DNA from: Bacteroidota bacterium | GTDB taxonomy: Bacteria; Bacteroidota; Bacteroidia; B-17B0; Aurantibacillaceae | DNA length: 64,000 nt | Direction: 5' to 3' | NCBI GenBank assembly: GCA_018267475.1 | Contig: JAFDYI010000031.1 | Location: 50,261-114,260 of the forward strand | Part shown: in pieces, positions 1-64,000 of the stretch | Layout: each line of letters begins with the position of its first letter | How positions within the stretch are numbered: position 1 is the first letter of the stretch | The notes under the pieces: model-generated | Told to the model about the DNA's origin: nothing | Seen by the model: the letters and a program-made list of their open reading frames with translations, nothing else | Databases searched by the model: none | Translations under genes and position numbers: made by a program

Positions 1-1119
1 TAAACCAAAACCGGCAAAGCCGAAGAAAGGCTCTATAAACGAATTTTTAACGCCGGTAATTAAATTTCCTAAAAAAATACCGGTACACGAAAAAGATACA
101 ATGGCTAAAGCCAGAGCCATAAAAAAGATTCCTAAAAAGCCCCCGCGATCGCTTTGCGCATCTACTTTATTGAGCCACGAGGTGGGCAGCACAATTTCAA
201 AAGCACCTAAGAAACTAATACCAAATATCAATAGTAAACCAAAGAAAATAAGATTAAACACAGCGCTTGAAGCGATGGAGTTGAGGGCTGTTTCGCCAAA
301 GGCTGCCGTAATAATTAAACCCAAAGCCGTGTATATAAAAATAATACTGAGCATAAACAAAAGGGCTTCTTTAATAGCGCCTCCACGGGTTTTGTTGCGT
401 TTTAAAAAGAAACTTACGTTCATGGGTATCATAGGGAATACGCAGGGCGTGATAAGAGCTGCTAAGCCGAAACCTATGCCTTTTAAAAATACCAACCACC
501 AAGGGGTTTGCTCTTCTGCCGACTTACTTGCAGGCTGTGGTGCTGCCTGAACGGTGGCTCTGGGCTGGGAAACAACAGCTTGCTTCTCTACCTGCTGTGT
601 GTCTGGCAAAACGGTTGGCGTTTGATTCTCTTGTTTAGGGCTTTCGACTTCTGTTTTTTTTTCAGAAGCAATTACTATTTCTATTGAAAATTTTTTAGGA
701 GGGGGGAAAATACATTTTACATCGGTGCAGGCTTGATATTCGTACTTACCCGATAAAGAAAAGCTTTTTTGTGTTTTTACTTTTATACGTTGTGTAAAGG
801 TGGCTTTTTTATTAAAAAAGGCTACTTGCATATCAAACACCTTGTCCATCTCTTCTATGGGCTTGCTTTCTTTTAGCTTGCCTATTAGCTCATAATCCGA
901 AGAGGGAGTAAACTCTATGCGGGTAGGTTGTGGCCCATCACCCGATTGGGTAATAGAATACATGTGCCAGGTATCTTCAATAGTGGCGTGAAAAACAAGG
1001 TCATATTCGGTATCTGATACCTTTTTGCTTTCTATTTTTATGCTTACGGGGTTTATTTGTTCTTGTGCTTGTATAAAAAAAGAAAACAATACAAAAAACA
1101 GACAGGCTATCTTCTTCAT
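1..1119 (-). CDS. dsbD: Protein-disulfide reductase DsbD / cytochrome c biogenesis protein (5' part; runs off the window start)
   Basis: Translated by hand (not in ORF track): MKKIACLFFVLFSFFIQAQEQINPV..., N-terminal DsbD_N domain with 'TWHMYS' and 'YQACTDVKCIFPPP' (CxxxC), then TM domain with 'ALITPCVFPMIPMNVSFF'. No stop before base 1. Confidence 0.9.
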   Translation of the reverse strand, partial: MKKIACLFFVLFSFFIQAQEQINPVSIKIESKKVSDTEYDLVFHATIEDTWHMYSITQSGDGPQPTRIEFTPSSDYELIGKLKESKPIEEMDKVFDMQVAFFNKKATFTQRIKVKTQKSFSLSGKYEYQACTDVKCIFPPPKKFSIEIVIASEKKTEVESPKQENQTPTVLPDTQQVEKQAVVSQPRATVQAAPQPASKSAEEQTPWWLVFLKGIGFGLAALITPCVFPMIPMNVSFFLKRNKTRGGAIKEALLFMLSIIFIYTALGLIITAAFGETALNSIASSAVFNLIFFGLLLIFGISFLGAFEIVLPTSWLNKVDAQSDRGGFLGIFFMALALAIVSFSCTGIFLGNLITGVKNSFIEPFFGFAGFGL

Positions 1120-1138
1120 CTTAAAAAATTGATAGCTG

Positions 1139-1146
1139 CAAAGATA
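1139..1146 (-). promoter_or_regulatory. Bacteroidota sigmaA -7 box (TATCTTTG) for dsbD
   Basis: Matches TAnnTTTG, 19 nt upstream of the dsbD ATG. Confidence 0.6.
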
Positions 1147-1223
1147 CTAAAATATAGGAATGTTCCAGATGTTTGAATTCAGCTAACAAAAATTCTTGCC
1201 CCATAAAAATCAATGCGCTTTAT

Positions 1224-1231
1224 TATCTTTG
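1224..1231 (+). promoter_or_regulatory. Bacteroidota sigmaA -7 box (TATCTTTG) for prfC
   Basis: TAnnTTTG 15 nt upstream of ATG 1247; divergent from the dsbD promoter; supports 1247 rather than 1196 as the start. Confidence 0.6.
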
Positions 1232-1246
1232 CACACTTTTATAAAA

Positions 1247-2830
1247 ATGACTGCTACCGAAGAAATAAAACGCCGCCGCACCTTTGCCATTATTGCGCAC
1301 CCCGATGCCGGCAAAACTACTTTAACCGAAAAACTGCTGCTGTTTGGCGGGGCCATTCAAACAGCCGGTGCCGTAAAATCAAACAAAATAAAAAAAAGCA
1401 CGGCCTCCGATTTCTTAGAAATTGAGCAACAACGGGGTATTTCTGTTTCTACCTCGGTAATGGCTTTTGAGTATAAAAACAAAAAAGTAAACATATTAGA
1501 TACTCCCGGTCACGAAGATTTTGCTGAAGATACCTACCGCACCCTTACTGCCGTAGATAGCGTTATCATGGTTATTGACTGCGTAAAAGGCGTAGAGCCG
1601 CAAACCCGGAAGCTATTAGAAGTGTGCCGCATGCGCAAAACACCCGTTATTGTCTTTATCAATAAAATGGACAGAGAGGGGCGCGATGCTTTTGACCTTA
1701 TGGACGAACTGGAAAAAGAACTAAAAATAAAAGTACGTCCGCTTAGCTGGCCTATAGGCATAGGTAAAACCTTTAAGGGAGTTTATAATGTTTATGAAAA
1801 GTCGTTAAACCTTTTTACAAGCGATGAAAAACAAACCATAGCCGAATCCGTAGAAATTACTACTCTAAATAAAGAAAATGTAAGTCAGTACCTTAACGAA
1901 GATTTTACCAACACCCTGCTTTCGGATATTGAAGTGGTAGAAACCGTTTACCCTCAGTTTAAAGCTGATGACTATTTAAAAGGCGATATTTGTCCTGTAT
2001 TTTTTGGTTCGGCAGTAAACAATTTTGGCGTACGCGAACTGCTCAATTGCTTTGTTGATATTGCCCCCTACCCTCTTATACGCGAAACCGAACAACGCAT
2101 GGTAGATCCCTTTGAACCTAAATTTAGCGGTTTTGTTTTTAAAATTTTTGCCAACATAGACCCCCGCCATCGAGATAGGATTGCTTTTTTACGTATTTGC
2201 TCCGGTACTTTTGAACGCAACAAATATTACTTTCACAATCGTGAAAAAAAAGAAATGCGTTTTAGCAACCCTACCGCTTTTTTAGCTCAAAGCAAATCGG
2301 TTATTGATGAAGCATATCCCGGCGACATAGTGGGCTTATACGATAGCGGAAACTTTAAAATAGGCGACAGCCTTACCGAAGGCGAGTTGCTCCATTTCAA
2401 AGGCATACCCAGTTTCTCACCCGAATTGTTTAAATATGTGGTAAACCAAGATCCCATGAAAACCAAACAATTACAAAAAGGTTTAGAACAATTAACCGAC
2501 GAAGGAGTGGCTCAACTGTTTACAAAAAAACAAGATGGGCGAAGAATTTTAGGTACCGTGGGCGCTCTGCAATTTGAAGTATTGCAACACCGATTAAAAA
2601 GTGAATACAACGCCTCATGCGGATACGAATCGATACAACTACATAAGGCCTGTTGGATAAAAAGCGATGACAAAAAACACTTAGATACTTTTATGCAAGA
2701 GCGTAGCAATTACATAGCTTTTGATAAAGAACAGCGCCCTGTTTTTTTAGCCGAATCGGCATGGCTGTTGCAAATGGCACAAGAAAAATACCCCAACATT
2801 CAGTTTTTCTTTACCAGCGAACTGAATTAA
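1247..2830 (+). CDS. prfC: Peptide chain release factor 3
   Basis: [62 protein letters not shown]; start moved to ATG 1247. Confidence 0.97.
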
Positions 2831-3570
2831 AAAAACTGTATTATTTTTCTTAGTGGCTTTAATACCAAGGTAAAAAAGTAAGGCTTTATATTATTTATTT
2901 TCCAAGCCAACCTATCTTCATTATTAGCTTTCACTCGGTTTTTCATAGAAGCATTGCTTTGCCCACCTACACGCATTTTTACAATAAACTCAGGTAGATA
3001 AACAACTCTTATTTGGTGTTTGTATAAAAAACGAAGCATCAATTCATAATCCGCAGCCGAGCGCAAATTGGTATTAAAGAGTCCATACTTTTCATAACAC
3101 TCTTTTTTTACAAAAAAAGTAGGGTGCGGCGGCATCCAACCCCATAAAAAATGATTACTTTTATACGCACCCGATTTCCAAGTGCGCACTATTTTTGAGG
3201 TATCTTCTTTATCCACATAATATAAATTAGCATAAAGCGCTTGCGCCTTAGCCTGATTCAAGGCATTTGCTACATCACTTAGCACTTCCGTGTTGGTGTA
3301 AAAATCATCGGCATGCAAAACACCTAACACATCGCCGGTGGCAAGCTGTATTCCTTTGTTTATAGCATAATATAAACCCTCATCTTTTTCCGAAACTATT
3401 TTTGAAATTTTGGATTGGTATTTTTTTATGATAGATAACGTGCCGTCAGATGAGTTGCCATCAACAATAATATACTCTACATTAGGGTAATTTTGTGTTA
3501 CAACCGATTGTATCGTGTTTTCAAGCGTTTGCGCGCTGTTGTAGGTAACGGTTATGATGGATATTTTCAC
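2827..3570 (-). CDS. Glycosyltransferase family 2 (WcaE-like)
   Basis: [52 protein letters not shown]; convergent 4-nt stop overlap with prfC. Confidence 0.9.
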
Positions 3571-3616
3571 TTAGCGAGCGAGATAATGGTACCACTATTA
3601 TTATACGCTTATGCGT

Positions 3617-4462
3617 TTAATTCTTCATAGCAGTAAGAAAATTAGCTAAAAATTCTTTTAGCTGGGTGCGCACTACAATTTTATCTAAAAAGCCGTGTTC
3701 TAATACAAATTCTGCGGTTTGAAATCCTTTTGGTAAATCTTTTCCTATGGTTTCTTTTACAATACGAGGGCCTGCAAAACCAATCAGCGATTCGGGCTCG
3801 GCAATGTTAATATCGCCCAGCATGGCAAACGAAGCTGTTACCCCGCCGGTAGTTGGGTCGGTTAGCAAAGATATGTACGGTAGCTTTTCTTTAGCGAGCA
3901 AACTTAGCTTGGCTGATGTTTTGGCCATCTGCATCAATGAAAAGGCGGCTTCCATCATACGCGCCCCACCCGACTTAGATATGATAAGCAAAGGGGTTTT
4001 TGTTTTTAAACAAAAATCTATAGCTCGCGAAATTTTTTCTCCTACCACGCTTCCCATGCTTCCTCCTATGAAATTAAAATCCATGCAGCACACTACCAAA
4101 TCGTTTTCGTGTACTTTGCCAAAAGCGGCACGCATGGCATCATCTAAACCGGTTTTTTTTCTGCTTTCTATCAAGCGGTCTTTGTAAGGCTTGGTGTCTG
4201 AAAAGTTGAGTGGATCGCCTCCGGTAAGTCCTTCTTGCAATTCCGTGTATTTTTCTTCATCAAAGATAAGAGCAAAGTATTCTTCAGAGCCTATTCTATC
4301 ATGATGCCCACAATGCACACATACGTAGCTGTTGTTGGCGTGCTCTTGCATGGTCGCAATTTTTTTACATTTGCTGCACTTGTGCCACAGGCCTTCGGGC
4401 GTTTCTTTTTTTTCTTTGGTATTGGTAGTAATGCCTTCTTTTATTCGTTTAAACCAACTCAT
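3617..4462 (-). CDS. accD: Acetyl-CoA carboxylase carboxyltransferase beta subunit
   Basis: PEGLWHKC..C zinc finger, MDFNFIGGSMGSVVGEKI, SGGARMME, PTTGGVTASFAM, LIGFAGPRIV. Confidence 0.97.
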   Translation of the reverse strand: MSWFKRIKEGITTNTKEKKETPEGLWHKCSKCKKIATMQEHANNSYVCVHCGHHDRIGSEEYFALIFDEEKYTELQEGLTGGDPLNFSDTKPYKDRLIESRKKTGLDDAMRAAFGKVHENDLVVCCMDFNFIGGSMGSVVGEKISRAIDFCLKTKTPLLIISKSGGARMMEAAFSLMQMAKTSAKLSLLAKEKLPYISLLTDPTTGGVTASFAMLGDINIAEPESLIGFAGPRIVKETIGKDLPKGFQTAEFVLEHGFLDKIVVRTQLKEFLANFLTAMKN

Positions 4463-4540
4463 TTTTTTTGAATTAAGGGTTAAAAATTAAAAATGAACGT
4501 ACTGTTTTTTTTAATCTTTAATTTGAAATTTTTATTTTCT

Positions 4541-5608
4541 TTAGGCTATTGTAATGGATTTATCCAGGTAAACATCTTGAATGGTGTTTAACAAAGCAAC
4601 CCCTTCTTTCATGGGTTTTTGAAAGGCTTTTCTTCCTGAAATAAGCCCTTGCCCGCCTGCACGTTTGTTAATAACGGCTGTAGTTACGGCTTCGGCTAAG
4701 TCGGTAGCTCCTTTGCTTTCGCCTCCGCTGTTTATTAAACCCATACGCCCCATATAGCAGTTGGCTACTTGGTAGCGGCACAGATCAATAGGGTTTTCGG
4801 TAGTAAGCTGGCTATATACTAAAGGACTTGTTTTTCCGAAATTGATGGCGGTATAGCCTCCGTTTTTATCCGATAGCTTTTGCTTAATAATATCCGCCTG
4901 AATGGTTACCCCTAAGTGGTTTGCCTGCGAAGATAAATCGGCTGCGGTATGATAATCTATTCCCTCTTTTTTAAACGCATTATTGCGCGTATAGCACCAC
5001 AAAATAGTAGCCATGCCCAACTCATGAGCACGCTCAAAAGCCTGCGCTACTTCTACTATTTGGCGAGAAGATTCGGGGGAACCAAAATAAATGGTAGCAC
5101 CTACTGCCACAGCCCCCATATTCCAAGCATCTTCCACGCTGCCAAACATAATTTGGTCAAATTTATTGGGGTAGCTTAAAAACTCGTTGTGGTTTATTTT
5201 TACTATAAACGGAATTTTGTGTGCGTATTTTCTGGCTACACTGGCCAGCACTCCGTAGGTAGAAGCTACGGCGTTGCAACCGCCTTCTACGGCTAATTTT
5301 ACAATGTTTTCACTATCAAAATAAATGGGGTTGGGCGCAAAAGAAGCACCCGCACTGTGTTCAATGCCTTGGTCAACAGGCAAGATGCTCATATAACCGG
5401 TGTTAGCCAAACGACCTGTTCCATACAATTGTTGCAGGCTGCGCATTACCTGTGGGTTGCGATTACTTGGCGCAAATATCCTATCTACAAAATCGGCACC
5501 GGGCAGGTGTATGTTTTCTTTACTAATGGTTTTGCAGGTATGGTTAAGCAGCGTGTCGGCTTGCGCGCCTAATAATTCGGTAATTTTGTTTTGTGTTGCG
5601 GTGGCCAT
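4541..5608 (-). CDS. fbaB: Class I fructose-bisphosphate aldolase
   Basis: [52 protein letters not shown] (Schiff-base Lys), [19 protein letters not shown]. Confidence 0.93.
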
Positions 5609-5630
5609 ATTTTATATTTTTTAAAGGGGG

Positions 5631-5638
5631 CAAATATA
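5631..5638 (-). promoter_or_regulatory. Bacteroidota sigmaA -7 box (TATATTTG) for fbaB-accD
   Basis: TAnnTTTG 22 nt upstream of the fbaB ATG. Confidence 0.55.
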
Positions 5639-5698
5639 CTAAATTATTATTTATTAGTCAATACCATAAAAACGACGGTCTATTACGCACTGCTTTAG

Positions 5699-6931
5699 CT
5701 ACATCAACATGCCGGCAATGGTGGCCGATAAGTACGAAGCTAAGGTGCCGCTTATTAAAGCTCTGATGCCTAAGGCAGCCAAATCGGCTCGGCGCTCGGG
5801 TGCCAAAGCCCCTATGCCCCCCATTTGAATACCTACCGAACTAAAATTAGCAAAACCGCATATAGCAAAACTCACAATAAGCAAGCCTTTTTCGCTAAGA
5901 GGTTGGGCTAATTTATGGGTAAGCGTATCAAAGGCTACAAACTCATTAATGGTAATTTTTTGCCCCATAATGGTTGCTACCTGCTGCACATCGGCCTCGG
6001 GCACTCCCATACACCAAGCCAAAGGGTAAAACAGTTTCCCGAAAATATAATCTAGCGAAAGAGGGGCGTATATTTTGCTCAAGCCATAGTTAATACACGC
6101 TATTAAAGCAATAAAACCGATAAGCATGGCTATTACATTGATGGCAATTTTCATGCCATCGGCTGCGCCGTGCGAAATAGCATCAATAAGATTAGTGTGT
6201 TCTTTTTTTATCTCTAAGCTTACTTTGCCTTTTGTGAGGGGTTCTTCTGTTTCAGGATATATAATTTTAGATATGACTAAGGCTGCCGGTGCCGCCATTA
6301 TACTGGCTGTAAGCAGGTACTCTGCCCGCGCCCCCATATTTACATACACTATCAATATCCCTCCTGCAATGCAAGCCATGCTTCCCGCCATGGAAGACAG
6401 CAATTCGCTTTTAGTCATACTTGATATATAAGGTCTAATCATTACCTGGGCTTCTACCTGCCCCACAAAAGCACTGGCCACGTTGCTTAGCGCCTCTGCC
6501 CCACTTACGCGCATTACTACATTCATTACCCGCGCTATAAACGATACTACGCGCTGCATAAAACCTATGTGATATAAAATAGCTACCAATACACATACCA
6601 AAATGATGGTAGCCGTTACGCTAAAAGCAAATACAAAAGTGTGAGGCGCCCCAAAGCCTTGCGAAAGGCCGTTGTGCGTATCCACCATAACACCTCCATA
6701 CACAAAAGATGCCCCTTGAGCAGCAAAATGCTCTATCTTACCCATGCCCTTGCCTAAAAAAGCAAAAAAACGAGTAATAGGCGTTACCTTTAGCACCAAC
6801 AAGGCAATAGCCGTTTGCAACAACAGCCCGCTTGCCACCAGCCGGTAATTTATAGCCTTGCGGTTGTTTGACAACAAAAAGGCCATTCCAAAAATAACAA
6901 CAATACCTATAAGTCCAACAAATCGTTCCAT
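5699..6931 (-). CDS. nupC: Concentrative nucleoside transporter (CNT/NupC family)
   Basis: GAEALSNVASAFVGQVEA, SIMAAPAALVISKIIYPE, KITINEFVAF, FAICGFANFSSVGIQMGG. Confidence 0.92.
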   Translation of the reverse strand: MERFVGLIGIVVIFGMAFLLSNNRKAINYRLVASGLLLQTAIALLVLKVTPITRFFAFLGKGMGKIEHFAAQGASFVYGGVMVDTHNGLSQGFGAPHTFVFAFSVTATIILVCVLVAILYHIGFMQRVVSFIARVMNVVMRVSGAEALSNVASAFVGQVEAQVMIRPYISSMTKSELLSSMAGSMACIAGGILIVYVNMGARAEYLLTASIMAAPAALVISKIIYPETEEPLTKGKVSLEIKKEHTNLIDAISHGAADGMKIAINVIAMLIGFIALIACINYGLSKIYAPLSLDYIFGKLFYPLAWCMGVPEADVQQVATIMGQKITINEFVAFDTLTHKLAQPLSEKGLLIVSFAICGFANFSSVGIQMGGIGALAPERRADLAALGIRALISGTLASYLSATIAGMLM

Positions 6932-7090
6932 TGTACAAATTAAGTGAAATTTGCGTTAAAAATAAAAAATACCGTTTCTTTTTTAAAGAAAAAAATGGAA
7001 TGCTTTTTGAAGAGGAAATTAAAAACAAAATGTGTATAACTATTTCAAAAAAAAATCGTACCTTAGCCATAAATAAATAACATTGTACCA

Positions 7091-8104
7091 ATGCGTTTGT
7101 ATCAAGTTTACATAACCGCTGCTTGTTGCAGTTTATTTTTATCCGGAGTTTCTCCGAAGGAGAAACGTATGCCCACTTCAAAAAGCGAACGCATAAACAC
7201 AAATATACGCCTGCAACCGGCCGACTACAAAGAAGATGTGATTAGCGTGTATGACAACGAAACCCAACAACAACAAAACTATGTGTATGATAAGGATTTG
7301 TATCGATTGGGCTGCGACACTATGTCGCAAGTAAATTTTTGGCGTTCTATTATGCGTTTACCAAAAGACTCGGCTCTTATGTGTTATTCCAAACAACGTT
7401 GGGTTATAGATAAAGTGCAGTTAAAAACATGGAACTCATATAGCGATGACCAGAAAAAAAATTACCGTGATAGCTTGCGTACGAGCAACTGCTTGTTGGA
7501 TAGCGAACGGATTTTATTAGTAGAGGGTAAAAGTTTTTTTTATGATTTTGATAAAGCCTATCCCAACCTGCACCGAGGCATTGACAATTTTATGGCCAAC
7601 GGGGTAGATCCTTGGTATGCACAAGCTATTTTATTGATAGAGAGCCCCAATAAACTGCAAAAATCAAACGTGGGTGCTTACGGCCCCTTTCAACTTATGA
7701 AACCGGTAGCCCGCCTGTTTGGTTTAAAAGTAAATCAACATATAGATGAGCGCGCCGATTTTGACCGCGCGGCCTACGCATCTTCCTGCTTAATAAAAAA
7801 TATATGCATACCCAAAACCAAAGAAATTTTAGATACACTCTGTATTTCATACAACGAAACCGATTTGTGGTTTAGGTTGTTGGTCATGCACGTATATCAT
7901 GCCGGTGCCGGCAATGTAAAAGCGGCTTTGCAAGTAATAAACCCTACCGTAGGCAACTTTAGTCTGATACAAACTCTATGGAGCACACAAGCAAAAGCCT
8001 TTAAAACAGCTTCGCAAAATTATTCGCAACTAGCCTTAGCTGCCATGCTGGAGATGAACGCTAAAATAAAACTAAACGGCTTGCCCGTTCCCATAAAAAA
8101 CTAA
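7091..8104 (+). CDS. Exported protein with a lytic transglycosylase (SLT/GH23-like) domain
   Basis: Signal peptide; 'AQAILLIES' (catalytic Glu motif), 'GAYGPFQLM' (GLMQ-like), 'DERADFDRAA', 'VYHAGAGNV' (AYNAG-like). Confidence 0.7.
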   Translation: MRLYQVYITAACCSLFLSGVSPKEKRMPTSKSERINTNIRLQPADYKEDVISVYDNETQQQQNYVYDKDLYRLGCDTMSQVNFWRSIMRLPKDSALMCYSKQRWVIDKVQLKTWNSYSDDQKKNYRDSLRTSNCLLDSERILLVEGKSFFYDFDKAYPNLHRGIDNFMANGVDPWYAQAILLIESPNKLQKSNVGAYGPFQLMKPVARLFGLKVNQHIDERADFDRAAYASSCLIKNICIPKTKEILDTLCISYNETDLWFRLLVMHVYHAGAGNVKAALQVINPTVGNFSLIQTLWSTQAKAFKTASQNYSQLALAAMLEMNAKIKLNGLPVPIKN

Positions 8105-8108
8105 AATC

Positions 8109-8492
8109 ATGAATTGTAAAATCGCTTTTTCTTTACTGATAGGCGTTGTCCTTTTAAGTTGTAAAAAAAACGGAACCGGAGGCAAAGCTCAAATAGTAGG
8201 AACGGTTACCTACAACAACAACCCGGTAAACCCTTGTACCGTTTATATAAAATACGGCGCTACCAGCTCGCCGGGTACCGACCCCAGCAATTACGATAGC
8301 CAACAAGCGGTATCAACTGCCGGCACCTACACTTTTTTCAGCATGTACCCGGGTGATTATTACCTGTATGCCATTGGGAATTATATGGAGCCCAACTCAG
8401 CTTATATAGAAACGACCGGAAGCGCCCAAGTACACATCAGCGCCAACAAATCCATTACGGCTGCCGCTAACATTGCCGCCGTAAAACAATAA
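8109..8492 (+). CDS. Hypothetical lipoprotein, beta-sandwich (carboxypeptidase-regulatory-like)
   Basis: Lipobox-like VLLS-C followed by KK; 'GTVTY...GTYTFFSMYPGDYYLYA' pattern. Confidence 0.65.
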   Translation: MNCKIAFSLLIGVVLLSCKKNGTGGKAQIVGTVTYNNNPVNPCTVYIKYGATSSPGTDPSNYDSQQAVSTAGTYTFFSMYPGDYYLYAIGNYMEPNSAYIETTGSAQVHISANKSITAAANIAAVKQ

Positions 8493-8899
8493 TGACAAAA
8501 GAAAAAGTAATCTTATTTTACGACGGCGACTGCTCTCTTTGTAATCATGTGATACGCTTTGTACTATCTCATGAAAAGGAAACCGAAGATCCCTTATTTT
8601 TTTGCTCCTTGCAAAGCGATACTGCCCGGCAAATACTATCACCACGTCAATATGATTTTAAAAACACAAACTCTATAGCCCTGCTGCAACACCATACCGT
8701 TTTTTACCAATCAACGGCCGCATTAAAAATAAGTACTTATTTAAAATTTCCATACAGCTGCTTGATATTTTTAAAAATAATCCCCCCTTTTTTGCGCGAC
8801 ATCTGCTACCGTTTTATTGCCTCCAGAAGAAAAAAAATAATAAAAAAAGATTTTTGCTTCAGCCCTACTCCCCTCTTACAAAAACGTTTTTTACCCTAA
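8492..8899 (+). CDS. DCC1-like thiol-disulfide oxidoreductase (DUF393)
   Basis: ILFYDGDCSLCN (DxxCxxC), LFFCSLQS, QSTAAL, PPFLRDICYRFIASRR. Confidence 0.88.
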   Translation: MTKEKVILFYDGDCSLCNHVIRFVLSHEKETEDPLFFCSLQSDTARQILSPRQYDFKNTNSIALLQHHTVFYQSTAALKISTYLKFPYSCLIFLKIIPPFLRDICYRFIASRRKKIIKKDFCFSPTPLLQKRFLP

Positions 8900-8912
8900 T
8901 GCTTTTTTCTTT

Positions 8913-8920
8913 TACTTTTG
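8913..8920 (+). promoter_or_regulatory. Bacteroidota sigmaA -7 box (TACTTTTG) for hflX
   Basis: TAnnTTTG 28 nt upstream of ATG 8949. Confidence 0.5.
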
Positions 8921-8948
8921 TATTCTTAAAAAATAGCGACTTCTTTAT

Positions 8949-10145
8949 ATGAGCAAAAAACCAGAAAGCACTGCGCCCAAAGCCCGAAAAGCTATTTTAA
9001 TAGGATTGATCACCCAACATCAAAACCCAGAAAAAGCACAAGAGTACTTAGATGAATTATCTTTTTTGGTAGAAACCGATGGTTTAATACCCGTAAAACA
9101 ATTTGTACAACGATTAGATAAACCCGATAAAGCCACCTTTGTAGGAAAAGGAAAGCTACACGAAATAAAAGAATTTGTAAAAGAGCACGACATTGATGTA
9201 TTGGTATTTGACGATGAGTTAAGCCCATCGCAACAACGAAATTTAGAAAAAGAGGTAGAACGAAAAATTTTAGACCGCACCTACCTTATTCTTGAGATAT
9301 TTGCTGCCCGCGCACGAACCGCCCATGCCGCTACCCAAGTAAAACTAGCCCAATACCAATACCTACTGCCGCGCCTTACCGGTATGTGGACTCACTTAGA
9401 ACGGCAACGAGGAGGCACCGGCACACGAGGAGGCGCCGGCGAAAAAGAAATAGAAACCGACCGCCGAAACATTAGAGATCGAATTTCTATTCTAAAAAAA
9501 GAGTTGGCAAGCATTGACAAACAAATGGCTACACAACGAAAAAACAGAGGAGAAATGATACGTGTAGCCCTGGTAGGCTATACCAACGTAGGAAAATCGA
9601 CCTTGATGAACCTGCTAAGCAAAAGCACTGTTTTTGCTGAAAACAAACTCTTTGCCACCTTAGATACTACGGTAAGAAAAGTAGTAATTGACAACTTGCC
9701 CTTTTTACTAAGCGATACCGTAGGCTTTATACGAAAACTGCCCACCCAGTTGGTAGAATCTTTTAAATCTACGCTTGATGAGGTGCGCGAAGCCGATATA
9801 CTGCTGCATGTGGTAGATATTTCGCACCCGGCTTTTGCCGACCAAATGAATACGGTAAACACCACCCTGGCCGAAATTGGAGCCGGCAACAAATTAATGA
9901 TTACTATTTTTAATAAGATAGATGCCTATCGGTTTACCCCAAAAGACGACGACCTAATTCCCGATGCTGAAAACAAGGTACCGTTAGAGCAACTGAAAAA
10001 AACATGGATAGCTAAAGAAAAAAAACGTTGTGCTTTTATATCCGCTACACAAAAAAACAATATAGACGAACTTAGAGATACGCTTTACCGAGAAATAAAA
10101 AAACTACATATAAAACGGTACCCTTACAACCATTTATTGTATTGA
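8949..10145 (+). CDS. hflX: GTPase HflX
   Basis: FDDELSPSQQRNLE, QLAQ-like 'KLAQYQYLLPRL', GAGEKEIETDRR, VALVGYTNVGKSTLMN, LFATLDTT, DTVGFIRKLP, NKID. Confidence 0.97.
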   Translation: MSKKPESTAPKARKAILIGLITQHQNPEKAQEYLDELSFLVETDGLIPVKQFVQRLDKPDKATFVGKGKLHEIKEFVKEHDIDVLVFDDELSPSQQRNLEKEVERKILDRTYLILEIFAARARTAHAATQVKLAQYQYLLPRLTGMWTHLERQRGGTGTRGGAGEKEIETDRRNIRDRISILKKELASIDKQMATQRKNRGEMIRVALVGYTNVGKSTLMNLLSKSTVFAENKLFATLDTTVRKVVIDNLPFLLSDTVGFIRKLPTQLVESFKSTLDEVREADILLHVVDISHPAFADQMNTVNTTLAEIGAGNKLMITIFNKIDAYRFTPKDDDLIPDAENKVPLEQLKKTWIAKEKKRCAFISATQKNNIDELRDTLYREIKKLHIKRYPYNHLLY

Positions 10146-10161
10146 AATTTAAAAGGTATCG

Positions 10162-10298
10162 TGTAAGCTCCCCAGAAAAGGACTGCTCAAAAGTAGACTT
10201 TTTGTTTAATTAAATTGCTCGCGAATAAGTTCTTGTACATTTTTACCGTTATCATACTCCTTGAGAATGGCGGGTAATGTAAAAAAAAGCATAACCAT
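10162..10298 (-). mobile_element. Probable internally deleted IS3-family remnant
   Basis: 30-aa minus-strand ORF 10206..10298 (MVMLFFTLPAILKEYDNGKNVQELIREQFN*) resembles the N-terminal HTH of IS3 OrfA; followed by GTCTACTTTTGAGCAGTCC...TTACA, which looks like an IS end (TG...CA). No matching left end seen. Confidence 0.55.
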
Positions 10299-10332
10299 CA
10301 AATATTAGACTAATTGTTTATTCACTTTGGCC

Positions 10333-11394
10333 TCACTCCTCCAGCGCTTTATGATTGCTGTATTTACGCCACTTGTCTATCAGTTGTTGCATATCATCAG
10401 GCAAAGCACTTGTAAACCTCATGTTTTTTTTGCTAACAGGGTGCTCTACCTCCAAAAGGGCTGCGTGTAGGGCTTGTCTGGGGCAAAGCTCAAAACAGTT
10501 TTCTACAAACTTTTTGTACGAAGCGGTTTTCATTCCTTTTAGTATTTGGTTGCCACCGTAGTCGGCATCGTTAAAAATACGGTGCCCTATCGATTTTAAA
10601 TGTACCCGTATTTGATGGGTGCGTCCTGTTTCAAGAGTACACTCCACAAGGGTTACGTAGCCAAAACGCTCCAGCACTTTATAGTGGGTTACGGCGCGTT
10701 TACCCATGCTTTCGTCAGTAAATACGTCCATCAGCTTGCGGTTGCTTTGATTTCTACCCACGTGGGCGGTAATGGTGCCCTCATCGTTTAGCACATTGCC
10801 CCATACTAAGGTTAGGTATTTTCTTGTTAAATCGTGATGAAAAAATTTATTTCCTAAAAAGGTAAGGGCTGCTTCATTTTTTGCCACAATTAAAATGCCC
10901 GAAGTATTTTTATCAATACGGTGTACCAAACCCGGTCGGGGTGCGTATATATTGGTGCCTACCTTGCTGTGTGCGGCAGGCAGGTTTTCAAAATAATACA
11001 GCAAGGCGTTTACTAAGGTGCCATCATCGTGTCCAAAAGCGGGATGCACGACCATGCCGGCCGCTTTGTTTACTATAAGAATATCGGCATCTTCATACAC
11101 AATATCTAAGGGAATGTGCTGCGGTATCAGTTCAAAATTTTTGGGTGGATGTGGTAATACAATTGTAATCACATCAAAGGGCTTTACCTTGTAGTTTGAT
11201 TTTACAGCATGGTTGTTTACCCTTATGTTACCTGCATCGGCGGCTACTTGTATCTTGGTGCGCGAGGCATGAGCCAATTTATGCAGTAAAAACTTATCAA
11301 TGCGCAATAAGGCTTGCCCTTTATCTACCTCTATGCGATGATGCTCAAAAAGTTCGGGTTCTTCCTCAAAGCTGAGTTTGTTTTCTTCTTCCAT
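10333..11394 (-). CDS. rluD: RluA-family 23S rRNA pseudouridine synthase with S4 domain
   Basis: LRIDKFL (S4), VNKAAGMVVHPA, RPGLVHRIDKNTSG (catalytic Asp), LETGRTHQIRVH. Confidence 0.93.
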   Translation of the reverse strand: MEEENKLSFEEEPELFEHHRIEVDKGQALLRIDKFLLHKLAHASRTKIQVAADAGNIRVNNHAVKSNYKVKPFDVITIVLPHPPKNFELIPQHIPLDIVYEDADILIVNKAAGMVVHPAFGHDDGTLVNALLYYFENLPAAHSKVGTNIYAPRPGLVHRIDKNTSGILIVAKNEAALTFLGNKFFHHDLTRKYLTLVWGNVLNDEGTITAHVGRNQSNRKLMDVFTDESMGKRAVTHYKVLERFGYVTLVECTLETGRTHQIRVHLKSIGHRIFNDADYGGNQILKGMKTASYKKFVENCFELCPRQALHAALLEVEHPVSKKNMRFTSALPDDMQQLIDKWRKYSNHKALEE

Positions 11395-11395
11395 C

Positions 11396-13372
11396 TTAGC
11401 GACTAATCAGCAGTTTTTGAGTACTTACATAGCCTTTGTTTGACAATACTTTTACTATATAAGCCCCGTTGGCTATGTCGCTCACATCTATTTGTGCTGT
11501 TCCATTTTGCAAGCCGGGTTTTGTGTTTTGCAGCACCTCGTTGCCCAACATATCGTATATTTTTACTTCGGTTATTAAATCATTAAGTATAGAAACTTGC
11601 ACATTAGTAGCTGCCGGGTTAGGGACTAATTTTACCGAATTATTTTGTGCCGAATACTTTTGTATAGAGGCTGTAGCCGCCGAATCGCCAAAGACGGGAC
11701 GTATCATTAAAGAGCCGGTATAATCCGGGTATAAAGCAGCCGGAAACACATACCAGGCTCCCGATGTATAACGAAACATATTTTGATAAAAATTATTATT
11801 CTTATCAAAACCAACCGCTAAAGGGTTGTACGAGTTGGGCACTACGCCTATATAAAAGGTGGTACCGGCGGGCAATATCACCGGTTTTACAAACTGATAA
11901 CGCAAAAAATTATTTACCCGTAAGGGCACGCCCGGCAAGGTAGTATCTGCCGGAAAGTATGGATAACGTGTTAGCGTATCGGCATACATTGGGGTATTGT
12001 TGGGCACGCCTCCGTTATCGCCCCATACGTTGATATTAAAACTGGTGGTTTTTAAATACTTTACATCATAAATAGGGTCGAAAAAAATATCCATGGCACG
12101 TAAGGTATCCGCTACATTCAGCGTATATTTTACCGCCACATAATCATTACAAATACCAAAACCTGCCTCGGCGCTGCCATCATCATAGGCATAGTAATTG
12201 CCAAATATTTGATTAAATTTTATGGTATCGTTTACAAACAAAAAAGGAAGCTGAGAGGGTTGTTGTAAATAAAATTTAGTATAAAAAGTATCGGGTGCTG
12301 TTATAACAGGATAGGTAAAGCCACCTAAAGAGGGGGCTGCTACACTAGCATTATTGCAAAAACCATTAGTGCCAAAATAACCTAAGTTTACACTTCCATT
12401 ATAGGTACTATCTAGCCTTTGAGTGTGCCTGTAAATGGTGTAATAGGTAGATACATTTTGGTGGTTTACATCGTTGTAATTATTTCTTAATGCAACGCCT
12501 ATATTGGTTTTCATATCCGAAGTGCCGGCGTATTGCTTGTAGGGCATTTGGCTGTAATTTTTTAAAGGGCTTGTTAAATTATACGAGAAGGTAAAATCGC
12601 CAAAAATAGTATCGGTATAGCTGCGGTTGTGATTTAAATACACCACATCTAAATGCCAATGGTTTACATCTCCACAAGCGGCCGATAGGTTTCTAAACCT
12701 AAACTGAAAGTTTTTTTTGAAGTAGGAGGTGTCGGTTATGGGTATCATTACCAAATGCCAGGAGCTATCAGTAGGGGTGTAGCCCGAGTGCTGCCACATT
12801 AAATTCCATATAGAGTCGTTAGGGCTGTAAAACTCCAATATCAAGGCATCATTGGTGCGCGGAGGCTCGTAATAACCCATAGGTTGGTAATAAAAGCTAA
12901 GATAAATACTATCTGCCGGCGATAATTGCTGAAACGAAGCCGGAATAGAATCTAAGCGAATAAGAACCGAAGCCAAGGTATCTGAAGGGACGCTGCCCAA
13001 GGTGTTAAAATAATTTCCACAGGCAATGGTTTGGTTATCGCTGTATGGGTAGCCGTATTTATCTAAACCATCAAAAGTAGCTACGCCCAAGGTAGGGGGC
13101 GCCACCGCCTTAGTGCGGTTTATATACACTGATTGTGAGTTTTGCCATTTGCTAACATCGGGGTATGGCCCCTGGTAGGAGAACTCCTCATAAAAAGGAA
13201 GAATAAAACCCGAAGGAGTGCTTTGCACGCGGTCTTGTGGTAATGGCTCTTTTGTTTTTATTTGCTTTCTATAATCAATAATTTGCTGGTTGCGGTGCAT
13301 GGGCATAAGTTGGGCCTGCATATATGCGGAAGCAAAAACAAGAAAACAGAAAAGATTTATTTTATTTTTCAT
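11396..13372 (-). CDS. T9SS type A sorting-domain (CTD) protein, function unknown
   Basis: Signal peptide; C-terminal 'LVPNPAATNV...IYDMLGNEV...DVSDIANGAYIVKV...TQKLLISR'; no recognisable catalytic domain. Confidence 0.85.
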   Translation of the reverse strand: MKNKINLFCFLVFASAYMQAQLMPMHRNQQIIDYRKQIKTKEPLPQDRVQSTPSGFILPFYEEFSYQGPYPDVSKWQNSQSVYINRTKAVAPPTLGVATFDGLDKYGYPYSDNQTIACGNYFNTLGSVPSDTLASVLIRLDSIPASFQQLSPADSIYLSFYYQPMGYYEPPRTNDALILEFYSPNDSIWNLMWQHSGYTPTDSSWHLVMIPITDTSYFKKNFQFRFRNLSAACGDVNHWHLDVVYLNHNRSYTDTIFGDFTFSYNLTSPLKNYSQMPYKQYAGTSDMKTNIGVALRNNYNDVNHQNVSTYYTIYRHTQRLDSTYNGSVNLGYFGTNGFCNNASVAAPSLGGFTYPVITAPDTFYTKFYLQQPSQLPFLFVNDTIKFNQIFGNYYAYDDGSAEAGFGICNDYVAVKYTLNVADTLRAMDIFFDPIYDVKYLKTTSFNINVWGDNGGVPNNTPMYADTLTRYPYFPADTTLPGVPLRVNNFLRYQFVKPVILPAGTTFYIGVVPNSYNPLAVGFDKNNNFYQNMFRYTSGAWYVFPAALYPDYTGSLMIRPVFGDSAATASIQKYSAQNNSVKLVPNPAATNVQVSILNDLITEVKIYDMLGNEVLQNTKPGLQNGTAQIDVSDIANGAYIVKVLSNKGYVSTQKLLISR

Positions 13373-13411
13373 TTAACAACGGTTTATTGCCACAACGTAA
13401 AGGTACGGTTT

Positions 13412-14029
13412 TTATTGTATTAGTTCTTCATCGCCGGTAGCGGTTGTTTTTTCAGCGTTTTCGGCAGAAGTAGCCGAAGGAGCTGCCTCGTTGCCTTTTC
13501 CTATCTGCAACTCTATGACAGAGCCTTTTTTTAACGGGGTGCCGGGCTCAATGGCTTTGCCTTTGTATAGTTGTTTTACTACGCAGTTTTTGCAATCGTC
13601 GGATACGTAGCTTAATTTTGTTTTTAGCCCATAACTTTCGGCCATAGCCAAAGCTTGCCGCATGGATTTATCCACCAACTTAGGCATGCTTATTTGTGGG
13701 GGCAACACCGAGGTAATGTATAAATAAACGGTTCGGTTTTCTTTTACTTCGCTGCCTTTTTCGGGGTCTTGCTTTAGCACCATGCCCGGTTTTTCTTGCG
13801 GGTTGTATATAGAGTCTATAATTTGATAGTGTACTTTTTTGTCTTTTACAAAATGATCCAAATCGCCTATGGGTAGGTTGCTAAAATCGGGTACGGCTAC
13901 CGTTTGGTTGTGCTGGGTGTAAGAGGCCGCCCAGGTAAAGCCCAGCCATATCAGCAAAAAAGCACTAAGCAGGGCTAGGCCTGTATGAATAAAAAAAGTT
14001 TTTGTTTTTAAGAAAGATAAAAAGTTCAT
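13412..14029 (-). CDS. PASTA domain membrane protein
   Basis: N-terminal TM; 'VAVPDFSNL...PGMVLKQDPEKGSEVKENRTVYLYI' and 'MPKLVDKS...VVKQ...PGTPLKKGSVIELQI'. Confidence 0.88.
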   Translation of the reverse strand: MNFLSFLKTKTFFIHTGLALLSAFLLIWLGFTWAASYTQHNQTVAVPDFSNLPIGDLDHFVKDKKVHYQIIDSIYNPQEKPGMVLKQDPEKGSEVKENRTVYLYITSVLPPQISMPKLVDKSMRQALAMAESYGLKTKLSYVSDDCKNCVVKQLYKGKAIEPGTPLKKGSVIELQIGKGNEAAPSATSAENAEKTTATGDEELIQ

Positions 14030-14047
14030 ATTGCGTAAAGAAAAAAA

Positions 14048-15061
14048 TTAGGAGAGCATCTCTTTTAGTTTTTGTATTTGATGAGGCGTGCCCAGCACAA
14101 ATATCTTGGCCGAAGGAATAATTTTGGTATCGGCATCGGGGTTTATAATATACTCGCCGGTAGCGGTTTTAAAACCAATAATGTTTGCCCCCGATTTGTT
14201 ACGTATTTCAAGGTCTTTTAGGGTTTTGTGTTTTAAGTGTTCGGGTATGTTTTCAAAGGTTATCTCTTCCATGTTTTCCGAGTTTCCTTCTTGCCTTACT
14301 ATATAATCCAAAAACTCTACCACATCGGGTTTCATTACCAAAGAGGCCATGTGGGCGCCTCCTACCTTATCGGGCATTATTACGTTGTTGGCTCCGGCTA
14401 TTTTTAGTTTGGTATCGGAGTTGTCTTCGCTGGCGCGACTAATAATAGTGAGGTTGGGGTTTAGGTTTCGGGCTGTTAGCACAATAAAAAGATTGTCGGC
14501 ATCGGTAGGCAAAGTAGTTATGAGGGCGCGGGCGCGCAAAATACCGGCTTTTAGCAGTACTTCATCTTGGGTAGCATCATCGCTTATTACCAAATCGCTG
14601 TATTGATGTTGCATGGCTCCGGTAAGCTGCATGCTTTTTTCTATTACTACAAAACGCTGATTGTGTTTTTTTAAAATTTGAGCTGCCTGCCGCCCGTTAC
14701 GGCCATAACCGCATAAAATAACGTGATTGTCTAATTTTTGAATAGAGGCGTTCAACTTTCTGTTTTTAAATATCTGATTAAACTCTCCGTCAAACACAAA
14801 GCGTGTAACAGCGCTAACCGAGTAGGCAAAGATACCAAAACTTATCATTACCAACACCGCTGTAAAAATTTTTCCTTGCATATCTAAGGGGTGCACCTCT
14901 TCAAAACCTACGGTAGCAATGGTGATGATGGTCATATAAAAAGCATCTACCCAATTGTATTGGCATATTAGCTCGTAGCCTATGGTACCTACAATGGTGA
15001 TACCAATAAGTAAATACAAAGGCAGCAACACGGTTCGGTATCGTCTTAGGCGTTTAAACAT
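14048..15061 (-). CDS. Potassium channel protein (2-TM pore + RCK/TrkA-N, TrkA-C)
   Basis: DAFYMTIITIATVGFEEV pore motif; HVILCGYGRNG; GANNVIMP; likely start ATG 15061 (ORF track extends to 15103). Confidence 0.9.
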   Translation of the reverse strand: MFKRLRRYRTVLLPLYLLIGITIVGTIGYELICQYNWVDAFYMTIITIATVGFEEVHPLDMQGKIFTAVLVMISFGIFAYSVSAVTRFVFDGEFNQIFKNRKLNASIQKLDNHVILCGYGRNGRQAAQILKKHNQRFVVIEKSMQLTGAMQHQYSDLVISDDATQDEVLLKAGILRARALITTLPTDADNLFIVLTARNLNPNLTIISRASEDNSDTKLKIAGANNVIMPDKVGGAHMASLVMKPDVVEFLDYIVRQEGNSENMEEITFENIPEHLKHKTLKDLEIRNKSGANIIGFKTATGEYIINPDADTKIIPSAKIFVLGTPHQIQKLKEMLS

Positions 15062-15190
15062 GAGGCAAGTATAAGAAAAAAGCAGGCATAAAATACTTTT
15101 CAATGAGTTTTAAACATCTTGAAAAATAGAAAAGAATGCCTATCTTAGCGCCCGGTTTTCACTAAAAAATAATTAAAATAAAATAGAGTT

Positions 15191-16075
15191 ATGAGCGTTT
15201 TGGTAAATAAAAATTCTAAAGTAATTGTACAAGGTTTTACAGGTGGCGAAGGTACTTTCCACGCCCAACAAATGATTGAATACGGAACCAACGTAGTAGG
15301 AGGCGTTACCCCCGGCAAAGGAGGCACCACCCACTTAGACCGCCCCGTGTTTAACACCGTAGCCGATGCCGTTGCTAAAGCAGGCGCCGATGTATCTATC
15401 ATTTTTGTTCCGGCTGCTTTTGCTGCCGATGCCATTATGGAAGCTGCCGAAGCCGGTATAAAAGTAATTGTATGTATTACCGAAGGCATTCCGGTAAAAG
15501 ATATGATAGCTGTAAAAGAATATATAAAAGGCAAAACATGCCGTCTTATCGGGCCTAACTGCCCGGGCGTTATTACCGCAGGCGAAGCCAAAGTAGGCAT
15601 TATGCCGGGTTTTGTATTTAAAAAAGGAAAAGTAGGTATTATATCTAAATCGGGTACGCTTACCTACGAAGCCGCCGACCAAATTGCTAAAGCCGGATTG
15701 GGAGTAACTACCGCTATTGGTATTGGGGGCGACCCTATTATAGGCACTCCTACCAAAGATGCGGTAGAACTGCTTATGAACGACCCGGAAACAGAAGCTA
15801 TTGTAATGATTGGAGAAATAGGCGGAAGCTACGAAGCCGAAGCCGCCCGCTGGATAAAAGCCAACGGAAATAAAAAACCGGTAGTAGGCTTTATTGCCGG
15901 ACAAACAGCCCCAAAAGGCCGCACCATGGGCCACGCCGGTGCTATTGTAGGTGGTGCCGAAGATACAGCGCAAGCCAAAATGGCTATTATGCGCGAGTGC
16001 GGCATACACGTAGTAGATAGCCCTGCCTCTATAGGCAAAACCATGGCCGCCGTACTAAAAGGCGAAAAAGTATAG
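15191..16075 (+). CDS. sucD: Succinate--CoA ligase alpha subunit
   Basis: [56 protein letters not shown] (phospho-His). Confidence 0.97.
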
Positions 16076-16139
16076 CTTTAACTAGCTCTAAGCTAATCTC
16101 TTAAAAAAAAGGAAACACCTGCGTTGCACAATAACGTGC

Positions 16140-17232
16140 TTAGCTTTTATCGCCATACTCCATCAAGTAAGACTTAATAAAGTCGTCTAAATCGCCGTTC
16201 ATAACCCCTTGTACATCGCTGGTTTCATAATCGGTGCGTAAATCTTTTACCAGTTTATAGGGGTGAAATACGTAGTTACGTATTTGGCTGCCCCACTCTA
16301 TTTTTTTCTTACCTGCTTCTACGGCTTGTTTAGCCTCATTGCGTTTGCGCATCTCTATTTCATACAACTGCGACTTTAGCATGTTCATAGCCCGCTCTCT
16401 ATTGCCTAGTTGAGAGCGTTCTATCTGGCACATAACCTGTATGCCGGTAGGAAGGTGTTTTATGATTACTTTTGTTTCTACTTTATTTACGTTTTGTCCG
16501 CCGGCACCGCCACTGCGTGCGGTGGTAATTTCAATATCGGCAGGCGGAATGTTTATTTCAATCGTGTCATCTACTATAGGATATACATACACCGATGCAA
16601 ATGAGGTATGGCGTTTGGCGTTGGCATCAAAAGGAGATATGCGCACCAAGCGATGTACTCCGTTTTCACCTTTTAAGTAACCGTAAGCATAATTGCCTTC
16701 TATTTGTAAAGACACCGACTTTATTCCGGCGGCATCGCCGTCTTGATGGTCGTTTTCCGTAATTTTAAAGTTGTTTTTTTCTGCCCACATCATGTACATA
16801 CGCATCAGCATACTGGCCCAATCGCAACTTTCGGTACCCCCTGCTCCGGCGTTAATCTCTATCACGCAGTTAAATACATCTTCTTTGCCACTAAGCATGT
16901 TTTTAAACTCCAGATGTTCTAGCTTTTTTAAAGCAAGGGCGTATTGTTGCTCGGTTTCCTCGGCAGAGGCTTCGCCTTCTTTGTAAAACTCGTATAAGGT
17001 TTGCAGGTCATCTACCAAACCTTGCAACTTGGCATAGGTATTCGTCCATTCTTTTTTTAGGTTGATGTTGCGTACTATTTGTTCGGCTTGCTTGGGGTCG
17101 TCCCAAAAATTAGGAGCTAAGGTTTTTTCTTCTTCTAAAAGTATTTCGTGTAGCTTTTTATCTACGTCAAAGATGCCCCCTCAACGCCTGTGTGCGCTCC
17201 AGCAATTCTTTTAACTGGTCTGATGTAAACAT
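16140..17232 (-). CDS. prfB: Peptide chain release factor 2, +1 programmed ribosomal frameshift
   Basis: ORF1 17232..17167 [21 protein letters not shown]; slippery CTT TGA C at 17172..17166; +1 frame continues (D)VDKKLHE...FWDDP; GGQ motif ([14 protein letters not shown]), SPF motif, WGSQIRNY. Confidence 0.96.
17166..17181 (-). promoter_or_regulatory. prfB frameshift cassette (SD-like AGGGGG + CTTTGAC)
   Basis: Minus strand reads AGGGGG-CAT-CTT-TGA-C, the canonical RF2 autoregulatory arrangement. Confidence 0.93.
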
Positions 17233-17247
17233 ATTTACTTTTTATAG

Positions 17248-17321
17248 TAGCGCGGGGGAGATTTGAACTCCCGACCTCAGGGTTATGAATCCTGCGCTCT
17301 CACCAACTGAGCTACCGCGCC
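17248..17321 (-). tRNA. tRNA-Met (CAT), elongator type; CCA not encoded
   Basis: GGCGCGG acceptor, TAGCTCAGTTGGTGAGAGC D arm, CAGGA-TTCATAA-CCCTG anticodon arm, GTTCAAATC T loop. Lacks initiator C1xA72 and GGG/CCC features; Ile2 (lysidine) identity cannot be fully excluded. Confidence 0.9.
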
Positions 17322-17336
17322 ATTAAATTGAGGGCG

Positions 17337-17344
17337 CAAATATA
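17337..17344 (-). promoter_or_regulatory. Bacteroidota sigmaA -7 box (TATATTTG) for tRNA-Met-prfB
   Basis: TAnnTTTG 15 nt upstream of the tRNA 5' end. Confidence 0.65.
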
Positions 17345-17400
17345 CTATTTTTTATATATCAACAAATATCAAGCAAAAATTATACTTTCACAGCATCATT

Positions 17401-17961
17401 ATGTTTGAGGCTTTAAAAAAAATAGATGAACAATTGCTTTTGTGGGGAAACAGCCTGCACAGTCCTTATTTAGACGGCTTTATGTATTACCTTACTGAGT
17501 TTTGGCTGTGGATACCCTTGTTTGTTTGGTGGTTGTGGGAATTGTATAAAACACATCAAAAAAAAACAGGACTTCTGCTTCTTTTTATGGGAGGCTTGCT
17601 CCTTGCCTCCGACCGGCTTTCGGTGCTTATAAAAAACAACGTAAGACGATACCGCCCCACACATAATTTACTGCTACAAAAACAAGTACACACCGTACAC
17701 GAATATGTAGGGGGTATGTACGGCTACGTTTCCTCTCATGCGGCTAATGTGTTTGCTATAGCATTCTTTATTTTTTTAGTTATGCGCTCAACAAACAAAA
17801 CCGGTATGAAGATATCGCTTTTTGTATGGGCTTTTTTTATCTGTTATACCCGCATCTATCTGGGGGTGCATTACCCTTTCGACTTGTTGAGCGGGGCAGC
17901 ACTGGGCAGCCTCTTAGCTTTTTTATTTTATAAAACTTTTAAGTATTACGCGCATGAATAA
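17401..17961 (+). CDS. PAP2-family phosphatase (undecaprenyl-PP phosphatase-like)
   Basis: K-x6-RP (KNNVRRYRP), 'YVSSHAAN', 'YTRIYLGVHYPFD'. Confidence 0.9.
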   Translation: MFEALKKIDEQLLLWGNSLHSPYLDGFMYYLTEFWLWIPLFVWWLWELYKTHQKKTGLLLLFMGGLLLASDRLSVLIKNNVRRYRPTHNLLLQKQVHTVHEYVGGMYGYVSSHAANVFAIAFFIFLVMRSTNKTGMKISLFVWAFFICYTRIYLGVHYPFDLLSGAALGSLLAFLFYKTFKYYAHE

Positions 17962-18358
17962 CTACTTTATATCCGAAGATAAAAGCAAACTGCAAATACC
18001 TTTTGTACACCAATTTCTTTCTGAAAAAAGCTATTGGGCTAAAGGGCGGTCGCTACAGAACGTACGTACTTGTATTGAAAACTCTCTTTGCTTTGGTTTG
18101 TACAGCGAAAAAGAACAGGTAGGCTTTGCCCGTGTAGTAAGCGATTTTGTTACCGTAGGGTATGTGCTGGACGTGTTTATTGCCGAAAACCATAGAGGAA
18201 AAGGCTTATCCAAAAAACTAATGCAGCATGTTGTTGAGCACCCTTTATTACAATCCGTAAACTTACTACTGCGAACCACCGATGCCCAAACACTGTATCA
18301 GCAATTTGGTTTTACCCCGGTAAAAAACCCCAACCAACTCATGCAGCGTACCGCCTGA
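17954..18358 (+). CDS. GNAT family N-acetyltransferase
   Basis: SYWAKGRS, QVGFARVVSD, DVFIAENHRGKGLSKKLM, AQTLYQQFGF. Confidence 0.9.
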   Translation: MNNYFISEDKSKLQIPFVHQFLSEKSYWAKGRSLQNVRTCIENSLCFGLYSEKEQVGFARVVSDFVTVGYVLDVFIAENHRGKGLSKKLMQHVVEHPLLQSVNLLLRTTDAQTLYQQFGFTPVKNPNQLMQRTA

Positions 18359-19890
18359 TGCTTGTTGTCTTTTACATACTTGTTTTTGGCACGCTTATTT
18401 ATTTTTTGCCTTTTTTTAAAGATAGGCGCATGAAGCGTTGGCACTTTGTTAGCGCTTTTTTATTAAAAATTGCGGCCGGATTTTTTCTTACGTGGGTTTA
18501 CACCAATTACTACCCCGACAGGCAAACAGCCGATGTTTTTAAGTACTATGATGACAGTAAAATCATGTACACCTCTGTACAAAAAAAACAATACACCGAT
18601 TACGCCAAGATGCTGCTTGGAGTGGCTAATAATACGCCCTATTTTGATAGCACCTATTACAATAAAATGAACCATTGGTATCGGCACTACGATTTTGGCT
18701 CCTACAACGATAACCACACCATCATTAGGTTCAACGCATTGGTCATGTTGTTTTCATTTCAAAATTTTTACGTGCATACTGTTTTTATGTGCTTCCTCTG
18801 CTTTTTAGGATTAACGGCACTTTTCAAAACGTTTGCTCCTTATTTTATTCATAAAGAAGTCCTCCTTTTTCTTACTTTATTTTTTGTGCCATCGGTTGTT
18901 TTTTGGAGTTCGGGAGTGCTTAAAGAGGGTATTTTATTTTTTTCTTTAGGCTTTTTGTTTTATGCCTGCTTTCATCTCTTTTTTACTAAAGGAAACCGAT
19001 GGTTGCACCTCTTTACACTAGTGCTGTCTTCATGGCTTTTGCTTATAAATAAAAACTACTTACTCTTATCGGCAGCCCCTGCCCTACTCTGCTTCTTTCT
19101 TACCACTAAATTTCACTTAAAAAAAACCATGCTTTTTTATGGTCTTTTTTATACCCTTTCTTTTTTGTTTATATTTTTCTTATCAACCATTATATCAGAA
19201 AAAAACATATTAGAAAACTTTTCTATTAAACAGCGTGATTTTATTAACGTAGCTAAGGGAGGGGTGTTTATCCAAAACAATCAATACTTTGCACGGATAG
19301 ATCCGGATAAGAAGTTTTTTTTAGACACCCTTGCTAAAAACCAATTTAAAATAAAAGCAGGAAGCCGTTACATGTATTGGAAAAACGAAAACCTAAACGA
19401 TACCCTATACACCACCTATAGCAAGGATACAGCAAGCTACCACCTGGTTTGGGATTTACCCGTTGCGCAAAGCACCGTTTCTATCGGGCGCATAAAACCC
19501 ACTTTTTTTTCGCTGTTGCAAAACGCTCCACAAGCCCTGTACAACAGCCTGTGCAAACCCAGTTTAGCATCGGCAAAAACTTTTTTAGAAAAAATATCGG
19601 CCATGGAAAATGCGCTGGTACTCCTTTTTTTAATGTTATGCGTGTGCTGCAAAAAAGAAACTTACAACAAAAACGTAATGGCTCTTTGTTTTTTTATGGC
19701 ATTCATTATTTTATTACTTATAGGCTACACCACACCCGTAGCCGGTGCTATAAACCGATACAAGATACCCATATTACCCTTTTTACTAATGTGTGGCCTA
19801 ACTGTTTTAGATGAAAATAAATTAAAAGCCCGTTTATATTTACTTATGAACAAGAAAAAAAATCATATAGCATTCAAAAAAACAGAATAA
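18358..19890 (+). CDS. Polytopic membrane protein, GT-C / Wzy-like
   Basis: About 11 hydrophobic segments; acidic first loop 'ADVFKYYDD'; 'PSVVFWSSGVLKE'; large soluble insert; 'NRYKIPILPF'. Confidence 0.6.
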   Translation: MLVVFYILVFGTLIYFLPFFKDRRMKRWHFVSAFLLKIAAGFFLTWVYTNYYPDRQTADVFKYYDDSKIMYTSVQKKQYTDYAKMLLGVANNTPYFDSTYYNKMNHWYRHYDFGSYNDNHTIIRFNALVMLFSFQNFYVHTVFMCFLCFLGLTALFKTFAPYFIHKEVLLFLTLFFVPSVVFWSSGVLKEGILFFSLGFLFYACFHLFFTKGNRWLHLFTLVLSSWLLLINKNYLLLSAAPALLCFFLTTKFHLKKTMLFYGLFYTLSFLFIFFLSTIISEKNILENFSIKQRDFINVAKGGVFIQNNQYFARIDPDKKFFLDTLAKNQFKIKAGSRYMYWKNENLNDTLYTTYSKDTASYHLVWDLPVAQSTVSIGRIKPTFFSLLQNAPQALYNSLCKPSLASAKTFLEKISAMENALVLLFLMLCVCCKKETYNKNVMALCFFMAFIILLLIGYTTPVAGAINRYKIPILPFLLMCGLTVLDENKLKARLYLLMNKKKNHIAFKKTE

Positions 19891-19943
19891 AACGTTTTTT
19901 TACATTTATAGCATAAAAACGAACATCAAAAAAGCAAAAAAAA

Positions 19944-20393
19944 ATGACAAACGGATTTAAAATTATTGGAATTTCTATTCGCACCACCAACAAGAATAAT
20001 CAAGCAGAGCAAGACTTAGGAAACCTTTGGAAGCAGTTCTTTTCGGAGAACATAATGGCAAAAATACCAAACAAATTCTCTAATCACATCGTCGCTATTT
20101 ATACTGATTACAAAAGTAATTTCACAGAAGATTATACCGCTATAATAGGCATTCCGGTTTCAACTCTTAACGAAATTCCAAAGGGTTTAATTGGCCGTGA
20201 ATTTCCATCTGAAAACTTTAAAAAACATATTGCAAAGGGACTTATGCCAAATGCAGTTGCAAATACTTGGCGTAGCCTTTGGCAGCGAGATGCAGAGCTA
20301 AACAGAAAATACAGCTATGATTTTGAATTGTATGGAGAAAAGTCACAAAATGGAGAAAACTCTGAAGTAGAAATTTATATAGCAACAAAGTAA
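19944..20393 (+). CDS. GyrI-like / AraC effector-binding domain protein
   Basis: IIGISIRTTN, LWKQF, AIYTDYKS, VANTWRSLW, RKYSYDFELY. Confidence 0.85.
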   Translation: MTNGFKIIGISIRTTNKNNQAEQDLGNLWKQFFSENIMAKIPNKFSNHIVAIYTDYKSNFTEDYTAIIGIPVSTLNEIPKGLIGREFPSENFKKHIAKGLMPNAVANTWRSLWQRDAELNRKYSYDFELYGEKSQNGENSEVEIYIATK

Positions 20394-20471
20394 AAAAAAT
20401 AAGAAGCAATGAAAAAATAAAAACAGGTTGTTTTTTATTAAACCATACTGATTTTTTGTTGCAAATAATTT

Positions 20472-20479
20472 TACTTTTG
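20472..20479 (+). promoter_or_regulatory. Bacteroidota sigmaA -7 box (TACTTTTG) for asnS
   Basis: TAnnTTTG 16 nt upstream of ATG 20496. Confidence 0.6.
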
Positions 20480-20495
20480 CACTTTCGCTTTTTCT

Positions 20496-21929
20496 ATGAA
20501 CAGAACAAAAATAAAAGCTGTTTTAGACAGCCCACAACAAAACTACCAAGCCTGCGTAAAAGGCTGGGTACGCACGTTTCGCAACAATCAGTTCATTGCG
20601 CTTAATGACGGCTCTACCATAAACAACCTGCAATTAGTGGTAGATTTTAACAACACCCCCGAAGAAACTCTTAAACGCATTACCACCGGAGCCTGCATCA
20701 GCGCTACCGGAGAGGTTATTGCCTCTTTAGGCAAAGGACAAAAATACGAACTAAAAGTTTCTTCATTGGAAATTTTAGGCGATAGCGATGCCGAAAAATA
20801 CCCGCTTCAACCCAAAAAACACAGTTTAGAATTTCTGCGAGAAATAGCCCACTTACGCTTTCGTACCAGCACCTTTAGTGCCGTATTTAGAGTGCGCAAC
20901 ACCTTAGCAAATGCCGTTCACCAATTTTTTCAACAAAGAGGCTTTGTATGGGTGCACACCCCTATCATTACCGCCAGCGATGCCGAAGGAGCCGGACAAA
21001 TGTTTAGAGTAACTACTCTTGATTTAAACAACCTTCCTAAAAATGAAGAGGGAGCTATAGATTACACACAAGATTTTTTTGGAAAAAGCACCAACCTTAC
21101 CGTATCCGGGCAGTTAGAGGGCGAGTTGGCTGCCACTGCATTGGGCGATATATACACCTTTGGACCTACTTTCCGCGCCGAAAACTCAAATACGACACGC
21201 CACCTGGCCGAGTTTTGGATGATAGAGCCCGAAATGGCTTTTTATGACCTGAATGATAACATGAATCTGGCAGAAGAAATGCTGCAATATGTAATAAAAG
21301 AAGCCTTAGAAAATTGTGCGGACGATATTGCTTTTTTAAGCGAACGCCTTGCAGAAGAAGAAAAACAAAAACCCCAACAAGAGCGCAGCGAAATGAATCT
21401 GTTAGAGAAATTAAAATTTTGTACAGAAAACCATTTTGAGCGCATCACATACACCCAAGCTATTGATATTTTACGAGAAAGCAATCACAACAAAAAGAAA
21501 AAATTCACCTATCTAATTGATAAATGGGGCGTGGATTTACAAAGCGAACACGAACGCTATTTAGTAGAAAAACATTTTAAAAAACCCGTTATCCTTACCG
21601 ATTACCCTAAAGAGATCAAAGCCTTTTATATGCGCCAAAATGAAGACGAAAAAACAGTTCGCGCTATGGACGTATTGTTTCCCGGTATAGGCGAAATTAT
21701 TGGGGGCTCGCAACGCGAAGAACGCTACTCTAAATTACTGCAACGCATGGAAGAAATGCATATACCTGCTCATGAAATGAGCTGGTACTTAGATACCCGA
21801 AGGTTTGGTTCGTGCCCGCACGCCGGCTTTGGCTTAGGGTTTGAGCGCTTAGTACTGTTTGTTACCGGTATGACCAACATACGCGACGTGATACCCTTTG
21901 CCCGCACACCAAAGAACTGCGAATTTTAA
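20496..21929 (+). CDS. asnS: Asparagine--tRNA ligase
   Basis: [82 protein letters not shown]. Confidence 0.97.
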
Positions 21930-21967
21930 TTAAAAAAAGAGCCTGCATCTTCTTGCAAAAAAGAGTG

Positions 21968-21997
21968 TTTGTATTTTATACACTTAGCTTATCTTTG
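21968..21997 (+). promoter_or_regulatory. Bacteroidota sigmaA promoter (-33 TTTG / -7 TATCTTTG) for mgtE
   Basis: TTTG 21968..21971, 18-nt spacer, TATCTTTG 21990..21997, 8 nt before the ATG. Confidence 0.6.
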
Positions 21998-22005
21998 CAC
22001 CTGTT

Positions 22006-23397
22006 ATGGCACTTGAACTGCATACTGAGTTTATAGATGAGATAAAACACGCTATAGAAAAAAGCGACAACGCTCGCATTCAAGAAATTTTATTCGATTT
22101 ATTTGCTCCTGATATTGCCGATATACTAAACCACCTAAGTTTTGAAGAGGCCGTATATGTGTACGAATTGCTAGATGAAGACACCTCAGCTGCCGTACTG
22201 ATAGAGCTACGCGAAGAGCTGCGTGAAGAGTTGCTGGCCACCTTCTCAAGCAAAGAAATTGCAGAAGAAATAAACAACCTAGCCTCTGATGATGCCGCCG
22301 ACGTAATAAACGAACTGCCCGAAAACCGACAAAGCGAAGTACTTGCACACATAGAAAACATAGAGCAAGCAGGCGATATAGCCGATTTACTCTCTTTTGA
22401 AGAAGGTACTGCCGGATCTCTGATGGCAAAAGAGCTGGTAAGCGCTCGGCAAAAAGATACCGTTACCGCCTGTATTGACGAGATAAGACAGCAAGCCGAC
22501 AACGTAGATATTATGTATGCCACATACGTGATAGACGAAAAAAATCGCTTGGTAGGATTGCTCTCTCTAAAAAAATTATTAATAGCGGCGCCCACTACAC
22601 TAATAGAAGACATTTACGATCAAGACGTTATTCAAGTTACTACCGCTACCCCTACAACTCAAGTAGCCGAACTCATGCAAAAATACGATTTAGTAGTAAT
22701 ACCCGTAGTAGATAGTGTAGGGCGCTTAGTTGGCCGCATTACCATTGATGATGTAGTAGATGTAATACGCGAAGAAGAAACCGATGAGGCACACAAAATG
22801 GCCGGTATAGAAACGTTTGACGAACCCTATATGAGCATGCCTTTTTTAGAAACCATAAAAAAACGAGCCGGTTGGTTGGTTATTCTTTTCTTAGGCGAAA
22901 CCCTTACTGCTACCGCTATGAGTTTTTTTGAAGACCAATTAGCAAAGGCTGTTATTTTAGCTTTATTCGTGCCTCTTATTATTTCAAGTGGAGGCAACAC
23001 CGGATCGCAAGCTTCTACCCTTATTATTAGAGCTATGGCTTTGGGCGAAATAAGTTTTAGAGATTGGTGGCGTATCTTTAAAAAAGAATTTTTGGTAGGG
23101 CTTACCTTAGGTATATTGCTAGGAGCAGTAGGCTTTTTACGAATTGCGTTATGGTCCACCTTTACTACCATATACGGGCCTCATTGGTTGTTAGTAGGTA
23201 TTACCGTAGCTGCAGCCCTTATGGGTGTAGTACTTTGGGGTAACTTAGCGGGTTCTTTGCTGCCCGTACTGCTAAAACGCGTTAAATTAGACCCCGCTGT
23301 GTGCTCGGCTCCCTTTGTAGCTACTTTGGTAGATGTAACCGGCTTAATCATATACTTTTCTGCGGCTACCGCTATTTTAAAAGGTATTTTGCTGTAA
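22006..23397 (+). CDS. mgtE: Magnesium transporter MgtE
   Basis: MgtE-N acidic domain, CBS pair (TAGSLM, LVGRITIDDVVD), KKRAGWLVILF, PLIISSGGNTGSQA, APFVATLVDVTG. Confidence 0.96.
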   Translation: MALELHTEFIDEIKHAIEKSDNARIQEILFDLFAPDIADILNHLSFEEAVYVYELLDEDTSAAVLIELREELREELLATFSSKEIAEEINNLASDDAADVINELPENRQSEVLAHIENIEQAGDIADLLSFEEGTAGSLMAKELVSARQKDTVTACIDEIRQQADNVDIMYATYVIDEKNRLVGLLSLKKLLIAAPTTLIEDIYDQDVIQVTTATPTTQVAELMQKYDLVVIPVVDSVGRLVGRITIDDVVDVIREEETDEAHKMAGIETFDEPYMSMPFLETIKKRAGWLVILFLGETLTATAMSFFEDQLAKAVILALFVPLIISSGGNTGSQASTLIIRAMALGEISFRDWWRIFKKEFLVGLTLGILLGAVGFLRIALWSTFTTIYGPHWLLVGITVAAALMGVVLWGNLAGSLLPVLLKRVKLDPAVCSAPFVATLVDVTGLIIYFSAATAILKGILL

Positions 23398-23404
23398 ACA
23401 CCAA

Positions 23405-24061
23405 ATGCTGCTTCGCTTTTTAAAATACTCTTTTTTGCTTTTTCTCCTTTTTATTTTAATGCTGTGTTTATGGTTCGTGCCTATCACAAAAAAAATAACG
23501 CAATACGAGTTAGCCGACAACACTAGTTATGACGTAGTCATCATACCCGGCGTACCCTTTATTCCCCCCTCATGGAATGAGGTAATGCAAATGCGTTTAA
23601 TTTGGGCTAAGCACTTATATCAAACAAAAAAAGCCAAGCACTTTATTACCAGTGGCAGCGCCGTATATTCACCGTATGTAGAAGCCAATGTTATGAAAGC
23701 CTATTTAGTGCAAATGGGAGTGCCCGATAGCCTTATTATTATAGAAGATAAAGCCCAACACAGCACCGAAAACGTGTGGTACAGCTATCAAAAAGCAATG
23801 CAAATGGGCTTTAAAACGGTTGCGTTTGCCTCCGATCCGTTTCAAACAAGCGTGCTATATTACTTCGCTAAAAAGCGAGTTCCCTCTATGCGTTTTTTAC
23901 CCGTTTTGTTCGATACATTACAAACTTTAAATCACCACGAGCCCTTTATAAATCAGGATAGTTTGCTTGTTAAAAACTTTGTGGCACTGCCTGAAAAAGA
24001 AAATTGGTTCACTCGTTTTTCGGGCACATTAGGCAAACACATTCCGTATTCAAAGCCATAA
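23405..24061 (+). CDS. YdcF/DUF218 (SanA/ElyC-like) membrane-anchored protein
   Basis: N-terminal TM; DVVIIPG, FITSGS, EANVMKAYLVQMGVP, EDKAQHSTEN. Confidence 0.85.
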   Translation: MLLRFLKYSFLLFLLFILMLCLWFVPITKKITQYELADNTSYDVVIIPGVPFIPPSWNEVMQMRLIWAKHLYQTKKAKHFITSGSAVYSPYVEANVMKAYLVQMGVPDSLIIIEDKAQHSTENVWYSYQKAMQMGFKTVAFASDPFQTSVLYYFAKKRVPSMRFLPVLFDTLQTLNHHEPFINQDSLLVKNFVALPEKENWFTRFSGTLGKHIPYSKP

Positions 24062-24105
24062 AAATAAAGATGCTTTTTTCGGCATTAAAGTCTAATACAA
24101 ATTAG

Positions 24106-24113
24106 TACTTTTG
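24106..24113 (+). promoter_or_regulatory. Bacteroidota sigmaA -7 box (TACTTTTG) for gatB
   Basis: TAnnTTTG 12 nt upstream of ATG 24126; overlaps the ORF-track start at 24111, supporting the later start. Confidence 0.6.
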
Positions 24114-24125
24114 CACTATATTATT

Positions 24126-25580
24126 ATGAGCATTTACAATAAATACGAAGCCGTTATAGGCTTAGAAATTCACATACAATTGCTTACTAAAAGTAAAATG
24201 TATAGCAGCGATAGTGCCGAGTACGGAGGCTTGCCCAACACCCACGTAAGCGTAACCAGCCTGGGGCATCCGGGTACATTGCCTATGGTAAACAAACAAG
24301 CTATTGAATTTGCCGTAAAATTAGGGTTAGCCGTACATGCTACCATTCGATACGAAAATCAATTTGCCCGAAAAAACTATTTCTATGCCGATTTACCCAA
24401 AGGATATCAAATAACACAAGACAAAACGCCCATTTGCAACGGCGGATACATTACTATAAAACAAAAAGACGGAACTGAAAAAAACATCAATATTACCCGT
24501 ATTCACATGGAGGAAGATGCCGGAAAAAGCCTTCACGACCAAGATGTATATGATACTTTAGTAGATTTAAACCGTGCCGGTGTGCCCCTTCTTGAAATGG
24601 TATCGGAACCTGAAATAAAAAACGGAGAAGAAGCCTACGCCTATCTTACCGAAGTACGTAAATTGGTGCGCTACTTAGATATATGCGACGGAAATATGGA
24701 AGAAGGCTCTATGCGCTGCGATGCCAACGTTTCTGTACGACTAAAAGGTGCTACAGAATTTGGAAAAAAAGTAGAAGTAAAAAACATGAACTCCATACGC
24801 AACGTACAGCGTGCTATTGATTATGAATTTACTCGTCAAATAGATTTGATAGAAGCCGGAGAGAACATTGCCGGAGAAACCCGCAGCTTTGACGCCGTAA
24901 AAGGAAGCACCTTTAGCTTGCGCAGCAAAGAAAATGCCAACGATTATCGTTATTTTCCGGAGCCGGACTTACAACCCGTATATGTAACCGAAGCTTGCAT
25001 TAACGAAGTAAGAAAGCAACTCCCCGAACTCCCCAACCACTTATACAAACGTTACATCAGAGATTTTAAACTGTCTGACTACGATGCCGGCGTAATTACC
25101 GACACAAAGGCTATTGCCCACTACTTTAACGAACTTACCTCGCACACCGATAACTATAAAGCAGCTGCTAATTGGTTAATGGTGAATATAAAAGGATTTT
25201 TAAACGAAAACGCATTAGATATAGAACGTTTTCCGGTAAAACCCAAACAAATAGCCGACCTAATTGCTGTAATTGATGAAGGAAAGATAAGCCATTCGGT
25301 AGCTTCTCAAAAAGTATTTCCTCATTTAATAAAAGAGCCGCAAAAATCAGCCCTACAAATAGCACAAGAACTTAATTTAATACAAGAAAGCAGCGCCGAT
25401 GCCCTACAAGATTGGATAAACCAAGCCCTAGCCAAATACCCTGAAAAGATAACAGAATATAAAGGGGGGAAAAAAAACTTGGTAGGCTTATTTATGGGGG
25501 AAGTAATGAAATTAAGCGGGGGTAAGGCAGACCCCAAAACAGCCAGTAAGTTAGTGCAAGAAACGCTTGATAAGAAATAA
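24126..25580 (+). CDS. gatB: Asp/Glu-tRNA amidotransferase subunit B
   Basis: YEAVIGLEIHIQL, GHPGTLP, RKNYFYADLPKGYQITQ, RIHMEEDAGK, DLNRAGVPLLE, EEGSMRCDAN, YRYFPEPDL. Confidence 0.97.
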   Translation: MSIYNKYEAVIGLEIHIQLLTKSKMYSSDSAEYGGLPNTHVSVTSLGHPGTLPMVNKQAIEFAVKLGLAVHATIRYENQFARKNYFYADLPKGYQITQDKTPICNGGYITIKQKDGTEKNINITRIHMEEDAGKSLHDQDVYDTLVDLNRAGVPLLEMVSEPEIKNGEEAYAYLTEVRKLVRYLDICDGNMEEGSMRCDANVSVRLKGATEFGKKVEVKNMNSIRNVQRAIDYEFTRQIDLIEAGENIAGETRSFDAVKGSTFSLRSKENANDYRYFPEPDLQPVYVTEACINEVRKQLPELPNHLYKRYIRDFKLSDYDAGVITDTKAIAHYFNELTSHTDNYKAAANWLMVNIKGFLNENALDIERFPVKPKQIADLIAVIDEGKISHSVASQKVFPHLIKEPQKSALQIAQELNLIQESSADALQDWINQALAKYPEKITEYKGGKKNLVGLFMGEVMKLSGGKADPKTASKLVQETLDKK

Positions 25581-25644
25581 TATTGCTTCAAAATTCAAAA
25601 AAACGTATCTTTACTTGATACAAAAAACTTAGACTCGTTTTTAT

Positions 25645-26442
25645 ATGCCTAACAAGTTGTGGTTTAGTTTATACACTAATAAAAAATACAGAGGCCATGA
25701 AAAACCCTATGTAGATGTAAGCGCTATTACCGGCATAAAAGAGTTAGAACAAAACGACCACCTCCTTCTTTCTGAATTAAACACCTATCTAAAAAAGCAA
25801 ACACTACATAGCCATTTCAACACCATGATGGTTGAAAAACCGGAAGTGTGGAAAGTGCAGGGCCTGCGTGGGTGGGGGCTTGAGCGCTATGAGAAGCAAA
25901 TATATTTTCCTGAAACCATGAGGCTTTTAAATGCTATTCCTAATGTAACATCCATCAGCATCAACCTAATAGAGCCGCACTCAAAAGTAAAGCCACACAG
26001 CGGCGATACGAATGCTATTATTCGTTGTCATTTAGGGCTAAAAATACCACCTGATTGCGGGCTTAGGGTAAATGAGGAAACAACCACTTGGCAAGAAGGA
26101 AAGGTTTTAGGATTTATAGATGCTTTTGAGCACGAAGCGTGGAACAATAGCGGCGAAACCCGTATCATTATACTTTTTGATATACTAAAACCCGAATACC
26201 TTCGTAAAAAACGTTGGATTTGCGCCACGGTAAGAACGGCATTTTTTATTCAACGTTTAGGTAATTTTTTTCCCGGTTTATACAAAATAGAGCGAGGCTT
26301 TTTAAAAATAGTAGCGTTACCCTTTATTTTATTTTTACTTATAAAAATACCTATACGCAACAAAGCCTATCAAATACGGCATAAAAAAAACCTAGTCAAA
26401 AGCCATAAGACTATTAACATCGGGCGTTTGAAAAAGAGATAA
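25645..26442 (+). CDS. Aspartyl/asparaginyl beta-hydroxylase-family Fe(II)/2OG dioxygenase (LpxO-like)
   Basis: 'PHSGD' (HxD-like), 'IRCHLGL', 'WQEGK', 'FDD-like FIDAFEHEAWN', 'RIIILFD'; C-terminal hydrophobic segment. Confidence 0.85.
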   Translation: MPNKLWFSLYTNKKYRGHEKPYVDVSAITGIKELEQNDHLLLSELNTYLKKQTLHSHFNTMMVEKPEVWKVQGLRGWGLERYEKQIYFPETMRLLNAIPNVTSISINLIEPHSKVKPHSGDTNAIIRCHLGLKIPPDCGLRVNEETTTWQEGKVLGFIDAFEHEAWNNSGETRIIILFDILKPEYLRKKRWICATVRTAFFIQRLGNFFPGLYKIERGFLKIVALPFILFLLIKIPIRNKAYQIRHKKNLVKSHKTINIGRLKKR

Positions 26443-26490
26443 AATATCTTTATTTTTAATCTATAAAGCACGTAAACTTGTATATTGTTT

Positions 26491-27054
26491 ATGAGTCGTA
26501 ACGAATTAATACAAGCCTGTTTAAGAAACGATAAAGAATCTCGGCACCGCTTATTAGAAGATCGTTATGGTTTTTTATTAGGTTTAAGCAGGCGTTATAC
26601 CAAAAACAATGCGCAAGCCGAAACCTTTTTACATGAGGCTTTAAAAAATTTATTTAAACACTTGCCCGAGTATCAAGATCATGAAGATTTAGAAGAATGG
26701 ATAAAAAAAGTGGTTATAAAAAGTTTAATTACACAATTAAAAAACATTAGAACAGATTACTACATTACCACCACCATTCGCATAGATGATAAAAAAGAAC
26801 CGTTGGATTTATTTCATCAAGCGGAAGAACAATGCCCTAATCAGTTAAAAGCAGAGGAATACGTTCGAGTGTTACAACGCATGCCGGCCTCTTTTAGGGC
26901 TATATACAATTTAATAGTAATAGATAAATTAAGTATGCAAGAGGCGGCTTCCTTTTTAGAAATAAGCGAAGATTCAGCAAAAAACAGCATAGAGCGCGCT
27001 CGATTTGAGTTTCTTAAAAATATAAAATTACACCAACAGGGCTATCATGGCTGA
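26491..27054 (+). CDS. ECF (sigma-70 family) RNA polymerase sigma factor, divergent
   Basis: ELIQACLRND, RRYTKNNAQAE, EEWIKKVVI, region 4 'RMPASFRAIYNLIVIDKLSMQEAASFLEISEDSAKNSIERAR'. Confidence 0.8.
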   Translation: MSRNELIQACLRNDKESRHRLLEDRYGFLLGLSRRYTKNNAQAETFLHEALKNLFKHLPEYQDHEDLEEWIKKVVIKSLITQLKNIRTDYYITTTIRIDDKKEPLDLFHQAEEQCPNQLKAEEYVRVLQRMPASFRAIYNLIVIDKLSMQEAASFLEISEDSAKNSIERARFEFLKNIKLHQQGYHG

Positions 27055-27721
27055 AAATAAATATCCTATAAACGAAGATGATTTGCGTGAAAAATTTTTA
27101 ACGTATAGCGTACCTTTTGATATTAGCCAGGTAACTCATTTAGAAAATGAAATTGATCAAATACGCACTCATGCCCCTATTGATTTACCCAGTAAAAAGA
27201 AACTGCTTCTTGTTTTTCTCACTCTTGTTGGCGCCTGTGTAGTGGGTGGTATTTTATTTTTAATGTTACAAAAAACACCTGAAGACACCCCTAAAAAAAA
27301 CGATACCTCGGTAAAAGTAACAGAAACAAAGCCTCCTATAGAAAACCTTACGCCACCTGCCCCTCAAACCAAAACCATCGTAGTTGATACTATAAAGCCC
27401 GAAGCAAAAAAAGCAGACAGCGCGACTATTCCTACCAAAATAATAGAAAAAAAGACAGTAGAAGGAAAAAGCAATAAAAAAGTAGAACAAAAAAACAATG
27501 TATTAAAAAACAACAATCGCGATACGACCGCTAAATCTAAACCGCTTTCCGACACTGCGAATAAAATAATAAAACAAAGTGCCGATTCAGCAAAAAACAC
27601 AGAGGCTACTCCTTCAAAAAAGAAAAAGAGAAAACGGAAAAACATATTAGACGCTACACAAGAAATTAGAGACGCAGCCCCTAACAGCGCCGATGATGAC
27701 GTAGTGGTACCCAACAATTAA
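27047..27721 (+). CDS. Single-TM protein, putative anti-sigma-like partner
   Basis: 8-nt overlap with the ECF gene; short acidic N-terminus, TM (LLLVFLTLVGACVVGGILFLML), K/T/D-rich low-complexity C-terminus. Confidence 0.55.
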   Translation: MAENKYPINEDDLREKFLTYSVPFDISQVTHLENEIDQIRTHAPIDLPSKKKLLLVFLTLVGACVVGGILFLMLQKTPEDTPKKNDTSVKVTETKPPIENLTPPAPQTKTIVVDTIKPEAKKADSATIPTKIIEKKTVEGKSNKKVEQKNNVLKNNNRDTTAKSKPLSDTANKIIKQSADSAKNTEATPSKKKKRKRKNILDATQEIRDAAPNSADDDVVVPNN

Positions 27722-27729
27722 ATTCTTTT

Positions 27730-29082
27730 TTAGAAAGCGTGCCCTAAGGAAAAGAAAAACTGATGATCTTCTTTTGAAAAGGCATAATCAAATCGCAAAA
27801 TGGTGTTTACATTCCACGCTATGCGCAAACCTCCTCCTTCAGAATACCGTATATTTTCTAAATGATTAAGCCTGCTAAAGCTGTTCCATACGCCTCCTAC
27901 ATCAAAAAAAGGAACTGCACTAAAGGCTAAATGTTGTTTTAAAATTTTACATTGAGCAAAACGCCAACGCAGTTCAAAGTTGGTAAACTCCATTACACGT
28001 GCTAAAAACCGACTTTGCTTGTACCCTCGCAAGGTAGTACCGCCTCCTAAACCTTCAATACTGCCTTCGCTCGTCCATTGATCTTGGTATTCATAAAAGG
28101 GTGCGTTGCCATCGGTATATCCTATTCCAATACGACCTGCAAAGGTGAGCCGCTTTATATACTTGGGCAATACGGGCACATAAGCATTAAAATGAAAAAA
28201 AGTTTTGTTACAGTTGTATTGCGAGCCCAGTGCAGTTAATGAAAGTTCGTTTGTTAGTTCTGAAAAAATGCCTTTACTCGGATTGGTTTCTAAGTCGCGT
28301 GTATCATATATAAAACCCGTTTGCACAAAAGTAACCACGTTTTGTCCGAAGCCCACTATTTTTTTTGCTACATAATCTTCGTGTAATAAAGAGCTATCGG
28401 GGTTAAGAGGGGTAGAAAAATCAACCCAGGCCGCCTCGTAAGCTAACAAGGCACGCAAACGCCCTTCATAAAAAGAACGCTCCAGTTTGATGTTCACAAC
28501 GGCTTCTTTTTTCAAATACGTATTGTAATCTTTTTTTCCGCCTACTAAATTTTTATCGTAATTGCTATACGTTGCGTCGGTTACTAAGCCGTTAGCCGGA
28601 TTGTTGTTTGGGTAATAGCTCAAGGGTTTTAAAGAATTTTCATCAATACCAAAATACAGCAAATTGGGGTTTACCTCGTAAGACACCTCACCGCCCAAGC
28701 GCCATTTTGTATTAAAAATATAGGGAATATCAAAACCTAATTTTATTTCTCGTTGCAGCTTTGTGGTGAGAAATACAGCTAGATTTATCTCGGCTCTGTA
28801 TGGCGTGTATTCAAAAAAGGGATCGCTTTTTTTTCCGTTAAAAAACAAAGAACCTTCTGCCCCTGCGCCAAATCCGTTTATTGGATCGGAGCTTAAATCC
28901 GGTACACCGGTTGCATACATACCTTCTTTTTTCTCAGCCAGTTCGTCATCGGGCAGGCGTTTTTCTTTAGCTATTGCAAAAGGCAATTTTTTTCCAGTAC
29001 TATCTGGTGTTGTTATTTGTGCTTGCATATAAGATAGGCACAGCACATACGCTATTGTTGTTTTAAAAAGTGTGTTTTTCAT
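27730..29082 (-). CDS. Omp85/BamA-superfamily outer-membrane barrel without POTRA domains (DUF5982-like)
   Basis: Signal peptide; 'GVPDLSSDPINGFGAG', 'YDTRDLETNPSKG', 'LRGYKQSRF' (VRGY-like lid motif), 'PFFDVGGVW', 'GGGLRIAW', 'LRFDYA', terminal ...FSLGHAF. Confidence 0.85.
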   Translation of the reverse strand: MKNTLFKTTIAYVLCLSYMQAQITTPDSTGKKLPFAIAKEKRLPDDELAEKKEGMYATGVPDLSSDPINGFGAGAEGSLFFNGKKSDPFFEYTPYRAEINLAVFLTTKLQREIKLGFDIPYIFNTKWRLGGEVSYEVNPNLLYFGIDENSLKPLSYYPNNNPANGLVTDATYSNYDKNLVGGKKDYNTYLKKEAVVNIKLERSFYEGRLRALLAYEAAWVDFSTPLNPDSSLLHEDYVAKKIVGFGQNVVTFVQTGFIYDTRDLETNPSKGIFSELTNELSLTALGSQYNCNKTFFHFNAYVPVLPKYIKRLTFAGRIGIGYTDGNAPFYEYQDQWTSEGSIEGLGGGTTLRGYKQSRFLARVMEFTNFELRWRFAQCKILKQHLAFSAVPFFDVGGVWNSFSRLNHLENIRYSEGGGLRIAWNVNTILRFDYAFSKEDHQFFFSLGHAF

Positions 29083-29106
29083 AAATTAAATGTGAATCAT
29101 AAAATA

Positions 29107-29146
29107 TACTCGCAGCCCGTCTTGTCTATTAGACGGGCTACGAGTA
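29107..29146 (-). terminator. Long intergenic stem-loop between the PepSY-like and Omp85 genes
   Basis: TACTCG-C-AGCCCGTCT / loop 8 nt / AGACGGGCT-A-CGAGTA (15 bp plus one mismatch); only a weak U tract (TATATTTT) follows on the minus strand. Confidence 0.55.
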
Positions 29147-29165
29147 CGTGAAGTTTTAAAAGAGC

Positions 29166-29606
29166 TTATTTCCCAATTTCTCTTTTCAAAAGTTTACCAT
29201 CGGTAGAAAACTGTGCTTCTATTTTTTGCTTGTTTGATTTTATTTCAAACTCATACAGTTCTACGTGGTTAGGCCTGCTTACTTTTTCAGCCTCATCTAT
29301 TTTGGCTGTTCCAAACTCTTTTTCAAGCGCTTGTTTTACGGCAGCAGGTACCTCGTTCATACTTATTTCCTCCTCGGTTTCAAGCCACTCAGCATCGGCA
29401 CTGTATTTAGCCGATAGCTCTTTTTTATCTTGATGAAAATTTACTTCGTAATTTTTTTCATCTAATTCCCACTGCACTTTTTCTGCTTTTGAGAATTGTT
29501 TTTTAAAGTTAGTGTTGATGGCCGCAGGAACTTTTTCCGCGGTTATTTTTTGTGCAGACGCATAACTTACACAGGCTACGCAAAGCACGGTTGCTAATGC
29601 TTTCAT
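29166..29606 (-). CDS. Periplasmic PepSY-like (DUF2874/BLIP-like) protein
   Basis: Signal peptide; two repeats 'VPAAINTNFKKQF...WE...YEVNF...AKYSADAEWLETE' and 'VPAAVKQALEKEF...YEFEI...AQFSTDGKLL'. Confidence 0.85.
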   Translation of the reverse strand: MKALATVLCVACVSYASAQKITAEKVPAAINTNFKKQFSKAEKVQWELDEKNYEVNFHQDKKELSAKYSADAEWLETEEEISMNEVPAAVKQALEKEFGTAKIDEAEKVSRPNHVELYEFEIKSNKQKIEAQFSTDGKLLKREIGK

Positions 29607-29618
29607 GATTATTTTTTT

Positions 29619-29716
29619 TAAATGTTATTAAATTAATTCTGTTTTTTCTAAAAAACAAGAAAACAATCTGTTGCTTTAAGCAATCAGACTATAAATACGG
29701 GAACAAATAACATTTA
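29619..29716 (-). promoter_or_regulatory. Structured intergenic leader: 11-bp closing stem plus two hairpins
   Basis: mRNA arm UAAAUGUUAUU (29716..29706, includes the upstream stop) is the exact complement of AAUAACAUUUA (29629..29619); inner hairpins at 29690..29665 and 29661..29637. Confidence 0.6.
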
Positions 29717-30097
29717 TGCTTTAGGAGGGTGAAACACCGAAGTAGGATATACCCAATAATCTTTTAACGTATAGATAAAAGTATGTTTTATTGGCTCTAC
29801 CGGGTGTACATCAAATTGGGCTACTTGGTATATAGGCATAGCTAATATCAAGTGGGTAGAGGCTGCGTAAAAAGGTACGGGCTTGTTATCTTCTTTTTCA
29901 GCATCATCTGTTTCTAAAAAGCCTACTTCAAAAAATTGCTCTTCTAAAAACTCAAAAATATCCGTGTTGTGGTTGGTATTACAAAAGTCATTGTAAAGCT
30001 TTGGTATTTGTTCTATATAGGCAAAATGCCCACGAGGTAAAAAGACACTTCCCACGGTGTAGTACACTAAAAGCGCTATGGCAATACTTTTTTTCAC
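29714..30097 (-). CDS. Small exported/membrane-anchored protein with C-terminal FHPP motif (putative regulatory leader)
   Basis: GTG start, N-terminal hydrophobic segment, acidic middle, ends ...SVFHPPKA*; own -7 box. Confidence 0.7.
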   Translation of the reverse strand: MKKSIAIALLVYYTVGSVFLPRGHFAYIEQIPKLYNDFCNTNHNTDIFEFLEEQFFEVGFLETDDAEKEDNKPVPFYAASTHLILAMPIYQVAQFDVHPVEPIKHTFIYTLKDYWVYPTSVFHPPKA

Positions 30098-30110
30098 TAA
30101 ATAATCTATG

Positions 30111-30118
30111 CAAATATA
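30111..30118 (-). promoter_or_regulatory. Bacteroidota sigmaA -7 box (TATATTTG) for the FHPP-PepSY-Omp85 unit
   Basis: TAnnTTTG 13 nt upstream of the GTG start. Confidence 0.6.
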
Positions 30119-30183
30119 AATTCATTTTTTTGAATAAAAATGAATTAGGTGCAAAATTTAACAAAAAGGTAACACAGACTGTT

Positions 30184-31635
30184 CTACTGTTTTATCCACT
30201 TTTTCACGGTGTTCTGTATTTTAATAAAATACAAACCGTTGCTTAAATTATGAATGGGTATGGCAACCACTTCTTTACCCTTTATAAAAAAGGGTTCTTT
30301 CAACACATCGTTGCCCAGTACGTCGTATATTTTTATTTCGCCCTGCATATTATCAAGTGTATTTATTTGTAAGATAGATGAGGCCGGATTGGGGTACAAA
30401 CTGAAGCTGTTTTCTGCCGAGGTGGCGTTTTCTATTCCAGTGGTGCCCACGTTTACCCACAACGCGTATGGCCCATTTTTGCAAGGAGGAATGTTTTCTG
30501 TAATAACCACATTACCCGATGTGTTCCCGAAATTTACTACTATGCTATTCGTTCCTTGTCCGCTGACAATAGTTGCGCCGCTTGGTACCGACCAGGTATA
30601 AGTTGTGCCCGTTGTAGCGCTTACCGAATACGTTACATTCGTTTGATTGGTTACTACATTAGTAAGGCCATTTATAGTAAGAGTATTGTTATTTAAAATT
30701 CCGAAAAAATAAGCCGCCCAAAAAGTAGAAGAGAAATACACATTATAGGCATAAGTGCCTATTTGCCCACATTGCTGGTAACAGGTTCCTGTATCCAGAG
30801 CTAGGGCATGCCCTAAGCCCATAAGAGTGTAGGTTTCTACCACCTCGCTGATGCTGTTGTTATAGGTGTTTTGCATTACATAAATACCGCCATTAAAGGT
30901 AGTAGTGCTTGTGGTCGGCGTTTGGCTGGCGCCTTGTACGTTTGTCCATTGTTTCATAATCTCTATTTCGTTTTGTGGGTTTACCACGGGATCTGCACTT
31001 CCTTGAAACACAACTACCTTAGGGTAAGCACCTGCATAAGTGGGGTAAGCCGCCCGTACTGAATCGCCCCATTGCTGGGGGGTGATGGTAGTGGTATAGC
31101 CGTACAAGGCAGCTGCACCTGCACGGTAAGGCGCTCCTGACATGGGGGCGCCAGCCTTAAACACATCGGGGTAACAAGCCATCATCACGTTAGTCATGCA
31201 AGCTCCCGCGCTTAGGCCTGTAACAAAAATTTGGGTGCTATCAATAAGGTAGTGCCCCTTCATATAATCTACCATTTGTTTAATAGAAGAAGCCTCGCCT
31301 TGATTTCTGTTGATATCCCCACTTACAAACCAATTAAAGCAATTGTTAGAATTATTCGCTGCGTTTTGTTCGGGATATACTACGCAAAAGTGATGCCTGT
31401 CGGCCATAGTATTCCAACCGCTTTGCACGGCTACTACGCTGGCGGTTTGTGTACAGCCGTGCATGACCACTACTAAAGGAGCCTTTGATGTAATGCCTGC
31501 AGGCACATAGCTGTACATATTTAAGTTACCCGGGTTGCTTCCAAAAGAAGTTACTGCATTCCAACCGGTTTGCGCGTTTGTGACACGAAGCACAAAACAC
31601 AAAAAAAACACATAGCTAAATTTAAGAGCGGTCAT
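30184..31635 (-). CDS. Secreted PHB-depolymerase/LpqC-family esterase with PKD-like domain and T9SS CTD
   Basis: GSNPGNLNMY, VVMHGCTQ (oxyanion), YPEQ, CFNWF, GLSAG (nucleophile), QGSADPVV (Asp), GLGH (His); 'TYTWSVPSGATI' PKD-like; CTD 'LYPNPAS...IYDVLG...LSNGLYFIKI'. Confidence 0.9.
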   Translation of the reverse strand: MTALKFSYVFFLCFVLRVTNAQTGWNAVTSFGSNPGNLNMYSYVPAGITSKAPLVVVMHGCTQTASVVAVQSGWNTMADRHHFCVVYPEQNAANNSNNCFNWFVSGDINRNQGEASSIKQMVDYMKGHYLIDSTQIFVTGLSAGACMTNVMMACYPDVFKAGAPMSGAPYRAGAAALYGYTTTITPQQWGDSVRAAYPTYAGAYPKVVVFQGSADPVVNPQNEIEIMKQWTNVQGASQTPTTSTTTFNGGIYVMQNTYNNSISEVVETYTLMGLGHALALDTGTCYQQCGQIGTYAYNVYFSSTFWAAYFFGILNNNTLTINGLTNVVTNQTNVTYSVSATTGTTYTWSVPSGATIVSGQGTNSIVVNFGNTSGNVVITENIPPCKNGPYALWVNVGTTGIENATSAENSFSLYPNPASSILQINTLDNMQGEIKIYDVLGNDVLKEPFFIKGKEVVAIPIHNLSNGLYFIKIQNTVKKWIKQ

Positions 31636-31671
31636 GGTGGTTATTAAAATTTATTTTTTTTGAAAGTAGTT

Positions 31672-31699
31672 CAAAGATATAAAAAAAAACATACATTTG
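31672..31699. promoter_or_regulatory. Back-to-back divergent sigmaA -7 boxes
   Basis: TATCTTTG on minus (31672..31679, esterase) and TACATTTG on plus (31692..31699, PAS-PP2C). Confidence 0.55.
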
Positions 31700-31709
31700 C
31701 AGCGGAAAT

Positions 31710-31787
31710 ATGTTTTTCAGTACACACATACTTTTTTCTTCTTGGCATCGAATGCCTTGTATTATGCCTATGCAACGCGGTTGCTAA
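31710..31787 (+). other. Possible upstream ORF / leader peptide (25 aa, MFFSTHILFSSWHRMPCIMPMQRGC*)
   Basis: Open frame from ATG 31710 to TAA 31787 inside the 5' leader of the PAS-PP2C gene; short hairpins and a U-rich tract follow. Confidence 0.3.
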
Positions 31788-31833
31788 GAGCCATTTTACT
31801 CTTTTTTTTCATTTATTTTTTTATTCAAACAGT

Positions 31834-32979
31834 ATGAATTTTATTGGAGAAGCTATATTACAACATTTAAATACCCTTATCGTAGTCATCAGCCCGCAGG
31901 GCGAAATAAACTACGTAAGTCCCTCGGTACAGCGCCTATTGGGTTACCATGCAAGCCAACTTTTGGGTAATGGCTGGTGGGAACTGCCGCGTGAATCGGC
32001 AGCAGAAGGTTTAGCTATAAAAAATCAAGTTTTAGAAGCTACAAAAAAATCAAAAGGACACATACCCATATTTGAACGCTATGTAACTACCGCACAAGGA
32101 GCAAAAAAGTATATTGTGTGGAACAGTCATCTAACCGAAAACGGAAACCTTGTTAGCATTGGTTATGATATAAGCGACCGCAAACAAGCCGAGCAGCTAT
32201 TAAATGAAAAAGTAAAAGAGCTTCAGAAAAAAAATGCAGAGATGAGTGAAAGCATCGCTTATGCCAAACGCATACAGCAAAGCATTTTAGTTCATCCGGA
32301 AGGGCTAAACAAAGAAGTGGCCGACTCTTTTATATTATATCGCCCAAAAGATGTGGTAAGTGGCGATTTGTATTGGTATTACAAAAAAGGCAACAAACTG
32401 TATGTGGCCGCTGTAGATTGTACCGGGCATGGGGTTCCAGGCGCTCTCATGTCTGTAATGGCCTATGGTTTGTTGCGCAATAACATTGCAAAAAGAAACC
32501 TCAACAACCCGGCTCAAATACTATATGCTTTAGATGAAGAGTTGCAAGCCGAACTGCTTACGCAGGGCACTGCCGACGGAATGGATATTGCCCTTATAGA
32601 AATAGATTTTGAAACCCAAAAAGTACAATACGCAGGCGCTTTTAGGCCTTTAATTTTAATACGCAATGGACAACTTATAGAATTTAAAGCCAGCAAATTT
32701 CCTATTGGCTTATACGGAGGTGTTGAAAAACAATTTGACTTACACGAGTTTAATTGGTTGCCGGGCGATGCTTTGTATCTTTTTTCTGATGGGTATGCCG
32801 ACCAATTTGGAGGCGAGCGTAACAAAAAATTTAATCGGAAAAATTTTTATGAAACCTTGCTAAGCATACAAGATATGACTATGGAAGAGCAAGCTTCTTT
32901 TTTGGAATACACACACAACAACTGGAAACAAAACGAGACACAAACCGACGATATACTGGTTATGGGTATTAAACTTTAA
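31834..32979 (+). CDS. PAS domain + SpoIIE/RsbU-type PP2C phosphatase
   Basis: PAS 'GEINYVSPSVQRLLGY'; coiled linker; KDVVSGDLYW, AAVDCTGHGVPGA, DGMDIAL, LFSDGYADQFGG, QTDDILVMG; start ATG 31834. Confidence 0.9.
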   Translation: MNFIGEAILQHLNTLIVVISPQGEINYVSPSVQRLLGYHASQLLGNGWWELPRESAAEGLAIKNQVLEATKKSKGHIPIFERYVTTAQGAKKYIVWNSHLTENGNLVSIGYDISDRKQAEQLLNEKVKELQKKNAEMSESIAYAKRIQQSILVHPEGLNKEVADSFILYRPKDVVSGDLYWYYKKGNKLYVAAVDCTGHGVPGALMSVMAYGLLRNNIAKRNLNNPAQILYALDEELQAELLTQGTADGMDIALIEIDFETQKVQYAGAFRPLILIRNGQLIEFKASKFPIGLYGGVEKQFDLHEFNWLPGDALYLFSDGYADQFGGERNKKFNRKNFYETLLSIQDMTMEEQASFLEYTHNNWKQNETQTDDILVMGIKL

Positions 32980-33015
32980 TACCACGTCACCACTGTCAGA
33001 AATATGTTTTAGAAG

Positions 33016-33843
33016 TCAAGGGGTTGTTTGGGGCTTGCGCTTAAACCTAATAAAATCAATAGAAGCACCTACCGACATTTGAAAAACGCCCATGCTCATC
33101 GTTTTTTTTGCATAAATATATTGTGGGGTTATGTTGTCGGTACGTACTACCACATAATACGGATACGAAACAAGTCCACCGCTATAACCTATATTGAAGT
33201 GAAAAGCAATGCCTATTAACTCCATGGGTTCTAACTTATATTTTATACCCAAGCCTACGTTGTAGCACCATCCTTTTCCGGTAGTAAAAGCGTAAATGGC
33301 AGTATCTTTAGGTCCGTAATAAATCATACGCGGCACATACCCATTTAGCACATAACCGCCGCAGGCTTTAAAATTAAAATCAAGGTGCTTAGATACGGGC
33401 AGGGTATATTGAGGGCCAATTACAAACTCCTCCATTCTATAATCTTGGTCGGTGTATATGCTTGATTTTCCGGGCGGAAAGTATGCGGTATAACGCTCAT
33501 TTAAAGCGTTTATATCCAACTCATTTATTCCTCCGTACAAGGCAGCCAGCACGCCCCATCGTTTGGTTATTTGATACGAAAGCCAAAAACTGTAATGAAA
33601 CCCCTTTTGCGCATAGCCGCTTATTTGGTTGGTATCCGTTCCGTTTAATCTGGATATGGGTATATTTTGAGTAGAAGCGCTTCCGTATTGCTGACATGGA
33701 ATGCCTTGCCCCACACTAAACCCGGCCGATAAGCGCCAAAAAACACCTTCTTGTTTTTTTGTTTGCGCCCAACTGTTTACAAAGAAAAAAACAGATGCTA
33801 TCCAGATAATTTTTCGTTTATTTTTTTTTATGGAATAGAGCAT
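33016..33843 (-). CDS. Hypothetical outer-membrane beta-barrel protein
   Basis: Signal peptide; alternating aromatic/hydrophobic beta-strands (FVIGPQYTLP, YNVGLGIKYKL, FQMSVGASIDF). Confidence 0.6.
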   Translation of the reverse strand: MLYSIKKNKRKIIWIASVFFFVNSWAQTKKQEGVFWRLSAGFSVGQGIPCQQYGSASTQNIPISRLNGTDTNQISGYAQKGFHYSFWLSYQITKRWGVLAALYGGINELDINALNERYTAYFPPGKSSIYTDQDYRMEEFVIGPQYTLPVSKHLDFNFKACGGYVLNGYVPRMIYYGPKDTAIYAFTTGKGWCYNVGLGIKYKLEPMELIGIAFHFNIGYSGGLVSYPYYVVVRTDNITPQYIYAKKTMSMGVFQMSVGASIDFIRFKRKPQTTP

Positions 33844-33846
33844 ATA

Positions 33847-34728
33847 TTAGTTTTTTTTCTTTTTAGATGTTCCTTGAAAGAGAGAGGATATAAGCTCTAC
33901 CTGCATATAATACGGGGTGCCTAAACCAAAACCATAATCTACCTGCAAGCGCAAACGCTTAGAAAAATGATAGCGTATGCCGCCATGAAAAAGCAATCCT
34001 AGCTGTATGTTGTTAGGCCTTCTAAAATCTTCGCCGGGTGTAATAACTTGATGATACTGATAGTTGGGGCCGTTACTCCATTGGTCGGCTTCAGTCCACA
34101 CAGAAAGGCTTACACAGGTGCCCACAAAATAGTGCATTTTTTTTCCTACCCTGCCTTTAAAGTCGTAGGTAAGTGGTATAGCGGCTGTAATGCACGAAAA
34201 AGTGATACCGGTAGGATAAAAATTTTGTAAACCAGCCGAAGCGCATTGTATGGCTTGGTAGCTGAGGCTGGCGCCTATATTCAAATCTTCTATTTCATCG
34301 TCTAAATAGTAATTAAAAGAAGCCTCTATCTCGGGCAAAACCTTACAATTGTAATAATTAGACACATTGTTGTAAAAAAGCACTTGGCGTAGCCTCATCT
34401 GGCTAAAAGTAAGGGGCTGGTACTCGGCACTTAAACCAATGCTGGCATTTTTGGTAAGTAAATAATTAAGCGAAAGTCCTGCTATGGGGGCTATAATGTT
34501 GCTGTGCATATTATTAAAGGAAACCGCATCGGCTACTCTGCTTTCCAAGTATTTCATTTCGCCTGCCCCTATTATAGGGGTAATGGTAAGCTCGTGCCCG
34601 GTAGCAGAGTCGGGCTGCAAATTATCTTTAAAATACACCTGAGCCATACCAAAATGCGTAAAACAAATAAAATATAATACAATGCTGCGCAGCCTTAGCA
34701 TAAGGGCTTTTTTATAAAATAATTTCAC
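33847..34728 (-). CDS. Hypothetical outer-membrane beta-barrel protein
   Basis: GTG start (or ATG 34701); signal peptide; strands such as GLSLNYLL, IGASLSY, FHGGIRYHF, LQVDYGFG. Confidence 0.55.
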   Translation of the reverse strand: MKLFYKKALMLRLRSIVLYFICFTHFGMAQVYFKDNLQPDSATGHELTITPIIGAGEMKYLESRVADAVSFNNMHSNIIAPIAGLSLNYLLTKNASIGLSAEYQPLTFSQMRLRQVLFYNNVSNYYNCKVLPEIEASFNYYLDDEIEDLNIGASLSYQAIQCASAGLQNFYPTGITFSCITAAIPLTYDFKGRVGKKMHYFVGTCVSLSVWTEADQWSNGPNYQYHQVITPGEDFRRPNNIQLGLLFHGGIRYHFSKRLRLQVDYGFGLGTPYYMQVELISSLFQGTSKKKKN

Positions 34729-34961
34729 AAAAATAAACTATCTGTGGTATTTTTTGGCAAAATACAGCGCCTTATTCCTGTTAAAAAAAACGTTTTTTTG
34801 TTAAAAAATCGCGTTTTGTTTTATGCTGAAAACGAAAGCAATAAAAAAGAGAAACGAATAAAATACCGCTCCCTTTTTTAAAAGTTGATTGGGCACCTAT
34901 GAAAAAAAACAAAATATTTTTGGTATGCGTTATTTGAAAAAATACTATCTTGCACTCACTT

Positions 34962-35645
34962 ATGAAGTTTGATGTGAAAAAGAGTGCTTGTTTTTTACTT
35001 ATAGTGCTTATTGCAGTGCTTCCATCTTGCAAATATGCCAACCCTAAATATATAAGCGAAGGCGTGATAGACTACAACGTAAAACCGGTAGATGAAAACA
35101 GCCCCATGGCAGGCTACGCCCCGGGTAAAATGACCGCAAAATTTAAAAACAACATGATAGCCGCCCAAATGAACGTAATGGGGGGCATTTTTAGTACCAC
35201 TCTCATTTTCAACCCACAAAAGAAAACCCTTACCCAGTTGGTAAAAATGCTGGACGTAAAACAAGCCATTGTGGAAGATGAAAAGATGCTCGTGAACGAA
35301 ATAAAAGCATACGAACTTATTTTTGAAGAAACAGGCGAGAAAAAAGACATAGCCGGATACAAATGCAAAAAAGTAGTGGCCACCAAGGTAGATGACCCCA
35401 CCGATAGGTTTGACGTATGGTACACCGACGAGCTAAACATTAAAAACCCCAATGTAGGCACCCCTTATCACGCCATAGAAGGCATGCTTATGCAGTACCG
35501 ACTAAAAAGAAACGAACTGGAACTGGAGTTTACCGCCGTAGGTGTTGAAAAAGAAAAAGTAGAAGATTCTGAATTTGAACTACCCTCCTACTATAAAGTT
35601 ATCACAAAGCAAGAAATGGACGATTTTTTTAAGTCCTTGCAGTAA
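34962..35645 (+). CDS. DUF4412/GLPGLI-like lipoprotein
   Basis: Lipobox VLPS-C; 'EGVIDY', 'TGEKKDIAGYKCKKV', 'VWYTDEL', 'GMLMQY', 'FELPSYY'; start ATG 34962. Confidence 0.75.
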   Translation: MKFDVKKSACFLLIVLIAVLPSCKYANPKYISEGVIDYNVKPVDENSPMAGYAPGKMTAKFKNNMIAAQMNVMGGIFSTTLIFNPQKKTLTQLVKMLDVKQAIVEDEKMLVNEIKAYELIFEETGEKKDIAGYKCKKVVATKVDDPTDRFDVWYTDELNIKNPNVGTPYHAIEGMLMQYRLKRNELELEFTAVGVEKEKVEDSEFELPSYYKVITKQEMDDFFKSLQ

Positions 35646-35691
35646 CCGCTCAACCCTTATATTTTCCGCTCAGAAAAAAATAAATAAAAAT

Positions 35692-35706
35692 TGGCACATA
35701 AATTGT
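35692..35706 (+). promoter_or_regulatory. Possible sigma54 -24/-12 promoter
   Basis: TGGCAC-N5-TTGT upstream of the second DUF4412 gene (one mismatch to TGGCAC-N5-TTGC). Confidence 0.35.
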
Positions 35707-35748
35707 ACTTTAGCAGCCTATAACAACATTTAAAAAAAACAAAAAAAT

Positions 35749-36411
35749 ATGAAAAAAATCTTTTTGACAGCCCTAACCTTTGTAAGCATGATGGGCGCCC
35801 AAGCACAAATAAAAGAAGGCACCGTAACCTACAACATCAACGTAGAAAATGCACCACCGGAATATGCGGGCATGCTAAAAGGCATGGAAATGACTGTTTA
35901 TTTTAAAAACGATAAATCAAAAGCCGAGTTTACTTCCTCTATGCAATCTACCACTACCGTAGGCGATGAAAACGGAAGCCTTACCCTAGTAGAAGCTATG
36001 GGGCAAAAGTATTTTATGAAAATGAGCAAAGCCGATTTGGAAAAAGAATCTAAAAAAAATCCAGAACCCAAAATTACGTACTCAAACGAAACTAAAACCA
36101 TAGCCGGTTACGAGTGTAAAAAAGCCATTATAGAAACCAAGGATAAAAAAGGAGAAGCACACAAAATAAACGTTTGGTACTGCGAAAAACTTCCTATCAC
36201 ACACGGAAGCAGTCAGATGGCACAATTTAAAGGGCTAAAAGGTGCCCCGCTGGAGTTTGATGCCAACCAAGGTACTTTTAAAATGGTTTTTGCTGCCACT
36301 AAAGTTTCTACTGCTCCGGTAGCCGATTCGGAATTTAAAGTATCTACCGAAGGCTATACCGAAATGAGTATGGACCAATTAAAACAAATGCAAGGCGGAG
36401 GCGGAAAATAA
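35749..36411 (+). CDS. DUF4412/GLPGLI-like exported protein
   Basis: Signal peptide (AQA-QI); 'EGTVTY', 'SNETKTIAGYECKKA', 'VWYCEKL', 'GLKGAPLEF', 'EFKVSTEGY'. Confidence 0.78.
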   Translation: MKKIFLTALTFVSMMGAQAQIKEGTVTYNINVENAPPEYAGMLKGMEMTVYFKNDKSKAEFTSSMQSTTTVGDENGSLTLVEAMGQKYFMKMSKADLEKESKKNPEPKITYSNETKTIAGYECKKAIIETKDKKGEAHKINVWYCEKLPITHGSSQMAQFKGLKGAPLEFDANQGTFKMVFAATKVSTAPVADSEFKVSTEGYTEMSMDQLKQMQGGGGK

Positions 36412-36432
36412 CATTTCCTCCATCTTTTACAC

Positions 36433-36468
36433 AAAAAAAGAGCTTGCCCACCGCAAGCTCTTTTTTTT
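36433..36468 (+). terminator. Intrinsic (bidirectional-type) terminator
   Basis: AAAAAAAGAGCTTGC-CCACC-GCAAGCTCTTTTTTTT perfect stem plus T run. Confidence 0.88.
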
Positions 36469-36471
36469 ATC

Positions 36472-36479
36472 TAAATTTG
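36472..36479 (+). promoter_or_regulatory. Bacteroidota sigmaA -7 box (TAAATTTG) for wcaF-hemB
   Basis: TAnnTTTG immediately after the terminator, 8 nt before ATG 36488. Confidence 0.55.
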
Positions 36480-36487
36480 CAGCAATA

Positions 36488-37045
36488 ATGACAAAAAAAG
36501 AAACCAATTTAGCCTCATTCAACAACCAATGGTATAAACACGGTCGCTCAAGCGTAACCAACCTGTTGTGGTATTTGATAAGCGTTGTCTTTTTTAAATC
36601 GGCTTTTCCTTTCAATAAAGTAAAAGTGTTTTGGTTGCGCGCTTTTGGGGCAAAAATAGGCAGAGGAGTTGTTATAAAACCGCATGTAAACATAAAATAC
36701 CCCTGGCTTTTGCAAATAGGCAATTATGTATGGATAGGCGAGCACGTATGGATAGATAACTTAGCCAAAGTATTGATAGAAGACCACGTATGCGTTTCGC
36801 AAGGCGCGATGCTGCTGTGCGGCAACCACCATTACAAAAAAACCACTTTTGATTTAATTATTGGCGAAATTAAGCTAAGTAAAGGCACTTGGATAGGCGC
36901 CAAAAGCGTAGTGTGCCCCGGCGTTACCGCAGGAAGCCACGCCGTACTTACCGTAGGCTCTATAGCAACCTCACATTTAAAAGAATACACCATCTACCAA
37001 GGTAACCCCGCCCAAGCTGTAAAAGAACGAATACTAAAAGAATAA
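36488..37045 (+). CDS. wcaF: WcaF-like hexapeptide-repeat acetyltransferase
   Basis: LRAFGAKIG, IKPHVNIKYPWLLQIGNYVWIGE, VCVSQGAMLLCGNH, IYQGNPA. Confidence 0.88.
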   Translation: MTKKETNLASFNNQWYKHGRSSVTNLLWYLISVVFFKSAFPFNKVKVFWLRAFGAKIGRGVVIKPHVNIKYPWLLQIGNYVWIGEHVWIDNLAKVLIEDHVCVSQGAMLLCGNHHYKKTTFDLIIGEIKLSKGTWIGAKSVVCPGVTAGSHAVLTVGSIATSHLKEYTIYQGNPAQAVKERILKE

Positions 37046-37063
37046 AATTAAATCATCATTTTT

Positions 37064-38038
37064 ATGATAACCCATCGCCCACGCAGAAACAGAAAAAACC
37101 AAGCCATCCGCCAATTGGTACAAGAAAACCAAGTACATGTAAGCGACCTTATTTTTCCGGTGTTTGTAAACGAAGGTAAAAACAAAAAAACAGAAATCGC
37201 ATCCATGCCAGGCATCTATCGTTTTAGTTTAGACTTGCTGCTAAAAGAAATAGAAAGTTGCTTAAAATTAGGCATCACTACCTTTGCCCCCTTTCCTAAT
37301 ATAGCCGAAAAACTAAAAAACAAAACAGCCTCCGAAAGCTGGAATAAGAAAAACATATATTTGCGCAGCATTCGTGAAATAAAAAAACAATTTCCGGAAG
37401 CCGTACTTATGACCGATGTAGCTATGGATCCGTACAGTAGCGACGGGCACGATGGTTTGGTAAAAAACAACGAAATTATAAACGATGAAACCCTTAGCAT
37501 TTTAGCCCGAATGGCTGTAGCCCAGGCCGAAGCCGGCACGGATATTGTTGGCCCCAGCGACATGATGGACGGGCGCGTAGGGTTTATTAGAAATCAATTA
37601 GATAAAGCAGGCTACCAACAAGTATCTATTATGGCTTATACCGCTAAGTACGCCAGTGCTTTTTACGGCCCTTTTAGAGATGCTTTAGAAAGCGCCCCCA
37701 AGTTTGGCGATAAAAAAACCTATCAAATGAACCCCGCCAACAGCAAAGAAGCCTTGCTGGAAGCCGAGCTGGACAGCCTAGAGGGAGCCGATTTTTTAAT
37801 GGTAAAGCCAGCCCTTTCTTACCTTGATATAATACAACAACTGAACGAAAATTTTTCTTTACCTATAGCCGCCTACAACGTAAGCGGAGAATATGCTATG
37901 GTAAAAGCCGCAGCACAAAAAAACTGGATTGATGGACAAAAAATACGCGACGAAATGCTACTAAGCATGAAACGCGCCGGCGCTAAAATTATTCTTACGT
38001 ACTTCGCTAAAGAGTGGGCTTTGGATCATAAAAAATAG
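37064..38038 (+). CDS. hemB: Porphobilinogen synthase
   Basis: RPRRNR, IASMPG, DVAMDPYSSDGHDG (Asp-rich, non-Cys metal site), PSDMMDGRV, YTAKYASAFYGPFRDA, LMVKPA, AYNVSGEY. Confidence 0.97.
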   Translation: MITHRPRRNRKNQAIRQLVQENQVHVSDLIFPVFVNEGKNKKTEIASMPGIYRFSLDLLLKEIESCLKLGITTFAPFPNIAEKLKNKTASESWNKKNIYLRSIREIKKQFPEAVLMTDVAMDPYSSDGHDGLVKNNEIINDETLSILARMAVAQAEAGTDIVGPSDMMDGRVGFIRNQLDKAGYQQVSIMAYTAKYASAFYGPFRDALESAPKFGDKKTYQMNPANSKEALLEAELDSLEGADFLMVKPALSYLDIIQQLNENFSLPIAAYNVSGEYAMVKAAAQKNWIDGQKIRDEMLLSMKRAGAKIILTYFAKEWALDHKK

Positions 38039-38102
38039 ACTTTGGGGCAACCGCCAAAAAGTCCTTACTTTCAGTTTTAAAAAACATTTTTTTGCCTTAA
38101 AA

Positions 38103-38123
38103 TACTTTTGGCACTCTATTTGC
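38103..38123 (+). promoter_or_regulatory. Overlapping sigmaA -7 box and sigma54 -24/-12 motif upstream of degP
   Basis: TACTTTTG 38103..38110 and TGGCAC-TCTAT-TTGC 38109..38123 (exact sigma54 spacing). Confidence 0.5.
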
Positions 38124-38150
38124 GTTATCTGTTTTTAAGAACTGATTCTA

Positions 38151-38259
38151 AAAAAACAAATAAAAAAAGTATGAAATAACTCTGTTACCAGAAGAAAAAC
38201 AAAGAAACAACAGAGTTATACCATACGGCCATTAAAAAACAAATAAAAAAAGTATGAAA
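38151..38259 (+). repeat. 26-bp direct repeat of the degP start region enclosing an 11-bp inverted repeat
   Basis: AAAAAACAAATAAAAAAAGTATGAAA at 38151..38176 and 38234..38259; ATAACTCTGTT (38176..38186) / AACAGAGTTAT (38209..38219). Confidence 0.85.
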
Positions 38260-39732
38260 AAAGTATTGTCAACCTTGCTGATAGCTGCCGTAGGCGGTGG
38301 CGCGGCTCTTTTTATGCAACAAAAATTAGTAAAACAAACCGATGCTATAGCGCAACAAGAGGCGCAAGCCATTCCTGTTCACTTTGCTTCCTCATCTGGC
38401 GCCGTGGCAAGCGCTGCCCCTGATTTTACAGGCGCAGCCGAAACGTCAGTAAATACCGTTGTGCATATAAAAACACAAACTCAAGCTAAGTACGAAGACC
38501 AAATGTACTACAACCCCTTTCAACAATTTTTTTATGGCAACAGCCAGCCCCAGCAACGCATACAGCAAGGCAGCGGCTCTGGTGTTATTATTGATAAAAA
38601 CGGCTACATCGTTACCAACAACCACGTAATAAACGGGGCCGACAAAATAGAGGTAATCTTAAACGACAAACGCAGTTACCCAGCAGAACTGGTAGGAGCT
38701 GATCCTCAAACCGATTTAGCTCTTTTAAAAATAAATGAAAAAAATTTACCCTTCCTGCCCTACGGCAATTCAGACAATGTAAAAGTAGGCGAATGGTGTT
38801 TGGCCATAGGCAATCCCTTTAACCTTACCTCTACCATTACAGCCGGTATTATATCGGCCAAAGGAAGAAATATCAATATATTAGAAAACGACCCTTCTCG
38901 CGGTATTTTCCCTATAGAATCTTTTATACAAACCGATGCCGCCGTAAACCCAGGCAACAGCGGTGGTGCCTTAGTAAATACCAACGGAGATTTAATAGGC
39001 ATTAACTCGGCCATTGCCAGTCAAAACGGAGCTTACATAGGCTACTCTTTTGCCATTCCGGTAAATATGGTAAAAAAAGTAGTGGCCGATTTAGCTGAAT
39101 TTGGTACCGTACAACGCGCCTATATTGGCGTGAGCATACGCGATATTGACTCTAAATTAGCCGAAGAAAAATCTATAAAAGATTTGAACGGCGTATATGT
39201 AAACGGCCTTACCGAAAATGGAGCTGCTGAAAAAGCCGGTGTGCAAATAGGCGATGTTGTAACGAAAATAGAAGGTTTTAATGTAAACAACACTTCTTCT
39301 TTACAAGAACAAATAAGCAAATACCGCCCCGGAAATAAAATAGAAGTTACCCTGCTTAGAGGTAATAAAGAAATAAAAGTACCTGTCATTCTAAAAAACA
39401 AAGATGGCAATACCGACATCTTAAAAAAAGAAGCTGTAACCAAAGCAAAAGAAGTAACAACCATATCCGCCTTAGGCGCTAATTTTGAAGTGCTTGACCC
39501 CAGCGATATGAAAAAACTAAACATACAAAACGGTGTGCGCGTTACGAACTTGCAAAACGGCAAATTATACGCTGCCGGCATACGCGAAGGTTTTATCATT
39601 ACAGCAATAGATAAAAAGAAAATTCACAACATAGACGAGCTAAACCAAATACTAAAAAGCAAGCAAGGAGGCACCCTGATAGAAGGCATATACCCTAACG
39701 GAATGCGCGCCTATTACGGCTTCGGTATGTAA
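38254..39732 (+). CDS. degP: HtrA/DegP (Do family) serine protease
   Basis: GSGSGVII, VTNNHVI (His), TDLALLKI (Asp), IQTDAAVNPGNSGGAL (Ser), two PDZ domains. Confidence 0.95.
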   Translation: MKKVLSTLLIAAVGGGAALFMQQKLVKQTDAIAQQEAQAIPVHFASSSGAVASAAPDFTGAAETSVNTVVHIKTQTQAKYEDQMYYNPFQQFFYGNSQPQQRIQQGSGSGVIIDKNGYIVTNNHVINGADKIEVILNDKRSYPAELVGADPQTDLALLKINEKNLPFLPYGNSDNVKVGEWCLAIGNPFNLTSTITAGIISAKGRNINILENDPSRGIFPIESFIQTDAAVNPGNSGGALVNTNGDLIGINSAIASQNGAYIGYSFAIPVNMVKKVVADLAEFGTVQRAYIGVSIRDIDSKLAEEKSIKDLNGVYVNGLTENGAAEKAGVQIGDVVTKIEGFNVNNTSSLQEQISKYRPGNKIEVTLLRGNKEIKVPVILKNKDGNTDILKKEAVTKAKEVTTISALGANFEVLDPSDMKKLNIQNGVRVTNLQNGKLYAAGIREGFIITAIDKKKIHNIDELNQILKSKQGGTLIEGIYPNGMRAYYGFGM

Positions 39733-39845
39733 TTTTTTAATAACCTTGTGCTACTTAGCCTAAAACAAAAAAACGGACACAAAAGTAGTGCCGTTTTTTT
39801 TATCCTTTTAACAAACAAAGCATTTGCGCATACCACTAAATAGCG

Positions 39846-39853
39846 TATATTTG
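39846..39853 (+). promoter_or_regulatory. Bacteroidota sigmaA -7 box (TATATTTG)
   Basis: 26 nt upstream of the E2 gene start. Confidence 0.55.
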
Positions 39854-39879
39854 GGCGTTTTAAAAAAAAGAAAATAACA

Positions 39880-41205
39880 ATGGCACAACACGAATTGGTA
39901 ATGCCCAAAATGGGTGAAAGCGTAGCAGAAGCAACCATCATTAAATGGCTAAAAAATGAGGGCGATAAAATTAAAATTGACGAAACCGTTTTAGAAATAG
40001 CCACCGACAAAGTAGATAGCGAAATACCCTCATCTTTTGAAGGTGTTTTAATAAAAAAACTTTTCAAAGAAGGCGATGTAGTGCAGGTAGGAACCGCCAT
40101 TGCCCTTATCTCTTCTGATGCCCATGCCACAGCAGATACCCCCGCCCCTGCCCCAACAAGCACTGCTGCAAAAGCAGAAAATACGGCGCCGGCAAAAAAT
40201 ATTGCGGCTGCTTCGCATCAAGAAACTCCCAACTTTTCGCAAAGCAACCGTTTTTACTCTCCTTTAGTAAAAAACATCGCCAAAGAAGAAGGCATTAGTG
40301 TACAAGAACTTGAAAAAATTGCCGGTACCGGAAAAGACGGGCGTGTAACCAAAGTAGATATTTTAAACTACATACCCAACCGTAGCAACGGCTCATCAAC
40401 CGCCACAGTAGTAGAAGAACGCATAGAAAAACCCGTAGCTAAAGCCAGCAACGGGCAAGCCCCCGCACACAAACCGGCAGCCGTATCGCTTATGGCGGGC
40501 GACGAAATTATTGAAATGGACCGCATGCGTAAACTCATTGCCGACCACATGGTAATGAGCAAACACGTATCGCCACACGTAACCTCTTTTGTAGAAGCCG
40601 ATGTAACCAATATGGTGTTGTGGCGCGAAAAAGTAAAAAAACAATTTGAAAAACGCGAAGGCGAAAAAATGACCTTTACGCCCCTTTTTGTAGAAGCCGT
40701 AGCTAAAGCTATAAAAGATTTCCCAATGATAAACGTATCTGTTGATGGGCATAATATCGTGAAACGTAAATCCATCAACATCGGCATGGCAGCCGCCCTA
40801 CCCAGCGGCAACCTAATAGTACCCGTAATACGAAATGCCGACGAAAAAAACTTAGTGGGTTTAACCAAATCAGTAAACGATTTGGCCAACCGCGCGCGCG
40901 CCAACAAACTGCAACCCGACGACATTCAAGGAGGTACTTTTACCTTAACCAACGTAGGGGGGTTTGGCAACGTTATGGGCACTCCCATCATAAACCAACC
41001 ACAAGTAGCTATTATGGCCACAGGAACCATAAAAAAGAAACCGGCTGTTTTAGAAACCCCACATGGAGACGTGATAGCCATACGTCACATGATGTTCCTT
41101 TCCTTATCGTACGACCACCGCGTGGTGGACGGCAGTTTGGGAGGCAACTTTTTGCGCAAAGTGGCTGATTATATGGAAAACTTTGATGTTAATCGGTCAT
41201 TTTAA
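39880..41205 (+). CDS. 2-oxo-acid dehydrogenase E2 dihydrolipoamide acyltransferase (probably branched-chain complex)
   Basis: Lipoyl domain MPKMGESV...ATDKVDSE; E3-binding SPLVKNIA...GTGKDGRVTK; catalytic DHRVVDG. Confidence 0.92.
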   Translation: MAQHELVMPKMGESVAEATIIKWLKNEGDKIKIDETVLEIATDKVDSEIPSSFEGVLIKKLFKEGDVVQVGTAIALISSDAHATADTPAPAPTSTAAKAENTAPAKNIAAASHQETPNFSQSNRFYSPLVKNIAKEEGISVQELEKIAGTGKDGRVTKVDILNYIPNRSNGSSTATVVEERIEKPVAKASNGQAPAHKPAAVSLMAGDEIIEMDRMRKLIADHMVMSKHVSPHVTSFVEADVTNMVLWREKVKKQFEKREGEKMTFTPLFVEAVAKAIKDFPMINVSVDGHNIVKRKSINIGMAAALPSGNLIVPVIRNADEKNLVGLTKSVNDLANRARANKLQPDDIQGGTFTLTNVGGFGNVMGTPIINQPQVAIMATGTIKKKPAVLETPHGDVIAIRHMMFLSLSYDHRVVDGSLGGNFLRKVADYMENFDVNRSF

Positions 41206-41235
41206 ATAATTTGTCGGTAAAAAGCTAATTTATTA

Positions 41236-41243
41236 TATATTTG
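41236..41243 (+). promoter_or_regulatory. Bacteroidota sigmaA -7 box (TATATTTG)
   Basis: 31 nt upstream of ATG 41275. Confidence 0.5.
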
Positions 41244-41274
41244 CATCTTTAAAACCTAAATTTAGTTTCGTATT

Positions 41275-43935
41275 ATGAAAAAAAGTGCCTTGTTTGCTGT
41301 TTGTTTTTTATTCTTAAACGCGCTTTTTGTAGCACAAGAAGCAACTCCTGTTTTTAAGGATAAAGGATCCTATAAAAAGAATTTTTTAGAGGGCAACCTT
41401 AACATCGGCGATATGGAATACGATGTGGCTTTGAAATACTTTTTATATGCCTACAAATACGATTCTACCACAGCTAATGTTAATTTTAAAGTAGGATTTT
41501 GCTACATAAAAAGCAACGATAGCCAAAAACACTTAGCCGAAAAATACTTAGAAAAAGCGGTTACCAACGTTACCAAACGATATATTGACGACGATCCTAC
41601 CTTTAAAAAAGCCCCAATACAAGCCTATTTTTATTTAGGGCAAATGTATCACTTAGATGGCCGCTTAGACGAGGCTCTGAAAATGTACGAAACCTATGAA
41701 TCTTACGTAAACCCTAAAGATAAAGAAGAACACCGTTGGATAGAACATTTTAAAACACAAATACAAAATGCCAAACGTATGCTGGGCGCTCCGCTTAATG
41801 TAAGCATGAAAAACTTAGGACCCAAAATAAACTCGCAATACCCTGAGTATTCGCCGGTTATAACGGCTGATGAGCAAGTACTTTATTACACCACGCGCCG
41901 CCCTACCACTACCGGCGGGATGCGCGCCGAAGGCGATGGAAATTACTACGAAGATATTGTTGTTTCCTACAAGGATAAAGATGGAAACTGGGGAGAGCCC
42001 GCCACCATTAGCCCTTTCATAAACACCAACGGCAATGAGGCTACTATTAGCCTTACACCCGATGGACAAACCCTTATTATTTACAAAGATATTGGCGATG
42101 GAAGAAGCGGCGATATTTATTACTCCTCTTTTGACGGAAAAGACTGGACCATACCTACCCGCTTTGGCTCTAACATCAATACCGAATACTGGGAAACCCA
42201 TGCTTGCTTATCGCGCGATGGGCAAACCCTATACTTTGTAAGCGACCGGCCAGGCGGACTGGGAGGACGAGACATATATCGTTGCGTAAAGCTACCTAAC
42301 GGGCAATGGAGCTTAGCCACAAATGTAGGCGCCCCAATCAACACTCCTTACGATGAAGACGGACCTTTCTTAGGTGCTGACGGTATTACTTTTTATTTCT
42401 CCTCAAACGGCGATAAATCAATGGGAGGTTTTGACATTATGTTTTCTATCATAGATGAAAACGGCAAATTTTCAGAACCTATGTCTATGGGAACCCCTAT
42501 TAACACTACCGATGACGATGTGTTTTACGTAGCAACCCCCGACAATAAACACTTTTATCTATCCTCGTCGCACGAATACATCAACAAAAACGATGTGCAC
42601 GACAAAAGTTATGGCGACAAAGACTTATACGTAGGCAGTGTAGATTTAATAAAAGAAAATCCATTAGCCTTATTTAAAGGTCGTTTTTCTCCGGGCCCCT
42701 GCGATAGTTTACCTGATGACCTATCAATTATTGTAACCTCTGTTTCTACCGGCGAGGTAGTAGGAACCTACAGACCACAACGCAAAACCGGAACCTTTAG
42801 CGTTATTATTCCTCCAGGAAGCAAATACCACTTTTCGTATCAACAAAACGGAAATGAAATATCAAGTGAAGATGTTTTTGTGCCCGCCGATATTGCGTAC
42901 GAAGAAATTCAAAAAGCCATTGGTTTAAAACCTATCAACACCTGTCCCGGTGCAGAAAATATGTTGGGCGATACCACCAAAAGCCCTGTTGCTTTAAATG
43001 TGTTGGTGCTTAATAACAAAAAAGACAAAAAACCAATTCATAATGCTGTTATCACTCTAAAAACCAAAGGCACTCCAGACTTTACAACAAAATCTGATGA
43101 AGACGGCCGTAGAAACGCGATTGCCCTTGCCACTGAAAAAAGCTACGAATTACAAGCCACCTCTAACGGAAAAAGCGGAAAAGCCGTAGTGTTTAATACC
43201 ATTGGCGTAAAAGGTAAAAAAGTATATGAAAAAACCATTTATGTTGAAAAAAATCCGGGCGATGATACCGAGTTAAACCTAGCTCTTACCATTTTAAACA
43301 ACCGCAAAAACCAGCAGCCCGTAGCCAACGCCAATGTTACTATTGTAGGCACTGATGGAAGCACCGTTACCGGTACAACCAACGAAAAAGGTATTTTGAA
43401 TAATGTGGCTTTAAACCCTGATGTAAACTATGAAGTAAACATAGAAAAAGATGGAGTTACCAAAAGCGCTGTGGTATCTACCCAAGGCTTTAAAAAATCA
43501 AGAACCGTAAATAAAACCGTTTATCTAAAAGGAGGAGCCTCTGAAGTGCCCGACAACAGCGTGTTAGAAGGCGATTGTTTTACTTTTTACTTTAAATATA
43601 ACATGAACGAAGTTGACGAAACAGCCCCTAATTACAAAAAATTCGTTGAAATCATCACCGCCTTTAAAAATGGTGGAGGAAAAGTAACTATTGATGTAAA
43701 CGCCAGTGCCTCTACTGTACCTACCCATAAATACACCAGCAACAAGGAGTTGGCGCAAACAAGAGCAAACGAATCTATCTTTAAACTAAAAAACAGTTTG
43801 AAGAAAAACGGCATTACTGAAATTACTACCGGAACAAACGAGGCTAGCGTAAACGGCCCTGCGTACAACCACGACCGAAACAACACCGAGTTGTACGAAA
43901 AATACCAGTACGTAAAAATTTGTTTAAAAAGATAG
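41275..43935 (+). CDS. TPR + PD40 (WD40-like) + beta-sandwich repeats + degenerate OmpA-like domain protein (PorE-like architecture)
   Basis: TPR helices (ANVNFKVGFCY, AYFYLGQMYH); PD40 repeats (INSQYPEYSPVITADEQ, INTNGNEATISLTPDG, INTEYWETHACLSRDG, INTPYDEDGPF); C-terminal 'FYFKYN...ELAQTRA'. Confidence 0.8.
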   Translation: MKKSALFAVCFLFLNALFVAQEATPVFKDKGSYKKNFLEGNLNIGDMEYDVALKYFLYAYKYDSTTANVNFKVGFCYIKSNDSQKHLAEKYLEKAVTNVTKRYIDDDPTFKKAPIQAYFYLGQMYHLDGRLDEALKMYETYESYVNPKDKEEHRWIEHFKTQIQNAKRMLGAPLNVSMKNLGPKINSQYPEYSPVITADEQVLYYTTRRPTTTGGMRAEGDGNYYEDIVVSYKDKDGNWGEPATISPFINTNGNEATISLTPDGQTLIIYKDIGDGRSGDIYYSSFDGKDWTIPTRFGSNINTEYWETHACLSRDGQTLYFVSDRPGGLGGRDIYRCVKLPNGQWSLATNVGAPINTPYDEDGPFLGADGITFYFSSNGDKSMGGFDIMFSIIDENGKFSEPMSMGTPINTTDDDVFYVATPDNKHFYLSSSHEYINKNDVHDKSYGDKDLYVGSVDLIKENPLALFKGRFSPGPCDSLPDDLSIIVTSVSTGEVVGTYRPQRKTGTFSVIIPPGSKYHFSYQQNGNEISSEDVFVPADIAYEEIQKAIGLKPINTCPGAENMLGDTTKSPVALNVLVLNNKKDKKPIHNAVITLKTKGTPDFTTKSDEDGRRNAIALATEKSYELQATSNGKSGKAVVFNTIGVKGKKVYEKTIYVEKNPGDDTELNLALTILNNRKNQQPVANANVTIVGTDGSTVTGTTNEKGILNNVALNPDVNYEVNIEKDGVTKSAVVSTQGFKKSRTVNKTVYLKGGASEVPDNSVLEGDCFTFYFKYNMNEVDETAPNYKKFVEIITAFKNGGGKVTIDVNASASTVPTHKYTSNKELAQTRANESIFKLKNSLKKNGITEITTGTNEASVNGPAYNHDRNNTELYEKYQYVKICLKR

Positions 43936-44042
43936 TTTGTAAAAAATAACAGCCTCTATACGTTCTATTTTTTCGTCTAAAATTATTTTGCGGATACTCT
44001 TAATTGAGTAATTTGGCAGCCTAAATTTTAATATAAAAACGT

Positions 44043-45218
44043 ATGAAAGAAGTATATATCGTGTCGGCTATAAGAACGCCAATAGGTTCCTTTAATGGGG
44101 TATTATCAAGCGTATCGGCCACTAAATTAGGAGCCGCAGCTATTAAAGGTGCCTTAGATAAAATAAAACTAGCACCCACCGAGATACAGCAAGTATATAT
44201 GGGCAGCGTGCTGCAAGGTAACTTAGGACAAGCGCCGGCTCGCCAGGCAGCTAAATTTGCCGGTTTGCCCAACGAAACGCAATGCACCACCATAAATAAA
44301 GTTTGTGCATCGGGTTTAAAATCTATTGTTATCGCAGCGCAAAACATCATGCTTGGCGATGCCGAAGTAGTAGTGGCAGGCGGTATGGAAAACATGAGTC
44401 AAACCCCCTACTATTTAGATAACGCGCGCAATGGGTACCGCTTAGGCAACGGCACTGTAATTGATGGTCTGGTAAAAGATGGATTAACCGACGTATATAA
44501 CCAAAGCCACATGGGTAATTCAGCCGAGTTGTGCGCAAAAGAATACGGTATTAGTCGCGAAGCCCAAGATGCTTACGCTATTGAGTCGTATAAACGTTCG
44601 GCTCAAGCCTGGAAAGAGGGAAAGTTTACCGAAGAAGTTGTTCCGGTTACGGTATCTTCAAAAAAAGGCGATGTAGTAATTGCCGAAGATGAAGAGTACA
44701 AGCAAGTTAATTTTGAAAAAATACCCCAACTAAAACCGGTTTTTCAAAAAGAAGGAACTGTTACAGCTGCCAACGCATCTACCCTTAACGACGGAGCAGC
44801 CGCCTTGGTGTTGATGAGTAAAGAAAAAGCTGAAAAATTAGGACTAAAACCTTTGGCAAAAATAAAAGGCTATGCCGATGCCGAACAAGCCCCTGAGTGG
44901 TTTACCACCGCACCAGCAAAAGCCATTCCGGCAGCTATACAAAAAAGCGGTTTACAAAACAGCGACATCGAATACTTTGAAATAAACGAAGCCTTTTCAG
45001 TAGTAGCCTTGGCCAACAACAACCTATTAAAACTAGACGCCTCTAAAGTGAACATAAACGGAGGAGCCGTTGCCCTTGGGCACCCCTTGGGTTGCAGCGG
45101 AGCGCGCATTGTAGTTACCTTACTACACATACTAAAACAAAAAAATGCAAAATACGGAGTAGCCGGTATTTGCAATGGCGGCGGCGGCGGCAGCGCCTTA
45201 GTAATAGAACGAATGTAA
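44043..45218 (+). CDS. Acetyl-CoA C-acyltransferase (thiolase)
   Basis: AIRTPIGSF, NKVCASG (Cys), GGMENMS, NASTLNDGAAA, EINEAF, GHPLGCSG, GICNGGGG. Confidence 0.96.
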   Translation: MKEVYIVSAIRTPIGSFNGVLSSVSATKLGAAAIKGALDKIKLAPTEIQQVYMGSVLQGNLGQAPARQAAKFAGLPNETQCTTINKVCASGLKSIVIAAQNIMLGDAEVVVAGGMENMSQTPYYLDNARNGYRLGNGTVIDGLVKDGLTDVYNQSHMGNSAELCAKEYGISREAQDAYAIESYKRSAQAWKEGKFTEEVVPVTVSSKKGDVVIAEDEEYKQVNFEKIPQLKPVFQKEGTVTAANASTLNDGAAALVLMSKEKAEKLGLKPLAKIKGYADAEQAPEWFTTAPAKAIPAAIQKSGLQNSDIEYFEINEAFSVVALANNNLLKLDASKVNINGGAVALGHPLGCSGARIVVTLLHILKQKNAKYGVAGICNGGGGGSALVIERM

Positions 45219-45264
45219 CTCGGCCTTTGTCAATTAATTATTTTTCTTTTTTAGCATAAAGAAT

Positions 45265-46047
45265 ATGTTTGGTATATGCAACCAAAGTATAGTACCTTGC
45301 CGGGCAGAAGCCTCGCACCAAAGTGAGATGGTTACACAACTCTTGTTTGGCGAACATTTTACGATTATTAAAGAAACCGAAGATTGGGTACACATTCTTA
45401 CCGCCTATGATGAATATACCTGCTGGATAAGCAACAAACAATTTGCCTATATAAAAGAAACTACCTTCCAACAATTAAACCAATGGCAGCCTCTATGCGC
45501 CGAACCCATACAGCTTTTAAAAGATAAAAAAACAGACGTTTTTTTTCCAATAGTAGCCGGAAGCACGTTACCCTTTTTTGAAAAAAGCAAGCTGCAAATA
45601 GAAAGTAATTTATACGAATATACAGGCGAATACATTCAGCCCGGCCTTAAAACAAGCAGTAGAAAAAACATAGTAACTACTGCCCTCACCTACCTAAACA
45701 GCCCTTACCTATGGGGAGGACGCAGCTTATTAGGTATAGATTGCTCCGGTTTTACTCAAATCGTTTTTAAATTAAACGGGCTAAAGCTACCCCGCGATGC
45801 TTCGCAGCAAACGCATTTAGGCACACCGCTATCTTTTTTAGAAGAAGCCAAAGAGGGCGACCTTGCTTTTTTTGACAATGAAGCAGGCAACATCATACAT
45901 GTAGGCATTGTGCTTTCAAACAACCAAATTATACACGCCTCCGGAAAAGTACGTATAGATACCTTAGACCATCACGGCATTTTTAATACCGATACAAAAA
46001 AATACTCGCACCACCTACGCGTACTAAAAAAAATAATAGAAGCATAA
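45265..46047 (+). CDS. SH3b + NlpC/P60 peptidase (YkfC-like)
   Basis: SEMVTQLLFGE, PYLWGG, GIDCSGF (Cys), LPRDASQQ, HVGI (His), IIHAS. Confidence 0.92.
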   Translation: MFGICNQSIVPCRAEASHQSEMVTQLLFGEHFTIIKETEDWVHILTAYDEYTCWISNKQFAYIKETTFQQLNQWQPLCAEPIQLLKDKKTDVFFPIVAGSTLPFFEKSKLQIESNLYEYTGEYIQPGLKTSSRKNIVTTALTYLNSPYLWGGRSLLGIDCSGFTQIVFKLNGLKLPRDASQQTHLGTPLSFLEEAKEGDLAFFDNEAGNIIHVGIVLSNNQIIHASGKVRIDTLDHHGIFNTDTKKYSHHLRVLKKIIEA

Positions 46048-46087
46048 AAAACTTCTTTCCTTTCTACAAAAAAGCAATGACATCAAT

Positions 46088-47155
46088 ATGACTAAAGAAG
46101 AAAAAATAAAATCCTTTAACCCGAACGATATAGGAAACACCCACGCCGGTATGTATGGCCTGCCCTTTACGCAAGAAGAATGTGAAATACAGATTATTCC
46201 GGCACCTTGGGAGGTAACCGTAAGCTATGGAGGCAACACCGCCCAGGCACCCTACGCCGTTTTAGATGCCTCCTACCAAGTAGATTTGTACGACCCCTTT
46301 GTGCCTAACGCCTGGAAAATGGGTATCTTTTTTGATGACTTAGAAGAAAGCATTAGCTTTAAAAGCCACACCATGCGCCAAAAGGCCGAAACCTATATAA
46401 ATGCTTTATCAGAAGGAGAGAAAGTGCAAAACAACGCCGCCTTGCAAAAAACAGCGCAAGAAGTAAACGAAGCCTGTAGCGCTATGAACGACTGGGTAAA
46501 ACAACGATGCCTACACTTTCTTAATCAAAACAAAATAGTGGGTTTGCTGGGTGGCGACCACTCTACCCCCTTAGGCATGATACAGGCCTTGGCCGAAAAA
46601 TACCCTCACTTTGCTATTTTACAAATAGATGCCCACGCCGACTTGCGAGATGCTTACGAAGGCTTTAAGTTCTCACATGCCTCCATTATGTTTAATGCTT
46701 TAAAAACAAAAGCCGTAAGTAAATTAGTGCAAGTAGGTATTAGAGATTATTGCGAGGAAGAGTTACACATAATGAAAAAGGAAAACGGGCGTGTAATTAC
46801 ATTTTTTGATAGAGATATAAAACAGCAACAATATGTTGGAAAAACGTGGAGCGATATATGCGATGAAATTATAGCCAACCTACCCCAACATATTTATTTA
46901 AGTTTTGATATTGATGGCTTAGATCCCAAGCTGTGCCCTCATACCGGAACCCCCGTAGCGGGTGGTTTTGAAAGCGAACAAGTACTTTTTTTGCTAGAAA
47001 AAATAGTAAAAGCCGAAAAAAAAATAATTGCTTTTGATTTGAATGAAGTATCGCCTTCTACTAACAAAGATGATGATTGGGACGCTAATGTAGCCGCCCG
47101 ATTGTTATATCGCATAGCCAACCTGGCGGCGCACTCCAACGGCGTAAGGGCTTAA
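46088..47155 (+). CDS. Agmatinase/ureohydrolase family protein
   Basis: LGGDHS, IDAHADL, VQVGIRD, SFDIDGLDP, TGTPVAGG, DLNEV. Confidence 0.9.
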   Translation: MTKEEKIKSFNPNDIGNTHAGMYGLPFTQEECEIQIIPAPWEVTVSYGGNTAQAPYAVLDASYQVDLYDPFVPNAWKMGIFFDDLEESISFKSHTMRQKAETYINALSEGEKVQNNAALQKTAQEVNEACSAMNDWVKQRCLHFLNQNKIVGLLGGDHSTPLGMIQALAEKYPHFAILQIDAHADLRDAYEGFKFSHASIMFNALKTKAVSKLVQVGIRDYCEEELHIMKKENGRVITFFDRDIKQQQYVGKTWSDICDEIIANLPQHIYLSFDIDGLDPKLCPHTGTPVAGGFESEQVLFLLEKIVKAEKKIIAFDLNEVSPSTNKDDDWDANVAARLLYRIANLAAHSNGVRA

Positions 47156-47250
47156 ATACGAACTAACGGTACAGCAAAACAGCTAAGAATATTTTTAGTA
47201 CGTGCCGGAAAAGTCGTACCTTTATACGATTAAAAAAAGATATTTTTATT

Positions 47251-49095
47251 ATGTGCGGAATTGTAGGATATATAGGAAAAAGACAAGCAACCCCTGTCTT
47301 GCTAAAAGGGTTACATCGCCTAGAATACAGAGGCTACGACAGTTCTGGGATTGCCACCATCGCAGCCACCGGTTCGCTTAATTTATACAAATGCAAAGGG
47401 AAAGTTTCTGACTTAGAAAATTTTACTGAGAAAAAAGATGTTAGCGGCACTATTGGTATTGGGCACACCCGCTGGGCTACGCACGGCGAACCTAATGACA
47501 CCAACGCACACCCTCATACCTCTCAAAGCGGCAGTATTGTACTTATTCACAATGGTATTATAGAAAATTACACCTCTATTAAAGAAAACTTAAAAAAACG
47601 CGGGCACACCTTTCAATCGCAAACCGATACCGAAGTATTAGTGCATTTAATAGAAGAAATAAAAACAAAAGATAATTTAAAGCTAGGGCACGCCGTAATT
47701 TCAGCCTTAAAACAAGTAGTGGGCGCTTATGCCATTGCCGTATTAGACAAAAGCAACCCCAATGAATTGATTGTAGCTAAAAAAGGAAGTCCCCTAGTTA
47801 TTGGTGTAGGAGATGATGAATACTTTGTAGCCTCAGATGCCTCCCCCATCATCGAATATACTAAAAATGTAGTGTATTTAGAAGACGAGCAAGTGGGCAT
47901 CATCAAACGCGAAGGCGAATTAAAAATTCGTAATTTAAAGGATAAAGAAGTTACTCCTTATGTGCAGGCATTAGAGTTGGAACTGGAAGCCATAGAAAAA
48001 GGAGGGTACGATCATTTTATGCTAAAAGAAATATACGAGCAACCTCGATCTATAAGAGATAGTATGCGTGGGCGATTAAACGCCGACAAGGCTGTTGTGC
48101 AACTGGGTGGGATTGTAGATTATGAGCCAAAATTTTTAAAAGCCAAACGCATTCTCATCATTGCGTGCGGCACCTCGTGGCATGCCGGCTTAGTAGCCGA
48201 ATATCTATTTGAAGAATATGCGCGCATACCCGTAGAGGTTGAATATGCCAGCGAGTTTCGCTACCGCAACCCTATTATTTATGAAGATGACATTGTGATA
48301 GCCATATCTCAATCGGGCGAAACAGCCGATACACTGGCCGCCATAGAATTGGCCAAAAGTAAAGGCGCTACTATTATTGGAGTGTGTAACGTGGTGGGCT
48401 CCTCTATTGCGCGTGCCACCCACGCAGGCTCGTACACGCACGCCGGCCCCGAGATAGGTGTGGCATCAACTAAAGCGTTTACCGCACAGGTAACCGTGCT
48501 TACTCTTATGGCTTTACACGTTGCGTACAAAAAAGGCACTCTGGTAGAAAGCCGATACCGACAATTACTATACGAGCTGGAAACCATTCCGGAGAAAGTA
48601 GATAAAGTATTAAAATTAGATAACGCCACTAAAAAAATAGCTTCGGTGTTTAAAAACGCCCGCAACTTCTTATATTTAGGAAGAGGCTATTCGTTTCCGG
48701 TTGCTTTAGAAGGAGCTTTAAAACTAAAAGAAATATCATATATACACGCCGAAGGATACCCCGCCGCTGAAATGAAACACGGCCCCATAGCCCTAATTGA
48801 TGAAGAGATGCCCGTAGTAGTAATTGCCACCAAGGGGGCTAACTACGAAAAAGTATTAAGCACCATACAAGAAATAAAAGCACGAAAAGGAAAAATCATA
48901 GCCGTAGTAAACGAAGGCGACAAAGAAGTTGCTAATAGCGCCGACTACACCATAGAAATACCCGAAACCGATGAATCTTTAGTGCCTTTAGTATCCGTGG
49001 TTCCTTTACAATTGCTATCGTATCACATAGCAGTAATGCGAGGCTGCAACGTAGATCAGCCGCGTAATTTGGCAAAATCAGTAACGGTAGAGTAA
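47251..49095 (+). CDS. glmS: Glutamine--fructose-6-phosphate transaminase
   Basis: MCGIVG, LEYRGYDSSG, GHTRWATHG, HNGIIEN, SQSGETADT, GVASTKAF, EGALKLKEISY, PRNLAKSVTVE. Confidence 0.98.
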   Translation: MCGIVGYIGKRQATPVLLKGLHRLEYRGYDSSGIATIAATGSLNLYKCKGKVSDLENFTEKKDVSGTIGIGHTRWATHGEPNDTNAHPHTSQSGSIVLIHNGIIENYTSIKENLKKRGHTFQSQTDTEVLVHLIEEIKTKDNLKLGHAVISALKQVVGAYAIAVLDKSNPNELIVAKKGSPLVIGVGDDEYFVASDASPIIEYTKNVVYLEDEQVGIIKREGELKIRNLKDKEVTPYVQALELELEAIEKGGYDHFMLKEIYEQPRSIRDSMRGRLNADKAVVQLGGIVDYEPKFLKAKRILIIACGTSWHAGLVAEYLFEEYARIPVEVEYASEFRYRNPIIYEDDIVIAISQSGETADTLAAIELAKSKGATIIGVCNVVGSSIARATHAGSYTHAGPEIGVASTKAFTAQVTVLTLMALHVAYKKGTLVESRYRQLLYELETIPEKVDKVLKLDNATKKIASVFKNARNFLYLGRGYSFPVALEGALKLKEISYIHAEGYPAAEMKHGPIALIDEEMPVVVIATKGANYEKVLSTIQEIKARKGKIIAVVNEGDKEVANSADYTIEIPETDESLVPLVSVVPLQLLSYHIAVMRGCNVDQPRNLAKSVTVE

Positions 49096-49121
49096 CGCGT
49101 AGTGCCGGGAGTAACAAATGA

Positions 49122-50384
49122 TCACTTAAACCTAAGTGTTTTTATCGGGTTTATTTTGCTAATAATAAGTACCGGAAGCAGCATCATAAAAAAGCAACAG
49201 CATACGGTTAGCAAGTTTACAGTCAATAACCATATAGGCGAAAACTCAATAGGCACATACGCTACATAATAGCTTTGCGGATTAAGAGTAACTAACTTAA
49301 AATATTTCTGCAGCCAACAAAGCGCAAGGCCTATACTGTTACCAACTAACAAACCTTTAGCCAACATTTTAAAAGATTGATACAAAAAAACTTTTTGAAT
49401 AAGCGTATTGTCGGCGCCAAAGGCCTTTAGAGAGCCAATGGTGTGGCTGCGCTCTAAAATTAAAATAAGTAAAGCCGAAATCATATTGATAACAGCTACT
49501 AAAATCATCAGCACAATAATAATAACCGCATTACTATCCAGTAGAGAAAGCCATGAAAAAAGGGTGCTGTAAATTTCTTTTACTGATTTAGCTTCTAAAT
49601 TTTGGTCTAAGTATTCGTTAATAGTGTTGGTTTCAGCTTCTAAATCGTTATTATTTTTTAGTTTTATTTCAAAGCCTCCTTGCTGACTGGAGCTCCAGTA
49701 GTTTAGTTTTTTTATTTGAGCAATATCGGCATACACCATACTCTCGTCCATATCAGAAAAGCCGGTTTCAAAAATTCCACCTATTGTCAGTTTCCGAACG
49801 CGTTGCTCGTATCCTTCTTGTAAGGTGCTGTCGTTTTTTTTACGACTCACAAAGTAGGTCAGCAGTTTATCGCCTATCCGTACTTGCAACTTTTGTGCTA
49901 ATGATTTTGATATAAGCATCTGGTCTGACACAGAGGTATCGTTATAAGCAGGCACAGAACCTTCTACTAAGTTAGCTTTTAAGAAATCCCAATTAAAGGA
50001 CGAACCAACTCCTTTTAATACAACTCCTTGGTTTTCATGGGCAGTTTTAATGATGGCGTTTTTTATGGCGTAAGGCTGTATGTATAGCACATTAGCATTC
50101 GCTTTTATCTTCCTAATCGTTTCTTTGTTTAAAGTAATGGGCTCTTGCTCTAAGGAGTTGTTGTTGCTGTATGCTTGTATCATAATATCGCCCGAAAAGC
50201 CAATAGCTTTGCTTTTAATTTGATTTTTAAAGCCGGTGATTACGCTTATAGTAAGTACCATTACGCAAACACCTAAAGCAATGCTTGCTTCAGCAATTTT
50301 TACCACCGGAGTAGCTATTGATTTTTTTTTTGAAGACGCTTGCCATAGTCTTTTGGCAAGATGTATGTATAATTTTTCAGACAA
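49122..50384 (-). CDS. lolE: LolC/LolE (FtsX/MacB-type) ABC transporter permease
   Basis: IALGVCVMVLTISVITGF, GIFETGF, ILERSHTIGSLKAFGA, PQSYYVAYVP; probable TTG start at 50384, 4 nt after the upstream stop. Confidence 0.8.
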   Translation of the reverse strand: MSEKLYIHLAKRLWQASSKKKSIATPVVKIAEASIALGVCVMVLTISVITGFKNQIKSKAIGFSGDIMIQAYSNNNSLEQEPITLNKETIRKIKANANVLYIQPYAIKNAIIKTAHENQGVVLKGVGSSFNWDFLKANLVEGSVPAYNDTSVSDQMLISKSLAQKLQVRIGDKLLTYFVSRKKNDSTLQEGYEQRVRKLTIGGIFETGFSDMDESMVYADIAQIKKLNYWSSSQQGGFEIKLKNNNDLEAETNTINEYLDQNLEAKSVKEIYSTLFSWLSLLDSNAVIIIVLMILVAVINMISALLILILERSHTIGSLKAFGADNTLIQKVFLYQSFKMLAKGLLVGNSIGLALCWLQKYFKLVTLNPQSYYVAYVPIEFSPIWLLTVNLLTVCCCFFMMLLPVLIISKINPIKTLRFK

Positions 50385-50388
50385 CCCG

Positions 50389-53300
50389 TTACAAAATTTT
50401 AATGCCAATAATCATAATATCATCTACCTGTTCTACCTGGCCGCGCCATTGGTTAAAATCTTCTTCTAATAGTTTTTTTTGTTCTACCATAGAGGCATTG
50501 TTGTTTTTCACCAATACTTGTTGCAGTTGCTTGTATTTGTATTTTTTTCCGTTCTCGCCACCAAATTGGTCTGCGTACCCATCACTAAAAAGGTAAAGCA
50601 TGTCGTTTTTTTCTATTTTGAAAGAATGGTTGGTATATGGTTTTTTCGCATCGTTGTTGCCTATATATAGGTGGTCGGGTTGATATTCTATCAATTTATT
50701 ATCTCGCACCAAGTATAGGGGGTTAAATGCGCCAGCGTATTCGGCGGTATAGGTTTCAAAATTGATTTTACACAAGGCTAAATCCATGCCATCTCGTATT
50801 TCTATATCGTGTACGGTGGTGTGCAAAGTTTGTTCGGTTAATTTATCCAAGCGATTTAAAATAGCTGCGGGGCTTTTGTCATTATCCGCATTAAAAGCGG
50901 TATTTAATAAGTTGTTGGCTTCAATGCTTAAAAAAGCACCGGGAACACCATGTCCGGTACAATCTACGGCCGCTATATATATATTGTTTTGATGTTGTTT
51001 TAACCAATAAAAATCACCGCTTACAATGTCTTTTGGTTTAAATAAAATAAAGTATTCTTTTAATGTGGCCTTTAAAACAGATTCTTTGGGGAGCATGGCA
51101 TCTTGTATGTATTTGGCATAGCGAATAGAGTCGGTTATATTTTTATTTTTTTCAGCTAAGTCTGCATTTTTTAAGGCGAGTTGTTCGGTTCGTTCCATTA
51201 CTTTTTTCTCCAAAAGAGTATTGGCTTTTTTTAGGTTTTGTGTACGCATGCGATCAAAAACAAATACGCCAAAAATAAGCAAGGCCGCCATGAGCAAATA
51301 GAATAAAGCCGTTTGCCAAAAAGGAGGTTTTACTCTAAAAGCATAAGTAGCTCCGGGACTGCACACACCGTTATTGTTATATCCCCGTACTTTGAATATG
51401 TAATCACCGGCAGGCAGATTGGTATATACGGCTTCTTGTATGGCCTGCACCGGAATCCAGCCTTTGTCAAAACCTTCAAGCGAATACTCGTATTTTATTT
51501 TTTCGGAAGATGTAAGACTTACCCCTATAAATTTAAAAGTAAGATTGTTTTGTTTGTAGGTAAAAATATTATCTGTAGGAAAAGGTGCGTCTTCTAACTG
51601 AATTTTAATGCCCGTTATTTTGGTAAGAGGAGCTAAGGTATTAGTGGCTTCCTCTTTTATTTTAAAGCGCACTGCTCCCATAATAGTGCCAAACCATATA
51701 TTTCCATCTTTATCCGTGCAGGTAGCATTGGGGTTGCACTCTACCCCTAAAAAACCTTCGTTTTTTCCGTAGTGATAAAATTTATTTTGCTTAGTGTCAA
51801 ACTTATCTACCCCTCGATTATCGCCAATCCATATATTGTTTTGTGCATCTACGGTAATAGAATACGGTGTTTCAGTATATAAGCCTTGTTGTTGATTGTA
51901 GTTAGTAAAAGTTTTCCCATCGTATTTGAACAAGCCTCCTCCATAGCAACCAAACCATAAATTTCCTGTTTTATCTTCATTTATACATAAAATAAATTTA
52001 TGTTTTAATCCATCTTCTTCTCCAAATTTTTTAAAGGAGGTTCCATCATAAACACATAAACTCCCACCCAGGGCGCCAATCCACAACAAGCCCTTACTGT
52101 CTTTAAATATGCGGTAAATATGATTTCCGCCTAAGCCATCTGCTTCTGTATAATTTCTAAATTCATTGGTAGATGGATTAAATCGGCTTACTCCCGATTT
52201 GGTGCCAAACCACATATTTCCCACTTTATCTTCGGATATGGTATAAACCATTTCGTTGGCTAAGCCCTCTTTTACCGAATAATTTTTGAATTTAGATGTG
52301 CCTTTGGGCAGCACACTCACCCCATTATAGGCCGAACCAAACCACATATTACCCTTACTGTCTTGAAAAGAAGAAAGAATAACGTTAGAGCTTAGTCCGT
52401 TTTTTTCGTTGTATTGTGTTATCTGGTGAGTTTCTATTTTTCCATTACGCTCGGCGTTAAACGAAATTTTTGCCAAGCCGTTGTTGGTGCCCAACCAAAT
52501 GTTGTTATCGTTATCCACCGAAGTGCTCCATACAATATTGTTGGGTACGTTGTCTGCCTCGTCAAATGTTTGTATAAAATCACCGCGATATTGATTCAAC
52601 CCTAAGTCGGTGCCAATCCATATATTATGTTCTAAATCTTCGTATATCGCGTTTACATTAAAATAGTTTAGGCCCTGGCGGGTGCTAAATGTTTTGAAAA
52701 AACCGCTGCGTAATTCTTGAGTACTAAATGTTTTTTTATCGCTTACAAACAAAGAAACGCCTCCTCCAATAGTACCTACCCAAATATTTTTTTGGTTGTC
52801 TTCGTAAATAGTTTTAATAAAGGTAGATCCCAAGCCTAATACTTCATTGTATTGTAGTTGATTTTGCACAATGTAGCTTTTCCAATTATTAATATTTTTT
52901 TGCAAGGCCACCATCGCCACTCCTTCATCAGCAGAGCCCATTACCAACACATTGTTTGACGTAACGCAAACAGCGGTAATATTTTTACTAAAAAGTCCAT
53001 TATTAGTGCTAAGGCGCGTGTAGGCCAGTGGGTTCGAAATAGATTTTTCTAAATTGATGATAGTAAGGCCCGAGTCGGTAGCTAGCCACATGTTTTTATT
53101 TTTATCGGCACACACATCATATATGGTGTTGCTTGATAAGCCGTCTTTTTTTGAAAGAGTAAACATTTTTTTGCTTTCTACATCATAAATAAACATACCG
53201 GCTCCTTCGGTAGCAATCCACAGTTTACCTGCAAAATCTTGAGTAATAGCTCGAATGGTTTTTAACTTGGTGTATTCCTCCAAGTTCATGTTTTCTAGTT

Positions 53301-53622
53301 GTTGGGTGTTTATATTATAGCGTGTAACACCTCCGGCCCAGTGCCCAAACCAAATGTATCCTTCTTTATCCTTATATGAACAAGTAACCCAATCTTCGGC
53401 AAGTCCTTTATTTTTGGTATAAGATACCCATTGCGTGCCGTTATATTTAGATAATCCGGCAATGGTACCAGTCCATAAATTACCGTCTTTATCCTGGGTA
53501 ATGCTTTGCACTTGGTTTTGCACTAAGCCATTATCCATATTATAGTTTATGAAACTGGTTGTTTGTGCCACTACGCATAAGCTTAGCAGTAGATGCAGCA
53601 GGGTAAAAATTTTTATACGCAT
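50389..53622 (-). CDS. Periplasmic beta-propeller + Y_Y_Y sensor fused through a TM to a SpoIIE/PP2C phosphatase
   Basis: About 14 Reg_prop-type repeats (GLxxNxVxxIxxDxxGxLWxGT); Y_Y_Y 'YEYSLEGFD...YTNLPAGDYIFKV'; TM 'PPFWQTALFY'; KDIVSGDFYW, DCTGHGVPG, SDGYADQFGG, VDDIMIIG. Confidence 0.92.
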   Translation of the reverse strand: MRIKIFTLLHLLLSLCVVAQTTSFINYNMDNGLVQNQVQSITQDKDGNLWTGTIAGLSKYNGTQWVSYTKNKGLAEDWVTCSYKDKEGYIWFGHWAGGVTRYNINTQQLENMNLEEYTKLKTIRAITQDFAGKLWIATEGAGMFIYDVESKKMFTLSKKDGLSSNTIYDVCADKNKNMWLATDSGLTIINLEKSISNPLAYTRLSTNNGLFSKNITAVCVTSNNVLVMGSADEGVAMVALQKNINNWKSYIVQNQLQYNEVLGLGSTFIKTIYEDNQKNIWVGTIGGGVSLFVSDKKTFSTQELRSGFFKTFSTRQGLNYFNVNAIYEDLEHNIWIGTDLGLNQYRGDFIQTFDEADNVPNNIVWSTSVDNDNNIWLGTNNGLAKISFNAERNGKIETHQITQYNEKNGLSSNVILSSFQDSKGNMWFGSAYNGVSVLPKGTSKFKNYSVKEGLANEMVYTISEDKVGNMWFGTKSGVSRFNPSTNEFRNYTEADGLGGNHIYRIFKDSKGLLWIGALGGSLCVYDGTSFKKFGEEDGLKHKFILCINEDKTGNLWFGCYGGGLFKYDGKTFTNYNQQQGLYTETPYSITVDAQNNIWIGDNRGVDKFDTKQNKFYHYGKNEGFLGVECNPNATCTDKDGNIWFGTIMGAVRFKIKEEATNTLAPLTKITGIKIQLEDAPFPTDNIFTYKQNNLTFKFIGVSLTSSEKIKYEYSLEGFDKGWIPVQAIQEAVYTNLPAGDYIFKVRGYNNNGVCSPGATYAFRVKPPFWQTALFYLLMAALLIFGVFVFDRMRTQNLKKANTLLEKKVMERTEQLALKNADLAEKNKNITDSIRYAKYIQDAMLPKESVLKATLKEYFILFKPKDIVSGDFYWLKQHQNNIYIAAVDCTGHGVPGAFLSIEANNLLNTAFNADNDKSPAAILNRLDKLTEQTLHTTVHDIEIRDGMDLALCKINFETYTAEYAGAFNPLYLVRDNKLIEYQPDHLYIGNNDAKKPYTNHSFKIEKNDMLYLFSDGYADQFGGENGKKYKYKQLQQVLVKNNNASMVEQKKLLEEDFNQWRGQVEQVDDIMIIGIKIL

Positions 53623-53623
53623 A

Positions 53624-54904
53624 TTATCTGATATTATATTGTGCTAATTCTTTCAAGAAATCTTGCTCGCTTATTTCTTTTTCGTTTTTATAAAAATAAT
53701 TTACGCCCCACGGGTAGTTTTCTCTCTTGTACATCGTTTTTTCTGTTCCTTTTGCAAGCGTGTAGGTATAGGTAGTTTTAAAAGTACCTTTTTCCACGTC
53801 GGAACTTATGGCAATAATACCGGCGGGTTTGTATGCAGCTACTTCCGGATATTTTTTTATGGCTAAAAATGTGTTTTTTCTTTCATTAGCCGCGCTTTGC
53901 TTAATAAGCGATAGTATCATTTTATTTTTTACCCCTTTATTAATGGCAATTTGTTTATTTCTGGTTTTAGAATCAAATACTACCTGCTGGCTTTTGGCTT
54001 TCACTTCCGCATTTTTTTTCAAGGTTTCAATTACTTCGTTTGCCTCAGAAGTGCCTTTATCTTTAGCAAATTGGGCTGCTTTTTCTTGTCGCTCGTTGGT
54101 AGCCACTATTTTTAGCAAATCGCTTTCGTATAAAGAGCGAATGGATTTATTTTGTTTTTCTTTCAAGGCGCGTTTTTCTTTCTCAATGGTAAGCTGCATT
54201 TCTTCCGAAGCTACAGAATTATTCTCAGTCGGTTCACTTTTTGGAGTTACGCTTTTGTTATTTTGCTCTTTAGCTGCTTTCTTAGCCCGTTCGGCTTCTT
54301 CTTGTGCGCGTTGTTGCACTTGCGCTATTTGCGTTTGCCGCTCGCGCTCTTCGGCGTCGTGTTTTAGCTTAGCTTGCATTTCTAATTTTTCTTTTTCTAA
54401 GGCAAGCTGTTCGTTTTGTTTGTTTATAACATCGGGCGACACAAATAATTTATCTAAAAAATCTTTTACATAGGCTTCATCATCTTGAAACGATTTTTTG
54501 CCATCGTAATATACTTTGGTTATCGGGTTTTTAAACAATTCGTAATTAACCGTAGCGTTGTTGTAGGGAAAAAAATTTACATCCATATCGTAAATAGGAA
54601 AAATACTTTTTTCTTTTTTGCATTGCGATGCGTAAATGATCATATACATATCGGCGCAACCCGGCGCAGAAAATGTAATTTTAAAATCAGTTCCAAAGTC
54701 TAAAAAAAATTGAAACTTTCCGTTTCTGCCCGTGGTAAGGTCGCTTACCTTAGTTCCGTTCTTGTATATTGCAATATACGCGCCTTTTAGTGTTTGGTGC
54801 TCTTTGTAGCACTTGCCCGAAAACTCTAAATAGCCCGCTTCTTGCGAGAACAAGGCGCACCCAAGCAGTATAAAAAAAAGGAAGAGTGCTTTTTTTATTC
54901 TCAT
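53624..54904 (-). CDS. Hypothetical exported protein (beta-sandwich + long coiled coil + C-terminal beta domain)
   Basis: Signal peptide; 'TTGRNGKFQFFLDFGTDFKITF' carboxypeptidase-regulatory-like; E/K/Q/A-rich coil; ATGA overlap with the LytTR gene. Confidence 0.75.
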   Translation of the reverse strand: MRIKKALFLFFILLGCALFSQEAGYLEFSGKCYKEHQTLKGAYIAIYKNGTKVSDLTTGRNGKFQFFLDFGTDFKITFSAPGCADMYMIIYASQCKKEKSIFPIYDMDVNFFPYNNATVNYELFKNPITKVYYDGKKSFQDDEAYVKDFLDKLFVSPDVINKQNEQLALEKEKLEMQAKLKHDAEERERQTQIAQVQQRAQEEAERAKKAAKEQNNKSVTPKSEPTENNSVASEEMQLTIEKEKRALKEKQNKSIRSLYESDLLKIVATNERQEKAAQFAKDKGTSEANEVIETLKKNAEVKAKSQQVVFDSKTRNKQIAINKGVKNKMILSLIKQSAANERKNTFLAIKKYPEVAAYKPAGIIAISSDVEKGTFKTTYTYTLAKGTEKTMYKRENYPWGVNYFYKNEKEISEQDFLKELAQYNIR

Positions 54905-55650
54905 ATTTGTTTTAGCGCATTTAAAAAATCATCTTTTTTACGGCGAGAAACTTCTATTTTGGTCTCATCGCTCATGATGGCAAAACCTCCGTCATTTTTT
55001 AAGTAGCGCACCACATGATTTAGATTGATAAGATGGTGATTGTGTATGCGCATAAAATAGTTGGGGGGTAACAAATCTTCGTAGTACTTAAGGCCGGAAG
55101 TAGCTAATATCTTTTTTTTGTTTGGGAAGAAAAAGTGCGTGTAACTACCCTCTGCTTCGCACCGTATAATATCTTTTACTAAAACAATTTCGTAAGAACC
55201 GCCGGTAGGCAACGTTATTTTTTGATAGCTATCGGTACTTTGTTTTATGTTTTGTAAAAGATGGGCTAAATTTTCTACTGTATTTAATTGTTGCTTTTTT
55301 TGTATCATCTTTTCTACCGCATGTTTTAACTCCTCATTATCAATAGGTTTCAACAAGTAATCTAAGGCCGAGTATTTAATGGCCTTTACAGCATATTTAT
55401 CCGTAGCGGTGGTAAAAATAATGTCGAATTTTATAGCCGGTGTTTTTTCTAAAAAATCAAAACCGGTGCCATCAGGCATGGTTATATCTAAAAACACCAA
55501 GTTGGGTTGATGTGTTTGTACCGCCTCTAAAGCTTCTTTTACATTAGCCGCTAAGGCTACTACTTTTATTTCGGGGCAGTTTTTTTCCAACAGCGCGTAA
55601 AGCAATTTACGACTTTGTATTTCATCTTCTACTATAAGTGCTTTTATCAT
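54901..55650 (-). CDS. LytR/AlgR (LytTR) family response regulator
   Basis: LIVEDE, VFLDITMP (phospho-Asp), FTTA, DYLLKP; LytTR 'IIRCEAEGSYT...FMRIHNHHLIN...EVSRRKK'. Confidence 0.95.
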   Translation of the reverse strand: MIKALIVEDEIQSRKLLYALLEKNCPEIKVVALAANVKEALEAVQTHQPNLVFLDITMPDGTGFDFLEKTPAIKFDIIFTTATDKYAVKAIKYSALDYLLKPIDNEELKHAVEKMIQKKQQLNTVENLAHLLQNIKQSTDSYQKITLPTGGSYEIVLVKDIIRCEAEGSYTHFFFPNKKKILATSGLKYYEDLLPPNYFMRIHNHHLINLNHVVRYLKNDGGFAIMSDETKIEVSRRKKDDFLNALKQI

Positions 55651-55721
55651 AAAGGTATAGGCGGACCAAGATACAAAAAATAATTTTCACTTTTTTTATA
55701 CTTAATGTAAAAAATATCATG

Positions 55722-55729
55722 TACTTTTG
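55722..55729 (+). promoter_or_regulatory. Bacteroidota sigmaA -7 box (TACTTTTG) for tRNA-Leu
   Basis: TAnnTTTG 17 nt upstream of the tRNA. Confidence 0.65.
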
Positions 55730-55746
55730 CCCCTCTTTAAAAAGAT

Positions 55747-55833
55747 GCCCAGATGGCGGAATCGGTAGACGCGCTGGTCTCAAACACCAGTGGATTCACC
55801 TCCATGCCGGTTCGACCCCGGCTCTGGGTACCA
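55747..55833 (+). tRNA. tRNA-Leu (CAA), CCA encoded
   Basis: GCCCAGA acceptor / TCTGGGT-A-CCA; GGCGGAATCGGTAGACGC D arm; CTGGT-CTCAAAC-ACCAG anticodon arm; long variable arm; GGTTCGACCC T arm. Confidence 0.96.
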
Positions 55834-55834
55834 C

Positions 55835-55865
55835 AAAAAAACCTCTGAATAATCAGAGGTTTTTT
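55835..55865. terminator. Bidirectional intrinsic terminator (tRNA-Leu / nitroreductase)
   Basis: AAAAAAACCTCTG-AATAAT-CAGAGGTTTTTT between convergent genes. Confidence 0.88.
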
Positions 55866-55889
55866 ATTAGCGCATAAAAGCAACCCTTT

Positions 55890-56549
55890 TTATAGGGTCC
55901 CCGGGTTCGTTATTACAAAATCACGACGGGGTGTACGTACCTTTTTTAGTTTCACTAACCAATCGGCTTCTTCATCTCGATAGCCCAAGGGCATAATCAA
56001 TACCGATTTTAGTTGCAAGGCTTCTAAACCTAATAAATCATCTAAGGCTTCTCTATTAAATCCCTCCATAGGCGAGGCATCTACCCCCAGCTCGGCTGCC
56101 GCTGCAATAGCTATACCAAAAGCAAGATACACCTGCTGAGTAATGTGTGCTTTTTGTTGTTCTTGTGATAGCGTAAAAAGCCCTCCTATACCTTTTTTAA
56201 ATCCGTCGCCATTGCTTATGGGCAAACCTCTTTCTGTATTGATGTGGTCTATCATAGCATATACGCGCTCTTGTGTGTATTGATGCCAAGCCGCAAACAC
56301 CAAAATATGCGAAGAGCCTATAATTTGTTGTTGATTGTTGGCAATAGGGAATATCTGCTGTTTTAATTCAGGCTTGTTTATTACCATTATTTTAAAAGGC
56401 TGCAAGCCCGAGGAAGAGGGGGCTAAGCGGGTTGCCTCTATTATCAAATCTATTTTATCTTGCGTAACGCTTTTTCCACTCATTTTTTTTGTAGCGTAGC
56501 GCCATTGCAAAAGATCTATTAAAGTTTTATTTTCTGTAAGGTGATTCAT
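55890..56549 (-). CDS. Nitroreductase family (NfsB-like) protein
   Basis: LQWRYATKKM, RLAPSSSGLQPF, SHILVFAA, ASPMEGF, MPLGYR, KKVR. Confidence 0.92.
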   Translation of the reverse strand: MNHLTENKTLIDLLQWRYATKKMSGKSVTQDKIDLIIEATRLAPSSSGLQPFKIMVINKPELKQQIFPIANNQQQIIGSSHILVFAAWHQYTQERVYAMIDHINTERGLPISNGDGFKKGIGGLFTLSQEQQKAHITQQVYLAFGIAIAAAAELGVDASPMEGFNREALDDLLGLEALQLKSVLIMPLGYRDEEADWLVKLKKVRTPRRDFVITNPGTL

Positions 56550-56561
56550 GGTTTAGCTGTT

Positions 56562-57800
56562 TTATTGAAGGGCGGTACTTATTTTGCGAGTAGCCCCCAG
56601 TTTGTTTTGTATATATGTTTTTATTTTTTTTGATGTTTCTACAGTTGCTTCTTCTTTACAGGAAAGCAGGGTATCAAAAAAAGAATACAATTCTTCTTCT
56701 GAAGCTATTTCCGTTGCGATACCTATTTGTAAAGACTCTTGAGCTTCTATAAATTTTTTATGATGCGGGCCAAAAGCAACCGGCACTTCGTAAACCAAAG
56801 CTTCTAAAATATTGTGAATTCCATTAGTGAAACCGCCGCCTATATAAGCAGCCGCGCCATAACGGTAAATGTGAGATAAAATGCCGATGGTATCTATAAT
56901 TAAAACCGAAGAAGATGCTGCTTGTTGTGTTTGGGTGTATAAGGCGCAACTTACCTCTACCTCATTTTTTAGCTGCATGATAGCAGAAGCATGTATTTCA
57001 TGGGGGGCTATTATTAGCTTAACATTGGGATATTTTTCTTGTATTCTTTTAAAAGCAGACAACAATAGTTCTTCATCTTTTTTCCACGTGCTTCCGGCTA
57101 TTAAAACTTTAGAGTGTGCGCAAAACGCTTCTATGATAGGTAGTTCTTTCTTTTGTTGTGCAATTTCAAAAACTCTATCGAAGCGGGTATCGCCGGCTAT
57201 CTGTACGTTTTTTAACCCTTTTTCTTTTAATAGTTTAAACGAGTTCTCATCTTGCACAAAGATAGTTTGATACCAGGTAAGCGAAGTAAAAAAAATGCGC
57301 CCATACCATTTAAAAAAATGCTGTTGTTCTCTAAAAACAGCACTAATAAGATAGGTAGCTATTTGCTGCTTTTTTAATTCTTTTAAATAATGAAGCCAAA
57401 ATTCATATTTTACAAAAACTACTTGTTGCGGTTTTACAAGGGTAATAAATTTTTTTGCATTTTTTTTTGTATCTAAGGGTAAGTAAAAAACGGCATCGGC
57501 CCATTCATAATCTTTCCGTATTTCGTAACCCGAAGGCGAAAAAAAAGTAAGGACTATTTTTTTTTCTGGATTTTCTTTTTTCAGCTGTTCTATCACCGGC
57601 CGGCCTTGTTCAAACTCGCCTAAAGAAGCGCAATGAAACCAAACTACACAGCCTGATATGTTTTTTTCTTGTATTGTTTTTTGCATACAAAAAAAAATAT
57701 CCTTTCGCCCCTCTACCCACCGCTTTGCTTTGCCATGAAACAAAGAGGCTGTTTTTATAAAAAGGCTATAAAAAAAAACACCAAGATTATACAGCAGCAT
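56562..57800 (-). CDS. waaA: 3-deoxy-D-manno-octulosonic acid (Kdo) transferase
   Basis: VWFHCASLGEFEQ, LTFFSPSGYE, YLPLD, FVKYEFW, GDTRFDRV, IAGSTW, IIAPHE, GGGF...HNILEA; start ATG 57800. Confidence 0.93.
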   Translation of the reverse strand: MLLYNLGVFFYSLFIKTASLFHGKAKRWVEGRKDIFFCMQKTIQEKNISGCVVWFHCASLGEFEQGRPVIEQLKKENPEKKIVLTFFSPSGYEIRKDYEWADAVFYLPLDTKKNAKKFITLVKPQQVVFVKYEFWLHYLKELKKQQIATYLISAVFREQQHFFKWYGRIFFTSLTWYQTIFVQDENSFKLLKEKGLKNVQIAGDTRFDRVFEIAQQKKELPIIEAFCAHSKVLIAGSTWKKDEELLLSAFKRIQEKYPNVKLIIAPHEIHASAIMQLKNEVEVSCALYTQTQQAASSSVLIIDTIGILSHIYRYGAAAYIGGGFTNGIHNILEALVYEVPVAFGPHHKKFIEAQESLQIGIATEIASEEELYSFFDTLLSCKEEATVETSKKIKTYIQNKLGATRKISTALQ

Positions 57801-57802
57801 AT

Positions 57803-58567
57803 TTAGTTGTAATAAAACTCTTTGGGTGCTTTTTTGTATAAAGGCAAAAACCATCCCAACCTAATTCCTATTAAAATATCGTTTCTTTTTTTAGAGTCGG
57901 GCTGCATCGTATCGTATTGATAGCCACGTAAACCCGTAGTAAATCCTTCTTGAAAAGTAAACCCTCCATATATATTTACAATTCTGTTTTTAGCCAAAAA
58001 AGCATAGCCAATAAATTGTTCCATGGCAAAGCCCCCCGTAAGGCGGTCGTACCCTTTTTTCATGTCGCCGTTTATGGCAGCTAAGTTTCTTCCTATATCC
58101 GCAATATGAATTTGATGTTCCATATAACCAAAGCCGGCATAGGCCATCAGCCCGCTGTTTTTATTAGTACCCAACGCTTTTATAATACCGCCTATTATCG
58201 CATACACCGTAAAGCCACGCTCGTTTAGCCTTATATTAGCAGGTGTGCCTCCCGATCCGGTTATGGAGCCATAGCTGTTGTACATATAGTTTAAAGGGTT
58301 TTCGCGTACGTTACCACTAAAAAAATAATTGCCTTCTACGCCAAAAAGCATGTTGTTTTGTGTTTTATATACAATAGGAACACCCACATTTAAATTGCCT
58401 GCAAAGCGGCTAGCCATATCGCCAAAGGGTAAATCGCCCTCCAGATGTATGCCTACCATTACAAAATGATGGCTGCTGTCTTTATATTCTGTATGGCGCA
58501 CAAAGCGCTGCGAGAAAGCAGAGATAAAGAGCAACAAAAAGAAGCATACAAAAAAGTATTTTTTCAT
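57803..58567 (-). CDS. Hypothetical outer-membrane beta-barrel protein
   Basis: Signal peptide; GDMASRF, HQIHI, KKGYDRLTGG, IGIRLGWFLP; start ATG 58567. Confidence 0.65.
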   Translation of the reverse strand: MKKYFFVCFFLLLFISAFSQRFVRHTEYKDSSHHFVMVGIHLEGDLPFGDMASRFAGNLNVGVPIVYKTQNNMLFGVEGNYFFSGNVRENPLNYMYNSYGSITGSGGTPANIRLNERGFTVYAIIGGIIKALGTNKNSGLMAYAGFGYMEHQIHIADIGRNLAAINGDMKKGYDRLTGGFAMEQFIGYAFLAKNRIVNIYGGFTFQEGFTTGLRGYQYDTMQPDSKKRNDILIGIRLGWFLPLYKKAPKEFYYN

Positions 58568-58710
58568 TGAATAGTTGTGTGGTAAAACATTTTTAATTCC
58601 ACACAAAAGTACCATTATTTAGCTGCGAACAAAAAAACATGAGCAAGAATGCTTTTTTACTGATTGCTAAACCCAAAGATTTTTTACTTTTACAGCCTGA
58701 AATAAAAAAT

Positions 58711-59832
58711 ATGATACAAATAGAAGCTATTACTTTCCCTAACAAGATAAAAGAGTTTATTGACTTTCCACACGATTTATACGAAGGAGACGCCGCTTAT
58801 GTACCCGAACTTTTTTTGGCTCAAAAAGACTTACTAAACCCAAAAAAACACCCTTTTTACGAACACGCTAAGTTGCAAATGTTTTTAGCCTACAAAGGGG
58901 CTAAGGTGGTAGGGCGTATTGCCGCCATAAAAAACGGAACCCATATAGAATTTACCCAAACCAAAGAAGGTTTTTTTGGTTTTTTTGAATGTATTGAAGA
59001 CTATGAAGTAGCAAAAAAACTATTTGATGCAGCACAAGAATGGCTAAAAAAAGAAGGACTTACAAAAGTGGTGGGGCCTACCAGTTTTTCTACCAACGAA
59101 GTATTTGGCTGGCATATAGATGCTTTTGATGTTCCGCCTATGATGGTGATGGGCTATAACAAACCCTATTATATAAAATTTGCAGAGCAATACGGGTTTG
59201 CTAAAAAAGTAGATTTTTTTGCCTACTACATCAAAGACAATACCCTTTCGGATAAATCATTAAAAGTGGTAGATGCCTTTGAGCAACGCTTAAAAACGAA
59301 AGGCATTACCATTCGTACAGTAAACATGAAACGCTTTGACGAAGAAGTGGAACAGGCGCATAAAGTTTTTAACTCGGCTTGGGATAAAAACATGGGGTTT
59401 GTGCCAATGACTAAAAATGAATTTGTGCACCTTTGCCATGAAATGAAAATGATTATGAACAAAGACCTTTGCTTTGTAGCCGAGCACGAAGGAAAAATGA
59501 TTGGATTTTCATTTTCATTTCCGGATATCAACCAAATTTTTAAAACCATCAAGCGCGGGCGTTTATTACCTACCGGTATTTTTAAATTATTATTTAACCG
59601 AAAAAAAATAAATAAAATACGCGTGGTTGTATTGGGTGTTATTGAAGGATATCGAAAGCTAGGTATAGAAGCTTGTTTTTATGCAAAAACCATAAAATAC
59701 TGCCTTAATAACGGCATTGTTGCAGCCGAAGCTTCTCTTATCTTAGAAACAAACGAAATGATGAATCAAGGTTTAAGAAATATCAATGCCGAGGTATATA
59801 AAACCTATAGAATGTACGAGAAAGAACTGTAA
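58711..59832 (+). CDS. Tandem-GNAT acyltransferase (YghO-like; resembles bacterial ceramide synthase bCerS)
   Basis: EFIDFPHDLY, YVP, NPKKHPFYEH, VVGRIAAI, GFFGFFECIED, VVGP, MGYNKPYY, WGF-like 'NMGFVP', PDINQ, GVIEGYRKLG, EASLILETN, YKTYRMYEK; start ATG 58711. Confidence 0.75.
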   Translation: MIQIEAITFPNKIKEFIDFPHDLYEGDAAYVPELFLAQKDLLNPKKHPFYEHAKLQMFLAYKGAKVVGRIAAIKNGTHIEFTQTKEGFFGFFECIEDYEVAKKLFDAAQEWLKKEGLTKVVGPTSFSTNEVFGWHIDAFDVPPMMVMGYNKPYYIKFAEQYGFAKKVDFFAYYIKDNTLSDKSLKVVDAFEQRLKTKGITIRTVNMKRFDEEVEQAHKVFNSAWDKNMGFVPMTKNEFVHLCHEMKMIMNKDLCFVAEHEGKMIGFSFSFPDINQIFKTIKRGRLLPTGIFKLLFNRKKINKIRVVVLGVIEGYRKLGIEACFYAKTIKYCLNNGIVAAEASLILETNEMMNQGLRNINAEVYKTYRMYEKEL

Positions 59833-59843
59833 TATCAAGGAAG

Positions 59844-60761
59844 ATGTGGAGCCGTGTGATAAAAACAACAACACCCATAGATGTTATTACTATACTATAT
59901 ATGGGATTATCAGCAGGATATATTCTTGCAGGATACAATAAAATAGAAAATATAGAGTCCCTCTTTTTGATGCGAGTTGGCGTTTTAGTTTTCATGTTTT
60001 TTTTGTTGTATGCTGAAAGCAAATTAAAATTTACAAAAATAAAATGGTTCGTTAGCTTTCTTAGAAATGTGTACCCTTTTTTCTTCCTTAATTATTTTTA
60101 TACCGAAACTCATTACACTAAAAACAACCTTTTTCCACAGGACATAGACGCCGTTTTTGCTTCTGCCGAACAAAGTATATGGGGATTTCAACCTAGCTTA
60201 CAATTTTCGGAACATGTAAATAACCCTTTGTTTAGAGAATTGATGTATATGGGATATTTTTCTTTTTATTTAATGATACCCACACTTTGTATTGCTTTCT
60301 ATTTAAAGAATAAAAACACCGCAAAACAGCCTCTTTTTATTATGGCTTGCAGTTTTTACCTGTTTTATTGTTTATATCATTTTATACCGGTGTTAGGGCC
60401 TCAATATTATTTTAACAGCTACGCTTACAATATGGAGCCTCGTTATTTTTTTGGAAGTATTATGCATTACTTACAAATACATGTAGAGTACCCTACCGGC
60501 GCTTTCCCTAGTTCTCACGTAGGCATGGCTTTTGTTTTTTGTTATGTAACCTACCATTGGCACAAAACGTTGTTTAAAATTGTTTTACCTCTTGCTCTAT
60601 GTATTTGCTTTGCTACCGTTTATATAAAAGAGCATTATTTAATAGATGTGCTGGCCGGTTTGGCAACAGCGCCTGTTTTTATATACCTAAGCAAAAAAAT
60701 ACATACTCTTATAGAGGCTTGTTTACTTTCCTTTAAAAAAGAAGAATCTTGTTTAAGCTAG
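59844..60761 (+). CDS. PAP2_3 / AUR1 (inositol phosphorylceramide synthase-like) membrane enzyme
   Basis: Multiple TMs; 'IPVLGPQY', 'GAFPSSHVG' and 'HYLIDVLAG' (AUR1 D3/D4-like catalytic His-His-Asp); lacks the KxxxxxxRP motif of phosphatase-type PAP2. Confidence 0.75.
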   Translation: MWSRVIKTTTPIDVITILYMGLSAGYILAGYNKIENIESLFLMRVGVLVFMFFLLYAESKLKFTKIKWFVSFLRNVYPFFFLNYFYTETHYTKNNLFPQDIDAVFASAEQSIWGFQPSLQFSEHVNNPLFRELMYMGYFSFYLMIPTLCIAFYLKNKNTAKQPLFIMACSFYLFYCLYHFIPVLGPQYYFNSYAYNMEPRYFFGSIMHYLQIHVEYPTGAFPSSHVGMAFVFCYVTYHWHKTLFKIVLPLALCICFATVYIKEHYLIDVLAGLATAPVFIYLSKKIHTLIEACLLSFKKEESCLS

Positions 60762-62860
60762 GCCACCCTTCCCCAATTGGTATTGTTTTTATTTTCTCTA
60801 AGTAGTTGTGCTACTAAAATTTTATGCTCTTCGTTAGATAGGTTAGGATCTTTTTCTAATACCATACCGGCGGCTTGCCTGGCTGTTTGTAGTATTTGTT
60901 GGTCTTTAGCTAAATTAGATATTCGCAAATTAAGAGCTCCACTTTGTTGTGTGCCTTCAATATCTCCCGGCCCTCGAAGTTGCAAATCTACTTCGGCTAC
61001 TTCAAACCCATCATTGGTGCGGCACATGGTTTCCATACGGGTTCTGGCATCTTGCGATAATTTATAGGAGGTCATTAAAATGCAATAACTTTGCTCGGCG
61101 CCGCGCCCTACACGCCCTCGCAGCTGGTGTAGTTGCGATAAGCCAAAACGCTCGGCGCTTTCAATAACCATAACACTGGCATTGGGTACGTTTACCCCTA
61201 CCTCTATTACCGTGGTGGCAATCATAATTTGGGTTTTGCAGTTTACAAAACGCTGCATCTCCGTATCTTTATCTTCGGATTTCATTTTTCCATGCACAAT
61301 GCTTATTTGGTATTTAGGCAAAGGAAATTCTTGAGATAGGGCGTCGTATCCTTCCATTAAGTTTTTTAAATCCAATTTTTCTGACTCTTCAATAAGTGGA
61401 TATACCACATAAACTTGCCTACCTAAGGCAATTTGCTCCTTCATAAAGCCAAATAAGCGCAAGCGTTTGCTATCGGTGTAATGCAGGGTTTGTATTGCTT
61501 TTCTATTAGGAGGTAGTTCATCAATTACAGAAGTATCAAGGTCGCCATACAAGGTCATAGCTAAGGTACGCGGAATGGGGGTAGCGCTCATTACCAATAC
61601 GTGTGGCGGCTTGCTATTTTTTTTGTGAAGGGCGGCGCGTTGGGCTACTCCAAAACGATGTTGCTCATCAATAACTACAAAGCCTAAATTTTTAAATTGC
61701 ACGGTTTCTTCAAGCAAGGCATGTGTGCCCACCACAAGTTGAGTTGTATTATTGGCTATATTTTGTAAAATGCTTTTGCGTTCCTTGCCTTTTATAGAGC
61801 CCGTAAGCAGGCTGCAAGATATATGCAAGGGCGCTACCAGCCGACTAATCGTTTCAAAATGCTGCTGCGCTAAAATTTCGGTAGGAGCCATGATGCAAGC
61901 TTGAAATCCATTATCTAAAGCCATTAACATACACATTAACGATACAATGGTTTTACCACTACCAACATCGCCTTGCAAAAGACGGTTCATCTGTTTACCG
62001 CTGCGTACATCGCTACGAATTTCTCGTATCACGCGTTTTTGCGCATGGGTTAGCTCAAAAGGGAGATGCTCTTTAAAAAAAGTATTGAAGTAAGGCGACA
62101 ATGTTTCAAATACAAAACTTTGTGTGCTTTCGCGTCTTATATGTTTGTTTTTCAGTAATTTTAGCTGAATGTAAAAAAGTTCTTCAAACTTTAACCGAAA
62201 CTCTGCCTGCCGTAACTCTTCCATATTTTCAGGAAAATGAATGTGCCGGTACGCCTGCTCTCTATCCATCAAACGATATTGATTAAGTATGTATAAAGGC
62301 AAGGTTTCTTCTATTTGACCGGTTATTTGTAACAATAAAGCTTGTTGTAGTTTTAATAAGCCTTTAGTATCTAAGCCTTTGCTTTTTAATTTTTCGGTGC
62401 TGGGATATACAGGCTCTAAACCCGATTGTTGCCTAATGCTTTCGTTATTGGCAGGCTCTATATCAGGATGTACAAAGTTGTATTTGTTTCGGTACTCGGT
62501 AGGCTTTCCTAACACCACATATTCTGTATTGGAATTAAACTTTCCTTCTAACCATTTTACTCCACGAAACCAAATCAATTCTACTATACCCGTATCGTCT
62601 TTTAAATAAGCAATAAATCTTTTATTATGAGCGGCGCCTTGTGTTTCTGTTTTTATGATTTTTCCTTTCAGTTGCACATAAGGCAAATCAATATGAATAT
62701 CTTTTATCAGACAAAACTGACTTCTATCTACATAACGAAAAGGATACCAAACAATTAAATCGTAATAAGTAAAAATCTGTAATTCTTTTTTTAGTACATC
62801 TCCACGTTGTGGCCCTATGCCCTTCAAAAACTCAATGGGAGTATCTAAAAATGAACTCAT
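60758..62860 (-). CDS. recG: ATP-dependent DNA helicase RecG
   Basis: LKGIGP, RLKFEELF, ELTHAQKRV, MNRLLQGDVGSGKT, IDEQHRFGV, MSATPIPRTL, QLHQLRGRVGRG, LRGPG. Confidence 0.98.
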   Translation of the reverse strand: MSSFLDTPIEFLKGIGPQRGDVLKKELQIFTYYDLIVWYPFRYVDRSQFCLIKDIHIDLPYVQLKGKIIKTETQGAAHNKRFIAYLKDDTGIVELIWFRGVKWLEGKFNSNTEYVVLGKPTEYRNKYNFVHPDIEPANNESIRQQSGLEPVYPSTEKLKSKGLDTKGLLKLQQALLLQITGQIEETLPLYILNQYRLMDREQAYRHIHFPENMEELRQAEFRLKFEELFYIQLKLLKNKHIRRESTQSFVFETLSPYFNTFFKEHLPFELTHAQKRVIREIRSDVRSGKQMNRLLQGDVGSGKTIVSLMCMLMALDNGFQACIMAPTEILAQQHFETISRLVAPLHISCSLLTGSIKGKERKSILQNIANNTTQLVVGTHALLEETVQFKNLGFVVIDEQHRFGVAQRAALHKKNSKPPHVLVMSATPIPRTLAMTLYGDLDTSVIDELPPNRKAIQTLHYTDSKRLRLFGFMKEQIALGRQVYVVYPLIEESEKLDLKNLMEGYDALSQEFPLPKYQISIVHGKMKSEDKDTEMQRFVNCKTQIMIATTVIEVGVNVPNASVMVIESAERFGLSQLHQLRGRVGRGAEQSYCILMTSYKLSQDARTRMETMCRTNDGFEVAEVDLQLRGPGDIEGTQQSGALNLRISNLAKDQQILQTARQAAGMVLEKDPNLSNEEHKILVAQLLRENKNNTNWGRVA

Positions 62861-62895
62861 AGAAAATAGTTTTTCAAGCGAGAGAGGTGTTTACG

Positions 62896-63639
62896 CTACC
62901 AATCTTTGTCAATAATTTTTGATTTTGCCTCCCCTTCTTTATTTTTCTTTTTTAGCTGTAATTTTTGTTCGTTATTTTTTAAAGCATCAAGCATGCGTTG
63001 AGCCTCTTCTTTGCTCATTTGAGGTTGCTGGGGTTGCCCTTTTTGGTCTTTATCCTCTTTTTTGTTTTGCTGTTCGTCTTTCTTTTTATCTTCTTTTTTA
63101 TCTTGCTTTTGCTTATCGTCTTTCTTTTTATCTTCTTTTTTATCTTGCTTTTGCTTATCGTCTTTCTTTTTGTCGTCTTTTTTATCTTTATTTTTTTTAT
63201 CTTGTTGCTGTTGTTGTTGAAGTTTTTTTAAGGTATAAGCTAAATTGTATCGGGTATCTTCGTCTTTTGGGTTAAACTTTAAAGCGTTTTTGTATGCTTT
63301 AATGGCTTCTTCGTATTTTTTTGTTTTCAAATAGGTATTTCCTAAGTTATGAAAAGCTTTAGCTAAGGTATCTTTATTGTTGGTATTTTTTATGTACGTA
63401 TCATACTGCCCCGTGGCATCGTTGTACTTTCCTTGCTTATAGTAGGCGTTTCCTAAATTAAAATTAGATTTATAATAATTGTTTTTTTCTTTTAATGCTT
63501 CAGTGTATTTTTTTTCTGCTTCGGCGTATTTCCCCTCGTTGTAATGTTTGTTTCCTTCACGCAGTTCTTGTTTTTCTTTCTGAGCAAAAGAATACGTTAC
63601 CTGAAACAAAAAGAATAGTATTGAAATTTTTTTTATCAT
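62896..63639 (-). CDS. batC: BatC-like TPR protein
   Basis: TPRs (GNKHYNEGKY, FNLGNAYYKQGKY, FHNLGNTY), DEDTRYNLAY, K/D/Q-rich linker, MSKEEAQRMLDAL, ends DKDW; ATGA overlap with batB. Confidence 0.85.
   Translation of the reverse strand: MIKKISILFFLFQVTYSFAQKEKQELREGNKHYNEGKYAEAEKKYTEALKEKNNYYKSNFNLGNAYYKQGKYNDATGQYDTYIKNTNNKDTLAKAFHNLGNTYLKTKKYEEAIKAYKNALKFNPKDEDTRYNLAYTLKKLQQQQQQDKKNKDKKDDKKKDDKQKQDKKEDKKKDDKQKQDKKEDKKKDEQQNKKEDKDQKGQPQQPQMSKEEAQRMLDALKNNEQKLQLKKKNKEGEAKSKIIDKDW
63074..63171 (-). repeat. 42-bp intragenic tandem repeat (about 2.3 copies) in batC
   Basis: CGTCTTTCTTTTTATCTTCTTTTTTATCTTGCTTTTGCTTAT repeated exactly, encoding KKDDKQKQDKKEDK. Confidence 0.9.
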
Positions 63640-64000
63640 TTTTGAAACAAGTTTAGTTTTTTCCACCAACTGTTGATGCGCTCGCTTATTACAAATTCTA
63701 TTATCAAAAAAAGCAAAGCTACCCCTGCAAACCACTGAAACTGATCGTCATAATCAGTGTACATATTGCTTTCAAATTGTTTTTTTTCCAATTCATTTAT
63801 TTTATTAAAAACAGCATCTAGGCCTACATCAGCGTTGTTGGCTTTTACATATACACCGTTAGCTGCGCCCGCTATGCTTTGTAGTAGTTGCTGATTTAGT
63901 TTAGTAACAACGGTATTGCCTTCTTTATCTTTTTTATAACCCGATGGCACGCCGTTGTTGTATATAGGTATGGGCACTCCGGCATCAGAACCAATTCCTA
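63636..64000 (-). CDS. batB: BatB-like VWA-domain protein, 3' end (runs off the window end)
   Basis: GMPIPI...YKKDKEGNTVVTKLN, LEKKQFE...DYDDQFQWF, C-terminal TM. Confidence 0.85.
   Translation of the reverse strand, partial: GIGSDAGVPIPIYNNGVPSGYKKDKEGNTVVTKLNQQLLQSIAGAANGVYVKANNADVGLDAVFNKINELEKKQFESNMYTDYDDQFQWFAGVALLFLIIEFVISERINSWWKKLNLFQK

Follow-up and report, generated by a model that had tools for sequence, protein, structure and literature searches.

The window analysed here, a 64,000-nucleotide stretch of Bacteroidota DNA, contains an operon whose first gene, referred to as X in the following, is best read as a stalling leader resembling CutF and CruR rather than as a partner in plain translational coupling. 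That X, heading its operon, is a cis-acting translational leader of this type, with the arrest itself being predicted, is in our judgement about evenly balanced between right and wrong.

X is a GTG-start open reading frame on the minus strand (30097..29714) that encodes 127 amino acids and has the C-terminus SVFHPPKA*. A -7 promoter box, TATATTTG (30118..30111, minus), matches TAnnTTTG exactly and lies 21 nt 5' of the GTG. The 3' end of the gene reads CAC CCT CCT AAA GCA TAA, which places P124-P125 two residues from the C-terminus; the codons for F122-H123-P124-P125 (29723..29734, minus) constitute the proposed stall site, with the conserved form [F/L/Y][H/R/Q/K]PP, the two Pro codons at 29728..29723 and the stop codon at 29716..29714. 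The second gene of the operon (29606..29166, minus) codes for a PepSY-like protein of 146 aa with a signal peptide (Pfam PF11396, E = 2.4e-13), and the third (29082..27730, minus) for an Omp85-family outer-membrane protein with a DUF5982 domain (Pfam DUF5982 5.4e-29 and Omp85 3.8e-25; NCBIfam NF047779 9.8e-127), which is specific to the subfamily on the window's branch. A strong hairpin of 17 bp, nine of them G-C pairs, is located between the second and third genes (29106..29147, minus).

The spacer of 107 nt between X and the PepSY-like gene holds the RNA structure that is central to our reading. Its 5' arm, TAAATGTTATT (29716..29706, minus), begins at the X stop codon, thus occupying +12..+22 from the first Pro codon, and is the perfect complement of the 3' arm, AATAACATTTA (29629..29619, minus), located 13-23 nt 5' of the PepSY-like ATG (29606) within the A-rich initiation region. 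In the minimum-energy fold the two arms form an 11-bp outer stem, hereafter the clamp, enclosing two inner hairpins. Inner hairpin 1 (29692..29663, minus; -11.5 kcal/mol) is terminator-like, being followed by GTTTTCTTGTTTTTT, with the U-rich run at 29664..29650, while in inner hairpin 2 (29661..29637, minus), which is present in the minimum-energy folds, the U-run pairs with an A-run. All of these elements (the gene, its -7 box, both arms, the hairpins and the Pro-Pro) had been described in a first-pass annotation of the sequence and were found on the minus strand where it had placed them. Searching 29400..30200 with the Rfam 15 covariance models gave no match at E <= 1.

The hydrophobic N-terminus and acidic middle part that the same annotation had ascribed to X are both present. 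The protein starts with MKK followed by a 17-residue hydrophobic helix (assigned to residues 2-20; 30038..30094, minus), a putative export signal; since there is no obvious AXA cleavage site, it could instead be a signal-anchor. The AlphaFold model likewise has a helix at residues 2-19 (pLDDT > 90). Scans of X against Pfam and NCBIfam returned no family, a profile search of the PDB sequences returned nothing meaningful, and Foldseek gave no match to the model in the PDB. DUF6660, considered on account of a similar C-terminus, was dropped as an identity for X, as there was neither a Pfam match nor a mention of it in the literature.

Profile-profile comparison, on the other hand, identified X as a divergent, His-poor member of a large unannotated family of Bacteroidota proteins of about 130 aa (99% probability, E = 9.5e-18, against the mainstream of the family). 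The family comprises 98 clusters at 50% identity from freshwater, soil, marine and sludge samples, and most of its members are 128-136 aa long. One of them (P0155) is encoded by a cultured bacterium, Aequorivita antarctica. Invariance and Pfam matches were assessed on an alignment of 77 diverse members; as this alignment was too diverse for locus searches, these were made with a 25-sequence mainstream alignment. Neither X nor any of its 77 relatives matched a Pfam family, DUF2946 included, at E <= 1.

Members of the family share a common layout: an N-terminal helix, a conserved domain that in most of them is rich in His, Asp and Cys, a linker of constant length and the C-terminal PP motif. The K/R-rich start, the hydrophobic stretch and the LPxG[DN]F that follows it are all conserved, and the N-terminal 55-80 residues are the best-conserved part of the proteins and are modelled confidently by AlphaFold. 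To judge from this conserved and confidently modelled domain, X is more than a bare leader. The linker is poorly conserved in sequence, and yet most of 154 proteins keep KP[H] and PP 52-55 residues apart (mode 53), the full range being 51-59 and the value in X 51. In the 25-sequence mainstream alignment the invariant columns cluster at positions 16-77 and 125-128. As read from these alignments, the conservation in the family follows a sensor-linker-stall pattern. Mainstream members conserve H37, C38, H55, H66 and H75 along with many Asp/Glu residues; X retains the Cys (C39, its sole one) and has D, Q and V in place of the mainstream His residues. The His-rich relatives mentioned in the first-pass annotation do exist, and they are the mainstream of X's own family.

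Among 105 family proteins, 98 carry [FLYV][HRQK(S)]PP within 15 residues of the C-terminus, with tails of 2-15 and mostly 2-8 residues; in 47 of the 105 the tail is two residues. The two prolines and F50 are the sole invariant columns among the 77 aligned members. The residue preceding them varies between H, R, Q and K, FRPP being the mainstream form and FHPP that of the window. Conservation of FHPP had been put forward as a check on the arrest hypothesis, and it is thus the PP that is invariant, always close to the C-terminus. It should be underlined that XPP by itself generally causes only weak stalling, which EF-P relieves. A scan of the other open reading frames in the window and in all fetched loci revealed an FHPP-type ending on one chance ORF only.

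The gene order around X recurs as well. In 71 of some 85 loci the X homologue is followed, usually at a distance of 60-100 nt, by a PepSY-like gene in the same orientation, and the third gene varies between DUF347, a TonB-receptor-like barrel, OEP and Omp85. This agrees with the earlier suggestion that the His-rich relatives are linked to TonB and efflux genes, as a PepSY-like gene and then a TonB-receptor-like or efflux (OEP) gene is what follows them. The order X, PepSY-like, Omp85 is shared with loci L005, L011, L012 and L013, and in the window's subfamily the gene after X may be PepSY-like, a cold-shock-domain gene or Omp85. An exact -7 box precedes the small gene in 26 of 59 distinct loci, mostly 21-25 nt before the start codon, and none was found in the 59 spacers between the small gene and the PepSY gene (4534 nt scanned). 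The proposal of an operon headed by X with its own promoter and a PepSY-like gene is supported by this comparison.

We then consider whether the clamp is more than a chance pairing. The window fold has an energy of -26.6 kcal/mol compared with -18.0 +/- 3.4 for shuffled sequences (z = -2.5; 2 of 200 shuffles were equally stable), and the duplex between stop and start regions one of -8.9 compared with -4.8 kcal/mol (p ~0.02). Taken alone, these statistics are modest for AT-rich DNA; what takes the window clamp beyond chance is the recurrence of the same architecture in related loci. At least nine long-range pairs are found in the minimum-energy fold of 35 of 55 distinct loci (~60%), the clamp being absent from the other ~40%. 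The arm sequences differ between loci, examples being TAATCGTTT/AAACGATTA, TAATTGTTT/AAACAATTA, TTTGCTTGA/TCAAGCAAA and TTGCTTAATT/AATTAAGCAA, and cognate arms pair more strongly than non-cognate ones (-8.2 versus -5.2 kcal/mol, p = 5.6e-6). When the windows were tightened and only spacers of 55 nt or more were used, pairing reached p <= 0.05 against shuffles in 21 of 48 loci, and none of 34 control gene pairs taken from these contigs did so (Fisher p = 1.2e-6). Wide windows (stop -12..+15 against ATG -30..+3; spacers of 45-140 nt) did not separate the two sets significantly (p = 0.12), since ordinary hairpins in short spacers straddle both windows.

Covariation of the stem, another check proposed at the outset, pointed the same way. 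A MAFFT alignment of all arm classes was too poor for column-wise covariation, and a covariance model was therefore built from one arm class. In the alignment to this model 89.5% of the cells were paired, versus 35-54% when the partner was slid, and 11 of the 12 clamp pairs showed changes on both sides. The model recovered the equivalent site in many loci and missed that of the window, which has a longer spacer. It has a single match in the window (60672..60762), at the 3' terminus of a helicase-like ORF of 700 aa that we take, from its sequence, to be recG; this match is spurious. Complementary arms are hence conserved in homologues by means of different sequences and in about 60% of the loci, as also seen in two close relatives with long spacers (L006 and L007) that have the same architecture with other arms. 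This part of the first-pass claim did not extend to the closest PepSY-linked homologues (L001, L005 and L011-13; spacers of 38-57 nt), which have no clamp.

These data also bear on the simplest explanation, namely that nothing here is regulatory: X would be an ordinary small membrane-protein gene followed by a terminator, and the 11-nt complementarity a product of chance in AT-rich DNA. The modest window statistics, the stemless closest short-spacer relatives and the variable gene order after X in the subfamily would all fit. We nevertheless regard this as very improbable, and the comparative data already disfavour it: pairing across the family exceeds that of shuffles, non-cognate pairs and control gene pairs, there is covariation, the spacers hold no promoter boxes, and L006 and L007 keep the architecture with different arms.

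The position of the clamp relative to the ribosome is informative with regard to stalling. In the family the 5' arm occupies +9..+20 from the first Pro codon, and it does so alike in proteins with two-residue tails (n = 19) and three-residue tails (n = 13), so that between these two classes its distance is fixed to PP and not to the stop codon. When the spacers were folded with and without a ribosome footprint, as had been suggested, a footprint at PP raised the unpaired probability of the start region from 0.37 to 0.49-0.52, close to the 0.55 of clamp-free loci; the mean values noted with the 3' arm are 0.38 without and 0.50 with the footprint. In silico, the footprint at PP thus frees the start region, and the arm is placed where a ribosome at PP would open the stem, as the first-pass annotation had envisaged. 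On the family average, a footprint 12 codons 5' of PP had no effect. In the window such a footprint also increased the accessibility, to 0.58, and the local prediction is for that reason less clear-cut than that for the family as a whole.

A footprint at the stop codon gave an unpaired probability of 0.53, versus 0.49-0.52 at PP. Since it melts the 5' arm too, simple coupling explains the clamp equally well. X would then be a stable, membrane-anchored periplasmic partner of the PepSY-like protein, produced without any regulated stall; F[H/R]PP would serve the mature protein as a motif for structure or binding, and the clamp would do no more than tie translation of the PepSY-like gene to ribosomes that finish X, thereby setting the ratio of X to the PepSY-like protein. 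The strongly conserved and confidently modelled N-terminal domain is what one expects of a stable functional protein, the pairing of X with the PepSY-like gene is strict, and the clampless loci with short spacers still carry the PP motif. We nonetheless consider plain coupling rather unlikely. Between tail classes it is the distance from PP that the 5' arm maintains and not that from the stop, which speaks against coupling, and a linker of constant length and poor conservation is unexpected in a folded mature domain. Furthermore, the Foldseek search of the PDB found no fold relative for the X model, and the residue before PP is H, R, Q or K, of which the R/H/Q alternatives match the RAPP-like arrest motifs screened in PMC10987492.

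A third possibility is that control is exerted on transcription, as in CruR, where a precedent exists (PMC9426467): stalling or release would decide whether transcription terminates in the spacer, either at a hairpin with a U-run or through Rho. The inner hairpin of -11.5 kcal/mol with its U-rich run invites this explanation, as does the uneven coverage by RNA contigs along the operon at the related locus L042, where metatranscriptome contigs cover the PepSY-like gene alone; this coverage, which also counts against the stalling-leader reading, could reflect separate transcription or RNA processing. The sequence runs for the window's organism consist of DNA from activated-sludge metagenomes only. 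We find transcriptional control improbable, and with it the earlier suggestion that a stalled ribosome would prevent termination. A hairpin with a U-run is present in only 6 of 55 family spacers, and a strict terminator scan does not call the one in the window, which starts 36 nt past the first Pro codon (41 nt as drawn in the first-pass annotation), too far away for a ribosome held at PP to reach it. An alternative, anti-terminator pairing was not found in the search, and the spacers, being short and A/U-rich, would make poor Rho loading sites.

Bacteroidota generally initiate without Shine-Dalgarno pairing, and the A-rich region before the start codon is therefore thought to need an unstructured state. 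Under the stalling-leader reading, the clamp would keep this region closed until a ribosome pauses on X, one Pro codon in the P site and the other in the A site. The paused footprint, extending to about +15, would cover at least the first half of the 5' arm (+9..+20 in the family, +12..+22 in the window), the clamp would open, and the PepSY-like gene would be translated, probably together with the gene after it. A ribosome passing without a pause would terminate and the clamp would re-form. The length of the pause may be set by the fate of the exported N-terminal domain, through binding of a ligand or pulling by the translocon; KP[H], some 53 residues N-terminal to PP, would be emerging from the translocon at the moment of the pause.

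With regard to the signal, the His/Asp/Cys-rich domain and the TonB-receptor-like and efflux neighbours of the mainstream family appear to point to a metal. In the window's subfamily the signal is probably different or absent, because most His residues are lost and the operon is linked to an Omp85 protein. A more far-reaching proposal, to which we give less than even weight, is that of an unannotated, Bacteroidota-wide family of exported sensor-leaders in which F[H/R]PP arrest, together with a clamp placed 9 nt beyond the stall site, would turn on both PepSY-like proteins and outer-membrane transporters in a phylum initiating without Shine-Dalgarno pairing, the window's His-poor Omp85 branch reporting the state of the envelope or of outer-membrane assembly, not metal.

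If the stalling-leader reading is true, the principle of CutF and CruR, by which an exported nascent chain senses the periplasm and the stalled ribosome remodels the mRNA, would hold in another major phylum as well, carried there by proteins of unrelated sequence. Masking of an A-rich start region would adapt it to translation without Shine-Dalgarno sequences, and there would be a first functional handle on the very common Bacteroidota clusters of PepSY-like, DUF347 and TonB-receptor-like genes. The constant +9 spacing between Pro codons and clamp makes a clear geometric prediction that can be tested. Even if coupling alone is at work, neither the X family nor its RNA element has been annotated, and both are widespread.

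The coupling of translation through long-range mRNA structure is classical in RNA phages and ribosomal-protein operons. The X locus resembles these systems in that the downstream start is hidden in a structure which opens when the 3' end of the upstream cistron is translated. It differs in that the arm is set relative to a conserved Pro-Pro and that the upstream product is built like an exported sensor.

In CutF of Rhodobacter capsulatus, stalling takes place at a Pro-rich motif at the C-terminus, and a stem-loop shielding the downstream start is melted as a result (PMC9973294; bioRxiv 10.1101/2025.02.05.636593), and in the survey of CutF-like proteins by Ozturk et al. (mBio 2023, PMC9973294) 19% of 5,334 proteins were from Bacteroidota. 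With 127 aa and a Pro-Pro in its last 15 residues, X falls within the length limit (<150 aa) and the motif definition of that survey; like CutF it is the first gene of its operon with a short spacer to the next one (107 nt to the PepSY-like gene) and precedes an mRNA structure, here in silico, that masks the next start and that a ribosome positioned on the Pro motif could melt. A candidate N-terminal export signal, which in X may be an anchor, and, to judge from the mainstream family, a putative motif for ligand binding in the exported portion may be further points in common. A sequence relationship between the two was not detected. The X family has F[H/R]PP where CutF has a Pro-rich PPP stretch, X has no cluster of Cys or His, and the next gene is PepSY-like instead of a multicopper oxidase. 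Unlike in CutF, the masked region is A-rich and has no Shine-Dalgarno sequence; the arms of the clamp pair over a long range, the stop codon being part of the 5' arm, with one or two hairpins between them.

CruR (DUF2946) of Bordetella pertussis ends in a C-terminal RAPP and acts by Rho-dependent termination over a 162-nt spacer (Roy et al., mBio 2022; PMC9426467). Like CruR, X-family genes are small, come first in their operons and code for proteins with a predicted export signal; a stall-type Pro-Pro is conserved 2-3 residues before the end of the protein, the distance between sensing motif and PP (here KP[H] to PP) is conserved too, and the operons that they head encode TonB-dependent transporters and PepSY-type proteins. 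In contrast to CruR, none of the 77 members matches Pfam DUF2946, X has no CXXC motif, the ending is FHPP or FRPP with no Ala between the basic residue and PP, the conserved element is a translational clamp in place of Rho-dependent termination, and the partner is PepSY_like (PF11396) and not PepSY_TM.

Small ORFs with RAPP or RGPP are enriched 5' of TonB-receptor and PepSY genes (PMC12992588). X-family proteins resemble such arrest peptides in being small secreted or membrane proteins with a stall motif near the C-terminus and R, H or Q at its first position, in having PepSY-domain and TonB-receptor genes among the enriched downstream classes, and, as proposed for X, in controlling the next gene; the X motif differs in having no Ala/Gly between R/H and PP. 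The peptides that monitor Sec or YidC (SecM, MifM, VemP, ApdA/P and those with NSP- or NAP-stop) are more distant, since PepSY_like and Omp85 genes lie downstream of X and not sec or yidC. The Bacteroidota arrest peptides described so far end in NSP or NAP at the stop codon, from which X differs. Of the arrest peptides with which X had initially been compared, SecM and MifM fit less well than the metal-sensing class of CutF and CruR.

The small gene X, which lies on the minus strand at 30097..29714, starts with GTG and encodes 127 residues ending in SVFHPPKA*, with the Pro-Pro (PP) that had been proposed as a stall site. An exact Bacteroidota TAnnTTTG -7 box, TATATTTG, is located 21 nt before its start on the same strand. 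The segment TAAATGTTATT (29716..29706, minus strand), whose first nucleotides are the X stop codon, is perfectly complementary to AATAACATTTA (29629..29619, minus strand), which precedes the next gene's ATG by 13-23 nt. In the minimum-energy fold the two arms form an 11-bp stem (the clamp) enclosing two hairpins, the first of which is followed by GTTTTCTTGTTTTTT. The genes after X encode a PepSY_like protein and then a DUF5982 + Omp85 outer-membrane protein. Thus the promoter box, the stop-to-start complementarity, the inner hairpins and the operon genes listed in the first-pass annotation are all present. Compared with shuffled sequences, the fold gave z = -2.5 (2 of 200 shuffles equally stable) and the arm-to-arm duplex p of about 0.02. 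Since such values are only suggestive in AT-rich DNA, we built the case on comparison with related loci.

The X protein of the window had no match in Pfam or NCBIfam. Its seven close homologues (47-65% identity) are conserved along the entire length when aligned with the window's own sequence, and HPPK is invariant throughout this alignment. Among 1.8 billion cluster representatives, a profile search matched 98 clusters, nearly all of 128-136 aa, and a second search gave at least 175 clusters (90% identity) from Flavobacteriaceae, Saprospiraceae, Chitinophagales and Sediminibacterium, every one named 'hypothetical protein' and without a Pfam domain; 77 family members scanned against Pfam matched no model, DUF2946 included. 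The consensus consists of MKK, about 17 hydrophobic residues and LPxG[DN]F, then the strongly conserved MYxHCKATEDKDMTPFDFITDHLxNID..FDKHDNGDEQKPHxPxQFHH, about 40 poorly conserved residues and, near the C-terminus, SxYxSx[IV]F[H/R]PP[I/K]. Of 105 proteins, 98 carried the C-terminal motif [FLYV][HRQK(S)]PP, followed by a tail of 2-15 residues (2 residues in 47 of the motif-bearing proteins), and across 77 diverse members no columns other than PP and one Phe were invariant, so the expected conservation of PP in homologues was borne out. The distance from KP[H], a conserved motif of the N-terminal domain, to PP was 52-55 residues in most of 154 proteins (range 51-59). The window's subfamily is homologous over the full length to the His-rich mainstream of the family (hhalign 99%, E = 9.5e-18), and most of the conserved His residues are replaced in it. 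The AlphaFold model built with the family alignment (mean pLDDT 83) predicts helices at 2-19, 25-42 and 47-55 and a non-regular remainder; PDB searches by structure and by sequence retrieved no relative.

In the 98 related loci fetched, for which gene calling was crude, the next gene on the same strand belonged to one cluster, including the window's PepSY-like protein, in 71 of about 85 cases, usually after a spacer of 60-100 nt. The third gene encoded a DUF347 membrane protein (17 loci), a TonB-receptor-like barrel with Plug and CarboxypepD_reg domains (12), Omp85/DUF5982 (6, the window's subfamily) or an OEP/TolC-like protein (4). Gene order was less fixed in the window's subfamily, where X-PepSY-Omp85, X-Omp85, X-PepSY-CSD and X-CSD occur (CSD, cold-shock domain). 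An exact -7 box preceded X in 26 of 59 distinct loci, in most cases at 21-25 nt from the start, and was found in none of their X-to-PepSY spacers, indicating that X heads the operon. Within the window's subfamily, a CSD gene often follows X or the PepSY-like gene (loci L001, L002-L004, L008-L010, L014 and L015); in L015 the PepSY-like gene is apparently lost and a CSD gene stands in its place ahead of Omp85. In the gap that separates the PepSY-like stop codon from the Omp85 start codon, the window has a strong hairpin (29106..29147, minus strand; 17 pairs, 9 of them G-C), which might serve the operon as an internal terminator, attenuator or RNA-stability element. The neighbouring genes (jointly 26485..27721 (+), 30184..31635 (-), 31660..32979 (+) and 25645..26442 (+)) encode an ECF-type sigma factor and, after it, a Lys/Thr-rich membrane protein of 224 aa that has no Pfam match and is possibly an anti-sigma factor; a PHB-depolymerase-type esterase with a T9SS sorting domain; a PAS-SpoIIE phosphatase; and an Asp/Asn beta-hydroxylase.

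When the family spacers were read, the region 1-25 nt ahead of the PepSY-like ATG was seen to pair with that around the stop codon, the arms differing in sequence between loci, as in TAATCGTTT/AAACGATTA, TAATTGTTT/AAACAATTA (with G.U variants), TTTGCTTGA/TCAAGCAAA and TTGCTTAATT/AATTAAGCAA. Minimum-energy folds contained at least 9 long-range stop/start pairs in 35 of 55 distinct loci, and cognate arm duplexes were stabler than non-cognate ones (-8.2 versus -5.2 kcal/mol, p = 5.6e-6). In tight windows, 21 of 48 loci beat shuffles at p <= 0.05, and among the controls, other pairs of genes sharing a strand on these contigs, 0 of 34 did so (Fisher p = 1.2e-6); a first, wide-window version of this comparison was not significant (p = 0.12). 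A covariance model from one arm class located the equivalent site in many other loci. In its alignment, which was fitted to the model and is hence biased towards structure, 89.5% of cells were paired versus 35-54% with slid partners, 11 of 12 pairs had changed on both sides, and no shuffle reached the observed covariation score. The loci share kinship; distinct arm sequences nonetheless number at least 10. No Rfam family matched. Long-spacer relatives of the window (L006, L007) have the same build with other arm sequences, and the clamp is absent from relatives with spacers of 38-57 nt (L001, L005, L011-L013).

Several other pairings were seen. The latter five loci, which form the HPPKNKLV* subfamily, have a small A-U hairpin with the stop codon in its loop; its 5' arm starts at +8/+9 of the first Pro codon, matching the clamp in offset, and it leaves the start region untouched. 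L016 and L018 carry long near-perfect hairpins (about -27 kcal/mol) that begin 2-5 nt after the X stop and end short of the start region, representing another type of spacer in this family. In family loci, Ile/Phe codons (-7..-3 before PP) pair with AUGAAAA (PepSY-like ORF +1..+5) with a probability of 0.3-0.44, placing the Pro codons in an internal loop; this may be a simple composition effect. In the window, a 700-aa helicase-like ORF, which we take from its sequence to be recG, has at its 3' end a weak covariance-model match (60672..60762, minus strand, E = 0.52); as no X-family gene lies nearby, this match was judged spurious.

By averaged pairing probabilities, the 5' arm occupies +9..+20, counted from the first nucleotide of the two Pro codons, in both the 2-residue-tail (n = 19) and 3-residue-tail (n = 13) classes, indicating that its distance is fixed to PP and not to the stop; on the same count, the window's own arm lies at +12..+22. 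When PP occupies the P and A sites, the ribosome's footprint on the mRNA extends to about +15. When such a footprint was imposed in clamp loci, the unpaired probability of the start region rose from 0.37 to 0.49-0.52, near the 0.55 of clamp-free loci, whereas a footprint 12 codons upstream had no effect; one at the stop codon gave 0.53. In the window itself, the upstream footprint also raised accessibility (to 0.58), which makes the prediction for this locus noisier. Translational coupling alone, with X as a stable protein, would account for the clamp almost as well as a stalling leader, and is opposed solely by the anchoring of the arm to PP and by a linker of constant length and non-conserved sequence; we regard it as rather unlikely. 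The most likely reading, which we hold at about an even chance, is that X is a CutF/CruR-like leader: a pause at F[H/R]PP of the exported sensor would open the clamp and so permit translation of the PepSY-like gene.

The first-pass annotation also had the stall preventing termination. Inner hairpin 1 of the window (-11.5 kcal/mol, with a U-rich tail) resembles a weak terminator. Given that such a combination occurs in only 6 of 55 spacers, that a strict terminator scan did not call it in the window, and that it begins 36 nt after the first Pro codon (41 nt as first drawn), beyond the reach of a ribosome stalled at PP, stall-driven anti-termination is not supported, and the original interpretation as a whole is partly supported. 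With regard to expression, the window was found only in DNA runs (activated-sludge and wastewater metagenomes). In the freshwater locus L042 (4500..4962), four runs gave low-depth metatranscriptome contigs restricted to the PepSY-like ORF, three ending exactly at its stop; none covers X, the spacer or the TonB-receptor-like gene, and contigs cannot prove absence. This hints at a processed or stabler PepSY-like RNA segment, and may reflect RNA processing, differential stability or an unseen promoter.

The type of mechanism is already known. In R. capsulatus, copper binding to CutF, a small protein exported by Sec, lengthens a stall at its Pro-rich C-terminal motif, and this stall opens a stem-loop shielding the next gene's ribosome-binding site (PMC9973294; bioRxiv 10.1101/2025.02.05.636593); 19% of 5,334 CutF-like proteins are reported to be from Bacteroidota (PMC9973294). 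CruR/DUF2946 of B. pertussis combines RAPP at the C-terminus with a CXXC motif 45 residues before it and acts by Rho-dependent termination; operons headed by its homologues also encode TonB-dependent transporters and PepSY_TM proteins (PMC9426467). Small ORFs with RAPP/RGPP are enriched upstream of TonB-receptor and PepSY genes (PMC12992588), and the Bacteroidota arrest-peptide candidates to date carry NSP or NAP at the stop, ahead of secA or secDF (PMC10987492). As far as we found, judging the CutF-like survey by its criteria and not by its member list, there is no earlier description of the X family, its motif, the clamp geometry or the setting in a phylum that lacks Shine-Dalgarno pairing. 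The X family does not conform to DUF2946, since it lacks a match to that HMM as well as CXXC and RAPP, and resembles CutF-like proteins in size, C-terminal PP and same-strand neighbour, as well as in a masking structure seen in silico.

Follow-up and report, generated by a model that had tools for sequence, protein, structure and literature searches.

The bacterial ceramide synthase (bCerS) of Caulobacter has been described as a peripheral-membrane protein without predicted transmembrane segments, and E. coli yghO (ECD_02850) has been given as a homolog of its gene, CC_1154 (PMC9386255). In Caulobacter, CerR is periplasmic, while the Bacteroidetes serine palmitoyltransferase (Spt) has been reported to use acyl-CoA. 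The head-group enzymes already known are those for inositol and galactosyl groups, and the residues H255, H294, and D298 of the yeast enzyme Aur1 are essential for its activity. Sphingolipids of Bacteroidota reach host tissues and modulate immunity, and PE-DHC is made by all tested Bacteroides species (PMC10191378). No EPC synthase homolog was found (PMC8791184). The literature searched names no enzyme for bacterial CPE, EPC, or PE-DHC synthesis, an absence that is in itself no proof, and it contains no link between a PAP2 protein and such lipids in P. gingivalis. In many environmental Bacteroidota, the present analysis shows spt, bcerS, and cerR in a tight operon joined to an inositol-lipid cluster, in contrast to gut Bacteroidota, for which sphingolipid genes have been reported as dispersed.

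The window analyzed here, a stretch of 64,000 nucleotides from a wastewater Bacteroidota bacterium, carries on its plus strand a gene pair encoding a 373-aa tandem-GNAT protein and a 305-aa PAP2_3 membrane protein. In activated-sludge sequencing runs, the locus was recovered with 100% of its sampled words. This pair probably combines a ceramide synthase with a phosphosphingolipid head-group transferase that would use a bulk phospholipid as donor. The locus contains the following features:

56562-57854, minus strand: waaA, located behind the 270-aa signal-peptide ORF
57803-58615, minus strand: signal-peptide ORF of 270 aa without a family match, the immediate divergent neighbor of the pair
58616..58710, no strand: intergenic region that separates the divergent 270-aa ORF on the minus strand from the GNAT gene (from the ORF list)
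58711..59832, plus strand: tandem-GNAT N-acyltransferase of the bCerS/YghO family, 373 aa, putative bacterial ceramide synthase (from homology, fold, and family synteny)
59653..59673, plus strand: RKLGIEA, a CoA-pyrophosphate-binding type motif (R-x-x-G-x-(G/A/E)) in the C-terminal GNAT half (from the sequence)
59833..59843, plus strand: intergenic spacer of 11 nt between the GNAT and PAP2 genes
59844..60761, plus strand: AUR1-like integral membrane protein of 305 aa with a PAP2_3 domain, from a subfamily here called window-type, putative ceramide phospho-head-group transferase (from Pfam, profile, and fold)
60498..60518, plus strand: C2 motif GAFPSSH, with H225 corresponding to Aur1 H255 (from the alignment)
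60633..60647, plus strand: C3 motif HYLID, with H264 and D268 corresponding to Aur1 H294 and D298 (from the alignment)

The ORF list of the window gives the two plus-strand reading frames as 58639..59832 and 59844..60761. Because the more than 5000 GNAT homologs are nearly all 373-374 aa in length and begin with MI.IEK, the start of the first gene is placed at 58711, as in the original prediction. The TAA stop codon of this gene ends at 59832 and the ATG of the PAP2 gene is at 59844, which confirms the two co-oriented genes 11 nt apart that had been predicted. This short spacer (TATCAAGGAAG) suggests co-transcription of the two genes, and no terminator-like site was found between them in the scan. 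The promoter is presumably located in the divergent region, where the results of a sigma-70 and terminator scan, which does not cover Bacteroidota promoters, were at the level of shuffled sequences. The unit had also been described as divergent from a waaA operon. While waaA is on the minus strand, the immediate neighbor is the signal-peptide ORF, and waaA lies behind it. A lipid A connection through waaA was rejected because this neighborhood is conserved in no related locus. NCBIfam has no model for either protein of the pair. The cluster names of the homologs are almost solely "hypothetical," "GNAT superfamily," and "phosphatase PAP2 family protein," the last of which is the only NCBI annotation of the PAP2 subfamily. 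What the window gains from this is an ordinary yet well-supported lipid-biosynthesis annotation.

The GNAT protein contains the entire motif series quoted in the original prediction, namely FIDFP (residue 16), HPF (47), VGRIAA (67), GFFGFFE (87), and MGYNKPYY (147), followed in the C-terminal part by PDINQ (271), GRLLPTGIFKLL (283), RKLGIEA (315), and ILETNE (344). Most of these motifs are invariant in a 30-sequence alignment. RKLGIEA, in which R315, G318, I319, and E320 are invariant among the homologs, is presumably GNAT motif A. The AlphaFold2 model (pLDDT 84.6) has its best PDB matches among the tandem-GNAT enzymes 5kf1, 2wpw, 7q3a, MshD, and FemX (TM about 0.6, E-values down to 7e-15), such that the tandem arrangement first read from the motifs is borne out by the fold. 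Pfam gave only a marginal match to Acetyltransf_1 (E 4e-4), and PDB sequence searches with the single sequence or a profile returned nothing useful. No transmembrane-like segment is present in this protein (maximum 19-residue hydropathy of 1.19).

For family assignment, tblastn searches showed 35% identity to E. coli YghO at 100% coverage over 373 aa (E 4e-66) and 32% identity to a gene of Sphingomonas parapaucimobilis (E 2e-53). An HMM of Bacteroidota GNATs scored the YghO and Sphingomonas copies at 294 and 247 bits, respectively. The neighbors of the Sphingomonas homolog encode an NAD(P)H-binding protein, an ACP, an aminotransferase I/II, LptF, and LptG (a spt/acp/lptFG cluster), and those of yghO encode a fatty acyl-AMP ligase, an epimerase, an ACP, an aminotransferase, and LptG/F. 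Both neighborhoods have the layout of the Caulobacter ceramide cluster. Judged by homology, the GNAT protein is a member of the bCerS/YghO family, and its link to Caulobacter CC_1154 is transitive via YghO. This family comprises 10,232 representative clusters and is found in many taxa without known sphingolipid production; given this very large size, ceramide synthesis may not be the function of all its members.

Among the 68 loci sampled from more distant Bacteroidota, the GNAT orthologs have a serine palmitoyltransferase gene directly upstream in 63 of 64 cases and a CerR-like reductase gene directly downstream in 64 of 65. The upstream gene of Chitinophaga scored 706 bits on the Spt model NF047600 (cut-off 640), and the family also includes fusions of Spt with GNAT (P0282) and of GNAT with an AMP-binding part. 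The position of these orthologs between spt and a cerR-like gene, together with the full-length homology to the YghO/CC_1154 family, upholds the bCerS-like identity initially proposed. These spt-bcerS-cerR operons often run on into an inositol-lipid cluster similar to BT_1522-1526. In Chitinophagales, Sphingobacteriales, and Cytophagales (e.g., Chitinophaga pinensis, locus L069), a ten-gene operon has the order spt-bcerS-cerR-MIPS-pgpA-gtrA-DUF5686-PIPS-FA hydroxylase-PAP2_3. When the Chitinophaga operon proteins were used as phmmer queries, spt, cerR, MIPS, PIPS, and PgpA were not found in the 64-kb window, in agreement with the earlier statement that it contains no spt, cerR, or inositol genes.

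The second protein of the pair scored 62.4 bits on Pfam PAP2_3 (cut-off 27) and has both the GAFPSSH and HY..D motifs that had been noted. Across 30 aligned sequences, its residues H225, H264, and D268 never vary, and they align to the essential triad of Aur1. The AlphaFold2 model (pLDDT 93.9) was matched best in Foldseek by Aur1 (9vj4_A; E 3e-4, TM 0.57/0.62 over 296 columns), followed by a second Aur1 structure (9ivc_A). A single-sequence PDB search found nothing and Aur1 was reached only by the profile (E 1.7e-6), for which PgpB was the next match (1.8e-3). Aur1 is the nearest solved structure both by profile and by fold, and with the His-His-Asp triad kept, the description of this protein as AUR1-like holds. 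The distribution of Lys and Arg residues predicts that the triad is on the periplasmic side, which agrees with the periplasmic CerR of Caulobacter.

Most PAP2 proteins are phosphatases, and the PAP2 protein might accordingly hydrolyze a lipid phosphate rather than transfer a head group. The lipid phosphate phosphatases of the PgpB, LpxE, and UppP/BcrC type have the motifs C1 KxxxxxxRP and C3 SRxxxxxHxxxD. Possible substrates include ceramide-1-phosphate, a sphingoid-base phosphate, a phosphorylated head-group intermediate, undecaprenyl-PP, and lipid A 1-phosphate. Membership in the PAP2 superfamily is consistent with such an activity, as are the third and fourth Foldseek matches (PgpB at 2.6e-2, then LpxE), the presence of waaA nearby, and a gene for a DAGK_cat-type lipid kinase about 10 kb away in locus L084. 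NCBIfam also gave weak matches that point in the same direction, at 26 bits for undecaprenyl-diphosphate phosphatase and 14 bits for LpxE, but these scores are far under the respective cut-offs of 229 and 177 bits. Moreover, an invariant C1 motif with Lys/Arg-Pro (K...RP) is absent from the PAP2 alignment. Its C3 block, ATVYIK(E/A)HYLID, is like S-T-M-Y-L-T-H-H of Aur1 and unlike S-R-x5-H, and an invariant T258 occupies the position of the phosphatase Arg; we take this block to be transferase-like. Across the phylum, the linkage is to bCerS/CerR and not to lipid A genes, with waaA being a neighbor in no related locus. These patterns make a phosphatase role rather unlikely.

Another explanation gives the PAP2 protein the role of BT_1522 or yeast Aur1, as an inositol phosphoceramide (PI-DHC) synthase supplied with phosphatidylinositol made elsewhere in the genome. 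This would be in line with Aur1 as the best solved match, with the full-length homology between window-type and inositol-type PAP2 in a profile-profile comparison (98.3% probability, E 1.3e-14, about 19% identity), and with the inositol-lipid cluster found just upstream of GNAT in loci L007 and L008. However, the curated PI-DHC synthase model NF052609 has no match to the window PAP2 at E<=0.1, whereas the PAP2 of the Chitinophaga operon scored 303 bits (E 2e-90), and an HMM of the inositol type gave the window PAP2 merely 9.9 bits. Orthology to BT_1522 was rejected on the basis of these results. Aur1 itself is matched far better by the inositol-type profile (E 8e-22 over 243 residues) than by the window type (71 residues). 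In addition, MIPS, PIP synthase, and PgpA are absent from the window, as they are from the other window-type PAP2 loci except for L008, in which the inositol genes are on the opposite strand with their own inositol-type PAP2. The presence of both paralogs in L008 argues that the two types are not interchangeable, and among the 81 loci examined the pair architecture and the ten-gene inositol operon are mutually exclusive. Of the link to the B. thetaiotaomicron AUR1-like protein that had been suggested originally, the shared PAP2_3/AUR1-like family stands, but the window PAP2 belongs to a paralogous subfamily and is not a BT_1522 ortholog. On these sequence comparisons, this subfamily is sister to the known inositol-ceramide synthase and has not been studied so far. 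Because of this paralogy, an inositol head group is less likely, and a PI-DHC synthase at this locus appears quite improbable.

The pairing of the two genes is conserved among close relatives. PAP2 follows GNAT in all 11 informative loci, directly in nine and with one gene between in two, and for this reason the adjacency is not a product of chance. A CerR-like gene is located between GNAT and PAP2 in L001, L013, and L084. Window-type PAP2 also follows CerR in gut Bacteroidales and Bacteroides finegoldii (the pair UHF62_RS05330/05335) and is linked to CerR in Prevotellaceae, and in the loci examined it always adjoins bCerS and/or CerR. No spt is found beside GNAT in the 11 close-clade loci (0/11), and given that spt and cerR are likewise missing from the 64 kb, the sphingoid substrate is assumed for this genome. 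The window-clade GNAT could instead acylate another amine (an amino acid or amino-lipid) with chains from flanking FAS-like genes and thus lead to a non-sphingoid lipid, as the lack of an adjacent spt, the PPTase, MCAT, FabA/ApeI-like, KS, KR, HMG-CoA synthase, and ECH genes that neighbor the pair in close relatives, and the many taxa not known for sphingolipids in this huge GNAT family would allow, but this is highly improbable considering that the FAS-like genes are missing from the window itself, that CerR-like genes occur between GNAT and PAP2, that the partner PAP2 subfamily is linked to CerR in Bacteroides and Prevotellaceae, and that window-clade GNATs are as similar to those of spt-cerR operons (50-55% identity) as clear-cut orthologs from different orders are to one another (50-63% within the operon group).

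For the preferred reading, a ceramide synthase acting with a phosphosphingolipid head-group transferase, a two-step mechanism may be proposed. The product of gene 1 (58711-59832), a soluble or peripheral tandem-GNAT protein, would N-acylate the sphingoid base provided by serine palmitoyltransferase, with acyl-CoA or acyl-ACP as the acyl donor and an (oxidised) dihydroceramide as the product. The product of gene 2 (59844-60761) would be an eight-helix AUR1-like PAP2_3 protein of the inner membrane, with the His-His-Asp triad predicted at the periplasmic face. If the reaction proceeds as in Aur1, D268 would activate H264, which would accept the phospho-head group of a glycerophospholipid with the release of diacylglycerol, and H225 would then help to transfer this group onto the C1 hydroxyl of ceramide. 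A bulk phospholipid is the most likely donor because this PAP2 subfamily lacks accompanying head-group synthesis genes and coexists with an inositol-type paralog. Phosphatidylethanolamine, which would give ceramide phosphoethanolamine, is the most likely choice, and phosphatidylglycerol is the second. The original prediction was right to leave the head group open, as nothing computed here fixes it.

A tentative extension of these findings is that the window-type PAP2_3 subfamily may be the ceramide phosphoethanolamine (PE-DHC) synthase that has so far been missing in bacteria, with an AUR1-like reaction in which phosphatidylethanolamine provides the phosphoethanolamine. The subfamily is shared by sludge Bacteroidia and by Bacteroides and Prevotellaceae of the human gut, in which it forms a two-gene operon with a CerR-like reductase. 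If the extension is true, an enzyme would be found for the step that yields the most abundant Bacteroides sphingolipid. The analysis singles out one uncharacterized AUR1-like subfamily that travels with bCerS or CerR. Because the carrier of UHF62_RS05330/05335, Bacteroides finegoldii, is cultured and genetically tractable, the head-group question is directly testable.

Among known systems, animal SMSr (ceramide phosphoethanolamine synthase) is comparable in its reaction, since the PAP2-type transfer of the phospho-head group of phosphatidylethanolamine to ceramide is the one proposed here. The resemblance is weak (Foldseek match to 8ijq with E 0.26 and TM 0.31), and membership in the sphingomyelin synthase family (SMS/SMSr) was rejected based on a Pfam PAP2_C score of 19.4 bits, under the cut-off of 27; the likeness is one of mechanism type, not of membership. 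With the PI-DHC synthase BT_1522 (NF052609) and yeast Aur1, the window PAP2 shares the PAP2_3 family, the overall fold, the H-H-D triad, and the linkage to ceramide genes, but it differs in its separate paralogous subfamily and in the absence of MIPS, PIP synthase, and PgpA companions. The GNAT protein is similar to bCerS (Caulobacter CC_1154/CCNA_01212; E. coli B YghO/ECD_02850) in full-length homology, GNAT fold, the lack of a transmembrane segment, and, at the family level, linkage to spt and CerR-type genes. Unlike in the bCerS system, a dedicated ACP, an acyl-ACP synthetase, and LptF/G paralogs are missing from the Bacteroidota operons, which fits the acyl-CoA use reported for Bacteroidetes Spt. 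The window gene differs further in that it stands apart from spt and cerR and has a PAP2_3 gene as its partner. Finally, although just two of the ten genes in the Chitinophaga-type operon occur in the window, with a PAP2_3 of another subfamily, the GNAT genes are orthologous (50-57% identity), and in both arrangements ceramide synthesis would be followed by a PAP2_3 head-group step.

The gene pair and its flanks are arranged in the window as follows.
Beyond waaA, minus strand: nitroreductase gene, third in order upstream of the pair
56562-57854 (longest ORF), minus strand: waaA, with a Kdo transferase domain (E 2e-41), upstream of the pair behind the 270-aa ORF
57803-58615, minus strand: 270-aa ORF whose N-terminus resembles a signal peptide; no family match in Pfam or NCBIfam
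58639/58711-59832, plus strand: GNAT ORF (from the ORF listing, with the start taken from homologs)
59844-60761, plus strand: PAP2_3 ORF (from the ORF listing)
Downstream, convergent with the pair: recG

Nearly all of the >5000 homologs of the GNAT protein are 373-374 aa long and share the N-terminus MI.IEK; therefore, the originally proposed start at 58711 is right. The 11-nt spacer also holds, with the GNAT stop codon TAA ending at 59832 and the PAP2 ATG at 59844. The proposed divergence from waaA is correct in that waaA lies upstream on the minus strand, but the 270-aa ORF intervenes and is the gene nearest to the pair. This ORF is not conserved at that place in relatives. Its 3' end shares 52 nt with the longest waaA ORF, and because of this overlap waaA probably begins at a later start codon. 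As first reported, neither spt (serine palmitoyltransferase) nor cerR is present within the 64-kb window. Elsewhere in the window, the N-terminal half of a 279-aa protein (62896-63735, minus strand) is TPR-like, and its long tail is highly repetitive and rich in K/D/Q (KKDDKQKQDKKEDKK repeats). DNA of this organism was detected in activated-sludge and wastewater metagenomes.

For the GNAT protein, Pfam returned nothing beyond a marginal Acetyltransf_1 match, NCBIfam gave no match, and no transmembrane-like segment was found. The full length of its AlphaFold2 model (pLDDT 84.6, pTM 0.84) aligns with PDB structures of tandem-GNAT enzymes (TM ~0.6), including 5kf1 (glucosamine N-acetyltransferase), 2wpw (clavulanate tandem GNAT), MAB_4324, MshD, and FemX. 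The motif series described in the original prediction is present in full and mostly invariant in a 30-sequence alignment. In tblastn searches of annotated replicons, Escherichia coli YghO has 35% identity to the GNAT protein over 100% of the length (E 4e-66), and an 'N-acetyltransferase' of Sphingomonas parapaucimobilis has 32% identity (E 2e-53). YghO also scores 294 bits against an HMM built from Bacteroidota GNAT proteins. The 'aca' homologs needed for dihydroceramide synthesis include CC_1154, yghO ECD_02850, and Swit_3908 (Padilla-Gomez et al.; PMC9386255). On sequence grounds, namely transitive full-length homology with YghO linking to CC_1154, the GNAT protein is a bCerS/YghO-family acyltransferase, and its predicted bCerS-like identity is upheld. 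When 1.84 billion representative proteins were searched with a profile, 10,232 clusters matched. Among the matches, one fusion protein (P0282, 780 aa) joins the GNAT to a serine-palmitoyltransferase-like Aminotran_1_2 domain and another (P0352, 940 aa) to an AMP-binding acyl-activating domain. Homologs in Phocaeicola massiliensis and Prevotella sp. oral taxon 299 (matches H28 and H30) have just 27-28% identity to the window GNAT, lower than that of YghO (35%); these Bacteroidales copies may represent a divergent branch or a paralog.

Synteny was scanned with one genome per species, which gave at least 596 loci, and the best 80 were analyzed. The ortholog in Chitinophaga pinensis (locus L069) lies in a tight operon of ten genes: Aminotran_1_2, GNAT, NAD-dependent epimerase, MIPS, PgpA, GtrA, DUF5686, CDP-alcohol phosphatidyltransferase+DUF4833, fatty-acid hydroxylase, and PAP2_3. 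The first gene matches the serine palmitoyltransferase model NF047600 (706 bits, cut-off 640), the phosphatidyltransferase exceeds the cut-off of the BT_1523 PIP synthase model, and the last gene scores 303 bits (cut-off 480) against NF052609, the phosphoinositol dihydroceramide synthase model. An 848-aa DUF5686/CarboxypepD_reg protein (14321-16867) lies between GtrA and the PIP synthase (16890-18170), with DUF4833 either fused to the PIP synthase or following it; both keep these positions in most of the loci L019-L081. Across the 68 operon-group loci among those examined (GNAT 51-57% identical to that of the window), Spt is directly upstream of GNAT in 63 of 64 informative loci, a CerR-like reductase is directly downstream in 64 of 65, and an inositol-type PAP2_3 is within 10 kb in 38 of 48. 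These counts argue strongly that this GNAT family provides the ceramide synthase of Bacteroidota. Proteobacterial (L053, Beijerinckiaceae) and actinobacterial (L061, Williamsia) MAG labels are attached to two loci whose spt-GNAT(-cerR) operons are typical of Bacteroidota; these labels probably reflect binning errors.

The window clade comprises 13 of the loci examined (GNAT at least 63% identical to that of the window). Here, Spt is upstream of GNAT in 0 of 11 informative loci, and a window-type PAP2_3 is directly 3' of GNAT in nine of 11 and behind a CerR-like gene in two of 11. Since GNATs of this clade are 50-55% identical to operon GNATs, matching the spread among operon GNATs between orders (50-63%), they are treated as orthologs rather than a diverged paralog. 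In the closest relatives (L001-L012, L082, and L083), the pair sits in a conserved lipid gene set (e.g., L082 8158-14509 and L001 4540-10134), with a 4'-phosphopantetheinyl transferase gene upstream. On the 3' side of the pair are genes for malonyl-CoA:ACP transacylase-like and FabA/ApeI-like proteins, a ketosynthase, and a ketoreductase, in many cases together with HMG-CoA synthase, enoyl-CoA hydratase, and fatty-acid hydroxylase genes. None of these genes occurs within the 64 kb of the window. The set may supply special acyl chains. Although the lack of spt and the FAS-like neighbors in relatives would fit a non-sphingoid N-acyl lipid pathway, this explanation is disfavored by the ortholog-level identity of the GNAT and the CerR linkage.

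The PAP2_3 protein scores 62.4 bits against Pfam PAP2_3 (cut-off 27). Against solved structures, a 30-sequence profile matches yeast Aur1 best (E 1.7e-6), followed by PgpB (1.8e-3) and LpxE. With the AlphaFold2 model (pLDDT 93.9), Aur1 cryo-EM structures are the only Foldseek matches below 1e-3 (9vj4_A, TM 0.57/0.62 over 296 columns). H225, H264, and D268 are invariant in the alignment and correspond to Aur1 H255, H294, and D298, mutation of which abolishes IPC synthesis. The AUR1-like identity given in the original prediction is thus borne out. Helix positions and K/R distribution place the predicted H-H-D triad on the periplasmic side, in agreement with the periplasmic location reported for Caulobacter CerR.

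This likeness could indicate an inositol phosphoceramide synthase, but that reading is disfavored: the window protein is paralogous to the inositol type and is not a BT_1522 ortholog, because it lacks an NF052609 match (E<=0.1), scores just 9.9 bits against an HMM of operon-type PAP2, and aligns with that type in full-length but remote fashion (profile-profile probability 98.3%, E 1.3e-14, ~19% identity), whereas the operon type matches Aur1 far better (E 8e-22 over 243 residues). Moreover, one locus, L008, has both types: the inositol type (1885-2829, minus strand) within a MIPS..PIPS cluster that lies upstream of GNAT and is divergent from it, and the window type (11119-12027, plus strand) directly 3' of GNAT. 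L007 has the same cluster (inositol type at 234-1178, minus strand), on a contig that stops too early to include a PAP2 gene downstream.

Sphingolipid genes lie beside the window-type subfamily in every context examined. In L084 (PAP2 35% identical to that of the window), the order is GNAT, CerR-like, PAP2, and MFS, and in gut and oral Bacteroidales contigs the PAP2 gene overlaps or abuts a CerR-like gene. In Bacteroides finegoldii (L092 7970-9933, NZ_OY725910.1; PAP2 30% identical), an NAD(P)-dependent oxidoreductase scoring 215 bits to the Chitinophaga CerR-like protein overlaps a 'phosphatase PAP2 family protein' that scores 304 bits with the window-type HMM and 6 bits with the inositol-type HMM. 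None of these contexts includes head-group synthesis genes. Two-gene operons of this kind, with overlapping frames and only generic annotation, occur in human-associated Bacteroides and Prevotellaceae (L088-L092). Named members of the subfamily, from Prevotellamassilia, Alloprevotella, and Bacteroidaceae, likewise carry only generic annotation. The motifs, the resemblance to Aur1, and the gene neighborhoods all speak against a plain lipid phosphatase.

Family, fold, motif, and synteny evidence together support the original interpretation of the pair as a putative phosphosphingolipid module. In such a module, the GNAT protein would make (oxo)dihydroceramide at the cytoplasmic membrane face, which would then be reduced and flipped, and the PAP2_3 enzyme would transfer the phospho-head group of a bulk glycerophospholipid to ceramide, passing through a phosphohistidine intermediate like that proposed for Aur1. 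We infer that phosphatidylethanolamine is the most likely donor, because the inositol type forms a paralog of its own, always accompanied by MIPS, PIPS, and PgpA, PE-DHC is produced by every Bacteroides tested (PMC10191378), and the literature found, of incomplete coverage, names no enzyme for PE-DHC synthesis.

Compared with known systems, the Sphingomonas GNAT homolog follows genes for an NAD(P)H-binding protein, ACP, class I/II aminotransferase, LptF, and LptG, and E. coli yghO neighbors genes for a fatty acyl-AMP ligase, epimerase, ACP, aminotransferase, and LptG/LptF. Both layouts equal that of the Caulobacter ceramide region, which contains CC_1165-1162, LptF2/G2 (CC_1156/1155), and the N-acyltransferase CC_1154. 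The E. coli yghO region (L087, NZ_MG591698.1; matches H6 and H7) has a complete Caulobacter-like ceramide gene set plus LptF/LptG paralogs; some matched records labeled 'plasmid' are 4.8-4.9 Mb and evidently chromosomes. The window GNAT is a further member of this already known family. In the PAP2_3 protein, the C3 block ATVYIKxHYLID resembles Aur1 STMYLTHHYFVD, unlike the phosphatase SRxxxxxHxxxD, and the alignment has no conserved KxxxxxxRP block; among PAP2 enzymes, such a pattern is transferase-like. The window PAP2_3 represents an uncharacterized subfamily, sister to the known IPC synthases of bacteria and fungi, and is a good candidate for an unassigned head-group step.
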